Part shown: piece by piece, positions 1 through 64,000 of the stretch
Layout: each line of letters opens with the position of its first letter
How positions within the stretch are numbered: position 1 is the stretch's first letter
Position numbers and translations under genes: made by a program
The notes under the pieces: model-generated
Told to the model about the DNA's origin: nothing
Seen by the model: the letters and a program-made list of their open reading frames with translations, nothing else
The model's database searches: none
From: Macrostomum hystrix
Lineage: Eukaryota > Animalia > Platyhelminthes
Assembly (NCBI GenBank): GCA_950097015.1
Contig: CATNEN010000038.1
Span: forward strand, 31,310,001 to 31,374,000
Length of the DNA: 64,000 nt
Direction of reading: 5' to 3'

Positions 1-56
1 CAAGCACTGTGAACGTTCACTGTGCATTTGGGGTTTCGCCATCATGGGCGCAAGGT

Positions 57-385
57 GGGGTGAGTGGCAGAGCGGTCCAATGCGTTTGGCTCTCGCACCA
101 AGGTCCCTGAGCTCGATTCCACGGCGAGGCCACATTCATTTGGAGCTTGGGGGGCATGTCGGGCAATTGACGCCCTTGAGGGCCAACCTCCAAGGCACAG
201 TGAAAGTGTACACTGCCAGACCATGAGAAAGTCAGCGCAGATGTACACACCTGTGTACCTGTGTGAGCGTATGCCTGCGTACAGTATCTGTGTGCGCGTG
301 TGCTCATAAGTCAGCGAGATGGGCATAATTGCCTCCTCGGTGGCTGCGGGTCTAGTGTCACCGAATGATGTGCCATTGCCTGCAG
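57..385 (+). mobile_element. tRNA-derived SINE, copy 1
   Basis: tRNA-like head with A box (TGGCAGAGCGG) and B box (GCTCGATTCC). The body is homologous to copies at 20621 and 56283. Confidence 0.75.
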
Positions 386-456
386 CCCTCCTGCAAATGC
401 ATTATATATATATATAATATCATTCTTATCATAGGCATAAATTCCATGACAAGCCG

Positions 457-536
457 CCAAGCCTTCTCTCTGCGGCAGCGCCTAAAATGAATGTGGCCTC
501 GCCGCGGAATCGAGCTTAGGGACCTTGGTGCGAGTA
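457..536 (-). mobile_element. Inverted 5' fragment of the same SINE
   Basis: Reverse complement of the SINE head (CTCGCACCAAGGTCCCTAAGCTCGATTCCGCGGCGAGGCCACATTCATTT...GAGAGAAGGCTTG). Confidence 0.7.
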
Positions 537-602
537 GAAAACGATTCAAGCCGCCATGACTCAACAATGTTTGAGCTAGCTCACAATGAAAGATCACCCT
601 AC

Positions 603-1903
603 CAGGCACGTGACAGCTCTTTGTCGTCGCTGCCTGGTACAGTTCTACTGAGCAGTGCAGAGTGAGCAATTTTAACTCTGTCATGTGCAAACACGAGCAC
701 ACTACGCGCTGATAGGCGGCCGTGCGGTTGGTCGCGGTTCTCCAGGTAGGACATCGCCTCAGCCACCTGTTGGGCCAGGTGACACAGGGCGCCGGGATGC
801 AGGTGACGGCGAAGTCGAGGCTCGCGCAGACAGTCGAGCAGGGACCTGGCAGGAGTCCATGAGGGTTTATCAGGTTAGTTCGCTAGTTTGGAGTATGAAA
901 ATTAATGTATAACAACAATTTGTTACACCTGCTCTTATGGGGCCTATCACAGCTGTTCAGTACATGGACTGGGGGGGACGCCACACCCACCTTCAATAAA
1001 CCCAGCTGATGCTGGTACCCGTTTAAGAACTGGAACAGTTGAAGTAACGCAAAGTGTCTAGCTAATGGGCACAAATCGAACCCCGACCTTTAACTCGCGT
1101 GTCCGACCAGGCAAAAATCCAGAAAAAACTAACCCGAACGGCGCCAGCTCCATGACGAGCATCTGTACTCCATTGCGTCCGTTCCCATCTGTACAGGCCA
1201 GTCCCAGCAGGCGGAGAACACTGCGATGTCGCAGACTAGCCAACCTATCTAGCTCAGCGTTGTCTTTGTCCGCAGTCCTAAGTGACCGGACAGCTACTGG
1301 AACAGGGACCGCCGTCGCCTGCCCGCCAGCGGCTAGCCAGGAAGCCTGGCGCAGCGTGCTGGACAGCTGACTGGCCATGCGGAGGCAGTGCATCGGTATC
1401 AATGTCGGCGAGTTGTCCTCAGTTTGGCGACTGCGTGATGATGGCAAAGTGGACGCACTGATCAGCGTCGTTGAGGAAGACGCTACTCGCGACTGGCTGA
1501 TAGGCAGCAGGCGGCGCAGCATCCGCCCCATCAGCGAGGCGGCTCTCCGACGCCGCAATGTCGCCAGTCGCTGATGCAGTCGACGAGCATCGTCGGAGCT
1601 GAAGCAGCCGTCGAGAATGCCGCTTAGTTGGCGGCCTGGGAGGTTGGCCAGCTCCGAGGGCGACGGTGTGCCACACAGGCGACGGTTCAGCTCGGCGAAA
1701 TGTCGGTCTACACCAGCATCAAGCAGGAAGTGGAACAGTTCCGATACCACACAATGACCGGCTGTGCTACAGTCATTGTCCGCATCTATGACAGCAGTAT
1801 CTGGCGATGCCACCGACGATACTGTCGAGTTGGCTTCGCTGAATGGCGTCGAACGCTTGTTGCGTCGGCCTCTTGGCAGGGTGGCAAAGTGCAGAGCAGC
1901 CAT
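603..1903 (-). CDS. ACK/TNK2-like tyrosine pseudokinase, 5' part (exons 1903-1134 and 845-603; continues off-window)
   Basis: N-terminal SAM-like segment, then VAVRSL...LRHRSVLRLLG...MELAPFG spliced (GT-AG) to SLLDCLR...QVAEAMSYLE...HGRLSARSVLV...VKIAHSAL...AW. Colinear with the ACK kinase domain. Confidence 0.75.
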
Positions 1904-2509
1904 AAGGCTCGCTGCGTTGACTAACTGGTTGTGTCTTCAGTCTTGTGTGTCCTGATTGTTTGTGTTAGTGATGGCCAAGCTGGTTAAAGTGTTTTGAAAC
2001 CTGAAGGAAGAGAAATAGATAGGCTAATCCACATACAAGTTTCGGCTTCAGCACAATGGGACAGGATTGGGCCGGGAGAGAGAGGTAGACAGACAGACGG
2101 ACAGTGCAAAGCTGGACTGAAAGTGGAAAAGCAAGCGATTTTGAAGGCGGCATGCCGAGAGGAGGTTCTGGATATGGCGAGCCAGTCGTGCAGATCCCAT
2201 TCATTCTCTACCTCTACTGGCGGAATTTCGAACTGCAGCGCACTGATTTCAGCAGTTCCATTTACGCTCGTAGTTTCTTACCCCCGCTTGCACGCACAAA
2301 TTACCAGGTAAATGTAGGTAGCTTTGACTAGTGGAATCCATGTACGACTAACTGCTAGTCATTTTAGTAGATTCGCTGTTGTATAGCTAGGCCAATGTGT
2401 GATGGGATCGATCTGTCATGATTCACGCGACCATATAGATGAATCTAAGAGTTCGTATCTGATGTATAACACATGAACAGCCACGATATCTTGATCCAGA
2501 ATGTGTGTA

Positions 2510-3030
2510 CATCTAGTCACAGGTAGTTAATAGATCTAGTCACATGTACTTTATAGATCTAGTCACATGTACTTTATAGATCTAGTCACATGTAATTTAA
2601 AGATCTAGTCACATGTACTTTATATATCTAGTCACATGTACTTTATAGATCTAGTCACATGTAATTTAAAGATCTAGTCACATGTACTTTATATATCTAG
2701 TCACATGTACTTTATAGATCTAGTCACATGTAATTTAAAGATCTAGTCACATGTAGTCTATACATATAGCCACATTTTGTTTTTAGATCTAGTCACATGT
2801 AGTCTATAGATCTAGTCACATTTAGCCTATAGATCTAGTCACATGTAGTCTATAGATCTAGTCACATTTAGCCTATAGATCTAGTCACATTTAGTCTATA
2901 GATCTAGTCACATTAAGTCTATAGATCTAGTCACATTTAGTCTATAGATCTAGTCACATTTAGTCTATAGATCTAGTCACATTTAGTCTATAGATCTAGT
3001 CACATTTAGTCTATAGATCTAGTCACATTC
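2510..3030. repeat. 23-bp minisatellite (ATAGATCTAGTCACATTTAGTCT-like)
   Basis: Direct tandem copies visible. Confidence 0.95.
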
Positions 3031-3479
3031 TAGCGTATACAATGTAGTTGTATTGTGGGAATTTCCTGTTAAAATTTATAATTCAAAATACATAAGCGAA
3101 TTTGCAATAGAAGATAGATAAAAAATGAATTCAGTGTCTTTTTTAAAGTTGACACAATGGCACATCATATTTGTTGTATCCAAGAGCTAGAACTCAGAGC
3201 ACAAGCTAGTTATTATATTTGAAGACTTATAGAGACGAAATTATGAACATTAAGATAAAACTATGAGTGTGGGGCACATGCAACAATACAGCTAATTTAT
3301 TTTTTGCACTCATACACGCTACTACAAGTAGTTTTAATAATGCAAAAACTTTTAAGTCATTGTCTGGATAGATAAAGCATTAAAAATTTATAAACCTGGA
3401 TTGTACAGATAAAATTCTAAAAAATTATACAAACAAGATCAGATCCTAAAAGTCGATGCTTCTTATTGTGGGATTCAAA

Positions 3480-4993
3480 TGATTCTCATATAGGAATTTC
3501 TAAGATTCTCAGATTGAGATTTCTACAATTCACAGGTTGGGATTTCTAAGATTCTCAGATTGGGATTTCTAAGATTCTCAGATTGGGATTTCTAAGATTC
3601 TCAGATTGGGATTTCTAAGATTCTCAGATTGGGATTTCTAAGATTCTCATATAGGAATTTCTAAGATTCTCAGATTGAGATTTCTAAGATTCTCAGATTG
3701 GGATTTCTAAGATTCTCAGATTGGGATTTCTAAGATTCTCATATAGGAATTTCTAAGATTCTCAGATTGGGATTTCTAAGATTCTCAGATTGGGATTTCT
3801 AAGATTCTCAGATTGGGATTTCTAAGATTCTCATATAGGAATTTCTAAGATTCTCAGATTGGGATTTCTAAGATTCTCAGATTGGGATTTCTAAGATTCT
3901 CAGATTGGGATTTCTAAGATTCTCATATAGGAATTTCTAAGATTCTCAGATTGGGATTTCTAAGATTCTCAGATTGGGATTTCTAAGATTCTTAGATTGG
4001 GATTTCTAAGATTCTCATATAGGAATTTCTAAGATTCTCAGATTGGGATTTCTAAGATTCTCAGATTGGGATTTCTAAGATTCTCAGATTGGGATTTCTA
4101 AGATTCTCATATAGGAATTTCTAAGATTCTCAGATTGGGATTTCTAAGATTCTCAGATTGGGATTTCTAAGATTCTCATATAGGAATTTCTAAGATTCTC
4201 AGATTGAGATTTCTACGATTCTCAGATTGGGATTTCTAAGATTCTAAGATTGGGATTTCTAAGAATCGCAGATTGGGATTTCTAAGATTCTCAGATTGGG
4301 ATTTCTAAGATTCTCAAATTGGGATTTCTAAGAATCTCAGATAAGGATTTCTTAGATTCTCAGATTGGGATTTCTAAGATTCTCAGATTGGGATTTCTAA
4401 GAATCTCAGACAATGATTTCTTAGATTCTCAGATTGCGATTTCTAAGATTCTAAGATTGGGATTTCTAAGAATCGCAGATTGGGATTTCTAAGATTCTCA
4501 GATTGGGATTTCTAAGATTCTAAGATTGGGATTTCCAAGAATCGCAGATTGGGATTTCTAAGATTCTCAAATTGGTATTTCTAAGAGTCTCAGATAAGGA
4601 TTTTTAGATTCTCAGATTAGGATTTCTAAGATTCTCAAATAGGGATTTCTAAGAATCTCAGACAATGATTTCTTAGATTCTCAGATTGCGATTTCTAAGA
4701 TTCTAAGATTGGGATTTCTAAGAATCGTAGATTGGGATTTCTAAGATTCTCAGATTGTGATTTCTAAGATTCTCAGATTGGGATTTCTAAGATTTTCAGA
4801 TTGGGATTTCTAAGATTCTAAGATTGGGATTTCTAAGAATCGCAGATTGGGATTTCTAAGATTCTCAGATTGGGATTTCCACGATTCTCAGATTGGGATT
4901 TCTACGATTCTCAAATTGGGATTTCTAAGAATCTCAGATAAGGATTTCTTAGATTCTCAGATTGGGATTTCTAAGATTCTCAGATTGGGATTT
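3480..4993. repeat. 23-bp minisatellite (GGATTTCTAAGATTCTCAGATTG)
   Basis: Direct tandem copies; a CATATAGGAA variant recurs every few units. Confidence 0.95.
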
Positions 4994-5080
4994 GGACTTA
5001 AACTGAAATGGAAATTCTAAATGACGGTCGGAGGCTAAATGTTGTCATGACAATCTCGGCAAATGTTTGAATGTCCTGCA

Positions 5081-8000
5081 TCACACTGGCCTGGCGAAGT
5101 TACTCAGTTCACCGACTTCATCATTGTGTTCCCGATGCTTTCGCTTCTTGGCCTTGTTTTTGTTTTCGTTATTCGCAGCCGGCGAGTTGTTATCGATGAA
5201 TGGCCCCGACTCGGCGGCGGCGTCAGCAGCGGCTCCGTCCATGTCAATCTCGGCGTTGACCTCCGGCCTGGCGAACATGCTGCGGTGCAGAAAAAATCGA
5301 TAATAAATGAAGCGGCCGGCGACCCAGACGAACAGCGGCATCGGTGTGAAGGTCGCCGCAGCAAACGGCCCGACGAGGCTCAGATCGGCATCCGGTTGAG
5401 GCAGCGACGTCTGCAGGATGAGGATCGGCACGCCGGGGTTCTGGATGCCAGTCTCCAGCGAGATGGTCTTGACGTAGGGCCAGGGTTGGCGAAAGATCGC
5501 GGCCAGAATGCCGCCAAGCAGGAAGCCGGCGTAGGGCAAGGCGCAGCCGGCAGCGATGATGGCCGGGTTGAACAGCTTCCAGATGAACAGGTTCGCGTAC
5601 ACTCCTACGGTGAACATGAACACCACGAACACGAGCACGGCCGGTTTCAGCACGCGGCGATAGATTTGAGCAACCCTTGGCAGTTTGACCTTGATCAGGT
5701 AGCCGATGGCTGTGGGTACTAGGATTAACAATAGGCTGATCACAATGTTCGCGTAAGGAATCTGGATGTCAACGTTGCGCGACTTCAGAATGTATTGTCC
5801 CAGGGTCAGCATGTACAGTGGTGTGACACCTGCGGGTGGGAGATGAGGTAGAGATGGAGCGGACTACTCAAGCTGGACTCAAACCTGCTCCAAATAGACT
5901 CAAACCTTGTCAATCTAGACACAAACCTTGTCAATCTAGACTCAAACCTACTTTATCTAGACTCAAAACTACTCTATATAGACTCAAACCTACTCAATCT
6001 AGATTCAAACCTACCCAAGTATAGATTCAAACCTACTTAAGTATAGATTCAAACCTACTCAAGTATAGATTCAAACCTACTCAAGTATAGATTCAAACCT
6101 ACTCAAGTATAGATTCAAACCTACTCAAGCATTGATTCAAACCTACTCAATCTAGACTCAAACCTACTCAAGTATAGATTCAAACCTACTCAAATATAGA
6201 CTCAAACCTACTCAAGTATAGACTCAAATCTACTCAAGTATAGACTCAAACCTACTCAATCTAGATTCAAACCTACTCAAGTATAGATTCAAACCTACTC
6301 AAGTATAGATTCAAACCTACTCAAGTACAGATTCAAACCTACTCAAGTATAGATTCAAACCTACTCAAGCATTGATTCAAACCTACTCAATCTAGACTCA
6401 AACCTACTCAAGTATAGATTCAAACCTACTCAAATATAGACTCAAATCTACTCAAGTATAGACTCAAATCTACTCAAGTATAGACTCAAACCTACTCAAT
6501 CTAGATTCAAACCTACTCAAGTATAGATTCAAACCTACTCAAGTATAGATTCAAACCTACTCAAGTATAGATTCAAACCTACTCAAGTATAGATTCAAAC
6601 CTACTCAAGCATTGATTCAAACCTACTCAATCTAGACTCAAACCTACTCAAGTATAGATTCAAACCTACTCAAATATAGACTCAAACCTACTCAAGTATA
6701 GACTCAAATCTACTCAAGTATAGACTCAAACCTACTCAATCTAGATTCAAACCTACTCAAGTATAGATTCAAACCTACTCAAGTATAGATTCAAACCTAC
6801 TCAAGTACAGATTCAAACCTACTCAAGTATAGATTCAAACCTACTCAAGCATTGATTCAAACCTACTCAATCTAGACTCAAACCTACTCAAGTATAGATT
6901 CAAACCTACTCAAATATAGACTCAAATCTACTCAAGTATAGACTCAAATCTACTCAAGTATAGACTCAAACCTACTCAATCTAGATTCAAACCTACTCAA
7001 GTATAGATTCAAACCTACTCAAGTATAGATTCAAACCTACTCAAGTATAGATTCAAACCTACTCAAGTATAGATTCAAACCTACTCAAGCATTGATTCAA
7101 ACCTACTCAATCTAGACTCAAACCTACTCAAGTATAGATTCAAACCTACTCAAATATAGACTCAAACCTACTCAAGTATAGACTCAAATCTACTCAAGTA
7201 TAGACTCAAACCTACTCAATCTAGATTCAAACCTACTCAAGTATAGATTCAAACCTACTCAAGTATAGATTCAAACCTACTCGAGTATAGATTCAAACCT
7301 ACTCAATTATAGACTCGAACCTACTCAAAACAGCTCCTACTCAATCAGAGTCTACTCTCTATCTCGTACCCGTCTCCACCTGATGCATCAGTGAACTCAG
7401 TGAACCCAGTGAACTCACCCAGCGCAGCCAGAGTACTGATGAGTGTCATAGTAATGCTCAGAGAGATGTCACCGCCCAGCAGTAGGCAGTAGAAGTTGCT
7501 GGCTCCGCCGCCGGGAGCGCAGCCCATGCCGAAGTAGCCAAGAGCTGTGCTGGCCGGAAGGTCGATGATGAGCAGGACACAGAATGAGACCTGCGGGTTG
7601 AGCAGTTTCGGTCGCCCAACATCATTAACAGTAGAACTACCAAGGGGGGTTTCTAAACTGCTGGGCCTTCAACAAGCAATAGTTGAGAAAGTAGAAAATT
7701 TCTCTTCAAGAACTCCATAGCCAGCTGGAAGCACTCCGCTGCCGGTGCTGACGACGTCGGGGTGGTGACTGATTGGTTGACAGACTAGGCGAGGGTCCTG
7801 TGGTTCAGCTCCGTCTCATATTAATAGAGTGTTGAACAGCGATATGGAAGAAATTTGCATCAGGGTGTCCATATTTGGCTGGTGCCACTTGTTGAAGGTC
7901 CAGCAGCTCCGTCTAGATAAAGGTGCGTGACCACCGAAGACAGAGATGATGCAGGCACATTCGGGTGACATGTCGAAAAAATTTGAAGGCCTGGCAAGAC

Positions 8001-11000
8001 TGCACTGAGGCGCAGTGCTAATTGGTGTATAGGGGGTGTATGACTAGCTCTTACGGGAAGAATCAGACCTTTGGCCAGAATCGTTGAATATCTCGACGGT
8101 CTGAAGAGCTGGCAACTTGATTCTTGTTCTGAACATGCTGAACAAAACAATTGACACGTGTTTTTGCGTTTCGTGTGCTTGCGTTGCTCCGTTCGGGTGC
8201 AGCAAAAAATTGTCAGGGGGAATTCCCCCTTGGTATAAAAACGGGCGCCAAAATGGTCGGTAAACGCAGATAAAATGCTTCCCTCACCAGCGGCATGAAG
8301 ACATACTGGGATATGAAGCCAAGCACCGGTGCCACCGGTTTCTTCATAACGCTTTTTATAACTCGCATATCCAACTCGCAGCCCATGCCGACGTTGGCCA
8401 GAATGACGAACACCCAGATGGAGAATTGCACAATGTCGTCAATTAGGCGTCGCTTGCGTATGACCGACACTTTGTAGAGCAGCTCGGAGTCGATCTCGCG
8501 ACGCTCGTCGTCCGGATCCCGGACCAGCAGGCGAAGATTGGCGCGGCCGAGGAATGAGCCCAGAATCTGCACCGTGTGTGGCAGCTGGCCAGCGAATCGT
8601 GAGGAGTTCCAGGGCGTCGAGGTGTTGCTGCCGGCTGCCAGCTCGAGAACTTCGTCAACTGTAGAGTTGGCTTCTAATGTAAAGTTGGCGTTGAGAAGCA
8701 GGGCTACGCGATCTTCATCCAATTTGAAGGTGGCGCTCAGATCTACGGGACTGCTCAGCGAGTAGGCAAACGAAATATTTACAATCTGCTCTTCGCGAAT
8801 GTTGTACGATGTCTCCGGGAAGAAGTACAGAGTGAGGTTGGCGATGGGCGTCGAGCCATTGTCCCGGCTGAGGTGTGACCGGTGTACAGTGAGAACCTGC
8901 AGTTTTCAATTTTGTGAAGGCATTGGATTCACTGTCGAATAGGTAGGATTGAGTGTCTAACAGGTAGGACTTAATGTCTAACAGGTAGGATTTAATGTTG
9001 AACAGGTAGGATTTAATGTCTAACAGGTAGGATTTAATGTCTAACAGGTAGGATTTAATGTTGAAAAGGTAGGATTTAATGTTGAACAGGTAGGATTTAA
9101 TGTTGAACAGGTAGGATTTAATGTTGAACAGGTAGGATTTAATGTCTAACAGGTAGGATTTAATGTCTAACAGGTAGGATTTAATGTTGAAAAGGTAGGA
9201 TTTAATGTTGAACAGGTAGGATTTAATGTTGAACAGGTAGGATTTAATGTTGAACAGGTAGGATTTAATGTCTCGAAACAAAACAAGTAGGTTTGCTGAC
9301 TCGAAGCAGGTAGGTTTATTGTCTCGAAACAGGTAGTTTTATTGTCTCGAAACAGGTAGGTTTATTGTCTCGAAACAGGTAGGTTTATTGTCTCGAAACA
9401 GGTAGGTTTACTGTCTCGAAACAGGTAGGTTTATTGTCTCGAAACAGGTAGGTTTATTGTCTCGAAACAGGTAGGTTTATTGTCTCGAAACAGGTAGGTT
9501 TATTGTCTCGAAACAGGTAGGTTTACTGTCTCGAAACAGGTAGGTTTACTGTCTCGAAACAGGTAGGTTTACTGTTTCGAAACAGGTAGGTTCATTGGCT
9601 TGAAACAGGTAGGTTCATTGTCTCGAAACAGGTAGGTTTATTGTCTCGAAACAGGTAGGTTTATTGTCTCGAAACAGGTAGGTTTATTGTCTCGAAACAG
9701 GTAGGTTTATTGTCTCGAAACAGGTAGGTTTATTGTCTCGAAACAGGTAGGTTTACTGTCTCGAAACAGGTAGGTTTATTGTCTTGAAACAGGTAAGTTT
9801 ATTGTCTCGAAACAGGTAGGTTTATTGTCTCGAAACAGATAGGTTTATTGTCTTGAAACAGGTAGGTTTGTCTCGAAACAGGTAGGTTTACTGTCTCGAA
9901 ACAGGTAGGTTTATTGTCTCGAAACAGGTAGGTTTGTTGTCTCGAAACAGGTAGGTTTATTGTCTCGAAACAGGTAGGTTTATTGTCTCGAAACAGGTAG
10001 GTATATTGTCTCGAAACAGGTAGGTTTACTGTCTCGAAACAGGTAGGTTTACTGTCTCGAAACAGGTAGGTTTACTGTTTCGAAACAGGTAGGTTCATTG
10101 GCTTGAAACAGGTAGGTTCATTGTCTCGAAACAGGTAGGTTTATTGTCTCGAAACAGGTAGGTTTATTGTCTCGAAACAGGTAGGTTTATTGTCTCGAAA
10201 CAGGTAGGTTTATTGTCTCGAAACAGGTAGGTATATTGTCTCGAAACAGGTAGGTTTACTGTCTCGAAACAGGTAGGTTTACTGTCTCGAAACAGGTAGG
10301 TTTACTGTTTCGAAACAGGTAGGTTCATTGGCTTGAAACAGGTAGGTTCATTGTCTCGAAACAGGTAGGTTTATTGTCTCGAAACAGGTAGGTTTATTGT
10401 CTCGAAACAGGTAGGTTTATTGTCTCGAAACAGGTAGGTTTATTGTCTCGAAACAGGTAGGTTTATTGTCTCGAAACAGGTAGGTTTATTGTCTCGAAAC
10501 AGGTAGGTTTATTGTCTCGAAACAGGTAGGTTTATTGTCTCGAAACAGGTAGGTTTATTGTCTCGAAACAGGTAGGTTTACTGTCTCGAAACAGGTAGGT
10601 TTATTGTCTTGAAACAGGTAAGTTTATTGTCTCGAAACAGGTAGGTTTATTGTCTCGAAACAGATAGGTTTATTGTCTTGAAACAGGTAGGTTTGTCTCG
10701 AAACAGGTAGGTTTACTGTCTCGAAACAGGTAGGTTTATTGTCTCGAAACAGGTAGGTTTGTTGTCTCGAAACAGGTAGGTTTATTGTCTCGAAACAGGT
10801 AGGTTTATTGTCTCGAAACAGGTAGGTATATTGTCTCGAAACAGGTAGGTTTACTGTCTCGAAACAGGTAGGTTTACTGTCTCGAAACAGGTAGGTTTAC
10901 TGTTTCGAAACAGGTAGGTTCGTTGGCTTGAAACAGGTAGGTTCATTGTCTCGAAACAGGTAGGTTTATTGTCTCGAAACAGGTAGGTTTATTGTCTCGA

Positions 11001-11376
11001 AACAGGTAGGTTTATTGTCTCGAAACAGGTAGGTTTATTGTCTCGAAACAGGTAGGTTTATTGTCTCGAAACAGGTAGGTTTATTGTCTCGTAACAGGTA
11101 GGTTTATTGTCTCGAAACAGGTAGGTTCATTGACTCGAAGCAAGTCGGTTGCTAAAAAGCTAAGATTACGAGTAGCTATAAAAAATTACTTTTTGTACTT
11201 TTCATAAAAGTACATTCAGTCATTTCCTCAGCCATATTGAAAACGCACACACACTTGCTGACCTGTCTATTAATCTGCTGTTTGACAAAGTCCATGCATT
11301 GAGCTGGTTGAAGGCCGGCTGCAAGCAAACACAAGAAGATTAAGCCAAGTGCCGCATTGAAACATGAGCATGTCAT
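5081..11376 (-). CDS. SLC10-family sodium:bile acid symporter with long extracellular N-terminus (exons 11376-11263, 8896-8288, 7590-7419, 5829-5081)
   Basis: Signal peptide plus SLC10 motifs MGCELD, QYVFMPL, GCAPGGGASN, GDISLSITMT, TISLETGIQN. All introns GT-AG and frame-consistent. Confidence 0.9.
5865..7330. repeat. 21/22-bp intronic minisatellite with 240/480-bp higher-order structure
   Basis: Unit TCAAACCTACTCAAGTATAGAT; identical 60-nt lines at 6121, 6361, 6601, 6841 and 7081. Confidence 0.95.
7626..8235 (-). mobile_element. Non-autonomous TIR element (MITE-like) in SLC10 intron 2
   Basis: TACCAAGGGGG...CCCCCTTGGTA inverted ends. Internal sequence is homologous to 18180-18455 and 20415-20620. 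Confidence 0.6.
8940..11135. repeat. Compound intronic minisatellite: 21-bp (AACAGGTAGGATTTAATGTTG) then 23-bp (GAAACAGGTAGGTTTATTGTCTC)
   Basis: Tandem copies; the unit switches near 9270-9310 and keeps the AACAGGTAGG core. Confidence 0.95.
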
Positions 11377-11954
11377 CTTGAACGCGTGTGCCTTGCAGAT
11401 CGACGAAAAGAGACCGATGCTTCTTAAGCAAGGTGCACTGACAGAGCACAGCCCTAGGACTCGACAAGAACTAGACTCGAGCCTTCTGCGCCCATTGTAT
11501 ATTGTGCCGTGCTTATATATAAGAAAACTCTAGCAAGAATAAGCAGAGGTAAGAGAATATGTCCATGCAGAAGCGTTTCCAGTGCAAGAATGACACTCAA
11601 ATGAGAGAAGAAAATATTTTAACTCTCTGAGGCGACGTGCGGTAACTTTCCATCTGTCTGAATTTCGCGGCGGCTAGAAAATGACAACTCAAAGAAGTGA
11701 CAGCCAATTGTCCAGCCCCTCTAACTGGCGGCTGATCTCACAAAGCCAAATTTCTAAGATGCCTACCTGCCCGGCAGTCCACTTCTGAAGTACTTTGAAC
11801 AATACAAAAAGAGAGATTACAAAGTTACGAATGGCGGTCAATTGAAAGCCTCGAATGATGGGCAAGTGTGCCATGACTGACAGTTGTGTAGCCCTTTTGG
11901 TTTTAAATAACAAGCCAAAACTAGGACCTACAAGTACGTACAGAAAAACTGAAA

Positions 11955-12824
11955 CTGACAGATCAGACTGACAGATCGGACTGACAGATCAGACAGATCA
12001 GACTGACAGATCAGACAGACAGATCAGACTGACAGATCGGACTGACAGATCGGACTGACAGATCAGACTGACAGATCAGACTGACAGATCAGACAGACTG
12101 ACAGATCGGACTGACAGATCAGACAGATCAGACAGATCAGACTGACAGATCAGACTGACAGATCAGACAGATCAGACAGATCAGACTGACAGATCAGACT
12201 GACAGATCAGACTGACAGATCGGACTGACAGATCAGACAGATCAGACTGAAAGATCAGACTGACAGATCAGACAGACTGACAGATCGGACTGACAGATCA
12301 GACAGATCAGACAGATCAGACTGACAGATCAGACTGACAGATCAGACTGACAGATCAGACTGACAGATCAGACTGACAGATCAGACTGACAGATCAGACT
12401 GACAGATCAGACAGACTGACAGATCGGACTGACAGATCAGACAGATCAGACAGATCAGACTGACAGATCAGACTGACAGATCAGACAGACAGATCAGACT
12501 GACAGATCGGACTGACAGATCAGACAGATCAGACTGAAAGATCAGACTGACAGATCAGACAGACTGACAGATCGGACTGACAGATCAGACAGATCAGACA
12601 GATCAGTCTGACAGATCAGACTGACAGATCAGACTGACAGATCAGACAGACAGATCAGACTGACAGATCGGACTGACAGATCAGACAGATCAGACTGACA
12701 GATCAGACAGATCAGACAGATCAGACTGACAGATCAGACAGACAGATCAAACTGACATATCAAACTGACAGATCAAACCGACAGATCAGACTGACAGATC
12801 AGACAGACAAACAGACAGACAGAA

Positions 12825-12875
<51 letters not shown>

Positions 12876-12890
12876 TAGACAGACAGAGAC
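11955..12890. repeat. 13/9-bp minisatellite (GACTGACAGATCA) grading into (CAGA)n
   Basis: Tandem copies. Confidence 0.95.
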
Positions 12891-13319
12891 TGAGAAGCAG
12901 ATAGATACACAGCAGTGAAACGCAACAAAAAATGTGACACTCAAAGACAGCCTCAACTTAAGATGTAATATTTTTAATTCAATTATCACCTGATAAGTGG
13001 CACTAAAGACCCACACTTAAACAACGACGGAACTAATAATCGCAATTCGTTTTTATTGCAATTGTATAACCGCCTGTATTTTGCAACAGCGCGTGTCTCA
13101 GGTGGGCACACTAATTAAAAAAAGCAATTGGTTCTACACTAGAGCTGCATCGAAAAGAAAAAACTTAATTTACACAATATGGACTAAATTGTGTTGGAAC
13201 AACAATGCGCAGGACACGGAGATAAACAAATGAATATTTTTATGGCTTTAAACCGATTTTCTGTTATTTAAATAACACCGGAAATGATCTGTCCTAGACT
13301 TAAACATTAATCACAACTT

Positions 13320-13650
13320 AAGCTACCCATAGCTAATAATGATGACACCTATAGCTAATATTTAATCACCTTCTTTTGCTACCCATAGCTAGCTGATAAT
13401 TAACACACCTTTAGACCTTTAGCTACGCGATAATTATCACACCTTTAGCTACCCATAGCTAGCTGATAATTAACACACCTTTAGCTACCCATAGCTAGCT
13501 GATAATTAACACACCTTTAGCTACCCATAGCTAGCTGATAATAACACATTTTTAGCTACCCATAGCTAGCTGATAATAACACATTTTTAGCTACCCATAG
13601 CTAGCTGATAATAACACATTTTTAGCTACCCATAGCTAGCTGATAATTAC
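13320..13650. repeat. ~35-bp minisatellite (TAGCTACCCATAGCTAGCTGATAATAACACATTTT)
   Basis: Tandem copies downstream of the EFTUD2 stop. Confidence 0.9.
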
Positions 13651-13790
13651 GACAATCTTTCGCAGCAAATAATTAACACAACGAAGAAGATAAGATAAGC
13701 TCCACACAAGCCAGTTAATTAGAGAGGAACAAAGACAATGCAAATTAGTTAAAAACAAAAGAATAAAAAGTACAGAACATTAGTAATAAT

Positions 13791-16700
13791 TCAAGCCAAA
13801 GCAGACAGCCCAACGTCCTGTTTGGCCAGCTCAAGAAGCATTGGATCGTCGAAGAATTTATTGATAGCCACATCCTCCGATAGGCCTTTGCGGCGTCGAG
13901 TTTTGATCATGAACTCGCGAGCCAGGTGTATAGCCGGCTGAGGCTCCAACGGCCGGATGACGATGCTCTTGTCCAATGGATCGCCTGGCACAATTTGCCA
14001 ATGATGAAACACGCTCAGGCAGAAAGCCTGGCCCTGTGTATGGGTTCTCAAATCGGTCTCGAAGCCGAACGAATCGATGGCTGGTAGGAAGGCTTTGACA
14101 GTGTAGAGCGGAATACCCGGCACGGGGGCGTCCTGGGTCACGTGACCGCGCCGACGAGCCAGAACGTTATAGACGGCCGGGACACAGTCGGCAGGCGTGA
14201 GGGCTTCAACGTACAAGTAGGGCTCCATGAGGCGAGGAGTAGCCATGAGGAAGGCGCTGTATGCCGCCCGGCGGGCCGTTGGAATCAGCTGACTGCCGCC
14301 GCGGTGGACTGGCTCGGCTGCGATCAATGCGTCTAGCATCTTCATCTTGACATTGCGAACTGGCTCCTCGCATAGTGGACCCTCCCTGGTGGCCCACTGG
14401 AAGCCTTGCACAATGGAGTCGCGAGCGGTGGCCAGGAGGTCTTTGTCCACCTCGGAGGGCAGGGTGTCGTCAACAAGGACGTTGGGACCGCTAGAGTCCG
14501 GACCGAAGGCCCAGATTGATCTGCGGGTGGCGGCGGAGAGGGCGTGGGTGGATTATGTCCTGCGAGTAGAGAGGATTATGTCTTGAGAGTAGAGGGGATT
14601 ATGTCCTGAGACTAGAGGGGATTATATCCTGATAGTAGGGTGGATTATGTCCTGAGAGTAGAGGGGATTATGTCCTGAGAGAAGAGGGGGTTATATCCTG
14701 ATAGTAGGGTGGATTAGAGGGTGGGTAGAGAAGAGTAGATAAAAGTTGCAAAGATTGGCGAGTTAAAGTTACAGGAAAAAGCCAGATTTAAATTGCAGAG
14801 AAGGGCAGACAAAGTCCATTGTGAAGAGATCGGATCTAGCTAATGTTAACCATACCTGGCAGCCAGCAGGTCCCAGTCGTATTTGTGCTGAAAGAATTCG
14901 GCCACTCGCTTACGCGGCCAGGCCAAGCTGACGCTCCCAGCTTCAATGTCCTCGGCGATGCCTTTCTCCAGCGGCTCGGCAATCAGCGTCAGTTTATTGC
15001 GCCGATTTGGCGTCTCGGCGAAGCACTTCACCGAGCTGGTCTCGACGACGGTCTCGGCGAATGCAACGCTGGGATCGGCCACCTTGACGTCGATGTCAGC
15101 GTATAGCTGGCGAAGGTCCAGCAGGGCGCAGTCCAGGTAGAGCTCGCCGGTGCCCATGATGACGTGCTCGCCTGACTCCTCGATGCGGCAGGCCAGCAGG
15201 GGGTAGGATTTGCTGAGCTTGCGAAGGCCGTCCAACATCTTGGGCAGTTCGGATGGCAGGCTGGGCTCAACGGCCACCTTCACCACGGAGGCGGTGCTGT
15301 ACTGCAGCGGCCGAAAGGTCAGGACTCGACGCGAGGCCGAGTCGGCGCTGGTGATGGTGGCAGTCTTGGCGATTGGCTCGTCAACCCCTTCGATGAGCAC
15401 CCAGTTACCGGCGGGGACTCTGCTGAGCTCCACTCTGTACTGCGCGTTGAGCAGCCAGAGGCGGCCAACACGGGCAGTGCGCGAATCCTCTTCGTCAGCC
15501 AGAGTGTACTGCTCGCCTAGGACGCGCACCTGCGAATGTTGGCGTAATGTTTTTCAATACATATCGGATAGATATTTATTAACGCGCTAAAGAATACTTA
15601 ATGGTTCAGGGCATGGAACACACTGAAGGATGGTTGGTTCAGGGCATAAAACACACTGAAGGATGGGTTGGTTCACTGCATAAAACACACTGAAGGATGG
15701 GTTGGTTCAGGGCATGGAACACACTGTAAGATGGATGGGTTCAGGAAATGGAACACACTGAAGGATGGTTGGTTCAGGGCATGAAACACACTGAAGGATG
15801 GGTTGGTTCAGGGCATAAAACACACTGAAGGATGGGTTGGTTCAGGGCATAAAACACACTGAAGGATGGGTTGGTTCAGGGCATAAAACACACTGAAGGA
15901 TGGGTTGGTTCAGGGCATGAAACACACTGAAGGATGGTTGGTTCAGGGCATGAAACACACTGAAGGATGGGTTGGTTTCGGCTATGAAACAAACTAAGCC
16001 AACCTGTTGTCCAGCGTGCAGAGTGCCGGAAATGACTCGGCCGAACACGTGGAAGCCGCTGGCATCAGGTGTCGGAAACAGTTTAGTCGCATGAATGACC
16101 AGCACGCCGGATGGGTCACAGCTGGCCATATCGGCGCAGACGCCGCCGTCCGATTCGCTGTTTTCGGCGCCCGAGTACCAACGGCGGACCCGGTCAGCCG
16201 CGGAGTCAACCGGGCTGGGACAATGTCGGACGGCTGAGTCAACCAGGCCGTCCCAGTTCGCAAAGAATCGGCGCATTACTAGGCGCAGCAGTGGTCGAAC
16301 ATTGAGCTTGAGCTCCGAGCGCGAGATTGGCACGTCCAGCTCATGGCACACCGCCTCGATGTTAGTCTCGACGTCGCCAACGAGGGTGCTGAAGATCTGA
16401 CAAAGTCGCGAGAGAGGTGCTTATTTTGAGAGGAAATCTTCGTGGGGATACAAAAATAGGTTTCTAAAGGTAATCCTGGGTTGAGGATTAAAGGCGAGGG
16501 GATTCTACGAGTAATCTCAAGTGTGGGATTTAAATTAGAAGTATGGGATTTTGATTAGAGGTATGGGATTTTAATCAGAGGTATGGGATTTTGATTAGAG
16601 GTATGGGATTTTGACTAGAGATATAGGATTTTAATCAGAGGTATGGGATTTTGATTAGAGATATAGGATTTTAATCAGAGGTATAGGATTTTGATTAGAG

Positions 16701-18799
16701 GTATGGGATTTTGATTAGAGGTATGGGATTTTGACTAGAGATATAGGATTTTAATCAGAGGTATGGGATTTTGATTAGAGATATAGGATTTTAATCAGAG
16801 GTATAGGATTTTGATTAGAGGTATGGGATTTTGATTAGAGATATAGGATTTTAATCAGAGGTATGGGATTTTGATTAGAGATATAGGATTTTAATCAGAG
16901 GTATGGGATTTTGATTAGAGGTATGGGATTTTAATTAGAGATATGGGATTTTGATTAGAGATATAGGATTTTAATTAGAGGTATGGGATTTTAATCAGAG
17001 GTATGGGATTTTGATTAGAGATACAGGATTTTAATTAGAGATATGGGATTTTAATTAGAGGTATGGGATTTTAATCAGAGGTATGGGATTTTGATTAGAG
17101 GTATGGGATTTTAATTAAAGCCAAGGATTAAGAAATCAACAAGGACTGACCTTATAGACAGGCTCCAGGCAGAACTGTACAAAAGTCCTCTGCTGAGCCT
17201 GCTGCTTGCCGCCGGCACCGGGTTCTCGACTAAACCGCCTAGTCTTGGCGTCGAAGTACACATCGCCCCACAGCCTGCTGGCAAACTGGGCAGCGTCCAT
17301 TCTAGGCGCGAATTTCTCCTTATACAATCTGGCGAACGAGGATAAACTGAAGCAGAAACGGAAAGCAGACGAGGCGAAGATGACAGAGCCGTCCAGAGGG
17401 GTCAGCGGCTTGGCGAGCTCGGGTGTTGGCGCGTGAGTATGGACCAGAGCGTTGACCTCGTCAATGAGGTGACGCAATCGAAAATAAGCATCAACAGGCG
17501 GCAGTTTGAGTTCGATAATGAGCCTGTCTATTTTATTGATGCACAGAATCAACGGCAGGCCGTGTTGCATAGCCTGCTGGATGGCTCGCTCCGTGCCCAT
17601 CATGGGACCCTCGGCGGCGCAGATCACTAGCAGGACGGCGTCGCACAGGCGGAACGCGGCCGCCTGCTCGTCGGCGAAGCACGGATGACCCGGAGTGTCC
17701 ATGAGATTCAACAGGTGCGACTTGCCCCGAGAATCTGGCAGTAGGAGACTGAGCGGACAGCACTTCACTGACAGGCCGCGCTCGCATTCGACCCGCAGGC
17801 TGTGCGTGAAGGACAACTCGGCGCGACCGTCGGCCACGTCGGAGGCGGTTGCGCGAACATCAGGATGAGTCAGCTCGATCAGGCAGTCCAGCAGGCAGGT
17901 CTTGCCGTGATGCAGGTGCCCGGCAACCGCTAGGCAACGCACCAGATTAGGACTGTCCATCAGGTCAGTGAGGAACTCCCAGCTGAATGTGGTCCTAGGC
18001 GTGTCTGAGCGTTCGCGAAAGTACACCCGCTTGGTGCGTATCGGAGCCACGATTGGCTCCGTCAGCGGCTGAGCGTCTTCCTCCTGGACCAAAGTCTCAA
18101 CATCGGGGCCGTACACCTGAGCGACAGGTGAAACAAATTCGCATCTTATTTTATTTGGAAAAAATCTATATTTCTATTGTTTAACAGAAGTGAAGAACCA
18201 CGAAGGGGAGATTTTCCCCAACCTGACAATTTTTTGCGCTGCACCCGAACGGAGCAACAGGAGGAAATAGGCCACTATCGACACCCTGACGCGAATTTCT
18301 TCAATTTCACTGTTTAAGCAGCTCAACCACAGGACACCATCGCCTAGTCTGTCAACCAATCAGTCACCACCAAACGCTATTAGCGTTCGGGCGCTGTCAA
18401 AAACATTTTTAGGATGTTGGGGCAAATCCCCCGCCTTGGTAGTCCTACAGTTAAGTATAATATTATTGATGTTAAGAGCGACTTTTTCAACAAGAATTTC
18501 TTGAGTAATATAATTACCTCAGCAGCCGATGGATAGTACTTTTTGTCCTCGTGCAGTACAACACGCATCTCGGAATCATCGTCACCTTTGCCCAAAGCCA
18601 GGCTGCCGGCACCGGTGGCTTCCGCAGCGGCATCATCATCGTCGCCTTCCTCTTCGTCGAAATCATCGTCTGCGTCGTCACCGCGACCGCCGCCCCGATG
18701 ACCGACGTCCTGGTCGTTGTCCTCGTTGTCTTCGTCGTCATCGGAAGCCAAGTCCGGCCCGATGTAGTTGCCGAACTCGTCGTAGAGGTCCTCGGTATC
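13791..18799 (-). CDS. EFTUD2: U5 snRNP 116 kDa GTPase Snu114 (exons 18799-18518, 18116-17151, 16396-16004, 15529-14856, 14520-13791; no ATG at the conserved start)
   Basis: [16 protein letters not shown]-terminus, [17 protein letters not shown], and C-terminal [33 protein letters not shown]. Introns are GT-AG and in frame. Confidence 0.97.
14545..14720. repeat. ~23-bp intronic minisatellite (GAGTAGAGGGGATTATGTCCTGA)
   Basis: Degenerate tandem copies. Confidence 0.8.
15602..15976. repeat. 33-34-bp intronic minisatellite (GGTTCAGGGCATAAAACACACTGAAGGATGGGTT)
   Basis: Tandem copies. Confidence 0.95.
16520..17118. repeat. 20-bp intronic minisatellite (GTATGGGATTTTGATTAGAG)
   Basis: Tandem copies. 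Confidence 0.95.
18180..18455 (+). mobile_element. Internally deleted copy of the MITE-like family in an EFTUD2 intron
   Basis: Shares CCTGACAATTTTTT...GCTGCACCCGAACGGAGCAAC and GCCTAGTCTGTCAACCAATCAGTCACCACC with the 7626-8235 element. TTAA occurs at both ends. Confidence 0.6.
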
Positions 18800-18849
18800 C
18801 TGAAAACAGAATATTTAACATACTTTATTTAGGATAGTAAATTTTTAGT

Positions 18850-19645
18850 TATCTACCTTACACATAGTTTTAACATTCCCCTCAATCTACCTGTCACATA
18901 GTTAACATTCCCCTCAATCTACCTGTCACATGGTTAACATTCCCCTCAATCTACCTTACACATAGCTTTAACATTCCCCTCAATCTACCTGTCACATAGT
19001 TAACATTCCCCTCAATCTACCTGTCACATGGTTAACATTCCCCTCAATCTACCTGTCACATGGTTAACATTCCCCTCAATCTACCTGTCACATGGTTAAA
19101 CATTCCTCTCAATCTACCTGTCACATGGTTAAACATTCCTCTCAATCTACCTGTCACATGGTTAACATTCCTCTCAATCTACCTGTCACACCGTTAAACA
19201 TTCCCCTCAATCTACCTGTCACATGGGTAACATTCCCCTGAATCTACCTGTCACATGGTTAAACATTCCTCTCAATCTAACTGTCACATGGGTAACATTC
19301 CCCTGAATCTACCTGTCACATGGTTAAAATTCCTCTCAATCTACCAGTCACATAGTTAAACATTCCCCTCAATCTAGCTGTCACATGGTTAACATTTCTC
19401 TCAATCTACCTGTCCCATGGTTAAACATTCCTCTCAATCTACCTGTCACATAGTTAACATTCCTCTTAATCTACCTGTCACATGGTTAACATTCCCCTCA
19501 ATCTACCTGTCACATGGTTAACATTCCCCTGAATCTAACTGTTACATGGTTAACATTCCTCTCAATCTACCTGTCACATGGTTAAACATTCCTCTCAATC
19601 TACCTGTCACATAGTTAATATTCCTTACAATCTACCTGTTACAAG
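18850..19645. repeat. 31-32-bp minisatellite (TTAACATTCCCCTCAATCTACCTGTCACATGG)
   Basis: Tandem copies immediately upstream of the first EFTUD2 acceptor. Confidence 0.95.
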
Positions 19646-20414
19646 CCAAAATTTAAAAAGAAAATAAAAATTAAACACTTATATTTCTACATGCCAAAAT
19701 AGTTTTGTGGAACACCAGAAAACCATGAAATATTTTGTCGAAGGCAACGGATATGACAAATTGTGTTAAATATGTTTATTTGATTCATACATACAATGCT
19801 TCAATCCTTTACAATGGCAATAGTTTGCAACACACAAACGTAATAATAACTGATAGTGCGGTGATTCAGTGAGTCAGCACAGTTTTAATCCTATTCACAA
19901 ACTATGTTTAGCTATATTGTTGAACATAAAATTTGTTTGCCTAATTAAAAAACTTAGAAAGACAATAGACACGAGATAGATGATAGGGATGGGATTCTGT
20001 CTGACTTACCGAACAAAATAATAGAAAATTAGATATATTAATCTAAACAGACAATTTGTGCTATGCATGTGTGTTTATGAAAGCAGTAATGTGGTGTATA
20101 GTTCATTGATTTATTTGCAAACAAAAGTTTTACTTGAATGATTTAGACACTTAAAATAGCATTTTGTTGTCAGCAGTACTTACTTTAAAAAGCGGCTTTA
20201 AATAGATGATCACATGTTTGACGAGCTCAAAATATAATTGGTAGATTTACAAATAAATGAATTGCGAGTGGCAAATGAAAGCAAAAACTACAGATGATGA
20301 AAAAAACAAAAAATATGCTTCATATGACTGGATATTTAAAATGATTGTTTGAGTTGCCATTTTGTTGATGAGGCTACAGTAATATTACTACATCTTATCT
20401 GGTGTGAAAGAAAC

Positions 20415-20620
20415 TATTTAACAGTAAAGCTACAACAGGTGGAAATAGGCCACTATGGACACCCTGACGCGAATTTCTCCATCTCACTGAACAAGCCTAA
20501 ATACTAGGCGCAGATCAACCACAGTACACCATCATCTTGGCTGTCAACTAATCAGTCACCACCCAACGATGTTAGCATTCAGGCACTGCCAAAATAATTT
20601 CAGGGGGAACCCCTTGGTAA
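20415..20620 (+). mobile_element. Third copy of the MITE-like family, abutting a SINE
   Basis: GGAAATAGGCCACTATGGACACCCTGACGCGAATTTC...CTGTCAACTAATCAGTCACCACC...CCCCTTGGTA. Confidence 0.55.
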
Positions 20621-20924
20621 GGGGGTCGGTGGCAGAGCGGGCGTTTGCCTCTTGTACCAAGGTCCCTAAGTTCGATTCCACGGCGAGGCCACATTTAATT
20701 GGGGCGCAACCGTCGAGAGAAGGCTTGCGGCGTGTCTTGCAGTTTACGCACTTGGCTGCCAACCTCCAAGACATTGTTAAATGTACACTGCCTGACGATA
20801 AGAAATTCAGGGCAGATGTACACACCTGTGTGTGAGTGTGCTCAGGAGTCAGCGAAATGGGCAGAATTGCCTCCTCGCTGGCTGCGGGTCTAGGGTCACT
20901 AAATGATGTGCCATCGCCTGCAGC
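20621..20924 (+). mobile_element. tRNA-derived SINE, copy 2
   Basis: A box TGGCAGAGCGG, B box GTTCGATTCC, body homologous to copy 1. Confidence 0.75.
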
Positions 20925-21262
20925 TTTAATCTAATTATTTTTAATATAACTCCTTGGTATATAACTTCAAGCCCAAATGGCTTGGCAGTTCTACACTTAA
21001 TACGATGGTAGATTTTTACTTACCAAGTAGAGCTGTAGGTGATGCAATAAAATAATTCTGTGCTTTTTGAATTAGAATTAGAATTTTTGAAATGACGAAT
21101 CTTGTATGTTTCATAAAAACTGTTGCATTCAGCAATATGGAAAAGAAAATAGCAGTGCAACAATAACAAACAAAAAGACACCGAAGATGATGAAGTTAGC
21201 GGTAATGCAATGAATCAAACAGATGCTATGTCGGTCCATAAAATTATTAAAAGTGTAGGATT

Positions 21263-23187
21263 CTACTTTCGATAATAGCCGTTGGCTTTCAAACGTTGCA
21301 CCTGTTTTAGCGTCTTGGTCATCAGTGGAGCTTTTGAACGACCCGAAGAGTTTGGAGCTGATGATGCTGCAGAAGATGATGGCCTACTATGAACAGATAG
21401 CGGAGCGCTGGCTGTCGGTAGTATGTGGCTGGACAATTGTTCAACAAGTTGTGCCTTCTCCGGATTGGCCGAGATTCGGGCCTTCTTGGCCTGCGTGACG
21501 AATTTCAAGGAGTCGACAGCAGCCGAATATTCCGGATTTTGGCGCTTACGCTGCGGCGGCTTATCGATCAGTGTGAGCATTGTTTTACGCTGATCAATGC
21601 GAGCCTTGGCCTGACTGGTAGCTAAGCGCTCTGTGATGCTTTTCAGCTTGGCCTGCTGTTTCCGGCGCGCTTTCAAATAGCGCCTACGCCAGGGCGAGAA
21701 TTTGTCATCGTTGGAATCTAAGCCCTTAGCATTGTCGGCGAAGTCGCGCATAAAATGAAACTGCCACAATTCATCGTCGTCGCCAATAAGATGCTCATTG
21801 AATGATTCCAGGCGTTCTAGTTGTTCAACGCTGCACTTTACTAACACGGGTTTGACTACGTGATATGGGACGCCGGGACCCATTGCGCCTAGCCAGTCTA
21901 GATGCAGTGCAAGATAGTCAAGGCAGGCCTGTTTCAATGTTGGCACACTATCATAGATCTGACGCGTGCGACCAGAATACACTGCCGTGCGAGTGTGCAG
22001 CTTCAGTGGCATAGCCAAGTCGCTATCTTCAATAGTACGCCTGGAAGATCCAGAGGCAGCAGCTAGAGCTGGATCTTCGCTAGCGCCTAGATTTAACACG
22101 GACGGCAATTCCGGCAATTTTTCCGGCTCGCTCTGCTTCTGCTTTACCAAATGCTTGTTTTTGTTCTTCTTCTTCCTTTTGATTATCCGCTGAGAAGCAG
22201 CCATATCGAGGCAGTCTTCAAATGTTAGGCCAGTTGAATTGTCAAATTCTTCCAGATTGGCCTTTGATCGATTCTTATGTTTTTTCTTTGCCTTGTCTGA
22301 AGAATCTGGAGAAGACGGCAGTCGAAAAGAGACGCGAGGCTTAGCCTCTGTGCTTTGAGCTTCTGTTTGAGCTCTAATAACAGTCTTCGATGAGGACTCT
22401 TCGTGCTTCTTAGAAACAGGCATCGATGCAGTTTTCAAATCAGTTGGATTATATTTCGGATGTTCGCCTGGGTTTGTCTTGGAATTTGAAGCCTTTGGCG
22501 ATTCGTTGGACTTCTTTGAATCTATTGAGTGTTTAGAACTTGAGCCCTTGTAAGAACCAGAGGAGGACAGAGACGGTTGAGATGCTGCCACCTCAGCCAC
22601 AGGAAGGGGTCTAGCTAGCAGGTCTGGGCGCTGAGTCAGAGCGGAATCTACAGTACGTTTCCAATTGTTGACCAGCTCGGTGGCTACGCTATCTAGCTCG
22701 CTGCGTGACCCGTCGCGACAAGCATTGACAGCTTTGCCGATACCACTAGAGGCCAGCACCTGCATGTTCACCTTAACTTGACGCAGGCGCTTTAGCAGGT
22801 CCAGCTTCTAAAAAAATCATTTCATTCAAGGAAGTAAAAAACTGTTCGTGCAACACTAGGACTAGGTACTTGACTATCCCTATAATCAAGAATGGTGGTA
22901 AATTCTATTTGAGTGTCAGGGAGGATTGCTTGTTCAACTTAAATGTAACCATATTGGAGGACTGTTGATTAAATTTCAAATTTAAGGATTGGATATGGTT
23001 ATTAGTTTAACATGACATAACATAACATTAGGCTTACTAACAACTCAAGGATCAGAGGGAAAGGTATCTGTCAATCCAAAGATTATACCTTGGCAGGCAT
23101 GGTAGCAGGCGATTGGAGTCGCTCAGTGCATCGCCTAAAGTACAAGAGTTCAACATCTTCAGGTGAGCCAGAATCTCCAGATGCCAT
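21263..23187 (-). CDS. ELOA: Elongin A (exons 23187-23089, 22807-21263)
   Basis: TFIIS-N domain (LLKRLRQVKVNMQVLASSGIGKAVN...LVNNWK), RTAVYSG, BC-box VPTLKQACL, Elongin A domain (QLERLESFN...DDELW...RDF), C-terminal KAPLMTKTLK. Confidence 0.9.
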
Positions 23188-24871
23188 TTCGACTCTGAAG
23201 AATTGGATTGAGATAGTTTTACAAATTGTTAAGGATCAGTTAACACAACTTTAAAGGTAACTCTGAATAAAAAGTTAAGGTTAAAAATATTAAATTTATT
23301 GAGATTAAGAATTCTAAACTACAAAGTTACAGTTAGAGCTCCAAACAATATTGTTGCCAAAACTACCATAAAATACTTTTGGTTTACTAATACTTGATAA
23401 CTACCTGAAAACTAAACAAAAACCAAGAAGAAAACTAGACTAGCTGAACCAATGTGATAAAAAGCACAATGTTATTACATATTTTTAAGGGAAACTAAGT
23501 AACTGTAACTATCACTAAGTGTCACAAATATTTATCTCTAGTCTCTAGAAACTTTTACTAATCTCAGTGTCTAAAAATCTATGATTTAAAATAAACTTAC
23601 ACCTTTTTATTATTATTTTTATAAGATTTTACACATTTTCTGGCTAAGAGTTTGCTTGATCCCAAGCCTATAAAAATTAAATAAGACCCTATTTTGCTGT
23701 TTTTTGGAAAGAACAAATATAGATTAAGCTAATAAAGATTATTACTAAGCCTAAACTAGTTAGGCTTAGTAGGGTAATGTATCATCAACCGAACAGTGGA
23801 TCTTCAAAACCGAACAAGAATTTTGACTTCTTCCTTGGTCTCGTGCAAGACAGAAACAAGCTATCGTGTTTCACAGAACAACTAATTTGAAAGTTGAAGA
23901 AATTATCTACAAGCTGAGGCATGATGTGCAATGAAGCATTAAGAGGAAAGAAAGATATTGATGTTTCAGTAGAAATTTTTATCGCAAAAGCATACTTTTT
24001 AACAACATTTTTTCAGTACATGTACTTTAGACAAAGATTGTATGTGGTTGCTTGCCAATTAAATGACCATAAATGCAGTTATTTATAGAGCATGAAAAAT
24101 GCTTTCAAATTACATAATTCATGATAGTTCACTCCTTAAAATAAGATTAAACCACTCACTTAAAGTGGCACCACTGAACAGGCTGAAGGTCTAATTGGCC
24201 CTACAAAGGAGTTGTTAGCTTGGTATGGCTCATGGCACTTTTTTGCCAAAATGTTATAGTTTCCAGCACATGTTAGGTATGTAATTTATGTTCTTATAGG
24301 GAATCATAAATGCTAGCTAAGTAAGAATTGTATGGTTGTACAGTTTAAGACTGAATAAAGTAGGGCCTAGGTTTACTGGTTGAGGAGATCGGCCATGAGC
24401 CTCTGCTGCCAGGGGTCTGGGTCCCCCCAGTGGGGAACATTGTAATTCATTTTACTCACTAACTCACAGTTTCTTTGTTGCAACAAGACCCATTGATGAA
24501 ATTATTAGGCCTAATGCAATTTATGCGATCAATAGGCCCTGTACCCCTAAAATACAAATAGGATTTAGGTATAACTTGCACACAAATGCATTTTGTGTAA
24601 AATGCTTTCCTTTTCCATGCATTATATCATAGGCCCCCACATGTAGCGAAATATGATAACATAGAAAAAGCATGGATCTGCATGTGTTAAATTAGCTCGG
24701 ACTGTGTAAATTGAAAAGTATGATCTATATATTTTAACATATAACACCAAAGCTGATTAAAAATCACAAGAATTGCAGATGGCCCTTCCTTGTCAACAAC
24801 AATTACACAACCTAATAATTATTTACTCAAAGGATGCTAATTAAATAAAAAATTTCGCTTTTACAGAAACT

Positions 24872-25327
24872 TGTGACGTTGTCTCTCTAATTTAATGTAA
24901 TTTTAATATGCTATTTCTAATTAAGTGCATTATTTTCGTTAGCTATATTTGTTAGGGATATTTCTTCGGTTTTCCATATATATTTATAATGGTTTTGTTT
25001 TAGTGTACTACATAGTCGTAGTTCGTATTCAAATGTGCTAACTAGGCCTTTCCAGTGAAGGCTCCCAACCCTGCCCCCGGGCTTGTTCTACGACTGAGTG
25101 CTGGTTGTTATTTTGTCAGTGGCTAATCTGAACTGTAGCCGTAGCTGTATTTCAAGTGAATCCATTGAGTAGCTCTGTAACCCATCTAAGATATAGCCAG
25201 CATTCGCCGTAAAGACGATTTCTTAATTCGAAGGCCCAATTTACTGCATGAGAGTGCTTTCCGCTACGAAGGTTTTGTAACGATCGATAATTTACCTTGC
25301 TATTAAAATAAACCGAACTTCGTCATA
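24872..25327 (+). repeat. 5' LTR (456 bp, TGTGACG...CGTCATA)
   Basis: Direct repeat of 33130-33584. By eye it differs by one substitution and one 1-bp indel. AATAAA lies ~15 nt before the end. Confidence 0.95.
25207..25250 (+). other. Spliced-leader-like 44-mer inside the 5' LTR
   Basis: CCGTAAAGACGATTTCTTAATTCGAAGGCCCAATTTACTGCATG aligns without gaps (37/44) to the Macrostomum SL exon as I recall it. Ends in the flatworm-conserved ATG. Confidence 0.75.
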
Positions 25328-25333
25328 TAAATT

Positions 25334-25347
25334 TGGAGGACCCACCG
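25334..25347 (+). promoter_or_regulatory. Primer binding site, tRNA-Gln-like
   Basis: TGGAGGACCCACCG, 6 nt after the LTR; 13/14 complementary to a metazoan tRNA-Gln 3' end (...CGGUGGGACCUCCA). Confidence 0.7.
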
Positions 25348-26396
25348 TCAATGACAATTCGAACCCGGTCATCGACCATCGTCATTCGTCAAAAAGCTAG
25401 CTCATAGGCCTAGGCCTACTCATCATTAATTAGATCTCAAGTCTACTAAAGTCCAACAGTGATTCAGCACTATCAGTTCACAGCACAGCCTACCTACTAC
25501 ACAGACGATCGAGAAAGTAAACAACAACCAACTTTATCAGCTTAAGCGTATCGGCAGTGTGTCTTCGCAGAGTGAGTCAGACGCTAAGCCTAAAGGAGGG
25601 TCAGACAACCAGCCAACCTCTGTGCTCTGCGCCTGTGTCCAATCACGTGACCACTAAACACACCTGGTTAGGAGTATCAACTCTTAATTGCAAGCGCAAC
25701 AACCCCAAAGCTTTAGCCCGCCGAGCGCCACCCCTCTCGTCTGTTGAACTGCGCCTAGCCATTGCAATCGATTGCCTAAGGGTTCTCTCGGCCTGCGCCC
25801 CGCTTGATTTTTGTGGACTAGGCGAGCCAGGCTAGCACTGCAAAGCATTTCCGCCGGGTCGTCACTTACAACATCAGCAATAGCAATCAATTAGCCAAAC
25901 GCCGGCAGCAGTGGCCCTACGCCAGCTGTTCACGACAACAGCTACTACGGCAGCCGGTGCCAGTCTGCAGTTGCAACAGCGGCCAACAACAATCGGTTAG
26001 CATCAGAGCATCGCCTCGCGGGTTGAACGGGCCTGCGACTGAAGGGCACCTGCCATCTGCGAACAAGCCAAGCCAAGCTGAACCGAACCGATCCGAGCCG
26101 AGCGGTGTGCAGCAAGCCTGGTTGAGCTGGACCTTGCCGATTGCCGTGGCGAACTGAGCAGTGTGCCGAAGACAACGGCGGCCGAGATTCGGAACTGGTG
26201 GTTGCAGCTAAGGCTGAGTTCAATTATTTATTATTATTATTATATTAGGATCTATTGTGGCAGTAACTTTAGACTTAGGACCACTATTAGTACTAGACTT
26301 GTTGCTCAATCATTTGTAAACTGCCACATTCTTTCTTGTGTAGGCCTAGCTCGTTCTTCGCTCCTCTTTTTCTAGTTGTGTGTCTGAGTTCTAGTC

Positions 26397-29300
26397 ATGT
26401 CAGGCGTAAATTCAGATACCGACCAAGTCAACCAGTCAGGGGCAGCATTGTCAGGCCAGGGACCAGAGGAGAACATCGGCCATGGGCCTGGGACAGCAGG
26501 AGGTGCTGAGGTGGAGATGGAGGGAGGTGAGCAGCCGGAGCGCGAGACCTCCTTAGGTGACCTCGCCAGAACCCTAGCCCAAATCCGTGACAACACCAGC
26601 ACCAGTTCTAGAATACCGAAATCGAGCCCTCGGCTCAGACCCCCAGTGGCCTACACACCCAAAACCAAATTTGATATCTGGTGGACGCAATTCCGCCTGT
26701 TTCTTGAAGCCAATGAGATCATGCCTGAGCATCGGACAGCAGTGTTGCTTTCATCCCTGTCACCCGAGTGCCAAGAGTTCTTTTACAACTATCGTCTGCA
26801 CGAGAAAAGCTTTGATGAAGCAGTAAAGAGTCTAAGAAGCCGGTATGGCGAGCCAACCCACGTAGATAAATACTATATAGAACTGACCTCAGCCCAACAG
26901 CTGTCATCGGAGAGTATCCAGGAGTATTTTGACCGCCTCATAGGCCTAGCAAATGCCGCGGACATGAGCCGCTCTGAGTACGAGCCCCTAGTAAGGACGC
27001 GATTTTGCTATGGCTTGGCTGACAAAACTATTGCCGAAAAACTTATCAATATGCTGCATGAAGCACCCAGGGCTTCACTGGAGAGACTCCTAGCTAGGGC
27101 TCGAGACACAGATCAAACTAGGCAGCTGCTCAAACTGACTGAGCAACCCAAGGTTAGAAGTGTTGAAGCAGACGAGATCCGAGCCCTGAAGGCGAGAATA
27201 GCAGAACTGGAGAAGAAACAGTCAGGGCCACAACAAAGCACGCAGAAACCTACTAATAGCAACAGTGGTGGCCATAGGCACAACTTTCAATCTCAGAAGT
27301 CCCCCCAGGACTACTCTAGTCATGCCCGAATGAGCGGCGCCCTACCTAAATGCTTCAGGTGTAGTGAGACTGGCCACCTCATTGCCGAATGCCCCTATCC
27401 TAGAGAGCCAGGTACTGGTGCGCCACCCTCGAAGTTCAGGACCCCGCAACCCTTTAGGGAGCCAAAAAGTTTTAAGCCAAATGCGAGTTCGAGGCCACCC
27501 AGAGAGAAGGGAGTAGTGACTCATTGGAAAGACTCTTACGGGTTCATTCAGTCCTCTCAGATAGGCGACTCTGTTTTTGCGCACCTGTCTCAGTTGGTCC
27601 AGCCCCTGTTGGACCTGGCCTTAAGCCACCAGCTAGTGGGTACCAGCGTGACATTCAGCCGTGTCGCCGACGCTGGCAAGTCTAGAGACAAAGCTATTAG
27701 TGTGACAGCTACGTCGACGGACCCTAAGTGTGCTGAAGTGTCTTCAGACCTACCCAGTTACAAGGCAGGATTCTATGTTCAGGTTGAGATTGGCGAGACC
27801 AAGACTGTTGCCCTTCTAGATCCCGGTGCCAATGCCTCCCTGATTTGCCCGAAGATGCGAGACAAGCTCCTAGAAGCTGATCCAATCAATAATGTCTTCA
27901 CCCCTGCTCGCACCCAGCGCACAGCTACTGGTTTCAATGGGGCTAGTTCGCAAATACTAGGCAAGCTCCAGTGCGAAGTGAGTTTAGACAAATTAAAACA
28001 GCAGCACATATTCTTAGTGATTGAAGGCCAGTTATCCGAGATCCTGCTAGGGTTGGACTTCTGTGGTAATTTCCAAATCGTCATGGACATGGCCTGTGAC
28101 CGTGTGACCTGCGCTGGAGAGTACGTCCCAATTTTTCGCGGCACCAATGCGATCTGTAGCGTGAATCGCGTTGTGGCCGCTTGCGATACAGTCCTGCCAC
28201 CCCGCTCAGAAACGCTGATCCCAGCTAGGGCTATAGACGCTGAGAGCAGTTCCTATGGCGTTGTTAGTGCCAGATTATTCGACCCCGACCCGTCTATCAT
28301 AGTCGCCAATTCATTGGACCAGGTCAGCCCCACTAGTCACGTGTTAGTCAGAGTCCTAAACAGCGGCGAAGATGAGGTGAGGATTTCCAAGGGCGAGGAG
28401 GTAGCGTCTTTCAAGAAGCTAGGAGCTGATGAGAGCGTAGTGAGTACCAGACTTAGTGAGAGTGATTTCAGCATTGACAACGAGAGCGCGCTAAATGATA
28501 AGCTGTGCAAGCTGCCCTACCCAGATCCAGGGACAGCCAAGTGGCTCTTAGACCAATTTCACCTGCAGGAGCGTAACCTGACCCAGGAGCAGCTGGATAC
28601 GACAGTAAAAATGCTGAACTATTTTCTTAGCCAGATCTCGAAATCGGAAGCAGACATCGGTAGAACCCCTCTGCATGAACTGTCAATCGAGTTAAAGGAC
28701 CCGAAGTGTCGCCCGATTTCTCAGCCATCGAGGCGAACAACCCCAGCGCAAAAGGAATTTCTGGATAAGTACATCGCCCAGCTCCTAAACCAGGGAGTTG
28801 TTGAAGAGTGCGACTCCGAGTGGGCCTCACCCATTGTGCTTGTGAAAAAGAAGGACGGTACATGGCGCCTTTGCGTAGATTACCGTGCGCTCAACAAGCA
28901 CATAAAGCCGTGCTCTTTCCCGCTGCCCTTAATAGACGAATCTTTCGATAGCTTAGCGGGATCCGCCGTCTTTAGTAGTTTAGATCTGACGAGCGCCTAC
29001 TGGCAGGTAGGGATCCGGGAAGCTGACCGAGACCTCACCGCGTTCTCATGTCCCCAGGGCACCTTTCGTTGGACCGTAGTCCCCTATGGGATCAAGACCG
29101 CGCCTGCAAGTTTCGCCAGGCTGATGCACCGCGTGTTTCGCCCTCTTTTGCTCAGGGTTAGCCTAATTTACCTAGACGATGTCATCATCAAGGCCAAAAA
29201 CAACGACGAGATGATTTCCCATCTGGCGCTAGTTTTCTGGCAGCTTAGAAAAGCGAATCTAAAAATCAGACCCTCGAAGTGTGAGCTCTTCAAGGACAAA

Positions 29301-32300
29301 CTGAAGTTTCTAGGCTTCATAGTTTCCTCAAAAGGGATAGAGGCCGATCCGACCAAAACTGAGGCCGTTCAACAGTGGTGTACACCTAGGGATAAGAAGC
29401 AGCTTCTCTCCTTCCTGGGATTTGCCAATTATTACAGGAAGTTTGTCCCTAGATTCTCCATCATAGCCACGCCTCTGTATGCCCTAGCCAAGAGCTCTGA
29501 GAAATTTGTTTGGCGCCAAGTGCACGAGGCCGCTTTCCAAGAACTAAAGTCCAACCTATGTAATCCACCAGTGCTGAGATACCCAGACCTGAGTCCCACA
29601 GCGGGCACCTTTGTTCTAGACTGCGACAGCTCCCTTGACGGTGTGGGAGCAGTCCTTTCCCAACTAGATGGGAACGACGTAGAACAAGTGATTGCCTACG
29701 CTTCTAAAAAATTCACCAGCGCGCAGCGAAACTATTGCGCCACCATGAGGGAGCTCCTAGGTCTGGTTCTCATGTTAGAGCAGTTCAGGACTTACTTACT
29801 TGACCGGGAGTTCCTAGTGCGAACAGATGCGATTGCTCTGAAGTGGTTACACTCGAAAAAACACGCAACCGGAATGCTCGCCCAATGGTTGGTCACACTA
29901 GAGCCTTACACCTTCAAGGTAGACCAGACTCCACTGGAGAGAATAGCGGAGTACGATTTTAAAATCTCCCACAGAGCTGGGGAATCCCACGTTAATGCGG
30001 ATGTTTTGAGTCGCAACCCGAAGTTCAGAGCAGACCATTTCGACTGCCCAACCTGTAGCCTGATCCCAGAATTTATATCCAAGTTCCAGAAGGAAAAAAA
30101 ACCAGCGCCATCGGATGTTAGTGAGGTCAAAATCAGCCGTATGTGTGTCAGTACTCAGACTCTAGTCACAACTGGCTGTCAGACCACCGAGCTGATATTC
30201 GACTCAGCGATTCAGCTTCAAAATGAGCCGGTTGCAGACTTAGCAGTTCAGACTGACCTCGAACGGGTCCCTGAGATCCCTGAGCCTAATCAAGCTAGCA
30301 AGCGCCCAGTCATCCCAACCTCGTCTGCAGGTACTCAGGTAGACACCAAACCTAAACCGGAAACACCGCCATCAGCCGCAGCACATGCTGTGCAAGTCCA
30401 GGTCTCGGATAGGTCCACGATCGCAGACGAAGTTCTAGACCCAGGCAGTGATAACGAAGATGAGGCGGGGGCTGAACAGAGAGAAAGAGAATGGGCCCGT
30501 AGTGCTCAGGATTCGAACATTGATCTTGTTTTCCTGAGAGATGCTGTAGCTGGAAAGGTAGAGAGGTTGTCTAAGCAGGAGCTCCAAGGTTGCAGTCGTG
30601 AGCTCAGAGCCTTATGGGCTATGTTTGACGAACTGTCTGTTGAGGACGATCTGCTGCTTCGGAACAAGCCAGCCAAGAAAAGGAAGCCCGCTGCCAAGCT
30701 TACGGTCATCCCTGAGTCTGCGAATGTAGATGAACTAGTGACCAACTACCACAGAGCCGTTAATCACTCGGGGATAAAAAAGACTTTAGGAGTGGTAAAA
30801 AAGAACTTTCAAATCTCGAACCTAGAAACTATAGTCAAGGGAGTCGTAGCCAGCTGTGAGATTTGCGCTAGGACTAAGAAATGCAAGCGAAAGAACAAAG
30901 CTCCGATGCAGCCAACTCTAGCCGGGTACCCGAACCAGGTCGTGCATGTAGACCATTGCGGACCGTTCCCTGAACAGGAAGGCTACCGGTATCTGCTTGT
31001 AATGATTGACAGATTCACCGGATTTGTGGAAATTGTCCCTGTGAAAGACGTAACTGCCGAGACAACCGCGGCAGCAATCCTGACAGAGTGGATTGTTCGC
31101 TACGGTGCTATGGAGCAAATGGTCTCGGACAATGGCACAGCATTCATAAATAACATTGTTGCAGAGCTGACCCGCTTGCTAGAGATCGATACCGTTAGAA
31201 TCACTGCTCGCCGCCCCCAGGCCAACGGGAAGGTGGAACGCAACATCCAGACTATTAAGAGTCAAATTCGAGCAGTCTGTGCTGAGAGGCATGTGACTTG
31301 GCCCTTTGCCGCTAGGTGTGTAGGAATGAGCATCCGCTCTCTAGAATCCGAATCGACAGGCATGACACCTGCTAAGCTTTTTCTGGGCCGTGAATTTCAA
31401 ATGCCCCTAGACCTGATGTACAACCCACCAAGGCAAGATTGCTATGACCCGGACAGTTACGCGCACCGACTCCACCGAACTCTTGTCGAAACCTCTGCCA
31501 CCGCACGGGCTGTTAGGAAGAAGGCACAGGCTAGGCAGAAGCGTTACTATGACAGATCGGTTTATAAGTCAAGCTACGAGGTTGGAGAGCTAGTGTGGGT
31601 TCTAAACCCCGACCACAAGGGCCTCGACCCAGCTGTTTGGTTTGGTCCGTACAAGGTTATTCAGAAGGTCTCTGAGAGAAACTATAGGTTGATTCCAGAG
31701 TTTTCGCGAGAGAATCCGTTCAGAGTACCGAATCCTAGTCACAACATCTATAACGTAGACCGGATGAAGAGGTGCATCCGCCAGCCAAACTATCAGGATG
31801 TGGTTGATAGATTTAGATTAGACACTGTAGCAAGGATGCCAAGCTCATCTAAGCTAGGACAAGGAGATCTGGATTCCAGCTCCAGACAGCTGAGCTTTAG
31901 TTCTGACTGGATTTCCGAACCAGACTTGGTCACTGTCCCACCTGCGGGTCAGAAGAGCCGCTCTTTTCCGAGAAGCCAATCGTCATCAATCACACAGCCA
32001 GTCGAACAGCCAATCACACAGCCAGTTCAACAGCCAATCACACAGCCAGTTCAACAGCCAATCACACAGCCAGTTCAACAGCCAATCAAAACACTGCCAG
32101 TGGAACAGCCAAATGCTCAACCAGTCACTAAACCAGAGTCACCACCCGAGGTGCAACCTGAACAAGCACAACAAGCAGTAAACATTGTCAATAATGAACA
32201 GGTGCCAGACATCGGTGCTGAAGTTGAAGTCACAGCAGAGCCAAATCCAGATCCTCAGGCAACAGCAATACCAAATCTGCCACCAGAACCACAACCACAA

Positions 32301-32438
32301 ATAGAACACGAACACGATCAGACAGACCAGGCACAGAGACCAGCTTGCACTGTTACGAGGTCCGGCCGGCAAGTAAGGCCGCCGGTCAGATTCCTTTCCA
32401 CGCTGGTCAATCTGTTCAGGAGAGGTAGCGAGAGCTAA
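26397..32438 (+). CDS. Gag-Pol polyprotein (capsid, CCHC knuckle, cold-shock domain, protease, dUTPase-like spacer, RT, RNase H, integrase)
   Basis: CFRCSETGHLIAEC; LLDPGA; WASPIVLVKKKDG, LDLTSAYWQ, YLDD; DCDSS...RELL; HHCC plus VDHCGP/SDNG/VER; GPY motif. Confidence 0.97.
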   Translation: MSGVNSDTDQVNQSGAALSGQGPEENIGHGPGTAGGAEVEMEGGEQPERETSLGDLARTLAQIRDNTSTSSRIPKSSPRLRPPVAYTPKTKFDIWWTQFRLFLEANEIMPEHRTAVLLSSLSPECQEFFYNYRLHEKSFDEAVKSLRSRYGEPTHVDKYYIELTSAQQLSSESIQEYFDRLIGLANAADMSRSEYEPLVRTRFCYGLADKTIAEKLINMLHEAPRASLERLLARARDTDQTRQLLKLTEQPKVRSVEADEIRALKARIAELEKKQSGPQQSTQKPTNSNSGGHRHNFQSQKSPQDYSSHARMSGALPKCFRCSETGHLIAECPYPREPGTGAPPSKFRTPQPFREPKSFKPNASSRPPREKGVVTHWKDSYGFIQSSQIGDSVFAHLSQLVQPLLDLALSHQLVGTSVTFSRVADAGKSRDKAISVTATSTDPKCAEVSSDLPSYKAGFYVQVEIGETKTVALLDPGANASLICPKMRDKLLEADPINNVFTPARTQRTATGFNGASSQILGKLQCEVSLDKLKQQHIFLVIEGQLSEILLGLDFCGNFQIVMDMACDRVTCAGEYVPIFRGTNAICSVNRVVAACDTVLPPRSETLIPARAIDAESSSYGVVSARLFDPDPSIIVANSLDQVSPTSHVLVRVLNSGEDEVRISKGEEVASFKKLGADESVVSTRLSESDFSIDNESALNDKLCKLPYPDPGTAKWLLDQFHLQERNLTQEQLDTTVKMLNYFLSQISKSEADIGRTPLHELSIELKDPKCRPISQPSRRTTPAQKEFLDKYIAQLLNQGVVEECDSEWASPIVLVKKKDGTWRLCVDYRALNKHIKPCSFPLPLIDESFDSLAGSAVFSSLDLTSAYWQVGIREADRDLTAFSCPQGTFRWTVVPYGIKTAPASFARLMHRVFRPLLLRVSLIYLDDVIIKAKNNDEMISHLALVFWQLRKANLKIRPSKCELFKDKLKFLGFIVSSKGIEADPTKTEAVQQWCTPRDKKQLLSFLGFANYYRKFVPRFSIIATPLYALAKSSEKFVWRQVHEAAFQELKSNLCNPPVLRYPDLSPTAGTFVLDCDSSLDGVGAVLSQLDGNDVEQVIAYASKKFTSAQRNYCATMRELLGLVLMLEQFRTYLLDREFLVRTDAIALKWLHSKKHATGMLAQWLVTLEPYTFKVDQTPLERIAEYDFKISHRAGESHVNADVLSRNPKFRADHFDCPTCSLIPEFISKFQKEKKPAPSDVSEVKISRMCVSTQTLVTTGCQTTELIFDSAIQLQNEPVADLAVQTDLERVPEIPEPNQASKRPVIPTSSAGTQVDTKPKPETPPSAAAHAVQVQVSDRSTIADEVLDPGSDNEDEAGAEQREREWARSAQDSNIDLVFLRDAVAGKVERLSKQELQGCSRELRALWAMFDELSVEDDLLLRNKPAKKRKPAAKLTVIPESANVDELVTNYHRAVNHSGIKKTLGVVKKNFQISNLETIVKGVVASCEICARTKKCKRKNKAPMQPTLAGYPNQVVHVDHCGPFPEQEGYRYLLVMIDRFTGFVEIVPVKDVTAETTAAAILTEWIVRYGAMEQMVSDNGTAFINNIVAELTRLLEIDTVRITARRPQANGKVERNIQTIKSQIRAVCAERHVTWPFAARCVGMSIRSLESESTGMTPAKLFLGREFQMPLDLMYNPPRQDCYDPDSYAHRLHRTLVETSATARAVRKKAQARQKRYYDRSVYKSSYEVGELVWVLNPDHKGLDPAVWFGPYKVIQKVSERNYRLIPEFSRENPFRVPNPSHNIYNVDRMKRCIRQPNYQDVVDRFRLDTVARMPSSSKLGQGDLDSSSRQLSFSSDWISEPDLVTVPPAGQKSRSFPRSQSSSITQPVEQPITQPVQQPITQPVQQPITQPVQQPIKTLPVEQPNAQPVTKPESPPEVQPEQAQQAVNIVNNEQVPDIGAEVEVTAEPNPDPQATAIPNLPPEPQPQIEHEHDQTDQAQRPACTVTRSGRQVRPPVRFLSTLVNLFRRGSES

Positions 32439-33115
32439 GGTGTAGTCGTGTCGTATGCTGCCTGTGTTCTGTGTGCCTGTTAGCTTTTCTTTAATAGCTT
32501 TCGCCAATCTTTTCATTTTGTCATTAGTTTAGTATCTCTGCGGTCGAGCCTTGAATCTTCGGATTAGGTTTTGGCCATAGAGTAGGCTTTTGTCGTAGTC
32601 ATTGTTTGTAGCCTGTAGTTAGGAGCTTAGCTTGGCTGCAGCCGCTGGGGCTGTAGTCGAGGCCGTCCAGGTTTTCGCTCCGCCGCCGATTCGCCGAAAT
32701 TTTCGCCAGTCCTAGACAATTCTCGTGTTTGTCTATTTGTCAGTTTTGTTTAAAAAAAATAAAAAAACATTGCATTTTCTAAAACAAAAATATTTTCAAT
32801 TCCTTTTATTGCCTCTGCGGTTTGATGACGTTGTTCAATTTGCCAATATCTTGCTGAATTTTGCCTTTGGTTTTTGTTCGAATTTTGCCATTCGTCGTTC
32901 AGTTTTGCCACTCGATATTCCGTTTTTGCCGTTCGTCTTTGAAATTTAATGCCTGTTTTTGTCACTTGAAACTGCCATTGTTAACCTCATTTGCAAAATA
33001 TTTCTAGACAGCTATTCTAATAACTCTAATAACGTAGCAACAATTTTGAAATCGTTTTTTTCGCTAGCCATTTCGATGTTCGTAGCCACTACTGTTAGTA
33101 GGCCATTAAGCTTCT

Positions 33116-33129
33116 GAGAGGGAGGCGAG
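33116..33129 (+). promoter_or_regulatory. Polypurine tract
   Basis: GAGAGGGAGGCGAG directly before the 3' LTR. Confidence 0.85.
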
Positions 33130-33584
33130 TGTGACGTTGTCTCTCTAATTTAATGTAATTTTAATATGCTATTTCTAATTAAGTGCATTATTTTCGTTAG
33201 CTATATTTGTTAGGGATATTTCTTCGGTTTTCCATATATATTTATAATGGTTTTGTTTTAGTGTACTACATAGTCGTAGTTCGTATTCAAATGTGCTAAT
33301 TAGGCCTTTCCAGGAAGGCTCCCAACCCTGCCCCCGGGCTTGTTCTACGACTGAGTGCTGGTTGTTATTTTGTCAGTGGCTAATCTGAACTGTAGCCGTA
33401 GCTGTATTTCAAGTGAATCCATTGAGTAGCTCTGTAACCCATCTAAGATATAGCCAGCATTCGCCGTAAAGACGATTTCTTAATTCGAAGGCCCAATTTA
33501 CTGCATGAGAGTGCTTTCCGCTACGAAGGTTTTGTAACGATCGATAATTTACCTTGCTATTAAAATAAACCGAACTTCGTCATA
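33130..33584 (+). repeat. 3' LTR (455 bp; SL-like 44-mer at 33464-33507)
   Basis: Direct repeat of the 5' LTR, followed by TSD AACT. Confidence 0.95.
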
Positions 33585-34740
33585 AACTTATGGCTTGCAA
33601 AAATGTATTTAGAATTGTGACAAGATTAAAACAAATCGAAACGCAAATGCAAGCACCTTAAAGTAGTTTAAAAGGGTTCACAATATATCCCTACAACATA
33701 ATTTATAAATTTTATAAATTTAGATCGTAGGATGTGTCCAAAAAAAACTTTTTGAATCGTTGGGCTTTCATGCCGCTTCAAAAATATAAAGATACTAATG
33801 TAAGGTTAATCATTTATTAGTCCACGCACCACTTTAATGTGTTTTCTGATATTATACTATTTCGAATTAGTTGCAGCAATAATGATTCGGCACGCACACT
33901 TGACTGCACTTGGGTCAATGTCTTGACTTAGCTGTACATCTTGTTTGTAAGCCAAGGTGGCAGAGGTGCCAACTTTTTAAAGTGTAACTTTGAGAGTTTT
34001 AATCGGATAACACTAATTTTTTATGAACGTATTTATGAGTGTATACAAGGTACTGATAAATTTAATTATACATTGACTAGCCTTACTTTCAAGAATCCAT
34101 TGTACCTGAATTTGTTAAGATTTTTATTTGCAACGTTTAAAACGAAAATACCAATAAATGATTTTTTGGTAACCAGTAACATTTACACAGAGTATTCATT
34201 AAATTAAAATTATAAATTGCTGAACAACACTGCTGCATTGAAAAATTCTCATCGAAATTGTAAATGAAAAAATAGAATGCAAAAAACAACCGCGATTTCA
34301 TCGGGATTCGAAAGGTAGTAAAAAACTGTTTTTGTGTGATCAAGCATCTTTCCTTTATATTTTAACATTCGAATTGCAGCTCATTGCTTTAATCCAATTA
34401 ATAGTTTTAACCTAAAGATTGCTTCCTAACCAAGTTAGATTAGGCAGAAAAGAGATGGAAACTACTACACGACATAAAACACCAGTTTGTAAATTTTGAA
34501 TCAGTTGTTTAAAACAATGACCAGTCGAGTTTTTAAGTCTTCTAATTTAAGCCCTCCAAGGTAAATTGCCCTAGGTTGGCGCAAAATCCAAAAAATAACG
34601 AAAACAACAAACCAACGATCCTACAAATGCTGCTAGTAAACAGATCCTAATGAACAAGAACATATGCTACACATGAACCCGATTGTTCTTCTCTTTCAAT
34701 TTCTAAATTTTAAAAGATTAGAAAAAAAAATAAACGCGAC

Positions 34741-37700
34741 TCATTTCCACTTGCTGCCGTCAGTGTCTGGCAGGGCTTCAACAATGACACCGTAGCCGAT
34801 GGTGCCGCCGCCGCTGCGAATAGTGAACCGTTGGCCCGGTTCGATCACCATCCGGCGGTGCAGGTCGATGATAGCCGGGGCGTCCTCGCCTGGCATCAGC
34901 ATCTCCCGATTGCCCTCCATGCCTAGCAGGCAGGGACAGTCGAATGTCTTGCTGTACACCATGATCTGCGTGCCGGGCATTAGGGGCTTGTCGCGACCGC
35001 CCTCTTCTTTGGACATCAGGTAGATCTTCACCTTGGCGTGATTGTGCTGATTCACAGATTTCGGCGCCGAGATCACCATGCCGCGGCGAATGTCGTCACG
35101 TTTGACTCCGCGAAGCAGAACGCCAACCTGCAGGATGGGGTTTAGTGTGTGTACCACACCCAACTTGAGTAAGCCTCTAACGGGTGAAAATACAATTGCA
35201 CTTGCCTTTATATGTATAGCTAGGCATATATAAATTCAGAGTCAATCTAGAATCCCGGAACTACAATCTAGAATGCTGGAACTACAATCTAGAATGCTGG
35301 AACTACAATCTAGAATTCTGGAAGTACAATCTAGAATGCTGGAACTACAATCTAGAATGCTGGAACTACAATCTAGAATGCTAGAACTACAATTTAGAAT
35401 GCTGGAACTACAATCTAGAATGCTAGAACTACAATCTAGAATGCTGGAACTACAATCTAGAATGCTAGAACTACAATCTAGAATGCTAGAACTACAATCT
35501 AGAATGCTGGAACTACAATCTAGAATGCTAGAACTACAATCTAGAATGCTGGAACTACAATCTAGAATGCTAGAACTACAATCTAGAATGCTAGAACTAC
35601 AATCTAGAATGCTGGAACTACAATCTAGAATGCTAGAACTACAATCTAGAATGCTGGAACTACAATCTAGAATGCTGGAACTACAATCTAGAATGCTAGA
35701 ACTACAATTTAGAATGCTGGAACTACAATCTAGAATGCTGGAACTACAATCTAGAATGCTAGAACTACAATCTAGAATGCTGGAACTACAATCTAGAATG
35801 CTAGAACTACAATTTAGAATGCTGGAACTACAATCTAGAATGCTAGAACTACAATCTAGAATGCTGGAACTACAATCTAGAATGCTAGAACTACAATTTA
35901 GAATGCTGGAACTACAATCTAGAATGCTAGAACTACAATCTAGAATGCTGGAACTACAATTTATAATCATGTACCTAGTCGTACAGTATTAAGAACCATG
36001 AAATGGCAACCTATTGCAGAAGGGTTAAGGATGTATTAATCTAGTCTAAATAGTTCACTTCCAGAGTCATACCTGATCGCCGGGTTCGGCTTTATCCAGT
36101 AGCTGCTTAAACATCTCCACGCCGGTGACAGTAGACTTAACGAAACGATTGTAGCCAATAATTTCAACGGTATCCTGCGGCTTGCAGATACCGCGCTCCA
36201 CACGACCCGTGGCAACGCAACCGCGACCGGTGATTTGAAGCACCTGTTTGGTTGCAGGTAAAGGATCAGAAAAAACACTATTAAAATAGTTTATTAAGCT
36301 CAGTTTATAATGAGCTCGTTTATTCGAGACTACCTACTCTACCTTCAAAACTACTTACTCTACCTTCAAAACTACTTACTCTACTTTCAAACCTACATAC
36401 TCTATCTTCAAAACTACCAACACTACCCTAAAACCTACCTTACTCTACCTTCAAACCTACCTATTCTACCTTTAAACCTACCTATTCTACCTTTAAACCT
36501 ACCTACTCTACCTTCAAACCTACCTACTCTACCTTCAAACCTACCTACTCTACCTTTAAACCTACCTACTGTACCTTCGAACCTACCCACTCTACATTCG
36601 AACCTACCTACTCTACCTCCAAACCTACCTACTCTACCTTCAAACCTACCTATTCTACCTTTAAACCTACCTACTCTACATTCAAACCTACCTACTGTAC
36701 CTTTAAACCTACCCACTCTACCTTCGAACCTACCTACTCTACCCCCAAACCTACCTACTCTACCTCCAAACCTACCTACTCTACCTTCAATATCAAGTAC
36801 AGTCGCTATATTTTAAGAAACAATAAGCAAAGCAAATCGCACCTGTTCAATAGGCAAATAGAATGGCTTGTCCAGATCTCTAGGCGGCAGTGGGACTGCG
36901 TCGATCTTTTCCAACAGTTCCCGAATCTTTGACTCGCCAATTTCGGCTTCGCGACCCTCCAGGGCGCAGAGGGCGGAACCGGCCACCACCGGTATGTTGT
37001 CACCGTCGAAGCCGTAGGATTTCAAAACTTCGCGAATTTCTAGCTCGACTAATTCTAGCATCTCTTTGTCGGCCGCGTCTGCTTTGTTAATGAATACAAC
37101 CAGATTCTGAATGCCAATCTGCTTGGCTAGGAGCAGATGCTCTTTGGTCTGAGGCATTGTGCCGTCGGTGGCTGCTACTACTAGGACGGCGGCCTCCATC
37201 TGGTTGGAACCTAGTAGTTTGGTTGAGTTCATTAGGAGAGTTGGTTGAGTAGATTGTCAGGGTAGGTTGAGTAGATTGTCAGGGTAGGTTGAGTAGATTG
37301 TCAGCGTAGGTTGAGTACATTACTTTATCAAGGTAGATTGAGTATATAATAAAATAGATTGAGTATATTAAAAGGTGGATTGAGTAGATTATCAGGGTGG
37401 GCTTAGTAGATTTTCAGGGTGGGTTGAGAAGATTGTCAGGGTCGGTTGAGTAGATTGTCAGGATGGGTTGAGTAGATTGTCAGGGTGGGTTGAGTAGATT
37501 GTCAGGATGGGTTGAGTAGATTGTCAGGGTGGGTTGAGTAGATTTTCAGGGTAGGCTGAGAAGTTTATTAGGGTGGGTTGAGTAGATTGTCAGGGTGGGT
37601 TGAGTAGATTATCAGGGTGGGTTGAGTAGATTATAAATGCAGGTTGAGTACTTTATCTGAATAGGATGAATAGATAATTAGGTTTATTTAAGCAGATAAC

Positions 37701-38208
37701 TAGGGTCGGTTAAGTAGATTTTTAGGGTAGGTTAAATAGATGGCAATAATACTCGTATAGTTCAACTTTATTAATTGGGCAGGTTAAAAGCATAAGATAA
37801 CAAGTTTGCTCAGAATAAGAATAATAAATATTAGGCATTCATACCAGTGATCATATTTTTTATGTAATCAGCATGTCCGGGACAGTCCACGTGAGCATAG
37901 TGCCGGTTCTTTGTGCTATAATCCACCACAGCGGCGTTAATAGTAATGCCTCTCTTTTTCTCTTCGGGCGCCGAGTCAATCTGATCGTAGGCTTTGAAAG
38001 TGGCCGTCTTGTCGGTTGATAGGACTTTAGTAATGGCGGCAGTCAGTGTAGTTTTTCCGTGATCCACGTGTCCAATAGTGCCAATGTTCATATGGGGCTT
38101 GTCACGTTTAAATACCTTCTTAGCAGCTGGCGGAGCAGCTAAGCGGCAAATTGCCGACTGGTGCAGACAGCGAATGCCCAACTGGGCCAATACACTTAGC
38201 TGACGCAT
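34741..38208 (-). CDS. TUFM: Mitochondrial elongation factor Tu (exons 38208-37845, 37210-36843, 36243-36073, 35127-34741)
   Basis: Transit peptide, [51 protein letters not shown]. Introns are GT-AG. Confidence 0.96.
35243..35960. repeat. 21-bp intronic minisatellite (CTGGAACTACAATCTAGAATG)
   Basis: Tandem copies; explains the spurious repetitive ORFs here. Confidence 0.95.
36329..36790. repeat. 21-bp intronic minisatellite (AAACCTACCTACTCTACCTTC)
   Basis: Tandem copies. Confidence 0.95.
37240..37742. repeat. ~22-bp intronic minisatellite (GGGTTGAGTAGATTGTCAGGGT)
   Basis: Degenerate tandem copies. Confidence 0.9.
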
Positions 38209-39311
38209 TGTCTGGCTGTAGCTTAGATGTGTATTAGAGATTATATATTTAGTCGAAACATAAATTTTTTAAAAGTTTTTTTTAATAATTCAAAACATAA
38301 TCTAGCATTATTGGTAAAAATAATACTTATATATAAATTTATGAAAATTATTCTCAATTCGAACATTTAGTTTTTATCAAGAGTAGTAAGTGCTGATAAT
38401 CAGGCATGTTTGGATAGCTACCTATTGGGAATGGCACACCATTTGGTGACAATCGACCTACAGACAGCAAGAGATGATTCTGCCCACTCCACTGACTCCT
38501 AAGAACACATGCCCACAGACACAGGCCTAAACACACACAGGTGTAAATCTGCCCTAAATTTCTTATTGTCAGGCCCATGCAAATGTGAATGCTGGCTAGT
38601 GCAGCATACAATATCCACTACATATAGAATCTAGAAAAGAAGGATCCAGATTAAACACTGAACACCTTGAGTTTTTATTTTTAGCATTATCACTTTAATT
38701 GAGCAATTTTAATAGGCTGACATTCCTAATCATTAAGTTATCTAATTTCTAATCATTTAAAAACTATAAATGTCATGATTTTGGGTTGAATTAACAAAAC
38801 ATGTAGTTTTAGAATATATGCTTGACTATATTTGAGTTTTACATGTTGGTTTTCATTGATATAAATATATGTACATATATAAAAACCATAGCCATAAAAA
38901 TATAAGTCCTGCAGAATTGAGGTCCTAGCCATTTAGAAGCAATCTGAAACCTTTCCAATGTACAAATAAAATAACAATCCAAAGGAAAGGCAATTGAATA
39001 GACAAATCTCCATCATTGGCCCAGTGGCAAAGGTCATCATAAAACTTTTGATTCCAACACTCACAGTTTCTGTCTTCCTGACTAGCAACAGCTTCCACTC
39101 AACCAACCAACATTAGTCAGCCTAGTTGACATAATTGTCAGTTATTTCTGCTGGGACAAGCCTGTCTCACATACTAGGACATTGTAAGGTTGCTGCACTT
39201 GACCTCATGATGGCGAAGAGGGAAATTCAAACCAAAGAAGAGTCTGCATGGGGGTACCACAGAATAGTAAAATTATTCTGCTATAATTTGTAGACTATTT
39301 GAGCAAATGAA

Positions 39312-40545
39312 AAATACAATAATACAATGGCCACCGGCCACAAGTGGTCAGGAAAGGGGGACATTGTCAAAAAGCACGCTTAGCTGCGCAGTCTCTGATG
39401 AAGGTAGCGCCATTGATCTGATCAGGCGCCCTGGCGTCTTCTGTCAGACAGTCGACGAACCTCCGGGTCTGCGCCTGCCCCTGCCGGAACGGGCCCTGCT
39501 GTGTACAGCAAGACCTCCTGCAGCGGCTCCGGGCAGTAGGACTCGGCGCGAATGACGTGGCCCGCCAGCTTCAGGCGGCGCTGTCGCAGGGTCACGCTGG
39601 GAGGGCTCAGCTTGGCCCGCTGGTAGAGAGTCTGGTTGGTGACGTTTTCGGCGTGACGGTGCACGCTGAAGGCAGCGCGCAGCAGGCTGGAGTGCGCCGC
39701 GTCCAGCTGGCGCTCCAGCACATCCGTCATGGTCCAGGTCTCGGCGTTGTAGAAGAGCACTCGTTTCCACCACCGCCTGGAACAGTCGGGTTCTCAGCTG
39801 GTCTGGCAGGGCGTCGCTTTGTCCGAGCACGATGCGCACTGAGCGGAAAGCCGCCCACGCAAGCCCTCTGCGACGCCGCAGGTCCTCCTGGACGCTGTGC
39901 ACGAGACCACCAAGGTACCGGAACTGCTCACATCGGGGGAGCGGTGCTGCCGTTCCGCTGTCCATGCTGGGAAGGCGGATGTCCACTGGTAGATCGGCTG
40001 GCACAGTCAGGACCTCCGTCTTCTTGGCGTTGATCTTAAGGCCAACCTTTGCAGCGGCAGCAGCTAGGCCGTCGAGGAGGCATTGAGCATCAGCAGCAGT
40101 GGATGCCAGCAGGGCGAGGTCATCAGCATATCCGAGGACTGCTAGCCGCTTCTCCGGGTGCCGGCTGCTCATTCGCCTGCATAGGATGTAGCCTTCCAAG
40201 TTGTCCGGTAGTCCTGTCCACAGCACCCAGTCCAAGATGAGGATGAACAGGAAGGGAGCAAGGGTGTCCCCCTGCAGGACTCTGGATGAGGTGGTGAAGA
40301 AGTGGGAAAGGCCATCAGGTGTGATCACAGCAGCATGCTTGTTGTGGTAGAGCGCCATCACTGCTGCAATCAGTTTCTCTGGCATGTTGTAGGCTTGGAA
40401 AACTAGTGGAATCATGCCTTGAGCCACCGAGTCAAAAGCCTTCAGGAAGTCGATGAACAGACAGAAAAGGTCTGACTGCCGAATGCGTGATTCCTTGATA
40501 ATTCTCCGGAGCACCACAATTTGTGTGACTGTACCACATTGTACA
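39312..40545 (-). mobile_element. 5'-truncated RTE-like non-LTR retrotransposon (frameshifted RT)
   Basis: FIDFLKAFDSV, VLQGDTLAPFLF, GYADDLALL, FRYLG. A frameshift near 39760 leads into FYNAETWT...RRLKLAGHVIR. Short ATTGT-repeat tail. Confidence 0.88.
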
Positions 40546-42406
40546 GAACCCATTCTGGAACTGGAACCCATTCTGCTCATACTGCAGGTAAGGGTCCAAA
40601 TGACAAATCTATACAACAATTGGTCCGATTCCTTAGCATTGTCCTATACTAATTTCATATAGTAAATCCACTATCATATTTTTCACAACAAACCAGGGAC
40701 AATACAACCTCAACTTTTAAGTCACTGTTAGGCATAATGAAAAGAGAATTATCACTACAAACAATCTAAAAACTTTTGTTATCTCTGACCCAAAGCTCAC
40801 TTTTAATAAAGAACATTATATAGACAGCTATTGACCATGTCTATACTATACTTACAACAATTTCATAGGGGCTTTGGCTGACACCAATTAGGGAGAAAAA
40901 AGAGGCCCTGACCCTGACAATGACACCTGCACTATTGGTCATTAGGATAGAATATGATGCTCCAGCCTAGAGCCCACATCTCTTTAACATGAACTGGAAC
41001 TTGTAGATAAGTGGTAAATAGGTACATGGTGTGTATTTGACATGCATAATGCACACTACATAATTACTCTGGCGTGCCTGGTGTGGCAATGCAATGCTAC
41101 CATTGGTTATTTGCTGCTGTTATGGTTATTTAATATGGTTAGTTATGGTAAGGGTGTTTTAAGTTTATTGTTATTTGTTGTTACCTGTGGTTAGTAGTCC
41201 TAGTCCTGGTTGGGTTTCCACAGTTGCCATGCATTGGCGTGCATTCACTTGTTGTCAGCATGCTTTTGGGGATTAGGGCCTAGGGTAAGGGGCCCAGTTT
41301 TGGGTCATTTCTCCTGTGCACTTAAAATGATCTACACTATTCATACACATGAATTTATGATATCACAGCCTAGATATATAATTGGCTTTTGGCAAAAATA
41401 TAAGGCAATTTTAGAATAAGTTTGTTTCTAATAGAACGTGCAGTGTAGGCATACGTAGAATTGTTACACAATGTAAATCTAACACATACTAGGCCTACTA
41501 CATCATATTAATCATGAAATGAGTGTGCAATTAGGCCTACTTGTTGTCGTGATAAAAATTTAGGACTTCACACAACTCATAACTAGGTCCTTAAGGCCAA
41601 ATAGGCCTAAACGGCTAACAAGTAAAATTTTAAAGATATTTCTTTCAGACTCATTGGCTTTATAGTATTCTTGAGACGTACATGCCACATAGCCTACACT
41701 TCTAGATTTATAGGGCCTAATTTCTTAATTTGGTCTAGGCCTATAATAGACCGTCTATTCAGTTGATCATTAATTACCTGTGTTTCAATAAATATGTAAA
41801 ATATTACTTCTTTTGGTCAATCAAGCTAGTTATCTTTGCTCCTATTGAAGTGTGCACCACGCTTAGATTAGCATTTCGCAGTGTAACCCAACAAACGACA
41901 TACACACCCTCGCGAGAAATTTTAATAAGCATAACATAATTGGCTTCAAACTTTAAATTCCGTAAATAGAAGGAAAAGCAAAGTAAAAAATAATTTGTTG
42001 CTAATTAATAAAGCAAAAAGGTGTAAGTCAATTCATATAAAAGAGTTTTTCTAACAACTAATTTTTAACTATTATTGCGAGAATTTAAAATAGCAGAAGA
42101 CGCGAACATTTAAAAGCAAAAGTCAATTTCGTTGTAAACAATTAGCATGGGCATTGGCTAGACTAGCTGAATAAAATATTCTTCGAAATTTGAAATTCGT
42201 ACAGTAAATAAATTCCTTTCTCAGTCCTCACTTTTTTAGCTAAATTCATAGATATCCTACAATTTGTAACTTCCTATAAGCCTAGATCTAGTTATATTAG
42301 TTATAAGCTGCCCATAAAGAAACTGCCTATAAAGACAAGAAAAACCTGTTGTTTTATTTATGGTAGTTGTTATTTGTCCGGTTAACCGGACTTGGACAAA
42401 TAGCCA

Positions 42407-42798
42407 TTTGATTATTCGTCCAGTTAACCACCCAAGGACTTAATTTCTCCCCTTTCAACGAGCAGGGGCAACGATCCTCCCAAAGACCACTCTTGCCCTG
42501 CTGAGAGCCATCTTGAGTCTTGACCTCACAAAGACCAAATTATAGGCCTACCCTTGAACTAAGTTAGTCCCTGAAACAACCGAATTTCTAGACATGGTTT
42601 TAATTTTTTTAATTAGGGCCTAGCTGATAAGTGAAAATAATTTGAGACACAAACTTCAAATCTGAAAGACTGTCCTTTTGCAGCTTGTTTAATTATTTTA
42701 TCTTATAAGTGATAGAGGTTCTTGTGGTAGTGCTACAACCCCTTATAACATAGTTAGGCCTATAAGTTATAACTTGGTTAACTGGACGAATAATCAAA
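42407..42798. mobile_element. MITE-like element bounded by a perfect 24-bp inverted repeat
   Basis: TTTGATTATTCGTCCAGTTAACCA at 42407-42430 and its reverse complement at 42775-42798. Confidence 0.55.
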
Positions 42799-44522
42799 CA
42801 TTTATTTATAGTTATGACTAATTTGAACATAATATATGTGTTGGCTGTTGTTATAAATTTATGGCTTATTTGACTAGTAGTAAGACACTGCTATTTTTTT
42901 ATTGTATATATTGTTTTTTGCTTTCCATATGGCATTGGCCATATTGCGATTGGCCAGTTGCCTTTCTTGGTTCAGGTATACATGCAAACTCGTTTCTCAT
43001 TCACATTATGTGCCAATTCTATTGGCCATTTGCCATGATTAGGCACATACGTGTTGGCATACATTTACATTTAAGTTTTAGTCAATTGTCTGCTTATTTT
43101 GCACGATGAGAGAAAAGGTGGATGACTGGATCTGATCTGAGAATTGGTGGCAGTGATAGTATTCAAGAAGTGTTGTATGTAACCTGAGGGATTTTAATGT
43201 TCATGTCATAGTAATGTTGCATGCTACATCTTGCACCTCACATTCTGTGGCTAGTTAAAAACTAGGCCTAGTTGACAAAACAGCCAATAAAGCCACTGTA
43301 TATACCACAGATTTTAGCATTGCAATTCTTGTACTTTGTCAACTACCAATTAGGGCACCCCTTAATTCTGGTCACTTTGTTAACCAGTTGACAAAGTGAC
43401 TAGACTCTATCTTAATTCTCTGACTAAAGGCACTAGCCCCCAAGCTTGAGCAAGCTATTGTGCAATCTGGTTTCAGGAAACTGACAACCAGTTTCCTGAA
43501 ACTAGTCACTTTTGTTACAATACTTGTGGTGTTTGGCCAATCCTTTTGACCTTGCGCAGCTTGTTTCTTGTAGTGTTGGTGTATGATGGTCTTTACATCC
43601 TTCAGCCCCTGGTCTTAGCTAGCAAGCTTGTTGCTCAACCACCACATTGGCATGGACTGGGGTTCCTTCTTAGGTGTAGGTGGCTGCTCCAGCTAACCAG
43701 CAAGGTTTGTTTCCTTGCTACCCTAGACTTGAGAGCACAGAAATTAGTGGGCACCCATCTCCACAATGGTGACTCCTGCTTCTTAAAAGCAGGTTGCTTG
43801 GGCCTATACTTTATCAGTCATTGCTGCTGCTGCTCAGCTAGGAGCTGCTTATTCTAAGCTAGGTATTTCTTCTAGTACCTATACTGAACTAGGTATTGAT
43901 GTTTCAGTCTTTGCACTTTGAAACCCTGCATTGGCTGACTTAAACCCAAAAGCTTCCTTTCTTTCTTTTAGTTCTTTGTACACCAAGAGTGCAGCAGGGC
44001 AAAAATTGGCAAGGGCTAGAGCCCTACAGTGTGGATAGAATAATCAACAGCTAGTGACAGTTAGGGCAACAGCTGCCAATTTGTGGCTAGTGGTTAGCTC
44101 TAGCCCTAAAGGAGCCAAAGCTCTGAAAGAGACTTTAGAGGCCTTGTTGTTGGCAGACATATGTTGTGTCAACTGCTGCTTGACCCTGTCTGACTGCCAG
44201 TGAGGGGGCCACTAAGCTGCCACCTGCCACCTCCTGCTGCTACAGCAACAGGGAGATAGTCATGACATAGGCCAGAGGCCTATTTCTGTGTGGACTCTAG
44301 AGTCATATGAAAAGTGGCAGTAAAGCTCTGCCTCTCACATGCAAATACACCCAGCAAATACTTGCCAAACCTCTTCTGCCTATTCCTGGGCCATATCAAT
44401 CCCTGGGTGCCTTGCTATTAATGCAAGTCATGTGAGTCATGCAAAAACAATTTTCTATAATGTTCTGTATTCTGTAGGCATATTTTGTAATGCTTACAAA
44501 GCTCTTACAAGTGCCTCCTATG

Positions 44523-44824
44523 CATACATGCGCAACACCCGGCCAACCTAGCCAAACCGGCCAGGTGAAACGAGGGCCAAGCAAGGTAAGTCGCAAAAAC
44601 CAATCGACCAAGTGCAAAAAAATCAAAGGGGGGACCAAGGGACAAAAAAGGAAGGCGTGAAGAAAAGCAAAAAGGGGAGAGAAAAAGAGAGCAAATGAGA
44701 GCAAACTAAGTCATAAATAGAGCAATGAAGTGAACTAAGTCGCAAATGAGAGCAAACTAAGTCGTAAATAGAGCAAAAACTAAGTCGCACAGCCGGCTAA
44801 GATTTGGGAGGTTGCGCATGTATG
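44523..44824. mobile_element. hAT-type MITE
   Basis: 14-bp TIR CATACATGCGCAAC; perfect 8-bp TSD CTCCTATG at 44515-44522 and 44825-44832; subterminal CTAAGTCG repeats. Confidence 0.88.
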
Positions 44825-45287
44825 CTCCTATGACAGCTTGCTAGTTTACTAACAAGTGCTGTGTCTAATAAGCAATTTGCTTTTTGTTGGAGGTATAAAT
44901 AAAAAAGCAGGCCTTCTGCTAAATGTCAGTTTTTTATTGTTTAAATCTTTTCTGCCAATTTTAAAATTAAGATCTTCTAAGAATGTTTCTTCTAAGTTGA
45001 GTTGACTCATCATCCTCATCTAGAGCTCAGTGTGTTATCAGGTTTAAGTGTCAAAAAAAGATAAAATAAGTCCCTATTTTGGGATTCTCTTACTTTAATA
45101 ATTGCTTTATTTTTAATATAGATTATCATCATTTTTCCTTTAGCTATATTATTGCAGTTTGTCTATTTGTTAACATGTTTTGTTAAGGCAGAAGGCATAT
45201 TTTCACTGTGTATATTAAAATTAACTATTTCAGTTTCAGTGGTCCCAGTGTCAACATCAAATTTGAACAAAAATGTTTACCTACCTG

Positions 45288-45473
45288 ATGTCAGCATCGC
45301 GCGCCTCAAAGCTCACTTTTCTTGCATCAGTGATATTCTGTGGCAGCTCTGTCAGCTACGTTTTATATACCCAAAAGTCCGAGAGAGATGCTGTGAAGCA
45401 GGGCGTTCTAGCTGATATTGAACGACAGAAGCTTTATCAAGAGAGTCTGCAAAAGAAGATTAGTCAACAATAG
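45288..45473 (+). CDS. PET117: Cytochrome c oxidase assembly factor PET117
   Basis: MSASRASKLTFLASV...Q..ER...KQGVLADIERQ matches the PET117 pattern; TTTCAG acceptors lie upstream. Confidence 0.8.
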   Translation: MSASRASKLTFLASVIFCGSSVSYVLYTQKSERDAVKQGVLADIERQKLYQESLQKKISQQ

Positions 45474-46939
45474 TCGGTATTATGTGAAGTGTTTTTGTAT
45501 GTTATTGCAATTATTAGTTTTAATATTTGATCACAATATGATTTGGATTGCTAATCTGCTGCAGAATGCTATTTTGTCTGAGTAAATAAACCTAGTATCA
45601 TTTTTAGCTGAATTCGACTTAAGTACTTGTATTTGTTTCATTTTAACTATATTCGTACTTAAGCTTTTTAGATTATAGAAAAGCCATGTTTTCGTAGTCT
45701 AGAAAACAGGCCGCATCAAAGCTGCTCAAATAAACTAGATTTGTAATCATAAATCCTATTTCTTTCTTTTCATACTACACAATAGTACGGGTATATTTGT
45801 TAATAAGTACAAATAGAATGCACATCTAAAAACTTAGTGCCAGCAAATTAATGCGCGATTTCATATTCCATTTTTTGTTTGCCGGTGCAGTCACTTTTTC
45901 CCCTTAATTTACTGCTTTCCTGAGTAGTAGAGTCAGATCATAAGGTGACCCACAGCTAGTCAGGAGGCAGTTCTGTTGATATCAATTTCCCCACACAAAG
46001 CACGCAAGTACTTGAATCCGTGGATTGTATCAAGATCAACACTCGAGAGTGTACTTTACTTAGGGTTGCTCCTTAAACTATGCTTACAAAGTAAATTTTG
46101 CCTTATTGCGAATTCGAGCCTACGGACTGTGTTTCAGGGTTCAGACTCAAGACTGCATTGTCAATTATTTCTAGTTATGGCAAGATTGTTCTTTTTGTTT
46201 CAGCCCTTTGCATATAGACTGCATTTTCGCCATTGTGTCATTTCGCCATTTCGCCATCGCCAACAATCCAACAAAATATGCGAGCGCTTCTTTGAAAGAG
46301 ATAACAAAACTTGTAATTGAGGAGCTAGAATAAACAAATTATTTTATCACATGGACTGAAGATTGCTAATCGATTTGGACTTTTGGATTTTGATTTTTCG
46401 AAGCCCAGAAGCGTCTAACTGCAAAAACGCATTGTCAAATATTGGAAAGCTTTCTCATTTCAGCGCATTCCACGCCTCATTGGTCTAATTTACACAATAA
46501 AAGAGGCGTCAAGAACAAGTACAAATATACTTTCTCTGTGGTTTTTAGACCAATTTAACTGCCGAGTTACTGACTGCATTAGGCAGATTACTGATAAGAA
46601 ATAAACTTCATCAGGTCACTGTTCAAAAAAGCATTGGTAATTTGAAACATCGCTCTCTACTCAACTTCTAACGCCAGCTACATTCGATTGAAAGGACAAA
46701 TGTCGAACAACTTTTCATGTTTTAAGGCTCAAATCACAATCGACAGAAACAACAACTTATCAGCTTATCATTTTAAGCTCCACCTTGAAAACCGGTAACC
46801 AACTGTACGCACCGCAGCCGACATGGTGACTGGCGCAGCTCATTCAGAATGCAGGCTTTTCGCGGTGACGAAGCTGTGTAGAAGAGACGGGAATAGTCCA
46901 GTACCGCAATCGATAAGATATGCAGGTGAAACATGTGTC

Positions 46940-47250
46940 CGGCAGGTAGTTGCCGTACCGGACCTGCTGACTGCTGAGAACCACACTGAGCGCGTCTGCT
47001 GTGAACACGATTTCTACAGAATGATGCGATGGAATGCTGGCTTAGAATTATGGATCGGATCGGAGCATCAGATCCCCAAACCTGTGGCTGCCAGATACCC
47101 AACAAAGGCTCGAGTCTCTCGCAGTGTCGTGAAGGCCAGGCCTTTGACTTACAGAGCTTGTTGTACAGTGTACACCCACTTTGTGCTAATAGGCAGAAAG
47201 TAAACAGTGACTACTACTTTGGAGTGCTGGGCACATTAAGAAACCACCTT
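46940..47250 (+). pseudogene. Decayed mariner transposase fragment
   Basis: ...VYTHFV / QKVNSDYYFGVLGTLRNH resembles the mariner TVN..YY..VL..LR segment. Confidence 0.4.
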
Positions 47251-47289
47251 ATAAAACTTTATTTTATTTTATTGTTAGCATAGGTATCA

Positions 47290-47760
47290 CATGGGCGCCT
47301 GGGACTTCTGCCAACTCCGAGGAAAACTGCCGCAAAGAGCGATGGCCGCAGTGTTAGTCCAGAGGTCCAACGGCGTCAGGTCCGTAGGGTGGGCCGAGCA
47401 GACGAAAATGTGCTGCACACTTCCATGCGCTCTAAGGCAGGTGTCAGGCACAGTAATGAATTCCTAATGATCTGGTGCACGGATTTCTGGGCGTTCAGCA
47501 GCAGCCACCAGCTAGTAGGGTTTAGTAGTGGGCTCCAAACTGGTGCAGTCCGTGCAAACTGAACATGGCAGTCATAGTTTCCTTTTTATGTCCCCAGGAG
47601 CTGCCAGACAGCTTTAAGGAAGCCAGTGCTGGCTTTGATAGTGTTGGCGATGTTATCGGCATGATAGTGAAATTTCAGGAGCGGGTGGCAGTGGCGCCGA
47701 GCATTTTAGGCGCAATGCAGTACTGGACTGGCAGCCCATCAAGCCACTGACATTGGCCGT
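47290..47760 (-). mobile_element. Decayed 3' fragment of an I-group/Ingi-like LINE
   Basis: Frameshifted minus-strand peptides PKMLG, SSWGHKKET, APVWSP, and H..QHIFVCSAHPTDLTPLDLW, typical of a LINE ORF2 C-terminus. Confidence 0.55.
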
Positions 47761-48892
47761 AGATTTGTTCTAGCTGGTCCGTCTCCTTCAGTATTTTTCG
47801 AGGCCTTCGTCAAGATTACAAGATGTATCGCGAAAGCTGGCAGCTATCTCGCGAATTTACTGTGTTTTGTTACAAACCGTTGTTTTGTTTAATAAACAGT
47901 TCGAATACGTCGTATACTGAAGTAAATCAATCCCGTATGTTCCTCGCTCATATTCGCATTTGTTTCTTAAAGATTTAAGCTAATTTTTTCCGTTCCTTAT
48001 GCTTAAATAAACATAGTGCAACGTGTTTTTCGTGCTGCTGTTAAAAGCAGTTTAAAATTCCCGAAGATTAAAACCAACGTAAATATATTCCCTTTTTTCA
48101 AAAAACCTTACGGCATTTATCGATTTGGCGTTCGTTTTTCTCGAATATGACTATAGGGCACAAGGGTAGCTTAAAAATTAACATTAATTGAATCTATAGT
48201 TGCTTACAGTTCCTGTATCGAAATTAATTGAATTTATATTGCATGAATCATGTTTTACATTCGGCATTCGTCTTCGGAAGATAGTAAGCGCGAGTATACA
48301 CAGAATTTTCAATTAGAGCTAGCTCGTTAGCTTATAACATAAGGGTGGCGACTAGTCTTTCCCAGCAATTGGTCACTAAACGCAGGTTTTGATCAAATCA
48401 TTTCCGGAGCTCTAATTATCTACTCAATTCTGCTACTGATCCACCCACGGACAAATTAGCTTGCTGCAGTAATTCGGCTAAATTTAAACAAAACACTGCG
48501 TAATGACATTGTTAACTTCGTTTATCTATAGTACAGAAATATCGTGACTGTTGAAGAAAAAAAGTTAAATATATGTATTTTCATTACGAGGCCCATATTG
48601 TTTCATTAAATAAAATCTTTCGTTTTCTTTAGTTTCGTTCGTTTGGTTTTTCACTGACCTTCACAAGCCGTATATAAAATAATTGTGTTGCAAATTAGAA
48701 TAATATTTCCTATCTTAATCATTTTACTAATTTTTATCTTAGCGTCAGATCTAAATAACAAAATGACAGCCATCTTTTAGATAATTAAAAAAACAATCCA
48801 TGTACACGGAATTTTTAGTCATTGATTTAATTCTTTATTACCAAACCCATTTCAGAAATTTTTCAGCAACTTACGAATCTAACGATTGTAAA

Positions 48893-51800
48893 ATGGCACT
48901 CCCCAATCCGAAGCAAGTTTCGGAGCGGGTACAGCTGATTAGGTCTGACTTCATCTACATCTACGATGTCACCACGGAAGCCATGGCTGCTGAAGTTGCA
49001 AGCTGTCTGGGAATTTATATCCAAAATGTTCTTGCAGAATATCCGCTTGCTCGCCAGCCTTGTGATGGCCCTTGGAAGTTTGTTTTATGCGATGTGATGC
49101 CAGAATTGCGACTTATGCTATTGCTTAACACAATTAACAAGACTGGCGCCAGGAGTAAGATTGTGTATCTTGAGACCAGTACTGGCTGCTCCCCAGCGAA
49201 TGCTGAACGACTGGATTTAATTCTTATGTACAATTTGCCGCAGAATAGAGAGCGCTTTTTAGCTTCAGTGCCCATTTCCGCAGATCAATTCTACTTTTCC
49301 CCTAACGCTAGCGCTGAGTTTGCCGCCGGATGTTGCTTTTTCGAGAGAATGTCATGGATGCAGCCCAAGCAGCTGGAGACAATTGCCAGCACTCTTAGTG
49401 TCGAGATTAATTTCCTATGGGTGGAGAGGGGTGATCCGCCATTTTTTTCTGAGGATGTCCGGCTTGGTCGAAGCACGTTGGATTTTGAGCCGCAATTCGT
49501 TACAACATTTGGTGTATCGTTTTCTATTCAAAATAGTGTCAGCAGTTTGGCGCGTCTTAACAAGCGCCCAGCTTCGTCTGATTCTTCCGAACAGGAGATT
49601 GAAAGTGCTAAGAAATTGTCCAGTGACGCTTCAGTAGCTACCGATGACATGGACAACGCGCTTCACTCTAGAAAACTGCAGAAACTGGCGTCTCCCATTC
49701 GAGATTCTTCAGAAAGTGAATCTGATGAAGCATCGTTCCCTGTCTTAACTCCGTCGACTAGCAATTCAGATGCAATGGCGTCGACATCCACATTCAATTG
49801 TGGAGTTGCTGCTGGCGTCAATCGATCTTATTCCGAGTTGACAACCTTCTCAAAGGGTACAATTCGCGTGGCTGGATCTGAGCTGCTCCAACAGTGGATT
49901 CACGATGGTCCAACTGCTCCAGTGCCAAAACTTACTGCAGGCAAATCGCGTAGTCCAGTCATTGCAATGACAACCAGTCCAATTAGACATTGGATTCTTA
50001 GCCCATTTAAAGCGGATGTCGCTGACGAGCGAATCAGAGATGGAATAGTTGGCTGCTTAGATAATGTTGACCAGGTGCTTGTACTTCCATACTTGGACTC
50101 AAGTGAAGTTATTCGCAAGCGGGTGGTATTTACGGAACGAACACCGGATTATAGAACTATTCGCTCGCGCCTCGATACCCTCTGTAATAGTATGAGCCTA
50201 TCCGAAGTTTTAAGCTCTGCGAGGCTAAACTACGAATGCATGCTCGCTGAGAGCCCTAACTCTTACGACCACAGTCGATCCACTAGCTCATGGGTGCCGC
50301 TCAGCTTCGCAGCCGCAGAGAAGCTCAAGTGCGAGTTTCTTCTTATAACCAACGTACACACGTGCACTAGTCAAAACCTTGACACTTACATCAAGACCAG
50401 ATACCATCAAGCCGAGTGCTTTCATCTGGTTTTTGTCAGGGCGCTTGCCTACGTTATTATTAAGTTCAAGTCATACGATGAGTGTCTGCAAGCATACATG
50501 GCCATGCAATTCCGCCGCGGTGCTTCCTATGTTCACCATGTGTGCCAGCTTGACTATATAAGTTTAATTGACTGTCGTCTTCGCCTACCAAGCCATGACT
50601 TTCTTAGTTGGATTCCGACTAAAACGACTGGTTCCACGCGTGCCTCTGCCGAAGCTTCTAGCGCGAGAGTTGTACCTCATTGTAACTGCCATCCCACTAA
50701 CGATTTTCTTCGCGTTTCCCGCCAAGTATCGTTCCAAAGTTTAGTGCGCCACATCGAAAACACGCTTCGATTGTTTGAAATCGATCCCGCAAAGGCTCCA
50801 GCATCTCTGGTTGTGAGAACTGCTGAGCTGCTATTCGATCCTAATAACGCAAAGTTCGATGATCCTGACTCAGTCCGTAATTTCTACGGGATGTTAGGAA
50901 ACGAGTACTTAGCCTTTGGCAGCATTAACTGCTCTGAACCAGGCGTCGTTATACCTGGACTCGCTTACCGCCTAAAGTGGATTCTAACTGGCCCAATAGT
51001 TAGCCGAAAGCCACTGCCAAGAGGCAAATTCTATCGAACTGTCAGTTCCCCAATACGGCACTGGTACATTTCAAATTTAAAGCATGGTATTGCTAATCAG
51101 CGTCTGGAGGCGGACATTGTGTTAGCCCTTTCTCATATTGATCAGTTGTTGATCTATCAGCTACCTTCGAACCAGTTTGGCCTCCAAAAGTGTGCTGTAT
51201 TTACAGAGTCTGAGCCATCTTGTGAAGAAATGCGCTCTCGAATTAAAAGAGCCCTGGGCACCCTAGGTACTCTATCCAACAGCGCCACCGTTGATTTTCA
51301 AGTGCGGTTGTCCGAGGATTCAACAATCGAGTCCAGCGCTGTTGTTCACTGGGTCCCGCTCTCCTACGAGACAGCGCAGGCTATGGAGACTCAGTTCCTC
51401 TTTGTCACCGGCTTCCAGCCGTCGCGCACACCTGGCCTGATTGTTATTAACTATTTAGCCTCGTATTTACCGAACGCTTTAAGCATCTATGCGCCATGCT
51501 ATTTGGACAAAAGCTTAGACTATGCTGTGCTGCGTTTCTCCAACTGGGAATACTGCGCTGATGCCTATCGCTATATGGCGGCCAACGCCGACACAACCGG
51601 CATTCATGGCCGGCTTGTGTGCATGTTGGATTACGTTGAAATCGGAGATTCCGTTCTTCGAGTGCCCTGCCACAATGTTCTACCCTGGTATGAAGCCAGC
51701 GCGACGCCTTCAAACATCAAATCGTTGGCGCTTCTACCTTACGACAAAGCCGACTTTAACTGCAACTGCCATCCGCAGCCGAACTGTCTTCGCCAGTGCA

Positions 51801-51925
51801 TCGCTAAAGACAAGCTGCCATTGGTTGCCACTTGCACCCTTAACTGGGCCGCCATGCCGGTGAAAGCGAACACGGTCAATCAGTGCGTAATGGACATGCT
51901 GCGCAACAAAGCGAACCAGAAGTAA
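48893..51925 (+). CDS. Intronless ~1010 aa protein of unknown function with two copies of a ~240 aa RRM-like/Cys-His module
   Basis: 3 kb uninterrupted ORF. TTTCAG acceptors just before the ATG at 48893. Internal duplication SPIRHW...WVPLS...C.LDY...CNCHP. Confidence 0.8.
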   Translation: MALPNPKQVSERVQLIRSDFIYIYDVTTEAMAAEVASCLGIYIQNVLAEYPLARQPCDGPWKFVLCDVMPELRLMLLLNTINKTGARSKIVYLETSTGCSPANAERLDLILMYNLPQNRERFLASVPISADQFYFSPNASAEFAAGCCFFERMSWMQPKQLETIASTLSVEINFLWVERGDPPFFSEDVRLGRSTLDFEPQFVTTFGVSFSIQNSVSSLARLNKRPASSDSSEQEIESAKKLSSDASVATDDMDNALHSRKLQKLASPIRDSSESESDEASFPVLTPSTSNSDAMASTSTFNCGVAAGVNRSYSELTTFSKGTIRVAGSELLQQWIHDGPTAPVPKLTAGKSRSPVIAMTTSPIRHWILSPFKADVADERIRDGIVGCLDNVDQVLVLPYLDSSEVIRKRVVFTERTPDYRTIRSRLDTLCNSMSLSEVLSSARLNYECMLAESPNSYDHSRSTSSWVPLSFAAAEKLKCEFLLITNVHTCTSQNLDTYIKTRYHQAECFHLVFVRALAYVIIKFKSYDECLQAYMAMQFRRGASYVHHVCQLDYISLIDCRLRLPSHDFLSWIPTKTTGSTRASAEASSARVVPHCNCHPTNDFLRVSRQVSFQSLVRHIENTLRLFEIDPAKAPASLVVRTAELLFDPNNAKFDDPDSVRNFYGMLGNEYLAFGSINCSEPGVVIPGLAYRLKWILTGPIVSRKPLPRGKFYRTVSSPIRHWYISNLKHGIANQRLEADIVLALSHIDQLLIYQLPSNQFGLQKCAVFTESEPSCEEMRSRIKRALGTLGTLSNSATVDFQVRLSEDSTIESSAVVHWVPLSYETAQAMETQFLFVTGFQPSRTPGLIVINYLASYLPNALSIYAPCYLDKSLDYAVLRFSNWEYCADAYRYMAANADTTGIHGRLVCMLDYVEIGDSVLRVPCHNVLPWYEASATPSNIKSLALLPYDKADFNCNCHPQPNCLRQCIAKDKLPLVATCTLNWAAMPVKANTVNQCVMDMLRNKANQK

Positions 51926-52442
51926 GAAAGCTCGTAGGTAATTTTTGAACTAGGCTTTATTAAATTGTTTTTATATAGCCAGTGAATATAAAATGTTTAA
52001 AAATAGAATCGTACCCAACTATAAACCTCTAACCATCTTTGTAATTATTCAGTGCGCCTAATCACCTACTCTTAAGATTGAACTATGGTTTATATACATT
52101 GTGTGCAAAAATTATACTAGCTTTTATACCATTTTTATCAGTTGAGCTATACGGTATCTCGATGTTATTAATTTCGGAAGTATGATTCACTTAATGAGAT
52201 TAAAGTCTAAAGACTTTAGTATGGTTTTAAGAAGTTTTTTTTGCTTTTCTAAAAGCGTCTTAATTTACTTCACTTAAATTAACTCGATTAGCTCTAGGAG
52301 AGGTACAAATCAAACTAATACTAAATATTATGTGTACATTATAACTAAATTCAATCCCCTTATATCTACCGCTATCAGCTTGTGTCTGGTCACATTTAGC
52401 TGCTTTCTTCTACTGTTGGCATTTAAGATGTCGATGCAACTT

Positions 52443-53746
52443 GGTTGTTCGGAAAGTTCGCGGACAAACTTGAAAAAAACTGTAACTGCATACGTATATG
52501 AAAACATTAGTTGTCAACCTTCTCAATATACGTGCCCTTGAGGCAGACACACTTGTGCCATCGCTCTGGCAGCTTCTCAATTCCAGCAGCGAAAAATTCT
52601 CTGGGGTCCCTCTGACCCACTGGCTGATGGCAGAGGCCATGGCCTGTACGCTACTGTACCGGTGACCTCGGAGGGATTCCTTCATCTGCCCAAACAGCCA
52701 GTAGTCGCTCGGTGCTAGGTCTGGCGAGTACGGCGGATGCGGCAGCAGCTCGAAGCCCAGGTTGGCGATGGCAGCCATTGTTGCCTGACTGGTGTGAGGC
52801 CTGGCATTGTCCTGCTGCAGCAGGATCCCCCTGGTCAGCTTGCCACGGCGCTCACTCTTGATGGCTTCACGCAATTTCTGAAGCACTTGGATGTAATAAG
52901 CACTGTTGATGGTAGTGCCTCGTGGAAGCCAGTCGATGAGCAGAATGCCCTCTTTGTCCCAGAAGACGGTGGCCATCTGCTTGCCAGCTGATGGTACAGT
53001 CAGGGCCTTCACTGGGGCAGGTTCATCAGCTCTCTTCCACACGCTGCTTTGCTTCTTGGACTCCGGTTCGCTATAGTGGAACCATGACTCGTCTCCTGTC
53101 ACAATTCGGTCCAAAAATTTCGGATCATTGCGGTAGGCCTGCAGGAGCTGCTGACATGCACGGACCCGTTCGCGCTACTGGTCATCCGTCAGAAGCTTCG
53201 GGACCCAGCGAGCGACAACCCGTGACATCCCAAGCTCGGCTGTGAGAATCCCATGGACTGCTGTCGGTGAGATACCCACTATCTCTGCCAGTTCACGTAC
53301 TGTGACCCGACGGTCGACATCCAATGCCTGGCGTACACGCTCGATGTTAAACTTGTTGACCGTGGTGGCCGGCCTTCCACTGCGTGGCAGATCTTCGACC
53401 GTCTCCCAGCCTTCCTGGAAGCGCTGTACCCACTTGCTGACCATTGTCTTCGAAGGGGCATCTTTCCCATATGCCTCTTGTAACTCGCGGAGAATGTCGG
53501 CTTGACGCTTCCCTTGCCTTCACAAAAATCGAATGACACTTCGCTTGGCTTCTTCGTTATTTTGCATAGTGTCAAAATCAGTGGGTAACGAAAAAGATTG
53601 CTGTGAAAAAATGCATTGAGCAAATCTGAGCGCAGTAGCTTTAAAACTTGTGGGACATATTTGTTGTCTATGGCCAAAAGTATAGCTACACAGCCTTTTG
53701 CTTATTGAAAATTGAGTTTGTCCGCGAACTTTCCGAACAACCCTCA
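52443..53746 (-). mobile_element. Mariner (DD34D) transposon with a dead transposase
   Basis: 28-bp TIR GGTTGTTCGGAAAGTTCGCGGACAAACT and TA at the right end. Motifs WVPKLL, TGDESW, QDNARPH, YSPDLAPSDY. Premature stops at 53520 and 53175 plus a C-terminal frameshift. Confidence 0.93.
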
Positions 53747-54384
53747 TACATTTAATTAATCACCTCTCTGTTAAAATGATTCAGTTTGATTTACTAATTG
53801 TTTCGCTTGTATTGCAGTTGGATTTTGTGCATTTTTCTGGCTTGCTCCATCACAAGTGAGTGCATATATCCGTTTTTGCTAAGTCCAAATGATCAGTAAT
53901 GTACAAATAAAAACGCGTTGAATAAAAATACTCAATCATTTGTCTTTTGTAACTTGTCGAACACATATCAGGTGTGTCTAAATACACTCAATCTAGCAAA
54001 CTACTATTGAAGTTTAACTATAACATAAATGTATTCCTAAGTTAAGTGTATTAACCGCATTTTTTACTTGAACGAGTATCCTGTGACCATATACTCGCTG
54101 TCACAGGATTAACTGTGAATTGCTGAGTAATTTATTGAGTTTGTAGGCAGGAGTAAGGTATCCGGCGGTCTCAATACCTCCATGCACTTATAAGGACTCG
54201 AGGTAGTTTTAGTGATAACATCGGTCTCTTTGTCGAGAATATCAAGGATCGAGTGATAGAAAAGCAAATCTGACAAAATTTAGAAACTTCTTATTTCTAA
54301 AAGACGGACTTTAAACCTACTCTAAACGTTGTGCCTTGTAAACCACTATCGGAGTATAGGAATTCTGAGTAATGGCAGTGTTGT

Positions 54385-55548
54385 TTAAGTCGCGCAGTAG
54401 GCCTCCAGCTGTTGCAAGTCTGCCAGATTTAGATTCGTGGAGGCTATGGCGTAGCAAACTATTAAACCCGTCAGCCCGTAGGCTGGCTCAGAATCAAAGC
54501 CGAGACGCAGACAGCGCGGAGCAGCAGTAAAGGTCCAGGGCTGGTTGCTACCAATGGACTGCATGCTACCGTTCAGATAAAAGTTGGTGACACTACCGCT
54601 AGTAAAAATCACGCCCATGTTTGCCATGTTTGTTGCGAAATTAATACTTAGTAAAGCGCCGCTAGTCGACTGACGGACCTCACTCCTGACTTGGCTGGGA
54701 AATGGATGTTCTATCCAGACGCGACCGTTGCGATCGGCAAATCTGCCGGTATAACTAGCTGCGTTGCTACAGTCGTAAAAGTAGTGGTATGTGGTCTGGT
54801 ACCAGGTCTGGCGCTTCGCCCGCACGAAGAATGTAAAACTATTTCCATCTGAGAGATGGTTTGTCGTCAGCAAGCCGCTCTCCGTGTCTACCTCCAAGTA
54901 GGCTGTACTGAGCGCTCCGGTGGGCTGTGTGAAACTAGCGCCGTCGGAGTTGCGTGTGACAGCACCGTGCGGCGTGACGGCGTACTTGGCCGGGTTGGCT
55001 ATGTTTGAGTAGCCTTTGCGAAAGTCGAATAGAATCAGTAGCTTGCTGGTTAGGCTAGCGCTAAGACCTGGTATGACACCTTCTGGCGCTGTCGTCGCGG
55101 TTCCCACGGGAGCTGTGGCTGCTACTACTTCAATTGTTGTAGTTGTTATCACTGAAAGCGTTGGCGCTATGTTAGACTTGGTAAATGTCGCGGATCCGCT
55201 GAAACCAATGTCAACGGCCCAGTCTTTCATATAGCTGACGCAGTTGCTGGTCAGTCTAGTATCGACATTGTCCCACAATGTACTCAATTGCGCCGCATTG
55301 CCGTGATAGCACTGCTTATTTGCAGACAAAAAGTACAGGCCGCCACATTGTGACTCATCTACTAGACTGCAACAGGCGGCCGCGCAAGAGGCTAGATCCT
55401 GCCAAGACTGAGCCGTCAACTGCAGCAGACTTGCAGCTGTTGGGCATCGCTGCACAGCTAGAAGAATTTTGCGCTGCTCCAGCTGCACATTGACCATGCC
55501 TGTAATGCACGCAGCTGCGATAGCAATTGGTAGCAGGGCTCGAATCAT
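54385..55548 (-). CDS. Secreted protein: signal peptide, PAN/apple-like domain, Thr-rich linker, LamG/ConA-like domain
   Basis: Intronless ORF with a hydrophobic N-terminus, C-xxx-C...C...CY apple pattern, and a beta-rich C-terminal region (FYLNG, LRLG, GLIVCYAI...L). Confidence 0.65.
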   Translation of the reverse strand: MIRALLPIAIAAACITGMVNVQLEQRKILLAVQRCPTAASLLQLTAQSWQDLASCAAACCSLVDESQCGGLYFLSANKQCYHGNAAQLSTLWDNVDTRLTSNCVSYMKDWAVDIGFSGSATFTKSNIAPTLSVITTTTIEVVAATAPVGTATTAPEGVIPGLSASLTSKLLILFDFRKGYSNIANPAKYAVTPHGAVTRNSDGASFTQPTGALSTAYLEVDTESGLLTTNHLSDGNSFTFFVRAKRQTWYQTTYHYFYDCSNAASYTGRFADRNGRVWIEHPFPSQVRSEVRQSTSGALLSINFATNMANMGVIFTSGSVTNFYLNGSMQSIGSNQPWTFTAAPRCLRLGFDSEPAYGLTGLIVCYAIASTNLNLADLQQLEAYCAT

Positions 55549-56282
55549 TTTTCTGAGACGCTTTTTAAACAGCAAAGCGTTCTACATGCATTCCCGCCTG
55601 TTAAATTGCTATATACTAGGGCTTACAGCCATTCCCTATATAACCGACTAAGTGTCTGGGGTGGGGATCCTTAAACACGATGAAATGCCACTGAAAGCTC
55701 TTTCATCGATTTTTTGTTTAAATCTTCAATTCTCATTTATTATTCCTATAAGCAAGTCACGATCTTTACGTTAATCAATTAACAGGTTCACTTGAAATTC
55801 CTTTAACAATTTTTGCATGCCATTCATACTGAACAAGTATCAAAAAGATATTCAACTTCAGACTTGAAAGATTATTCAACTTGAAACCGAGAACTCGTCT
55901 GAGCGTCTGAATCTTTAAGACGTATGATTGACATCTTTGAGAAGGTACTGGTCTTGGTACTTGACATCAGCGTTTCAAAGGCAGACAAAAATGCTAATAA
56001 GGTAATTTTTGCAGTGTTTAACTCCAAATTCTAGGCCTTCTTGTCGAAATCAGCGCTGGTATAGACAGCGAAATCTATTGTTCTAAAAAACAATGAAATG
56101 CGCAAACAATTCGTAACTTGCCTAATAACTAGTAGAATTCTTTTAGAATTAGACGAGTCAAACTTTGAGTGCACTTGAGAGCACTGCACTATCCTTACCT
56201 TTTGAAGAGACTCAAATGTAGTGAACTGTGTCTTGAATTCAATGCATGGCTATACATCTTGCTGCGATTAAAGTCTCTGAAT

Positions 56283-56622
56283 GGGGGTGAGTAGCAAAGC
56301 GGTCTAACGTCGCGTCAGCCTCTCGCACCAAGGTCCCTGAGCTCGATTCCGCGGTGAGACTACATTCATTTGGGGCGCAGTCAACGAGAGAAGGCTTGTC
56401 CTGCAATTTACGCCGAGGGACTACTTAAACTACTGTTTTAAGTAATTAGTTTAAGTAGGGCCAACCTCCAAGGCATAGTGAAAGTGCACACTGACTGACG
56501 TCGAGAAAGTCAGGGTAGATATACACACCCGTGTACACACCCGCTCAGGGAGTCAGCGGAATGGGCAAATTGCCTCCTGGCTAGCTGCGGATCTACTGTC
56601 ACCAAATAATGTGCCAGTGCCC
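56283..56622 (+). mobile_element. tRNA-derived SINE, copy 3
   Basis: Homologous to copies 1 and 2; carries a palindromic CTACTTAAACTA...TAGTTTAAGTAG insert. Confidence 0.72.
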
Positions 56623-56650
56623 CAAAATCGGGCTTAGATTGCACAAGCTT

Positions 56651-56713
56651 CCCAAGCCTTCTCTCCACGGATGTGCCCCTAATAAATGCAGTCTCGCCGC
56701 GGAATCGAGCTCA
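56651..56713 (-). mobile_element. Inverted 5' fragment of the SINE
   Basis: Reverse complement of GAGCTCGATTCCGCGGCGAGAC...GAGAGAAGGCTTG. Confidence 0.6.
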
Positions 56714-57364
56714 AAAGCTCTGCTCTGAGACGCTCTTACCCGGCGTGCATATGCGAGTATAAAGAAAAATTACAAGAAACTCTTAAAGCAATTGATAACA
56801 AATAGAATATGTATATCTTCTTCTGAGCATAATTCTCAAATAAATATATCCAAAAGACCTACATGGAGTGAGTACTTTATTCCTTTTGATGTACTGTTTA
56901 TTAAAATAGCTTACTTTATTTTTACTTAGGAAATATAATACCCCCAGCAGCTGTGAAATAAGGACAAATTAGCTGGGTTAAAAAATGGCCAATGGGCATT
57001 GGTGTGTCGGCCTCCACAATTCATGAACTGAACAGTTACACACGGCAGGAGCTACTGCAAGTTTATGAAATAGCGGTACATCCCGCCCTACTGCATAGGC
57101 TGAGTGGCATCTGTTTATGAACCTGAGTAATGATGACTCAAGTTGAGTTCTACTTATAGAGTGTGATGAATCTGAATTTCTGAAGAAATTCTATCTTTAG
57201 CACACAGGGCTGCAGCTACATGTCTGGCTGGCTGAATTAGAATTCAACGAGCCAATTTAATCTTTCTATGAGCTCTATATATAAATACTGAGGCATAATA
57301 ATGGAGAAAGCGTTAGAAATTGTAGCGTTTACGTCAGAGTTTCAAAGTAGAGTTTTCTCCAGCT

Positions 57365-57763
57365 CTAGTTGTAGTGAATTAGGTTGATGTCGACCTCATA
57401 GTCACTTTGGTCCTCAAAGACAGGGACATTGTGCGTAGTGTCATTCAGATAGTCGCCCTTCCTAATCCACTCATTGTCGGTGGGTTTCCAGCCGACATTG
57501 ATGGTGGCGGACACCGAGTACGCATTGGGTATGAAGCCGGTCTCCCGTCTGAGAGCTCCTGTCAGCGAGTAAGTCAGAGCTTGAGCACCGTTGCGGTTGT
57601 AGGTTTCGCTGATCTCAACTGACGACTTGGCCAAACGAACAGCCGGCGCGTCCATGAGAGACGTGTCCGACAGGCCAACGGTTAGGTAGCTGGGCGATGG
57701 CAGGCTGGCCGGGTTGCTAGGCAACAGAATTCTGCCGTGCACCGTGATTGATGGTTGTGCCAT
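57365..57763 (-). CDS. YbaY/YscW-like protein, copy 1
   Basis: V.G.I...LP...L.V.LSDTSLMDAPAVRLA...YSVSATI...DT resembles the bacterial YbaY/YscW domain. Confidence 0.75.
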   Translation of the reverse strand: MAQPSITVHGRILLPSNPASLPSPSYLTVGLSDTSLMDAPAVRLAKSSVEISETYNRNGAQALTYSLTGALRRETGFIPNAYSVSATINVGWKPTDNEWIRKGDYLNDTTHNVPVFEDQSDYEVDINLIHYN

Positions 57764-58254
57764 GTTGTGACACCAATATCGCTGAAGAGAGTGGTATTGG
57801 ATGAATTACAGGTGAGCAGTTAAGCAATAAACTTCAGGATAGTCAAGTTAAGCAGGATTAGAAAAGCAGGCGCAAAGGAGCAGAAAATTAAAATTGGAAA
57901 ACAAGAAAATATTCAGGGATTATAAAGTTTCGTTACTTATGTTTATAATATATTAACGCATTAATAATTTGTGTCGTAATTTACAGTGCCGCAGAAAATT
58001 CTTATACTTAATTTATTAACTCGTTGAAAAAGTGTTTCGTCGATTTTGTCGAAAGAAAATTATCATACAGGCTTATAATCGCTGCATTTTTATTACTAAC
58101 TTTACTTTTAAATTACTGTTCCTTATCAAATTAGGCTGCAAGAATTCAGTAACAAACCTTCAAAAACAAAATTGTCAACAAAACAATAGCAGTAAAAAAC
58201 TTCACGGAAAATTTGATTAGAGTAAATATTTAAATTATGGTTCGATTCAGCAAG

Positions 58255-58662
58255 CTAGTTGTAGTGAATGAGGTCAATGTCCACCTCGTAGTCGGTTTGA
58301 CCCTCGACCACAGGCACATTGTGCATCGTATCGTTCAGATAATCGCCCTTCCTCAGTCTCTCCTGCTCTGTAGGCTTCCAGCCGACATTGATGGTGGCGG
58401 AGACCGAGTACGCATTGGGTATGAAGCCGGTCTCCTGTCTGAGAGCTCCGGTCAGCGAGTAGGTCAGAGCTTGAGCACCGTTGCGGTTGTAGGACTCACT
58501 GATCTCAACCGAGGACTTTGATAAACGAACGGCCGGCGCGTCCATGCGTGAGGTGTCTGACAGGCCGACGTGCAGGTAGCTGGGCGATGGCAGGCTGGCC
58601 GGGTTGCTAGGCAACAGGATTTTGCCATGTACCCTGATTGGCTGCTCTAGCGGTGTCGACAT
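58255..58662 (-). CDS. YbaY/YscW-like protein, copy 2
   Basis: Close paralog of copy 1; TTTTCAG acceptor upstream. Confidence 0.75.
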   Translation of the reverse strand: MSTPLEQPIRVHGKILLPSNPASLPSPSYLHVGLSDTSRMDAPAVRLSKSSVEISESYNRNGAQALTYSLTGALRQETGFIPNAYSVSATINVGWKPTEQERLRKGDYLNDTMHNVPVVEGQTDYEVDIDLIHYN

Positions 58663-58789
58663 TTGACCAGTTCGCGTTTTTTAAGCTACTGAAAATGAGA
58701 AATGGCTTTTTGTGTACGACACAGAAAACTCGTTATAAAAAGTCGTCAGGACTACAAGCAATCTGCAGCTACAGCAACTGTATAGACTA

Positions 58790-59144
58790 TAGCATTTTGC
58801 AGTCAAGCTTGAACTGCGGGCATTCAAATTAGACAAGAAGGGAAGAGCCAAATTTCAGAATCCGTCCCCAAGTCAAGCAGAACTTTATGTCTGTGGCACA
58901 AACTGAAACACACTGACGGGCATTCAATTTAGACAACGGGCATTCAAATTAGACAAGCAGCGGAAAGTCTATGTGTGCCAGAGAGAAAGACCATGGACAA
59001 TCCGATTCGTCGCTATGCAAGAATTTCCAGAGAGAAGCGTGACCTCATTATTGGGGCATGCCAACGTGGTGACTCTGTGGCTGAAATTGCCAACATGTTG
59101 GATGTCAAGAGATCATCAATGTCAAACTTGACTGCAAAATGCTA
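58790..59144 (+). mobile_element. Internally deleted Tc1/mariner-superfamily element
   Basis: TIR TAGCATTTTGCAGTCAAG flanked by TA; retains an HTH-like start MDNPIRRYARISREKRDLIIGACQRGDSVAEIANMLDVKRSS; three copies of CGGGCATTCAA(A/T)TTAGACAA. Confidence 0.8.
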
Positions 59145-59526
59145 TATTTAATTATAGCTAAATTATGAGTCCATTTTCTAAGAAAGAAAATTGCACACCG
59201 TTAGGACTTACATGAAAACTCGCAGAATTGTATATTTCATACGTGATATATTGCTAGCTAAGTACAGATTATTTATTTGGTTTCAGTTTAGTTACGCTGA
59301 CGCGAATCAAATAATAAATAAGGTACGTGCGCCGATTTTCTACGTGTAACAGTTAAAAAGGGATTTCTTACTGAAGATGACGAGTTCCTTTGCTGCGCCT
59401 AAATACAGACACACATAATTGTAAAACGCAGGAAAGAATTTTTCAGGGGTCGCTCAAAAACAAAATTTCTAATAAAATGAAACAGCATTTTGTAAAGTCA
59501 CGAATGTCAACTCGATGCATCTATTG

Positions 59527-59928
59527 CTAGTTGTAGTGAATGAGGTCAATGTCCACCTCGTAGTCGGTTTGACCCTCGACCACAGGCACATTGTGCATCG
59601 TATCGTTCAGATAGTCGCCCTTCCTCAGTCTCTCCTGCTCTGTAGGCTTCCAGCCGACATTGATGGTGGCGGACACCGAGTACGCATTGGGTATGAAGCC
59701 GGTCTCCTGTCGCGGAGCTCCGGTCAGCGAGTAGGTCAGAGCTTGAGCACCGTTGCGGTTGTAGGACTCACTGATCTCAACCGAATTCTTGGCCAAGCTC
59801 ACAGCCGGTGCACCCATTAGAGACGTGTCCGACAGACCTACGTGCAGGTAGCTGGGCGATGGCAGGCTGGCCGGGTTGCTAGGCAACAGAATCCGGCCGT
59901 GCACAGTGATGGGAGAAAACTGAGCCAT
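59527..59928 (-). CDS. YbaY/YscW-like protein, copy 3
   Basis: Close paralog of copies 1 and 2. Confidence 0.75.
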   Translation of the reverse strand: MAQFSPITVHGRILLPSNPASLPSPSYLHVGLSDTSLMGAPAVSLAKNSVEISESYNRNGAQALTYSLTGAPRQETGFIPNAYSVSATINVGWKPTEQERLRKGDYLNDTMHNVPVVEGQTDYEVDIDLIHYN

Positions 59929-61047
59929 GCTGTTTTATTAACTAATAGAAGCGAGTTCTGCTAGTCTTATCCTAGAATTCTAATCACCCTTAAAACGGTG
60001 TCTGTTAGAGGAGGGCTTGTGGTCTGTTATAAACCCTAGCTTCAAACCTCTAGCTTCAAGCTCGGTTGGAAAAAATGAACCACATTGCCCCGCACAAGCA
60101 TTTCTGTTTGCTTTGCGCACACCCACACAGACGCACAATGTCCATGCCTATGTACGATAGTCAAGTAGATCTATATAGAAAGCCAGACTGAACGTACAGA
60201 CAAGTTAGTTTGGAATGTACACTCCATACTTGTGGGTTTGGAGAAATTTCTTTATTGATAACACGCAAACCCGATTTGGATTCGCAAAGATTTCACGGCA
60301 TTTCGCAGTCCGAGCACAAAATAAACTTGCTGAGTTGAATGAGTCTGAAAGATTAGATACTATTTATCTTTTATTGCCATGCAGTCAAGCTTATTGACAT
60401 TTGCGCTAGCTGTAACACTTCTAACAACCAATGTGTACGCGTATATAATTAGCAGGTAAAATAGTTATTTTAAGTTAGAAAAAAACACTTGATGTCAAGT
60501 TATACAGAAGAAAATTAATTGGCTTCAATCAGAAGACAAGGAGTCAGTAAAAGAAGACAATGAGAGTAGTGGGGTAGCCTATTAAATATAAAGATTTAAT
60601 AAAGGAACAGTTAATGAGTATTTATATTAGAATAATTGCAGCGTCATTGCTGAAAAAATTATTTTATATTTCGAAAACAAAATCGGTAATTTTCAAATTG
60701 GTTTTAGACAAAGCTTACAAAAAATGACATAAATGACATTTGGTTGGTCAAAAAATCATTCTAGAATCCATGCGAAAAGCGAGATAAAATTAAATTTACA
60801 GCCGTTAATATGTGCACACTGAGCACTAGATTGTGAAACAGCGTAGCTAAAAGACAGACAGAAAACAATTTCAGACAGGCAAAACAGGTGAACCAAGTAC
60901 AGGTTTAACTTTCCATTTATTCAATGATAAAAGCAATTGTGGTTTATGAAAATATTTAATACTGAGTTTGTTATGAGTCAAATAGAGCCTTATTATAGCG
61001 GCGCTAGTTTTCACTAAATATGACCGACTGTTTATTAACTGTCGGTG

Positions 61048-61630
61048 GGTGTGAGATTAGGGGAGATGTGCGAGATTAATGGACAGGTGCGAAATTAAGG
61101 GACAGGTGTGAGATGAAGGGACAGGTGTGAAATGAAGGGACGGGTGTGAGATGAAGGGACAGGTGTGAAATTAAGGGACGGGTGTGAGATGAAGGGCAGG
61201 TGTGAGATTAAGGAAGAGATGTGAGATGAAAGGAGAGACGTGAGATGAAGGGGCGGGTGTGAGATTAAGGGAGAGGTGTGAGATGAAAGAGAGGAATGAG
61301 ATGAAGGGAGATGTGTGAGATGAAGGGACAGTAGTGAGGTGAAGGGATAGGTGTGAGATGAAGGGAGAGGAGTGAGATGAAGCGAGACTAGTAAGATGAA
61401 GGGAGAGGTGTGAGATGAAGGGAAAGGTGTGAGATGAAGGGACAGTAGTGAGGTGAAGGGATAGGTGTGAGATGAAGGGAGGGGTGTGAGATGAAGGGAT
61501 AGGTGTGAGATGAAGGGAGAGGTGTGAGATGAAGGGAGAGGTGTGAGATGAAGGGAGAGGTGTGAGATGAAGGGAGAGGTGTGAGATGAAGGGAGAGGTG
61601 TGAGATAAAGGGAAAGGTCTGAGATAAAGT
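61048..61630. repeat. ~20-bp purine-rich minisatellite (GGTGTGAGATGAAGGGAGA)
   Basis: Tandem copies. Confidence 0.9.
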
Positions 61631-61909
61631 GAGAGAAGAAATTTTGAGAAGAGAATGAGCCCTAGAGAACAGAAAAAATTTAGGTGGTATTGCGGAAGTG
61701 AAGTAACGTGCTTGCCTCTCCGAACAAGAGGCAAGGTACCCGATTACTGCTATATCAGAATAACAGTATCTTAAAGGTTTCAAGACTCAATCTAAGCGTT
61801 TTAGCCGTAGAAAATCTATAAATTTCAAGCAAGTGAAGCTTGGCCATAGACAACGGGATGCAACGGTCCTCCCTGAACAAGCGCACTTAGCCGTTAATCA
61901 GCGGCTTGC

Positions 61910-62170
61910 CTATCTCTGCACAATGCACAGGCAGATCCACACTAGAAGGAACACGACGCAGACGAGGACACAGAGTACCAGAATGACGGATGGTGTGTCT
62001 AGTGGCACTGAATAGTCCAGCGTGCAGTTGTAGCCGTCGGCCTCATCGGAATGAAGCTCGGAGACGTTGAACGAATTCAACGGACGGAACAAAAGCGACA
62101 GCAGCAACAGCAGCAGCACTGCAACATTTGGAATTCGCGTAGAAATTTGGCAGACAGCGGCGGACATTGT
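61910..62170 (-). CDS. Putative small single-pass membrane protein
   Basis: Signal-like LLLLLL segment, N-glycosylation sequons (NVS, NCT), and a Cys/Val-rich TM helix; GC-rich island in AT-rich DNA. No family recognised. Confidence 0.4.
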   Translation of the reverse strand, partial: TMSAAVCQISTRIPNVAVLLLLLLSLLFRPLNSFNVSELHSDEADGYNCTLDYSVPLDTPSVILVLCVLVCVVFLLVWICLCIVQR

Positions 62171-63511
62171 ATGACAGATTTCTAAGAAGGCTAGCAATTA
62201 AACTACTCTTAGAAATTATATTCTCTTTGCGTGAACAAATAAACTAACGAAGAAATCAGAGCTGATCGTTAAAGTCTCAATCTTATCGCTTTTCAAACGC
62301 CCGAACGGAAGTGATTCGTGAGTGCGTGCGTGTGCAAACTTAAACCATCTGTGCATGGACGAGGGCAAGAAAAAGCTTAAGGAATCGGAGGTGGTCGTAA
62401 TAAATGATTCCTAAGACTAACGGCAAGGACATACCATCCCTACACAATATTTCCCTCTACCCCCACTTCACCCTATGGGGATTTTTACCGTTCCGCTTCC
62501 GTCCTCTTCGTGCGTGCGTGGTGGTTTTTTCGGGAAAATATTTCATGAAGCCGGCAGTGGCCTTGGTGTACTGGAATCTTCCCAAATCTTTTGCCGCCCC
62601 CTAGCCCAGTTCCCCATCCAAAATATGTAGAAAACAATAAACCTACGACACCTCCGGTAGTTTGAAAACCCAAAGTAAAGGACTGTTATGGTTCTTCATT
62701 TAGTGCTGCAAAAAACGGCGCCTATAATTGCCGATATGTTGCGAAAATCACAAAGCGTGAATATATATTCAGTTGGAATATAAAAGAAGATTAAATAGTA
62801 GACTAATTATCACATTTTAATTTTAAATCTACCAGTAGATGGCAACAAGTGATAAAAGTGATGACAAGTAAAACCTGACTGCTAGACAGGTCATATCTAT
62901 AGATGAAGGATGTATTGTGTAGTTAGTATATTTTCGTTATGTTTTGCTAATAAACACTAAATACACAACATACAAAGAATATCCACTAAAATATATATTT
63001 GGCGTCGTTGGGGAAACTCAATTAGCGATTGCGCCAAATACAATTAGAAACAAATTGTTCTCATTTTACATGTAGCTTGCTTCAAGGAAAATAGAAAAAA
63101 CTTTACCAAATTACTGTACACTAAAAAACTAAGGTAACAACAATTGACCAAATAATTCAAGAACAAGTTATCAAATCGAGTGTATAGATAGGCTACCTTC
63201 AAGTCGAGATGCTATTTTAAGATGTCTCAAACCCAATCTCAATTTCAACCCAGTGAAGAAACAATATCCAAACAATGGTAAAGCGCCATTTTCTGCGAAT
63301 TAATTTTCTGTAAATTACAGTAACAATAAACACGCGTTACAAAACAAGAAAAGAATCTAATTAAGTACACCTGCTTAAACAATCATCAATAGAATGTAAT
63401 TTGCGCCTTGAATTTTTTAGTTTACTTTTATCTGATTTAACAAGAAGTTGTAAATCCTGCACGACTTGCGATTAATAAAAAGGTAGGTAAGATAAGATAA
63501 GAATTAATAAA

Positions 63512-64000
63512 GGAGAGAGAGGAAAGGAGAGATGGTGGATGATAGAGAGGAGAGATGGAGGGTGAGAGAGAGGAGGGATGGAGGGTGAGAGAGGAGAGAC
63601 AGAAAGTGGGAAAGGAGAGATGGTGGGTGAGAGAGAGGAGGGATGGAGGGTGAGAGAGAGGAGGGATGGAGGGTGAGAGAGGAGAGACAGAGGGTGGGAA
63701 AGGAGAGATGGTGGGTGAGAGAGAAGAGATGGAGGGTGAGAGAGAGGAGGGATGGAGGGTGAGAGAGGAGAGATGGATGGTGAGAGAGAGGAGGGATGGA
63801 GGGTGAGAGAGGAGAGACAGAAAGTGGGAAAGGAGAGATGGTGGGTGAGAGAGAGGAGGGATGGAGGGTGAGAGAGAGGAGGGATGGAGGGTGAGAGAGG
63901 AGAGACAGAGGGTGGGAAAGGAGAGATGGTGGGTGAGAGAGAAGAGATGGAGGGTGAGAGAGGAGAGATGGAGGGTGAGAGAGGAGAGACAGAGGGTGGG
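63512..64000. repeat. GA-rich compound tandem repeat
   Basis: GATGGAGGGTGAGAGAGGAG units continuing to the window end. Confidence 0.9.

Follow-up and report, generated by a model that had tools for sequence, protein, structure and literature searches.

Copies of the host spliced leader exon in the LTRs of a Macrostomum hystrix Ty3/gypsy retrotransposon: a probable relic of trans-splicing

Architecture of the element and its spliced leader block

The window, by which we mean the whole stretch of 64,000 nucleotides of Macrostomum hystrix DNA that was analyzed, contains an element flanked by a target-site duplication and bounded by two long terminal repeats (LTRs; Table 1). The LTR pair is 99.6-99.8% identical (99.56% in one alignment), the differences amounting to one substitution and one 1-nt indel. 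A Pfam search with the polyprotein revealed the domain order PR-RT-RH-IN, including RT_RNaseH and Integrase_H2C2, which is the order of the Ty3/gypsy group. Taken together, the LTRs, the target-site duplication and the domain order indicate that the element is a Ty3/gypsy LTR retrotransposon. Homologues of the polyprotein in M. lignano (P0001-P0003) are 63-64% identical to it. The candidate primer-binding site is retained beside the 5' LTR in subfamilies A and B; a search for a tRNA gene end matching it found none. U5 is very short in the young subfamily of the window's family and about 30 nt longer in older copies.

Table 1. Positions of the features discussed. Plain numbers are positions in the window.
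Feature	Position	Strand	Remarks
Target-site duplication AACT, 5' copy	24868-24871	+	Adjoins 5' LTR; 3' copy at 33585-33588, right after 3' LTR
5' LTR, 456 nt	24872-25327	+	First letters TGTGACG, last CGTCATA
TATA-like GATATAG	25190-25196	+	Putative, from reading of the letters; 10-16 nt 5' of SL block
Diverged copy of host 45-nt SL exon (G plus 44-mer), in 5' LTR	25206-25250	+	38/45; 44-mer at 25207-25250
Upstream ORF, 10 codons	25248-25280	+	MRVLSATKVL, then stop; starts at ATG of SL copy
AATAAA poly(A) signal	25307-25312	+	Overlapped by ATTAAA at 25302-25307; 15 nt from LTR end
Candidate primer-binding site TGGAGGACCCACCGTC	25334-25349	+	TGG-led; starts 6 nt 3' of LTR
gag-pol ORF, 2013 aa, uninterrupted	26397-32438	+	zf-CCHC, weak cold-shock domain, aspartyl protease, RT, RNase H, integrase
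Polypurine tract GAGAGGGAGGCGAG	33116-33129	+	Immediately 5' of 3' LTR
3' LTR	33130-33584	+	Direct repeat of 24872-25327
Second SL-exon copy, in 3' LTR	33463-33507	+	Exact repeat of the 44-mer, at 33464-33507
Tandem-repeat arrays	2508-3033, 3469-4993, 5864-7328, 8935-11150, 13352-13654, 15602-15998, 16512-17129, 18851-19643, 35096-36004, 36272-36860, 37199-37770, 61048-61635		
SL gene units	G000 C15, C17, C42		U1 example at L012:1843-2005, minus strand
SL-exon insertion in window-family LTR	L102:438-1680 (G000 C35:56937-)		14-nt duplication AAAGACGRTCTCTT flanks insert
BEL/Pao SL-copy insert	L104 (C24:364700-367700)	-	
Further places of insertion series	L103 (C3:8380842); L105 (C1:13634191)		

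Just past the Gag zinc knuckle (window positions 27507-27710, residues 371-438), the polyprotein shows a weak match to the cold-shock domain family PF00313, with an E-value of 1.4e-4, under the Pfam cut-off. The same family is among the precomputed hits of the M. lignano homologue P0003, and the match may correspond to a real cold-shock domain in the nucleocapsid region of this Gypsy element. The window is also unusually rich in short-tandem-repeat arrays, located on both sides of the element; those that were measured have a period of 21-22 nt.

Both LTRs contain a 44-mer that occurs exactly twice in the window, both times on the plus strand (0 in 100 shuffles). The initial annotation, made from the letters of the window, had reported this 44-mer in both LTRs and had compared it to the M. 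lignano spliced leader (SL). Both copies indeed lie inside the direct repeats, and the SL used for that comparison proved to be, letter for letter, the exon of the genome's own SL RNA genes, against which the ungapped match of 37/44 was reproduced. Further details of the original reading were also confirmed: AATAAA lies 56 nt past the block, where a distance of about 60 nt had been given, the LTR letters following the block are AGAGTG and no GT donor, and the LTR holds no Sm-like site.

When the preceding G is included, the block matches the SL exon at 38 of 45 positions, compared with 24-27 of 45 for the best match in shuffled 64-kb windows. Likewise, the local alignment score of the LTR block against the SL exon is 53, the shuffle maximum being 17. 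Chance similarity is ruled out by these shuffle controls together with that of the exact 44-mer. The LTR block is a genuine, if diverged, copy of the SL exon of the host, situated near the expected start of R, and the initial proposal that the element captured this exon is thereby upheld, for the exon only. The short upstream ORF that starts with the block's ATG sits 1.15 kb 5' of the polyprotein start.

Host SL RNA genes and the extent of the similarity

SL RNA genes were identified by searching the 220-Mb assembly for the leader 3' end followed by a GT donor. About 19 copies reside in 11.6-kb tandem units on three small contigs, and one further copy is dispersed; in every SL gene the exon is followed by GTAAGA. 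The last 35 nt of the exon are those of the published M. lignano SL (PMC8629364). SL trans-splicing affects 30% of genes in M. lignano and 10-20% in M. hystrix and M. cliftonense (PMC10468722, PMC8629364). In 11 of 14 distinct contexts a G precedes the block, as it does in the SL gene, which makes 45 nt the best estimate of the exon length. For the SL RNA gene, the predicted fold (-34.7 kcal/mol, z -3.8) comprises three hairpins and a single-stranded, U-rich stretch. In each 11.6-kb unit, the SL gene is preceded at about 290 nt, on the same strand, by a gene for U1 snRNA (Rfam RF00003, 151.7 bits). Two of the units have other sequence in place of the usual one 5' of the SL gene, starting at -115 in L014 and at -11 in L018.

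The homology between LTR and SL gene spans the exon only, from the G before CCGT to the exon-final ATG at the splice junction. On the 3' side, alignment of the 200 nt following the block with the SL intron and beyond gave scores at shuffle level. The LTR stretch equivalent to the whole SL RNA has a folding energy of -14 kcal/mol (z +1.0) and folds no better than shuffles, and the three-hairpin fold, the Sm-like site and the GT donor of the SL RNA, all looked for in the LTR, are absent. A working SL RNA gene inside the LTR, which would need donor, Sm site and fold, was therefore ruled out. In short, true SL RNA genes and the LTR have the exon in common, whereas the GTAAGA donor, the hairpins, the U-rich stretch and the U1-bearing unit are found in the genes only.

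On the 5' side, the initial annotation had suggested that an SL/snRNA promoter was captured in U3 along with the exon. Capture of an SL RNA gene and its promoter at the DNA level, which would let U3 drive snRNA-type transcription, is scarcely credible. The sole point in its favor is that the block lies close to where transcription is expected to start, while similarity limited to the exon excludes a capture of gene and promoter. Indeed, alignment of U3 (335 nt) with the 600 nt upstream of the SL gene scored 18 against a shuffle mean of 19.4, i.e., no similarity, and the last 60 nt of U3 matched the last 60 nt upstream of the gene no better than shuffles did, so that the suggested promoter capture was not borne out. 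Intron, donor and Sm site are missing as well, and each of the families found to carry the block (see below) has its own, unrelated upstream sequence. Such exon-only homology is the hallmark of DNA derived from a spliced RNA.

In Sm-class RNAs, assembly of the Sm core is a prerequisite for hypermethylation of the cap. As the LTR offers neither an Sm-like site nor the hairpins, SL-type cap hypermethylation is not expected, and the initially proposed SL-type (TMG) capping of the element RNA finds no support in an LTR that also lacks the donor.

In one run search, three small public runs of unrecorded type were found to hold about 80% of the element's words. The Logan contigs of these runs span the element in full at 95-100% identity; U3 is included and is entered from the polypurine-tract side, the letters GAGAGGGAGGCGAG forming the loose end of the contigs running into U3. 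None of these contigs extends over the 470 nt of flank. Coverage of the whole element without its flanks suggests that the contigs represent transcripts. The contig breaks fall at variant positions and not at RNA ends, and the contigs are accordingly not used to place the start site. The TATA-like motif, at the usual spacing, would put the start about 10-20 nt inside the block. A 2024 run with another, coded organism name (X1) holds short contigs that are 98-99.6% identical to the element interior (window positions 26085-27952); this run could stem from the same species under another label, or from a very close relative with the family.

Other carriers of the block and its history within the family

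A genome search with the true 44-mer, allowing up to 3 mismatches, revealed at least 60 places, of which about 20 are SL genes. The remaining places fall into at least six repeat families unrelated to the window's element, which means that the block is not peculiar to the latter. Each carrier family has its own flanks on both sides and shows SL similarity with the same two borders, and some families hold perfect 44/44 copies. Many of the places are paired, at a distance of 3.6-8.4 kb. One carrier is a second Ty3/gypsy family, with a pol 33% identical to that of the window's element, LTRs of 690 nt, the block at LTR position 335 and an ATTAAA 41 nt past it; the distance from block to poly(A) signal is 40-60 nt in both Gypsy families. 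Another carrier, encoding a Pao peptidase, belongs to BEL/Pao and has the block about 50 nt from the LTR end, beside a TGGCGCCCGAAC primer-binding site. Among the LTRs of the carriers examined (window's, second Gypsy and BEL/Pao), the block is the sole shared sequence. With carriers so distant and LTRs sharing nothing else, several independent captures would be more economical than a single ancient one. About 27 integrase-defined families were located in the genome.

The second SL-bearing Ty3/gypsy element contains, between pol and the 3' LTR, a third frame of 316 aa (L097:7193-8140; G000 C39:15247200-). This frame, in the position of an env-like gene, encodes a clear DnaJ domain (PF00226, E 9e-17).

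Copackaged RNAs recombine in retroelements and many SL-bearing families coexist in the genome, so an element could in principle have acquired the block by template-switch recombination with another SL-bearing element instead of through trans-splicing of its own RNA. We regard such an origin as very improbable, however, since the flanks are family-specific up to both exon borders and two switches, each exactly at a border, would be needed.

The history of the block within the window's family was followed with a whole-LTR search, unbiased toward the block, that yielded more than 40 LTRs; 42 were aligned, and the tree comprises 38. Older, more divergent copies are nearer the true SL (e.g., 40/45 in L045) than is the youngest clade, which includes the window copy (38/45). 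In subfamily B (at least 15 LTRs) the match is down to 34/45 with indels, and a 35-nt deletion takes the final ATG and the next 32 nt. Judging by its LTR pairs, which are 99.3-100% identical, subfamily B has moved as recently as the window's subfamily. On the tree of 38 LTRs, the block accounts for 30 parsimony steps, or 0.68 per site, versus 0.81 per site in the rest of the LTR, and it ranks 154th of 403 among 44-nt windows (154 with equal or fewer steps). The question raised by the initial annotation, whether the block is better conserved than the flanking LTR sequence, is thus answered in the negative. This neutrality test applies to the window's family only; the second-Gypsy and BEL/Pao samples were chosen by SL similarity and were for this reason not used as evidence. 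In the window's family, the block is slowly drifting away from the true leader.

These results bear on the idea, likewise put forward initially, that the block is a mimic maintained by selection. Leaving any promoter aside, an SL-like start might let the element RNA pass for a trans-spliced host mRNA and gain in translation, export, stability or escape from silencing, so that lineages with the block would spread. A function of this kind would fit several findings: at least six families, from two superfamilies, have the block, and its place is invariably in the 3' portion of the LTR, just ahead of the poly(A) signal; some copies in carrier families are very young and uninterrupted; and the contigs spanning the element but not its flanks suggest expression. 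Nevertheless, we consider it doubtful. The block in the window's family is no better kept than its flanks and the older copies are the ones closer to the SL, while subfamily B, recently active as its near-identical LTR pairs attest, has lost the ATG and has indels. Selective maintenance is therefore unsupported. Moreover, neither Sm site nor SL-RNA fold is present, a TMG cap being unexpected as a consequence, and the ATG of the block opens merely a 10-codon upstream ORF.

Terminal redundancy could be another benefit: an SL-trans-spliced element RNA would pair with the SL copy of the 3' LTR, complete the first strand transfer in this way and refresh the copy. The location of the block at the expected start of R and the perfect 44/44 copies in some families are compatible with this scenario, which nonetheless appears quite unlikely. 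The block ends in TG at its 3' border and offers no AG acceptor, so the same junction cannot be made again by splicing, and the changes within the window's family accumulate along the copy tree in the manner of simple decay, none of them restoring a canonical letter.

Several SL copies have themselves been the target of insertions. A non-coding insert of 1.1 kb (L102:456-1557) interrupts one LTR of the window's family right after SL nt 18 (..TCTCTT), and a related insert occupies the same SL nucleotide, with the same duplication AAAGACGRTCTCTT, in the SL block of a BEL/Pao LTR (L104). The 5' end of the insert also forms left junctions elsewhere in the genome; at one of these (L105), the upstream flank resembles that of a true SL gene. 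The left duplicate of the insert keeps to the canonical SL, including sites at which the host LTR deviates from it, as would happen if the insert RNA had begun with SL nt 1-18. The insertions appear to be specific for the SL exon and in this resemble SLACS, CZAR and NeSL, which are SL-gene-specific non-LTR elements. A search for an RT-bearing partner of the 1.1-kb insert found none, and an Rfam search of the insert for a 5' ribozyme returned nothing credible. In addition, one LTR of the window's family (L041/L101; G000 C25:4205964, minus strand) is cut right after SL-like nt 18, beyond which lies host sequence that codes, on that same strand, for Integrator subunit 4. This copy was not counted as a site-specific insertion, because the sequence past the break consists of host genes and not of a retroelement; its end at nt 18 could be coincidental, or it could be due to a deletion or to breakage at the target site of the inserts.

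Origin of the block and comparison with known systems

We propose, at a probability of roughly 0.7, that the block is a passive fossil of SL trans-splicing of an ancestral element RNA that was subsequently reverse transcribed. An ancestral Ty3/gypsy RNA would have been trans-spliced near its 5' end, the 45-nt SL of the host replacing the element's own 5' end. Minus-strand strong-stop DNA would then have run to the 5' end of this RNA, finishing with the complement of the leader, and an irregular first strand transfer that tolerated or bridged the non-homologous tail would have joined the leader to U3. Plus-strand synthesis would have copied the new U3-SL-R-U5 arrangement into both LTRs, the block being inherited as LTR sequence ever since. 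Today, the block is probably the start of R or a stretch across the start site, and would be transcribed from the element promoter and receive an ordinary cap. Four points of this model are inferred: that the RNA intermediate was trans-spliced, that strand transfer was aberrant, where transcription starts, and that the block is neutral today. The fossil model accounts for the exact exon borders, the place of the block before the poly(A) signal, its recurrence in unrelated families and its decay.

Bringing a 45-nt non-homologous tail into an LTR by strand transfer is an unusual step, and yet it has apparently been taken several times. Repeated capture could consequently point to selection for carriers. 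It is conceivable, if improbable, that selection acts on the full SL exon at the start of R as a module, which Macrostomum LTR retrotransposons acquire repeatedly, the decay seen here being a secondary loss. Were this true, the module might supply the genomic RNA with a host-like 5' leader, or keep strand transfer possible for genomic RNA that has been trans-spliced. The existence of several unrelated carriers means that capture is either merely frequent or favored, a question that is absent from the Macrostomum LTR literature searched; a 2025 study of M. lignano LTR retrotransposons (PMC12801592) never mentions trans-splicing.

If the block is such a fossil, then in an animal that trans-splices, the genomic RNA of an LTR retrotransposon can acquire the host leader without losing the ability to go through a full replication cycle. 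The scar, at the presumed U3/R border, is datable and would mark the 5' end of the ancestral RNA, thereby providing a pointer, from sequence only, to the start of R in unannotated flatworm LTRs. On the practical side, LTR-borne SL copies are a source of false positives in searches for SL RNA genes and of false trans-splice signals in RNA-seq.

That LTR-element RNA can be SL trans-spliced is illustrated by the Ty3/gypsy element Cer1 of C. elegans, in which SL1 is trans-spliced onto a 2.4-kb spliced mRNA and not onto the 8-kb genomic RNA (PMC3315495). The likeness lies in an LTR-element RNA receiving the host spliced leader. The initial annotation had cited nematode Cer elements as a precedent for an SL1 copy inside an LTR; in this form the precedent was not confirmed, as PMC3315495 describes no such copy in the Cer1 LTR.

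The SL copy is real and most likely a relic of trans-splicing, and leader fragments in flatworm retroelements are already on record. In a survey of parasitic flatworms, 597 candidate SL loci were discarded since they lay within LTR or LINE elements and comprised partial leader sequences only (Calvelo et al. 2025, PMC12582326), contrary to the initial statement that no flatworm case was known. The same origin, reverse transcription of a trans-spliced RNA, is proposed there for the leader-bearing loci. Like the window block, these loci have SL sequence without other SL-RNA features and are embedded in LTR or LINE elements. In contrast to the partial leaders of the parasites, the block described here is a complete exon that occupies the presumed U3/R border in each LTR, and its host is a free-living Macrostomum. 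Furthermore, the subject takes up a single passage in that survey, whereas a family history and several independent carriers are documented here.

A DNA-encoded SL derived from reverse-transcribed trans-spliced RNA is also seen in the relic SLs of dinoflagellates, to go by the citation of Slamovits and Keeling (2008) in PMC12582326. As cited there, the dinoflagellate relics are retrogenes of host mRNAs, whereas in the present case the RNA was that of an LTR retrotransposon and the relic has been doubled into both LTRs. Finally, the Cassandra TRIM elements (bioRxiv 10.1101/2023.07.14.548913) likewise hold the sequence of a host small-RNA gene, 5S rDNA, in their LTRs. Cassandra carries the internal promoter of 5S and tracks the mutations of the host 5S, whereas the LTR of the window's element has taken up no promoter and its copy drifts away from the SL.
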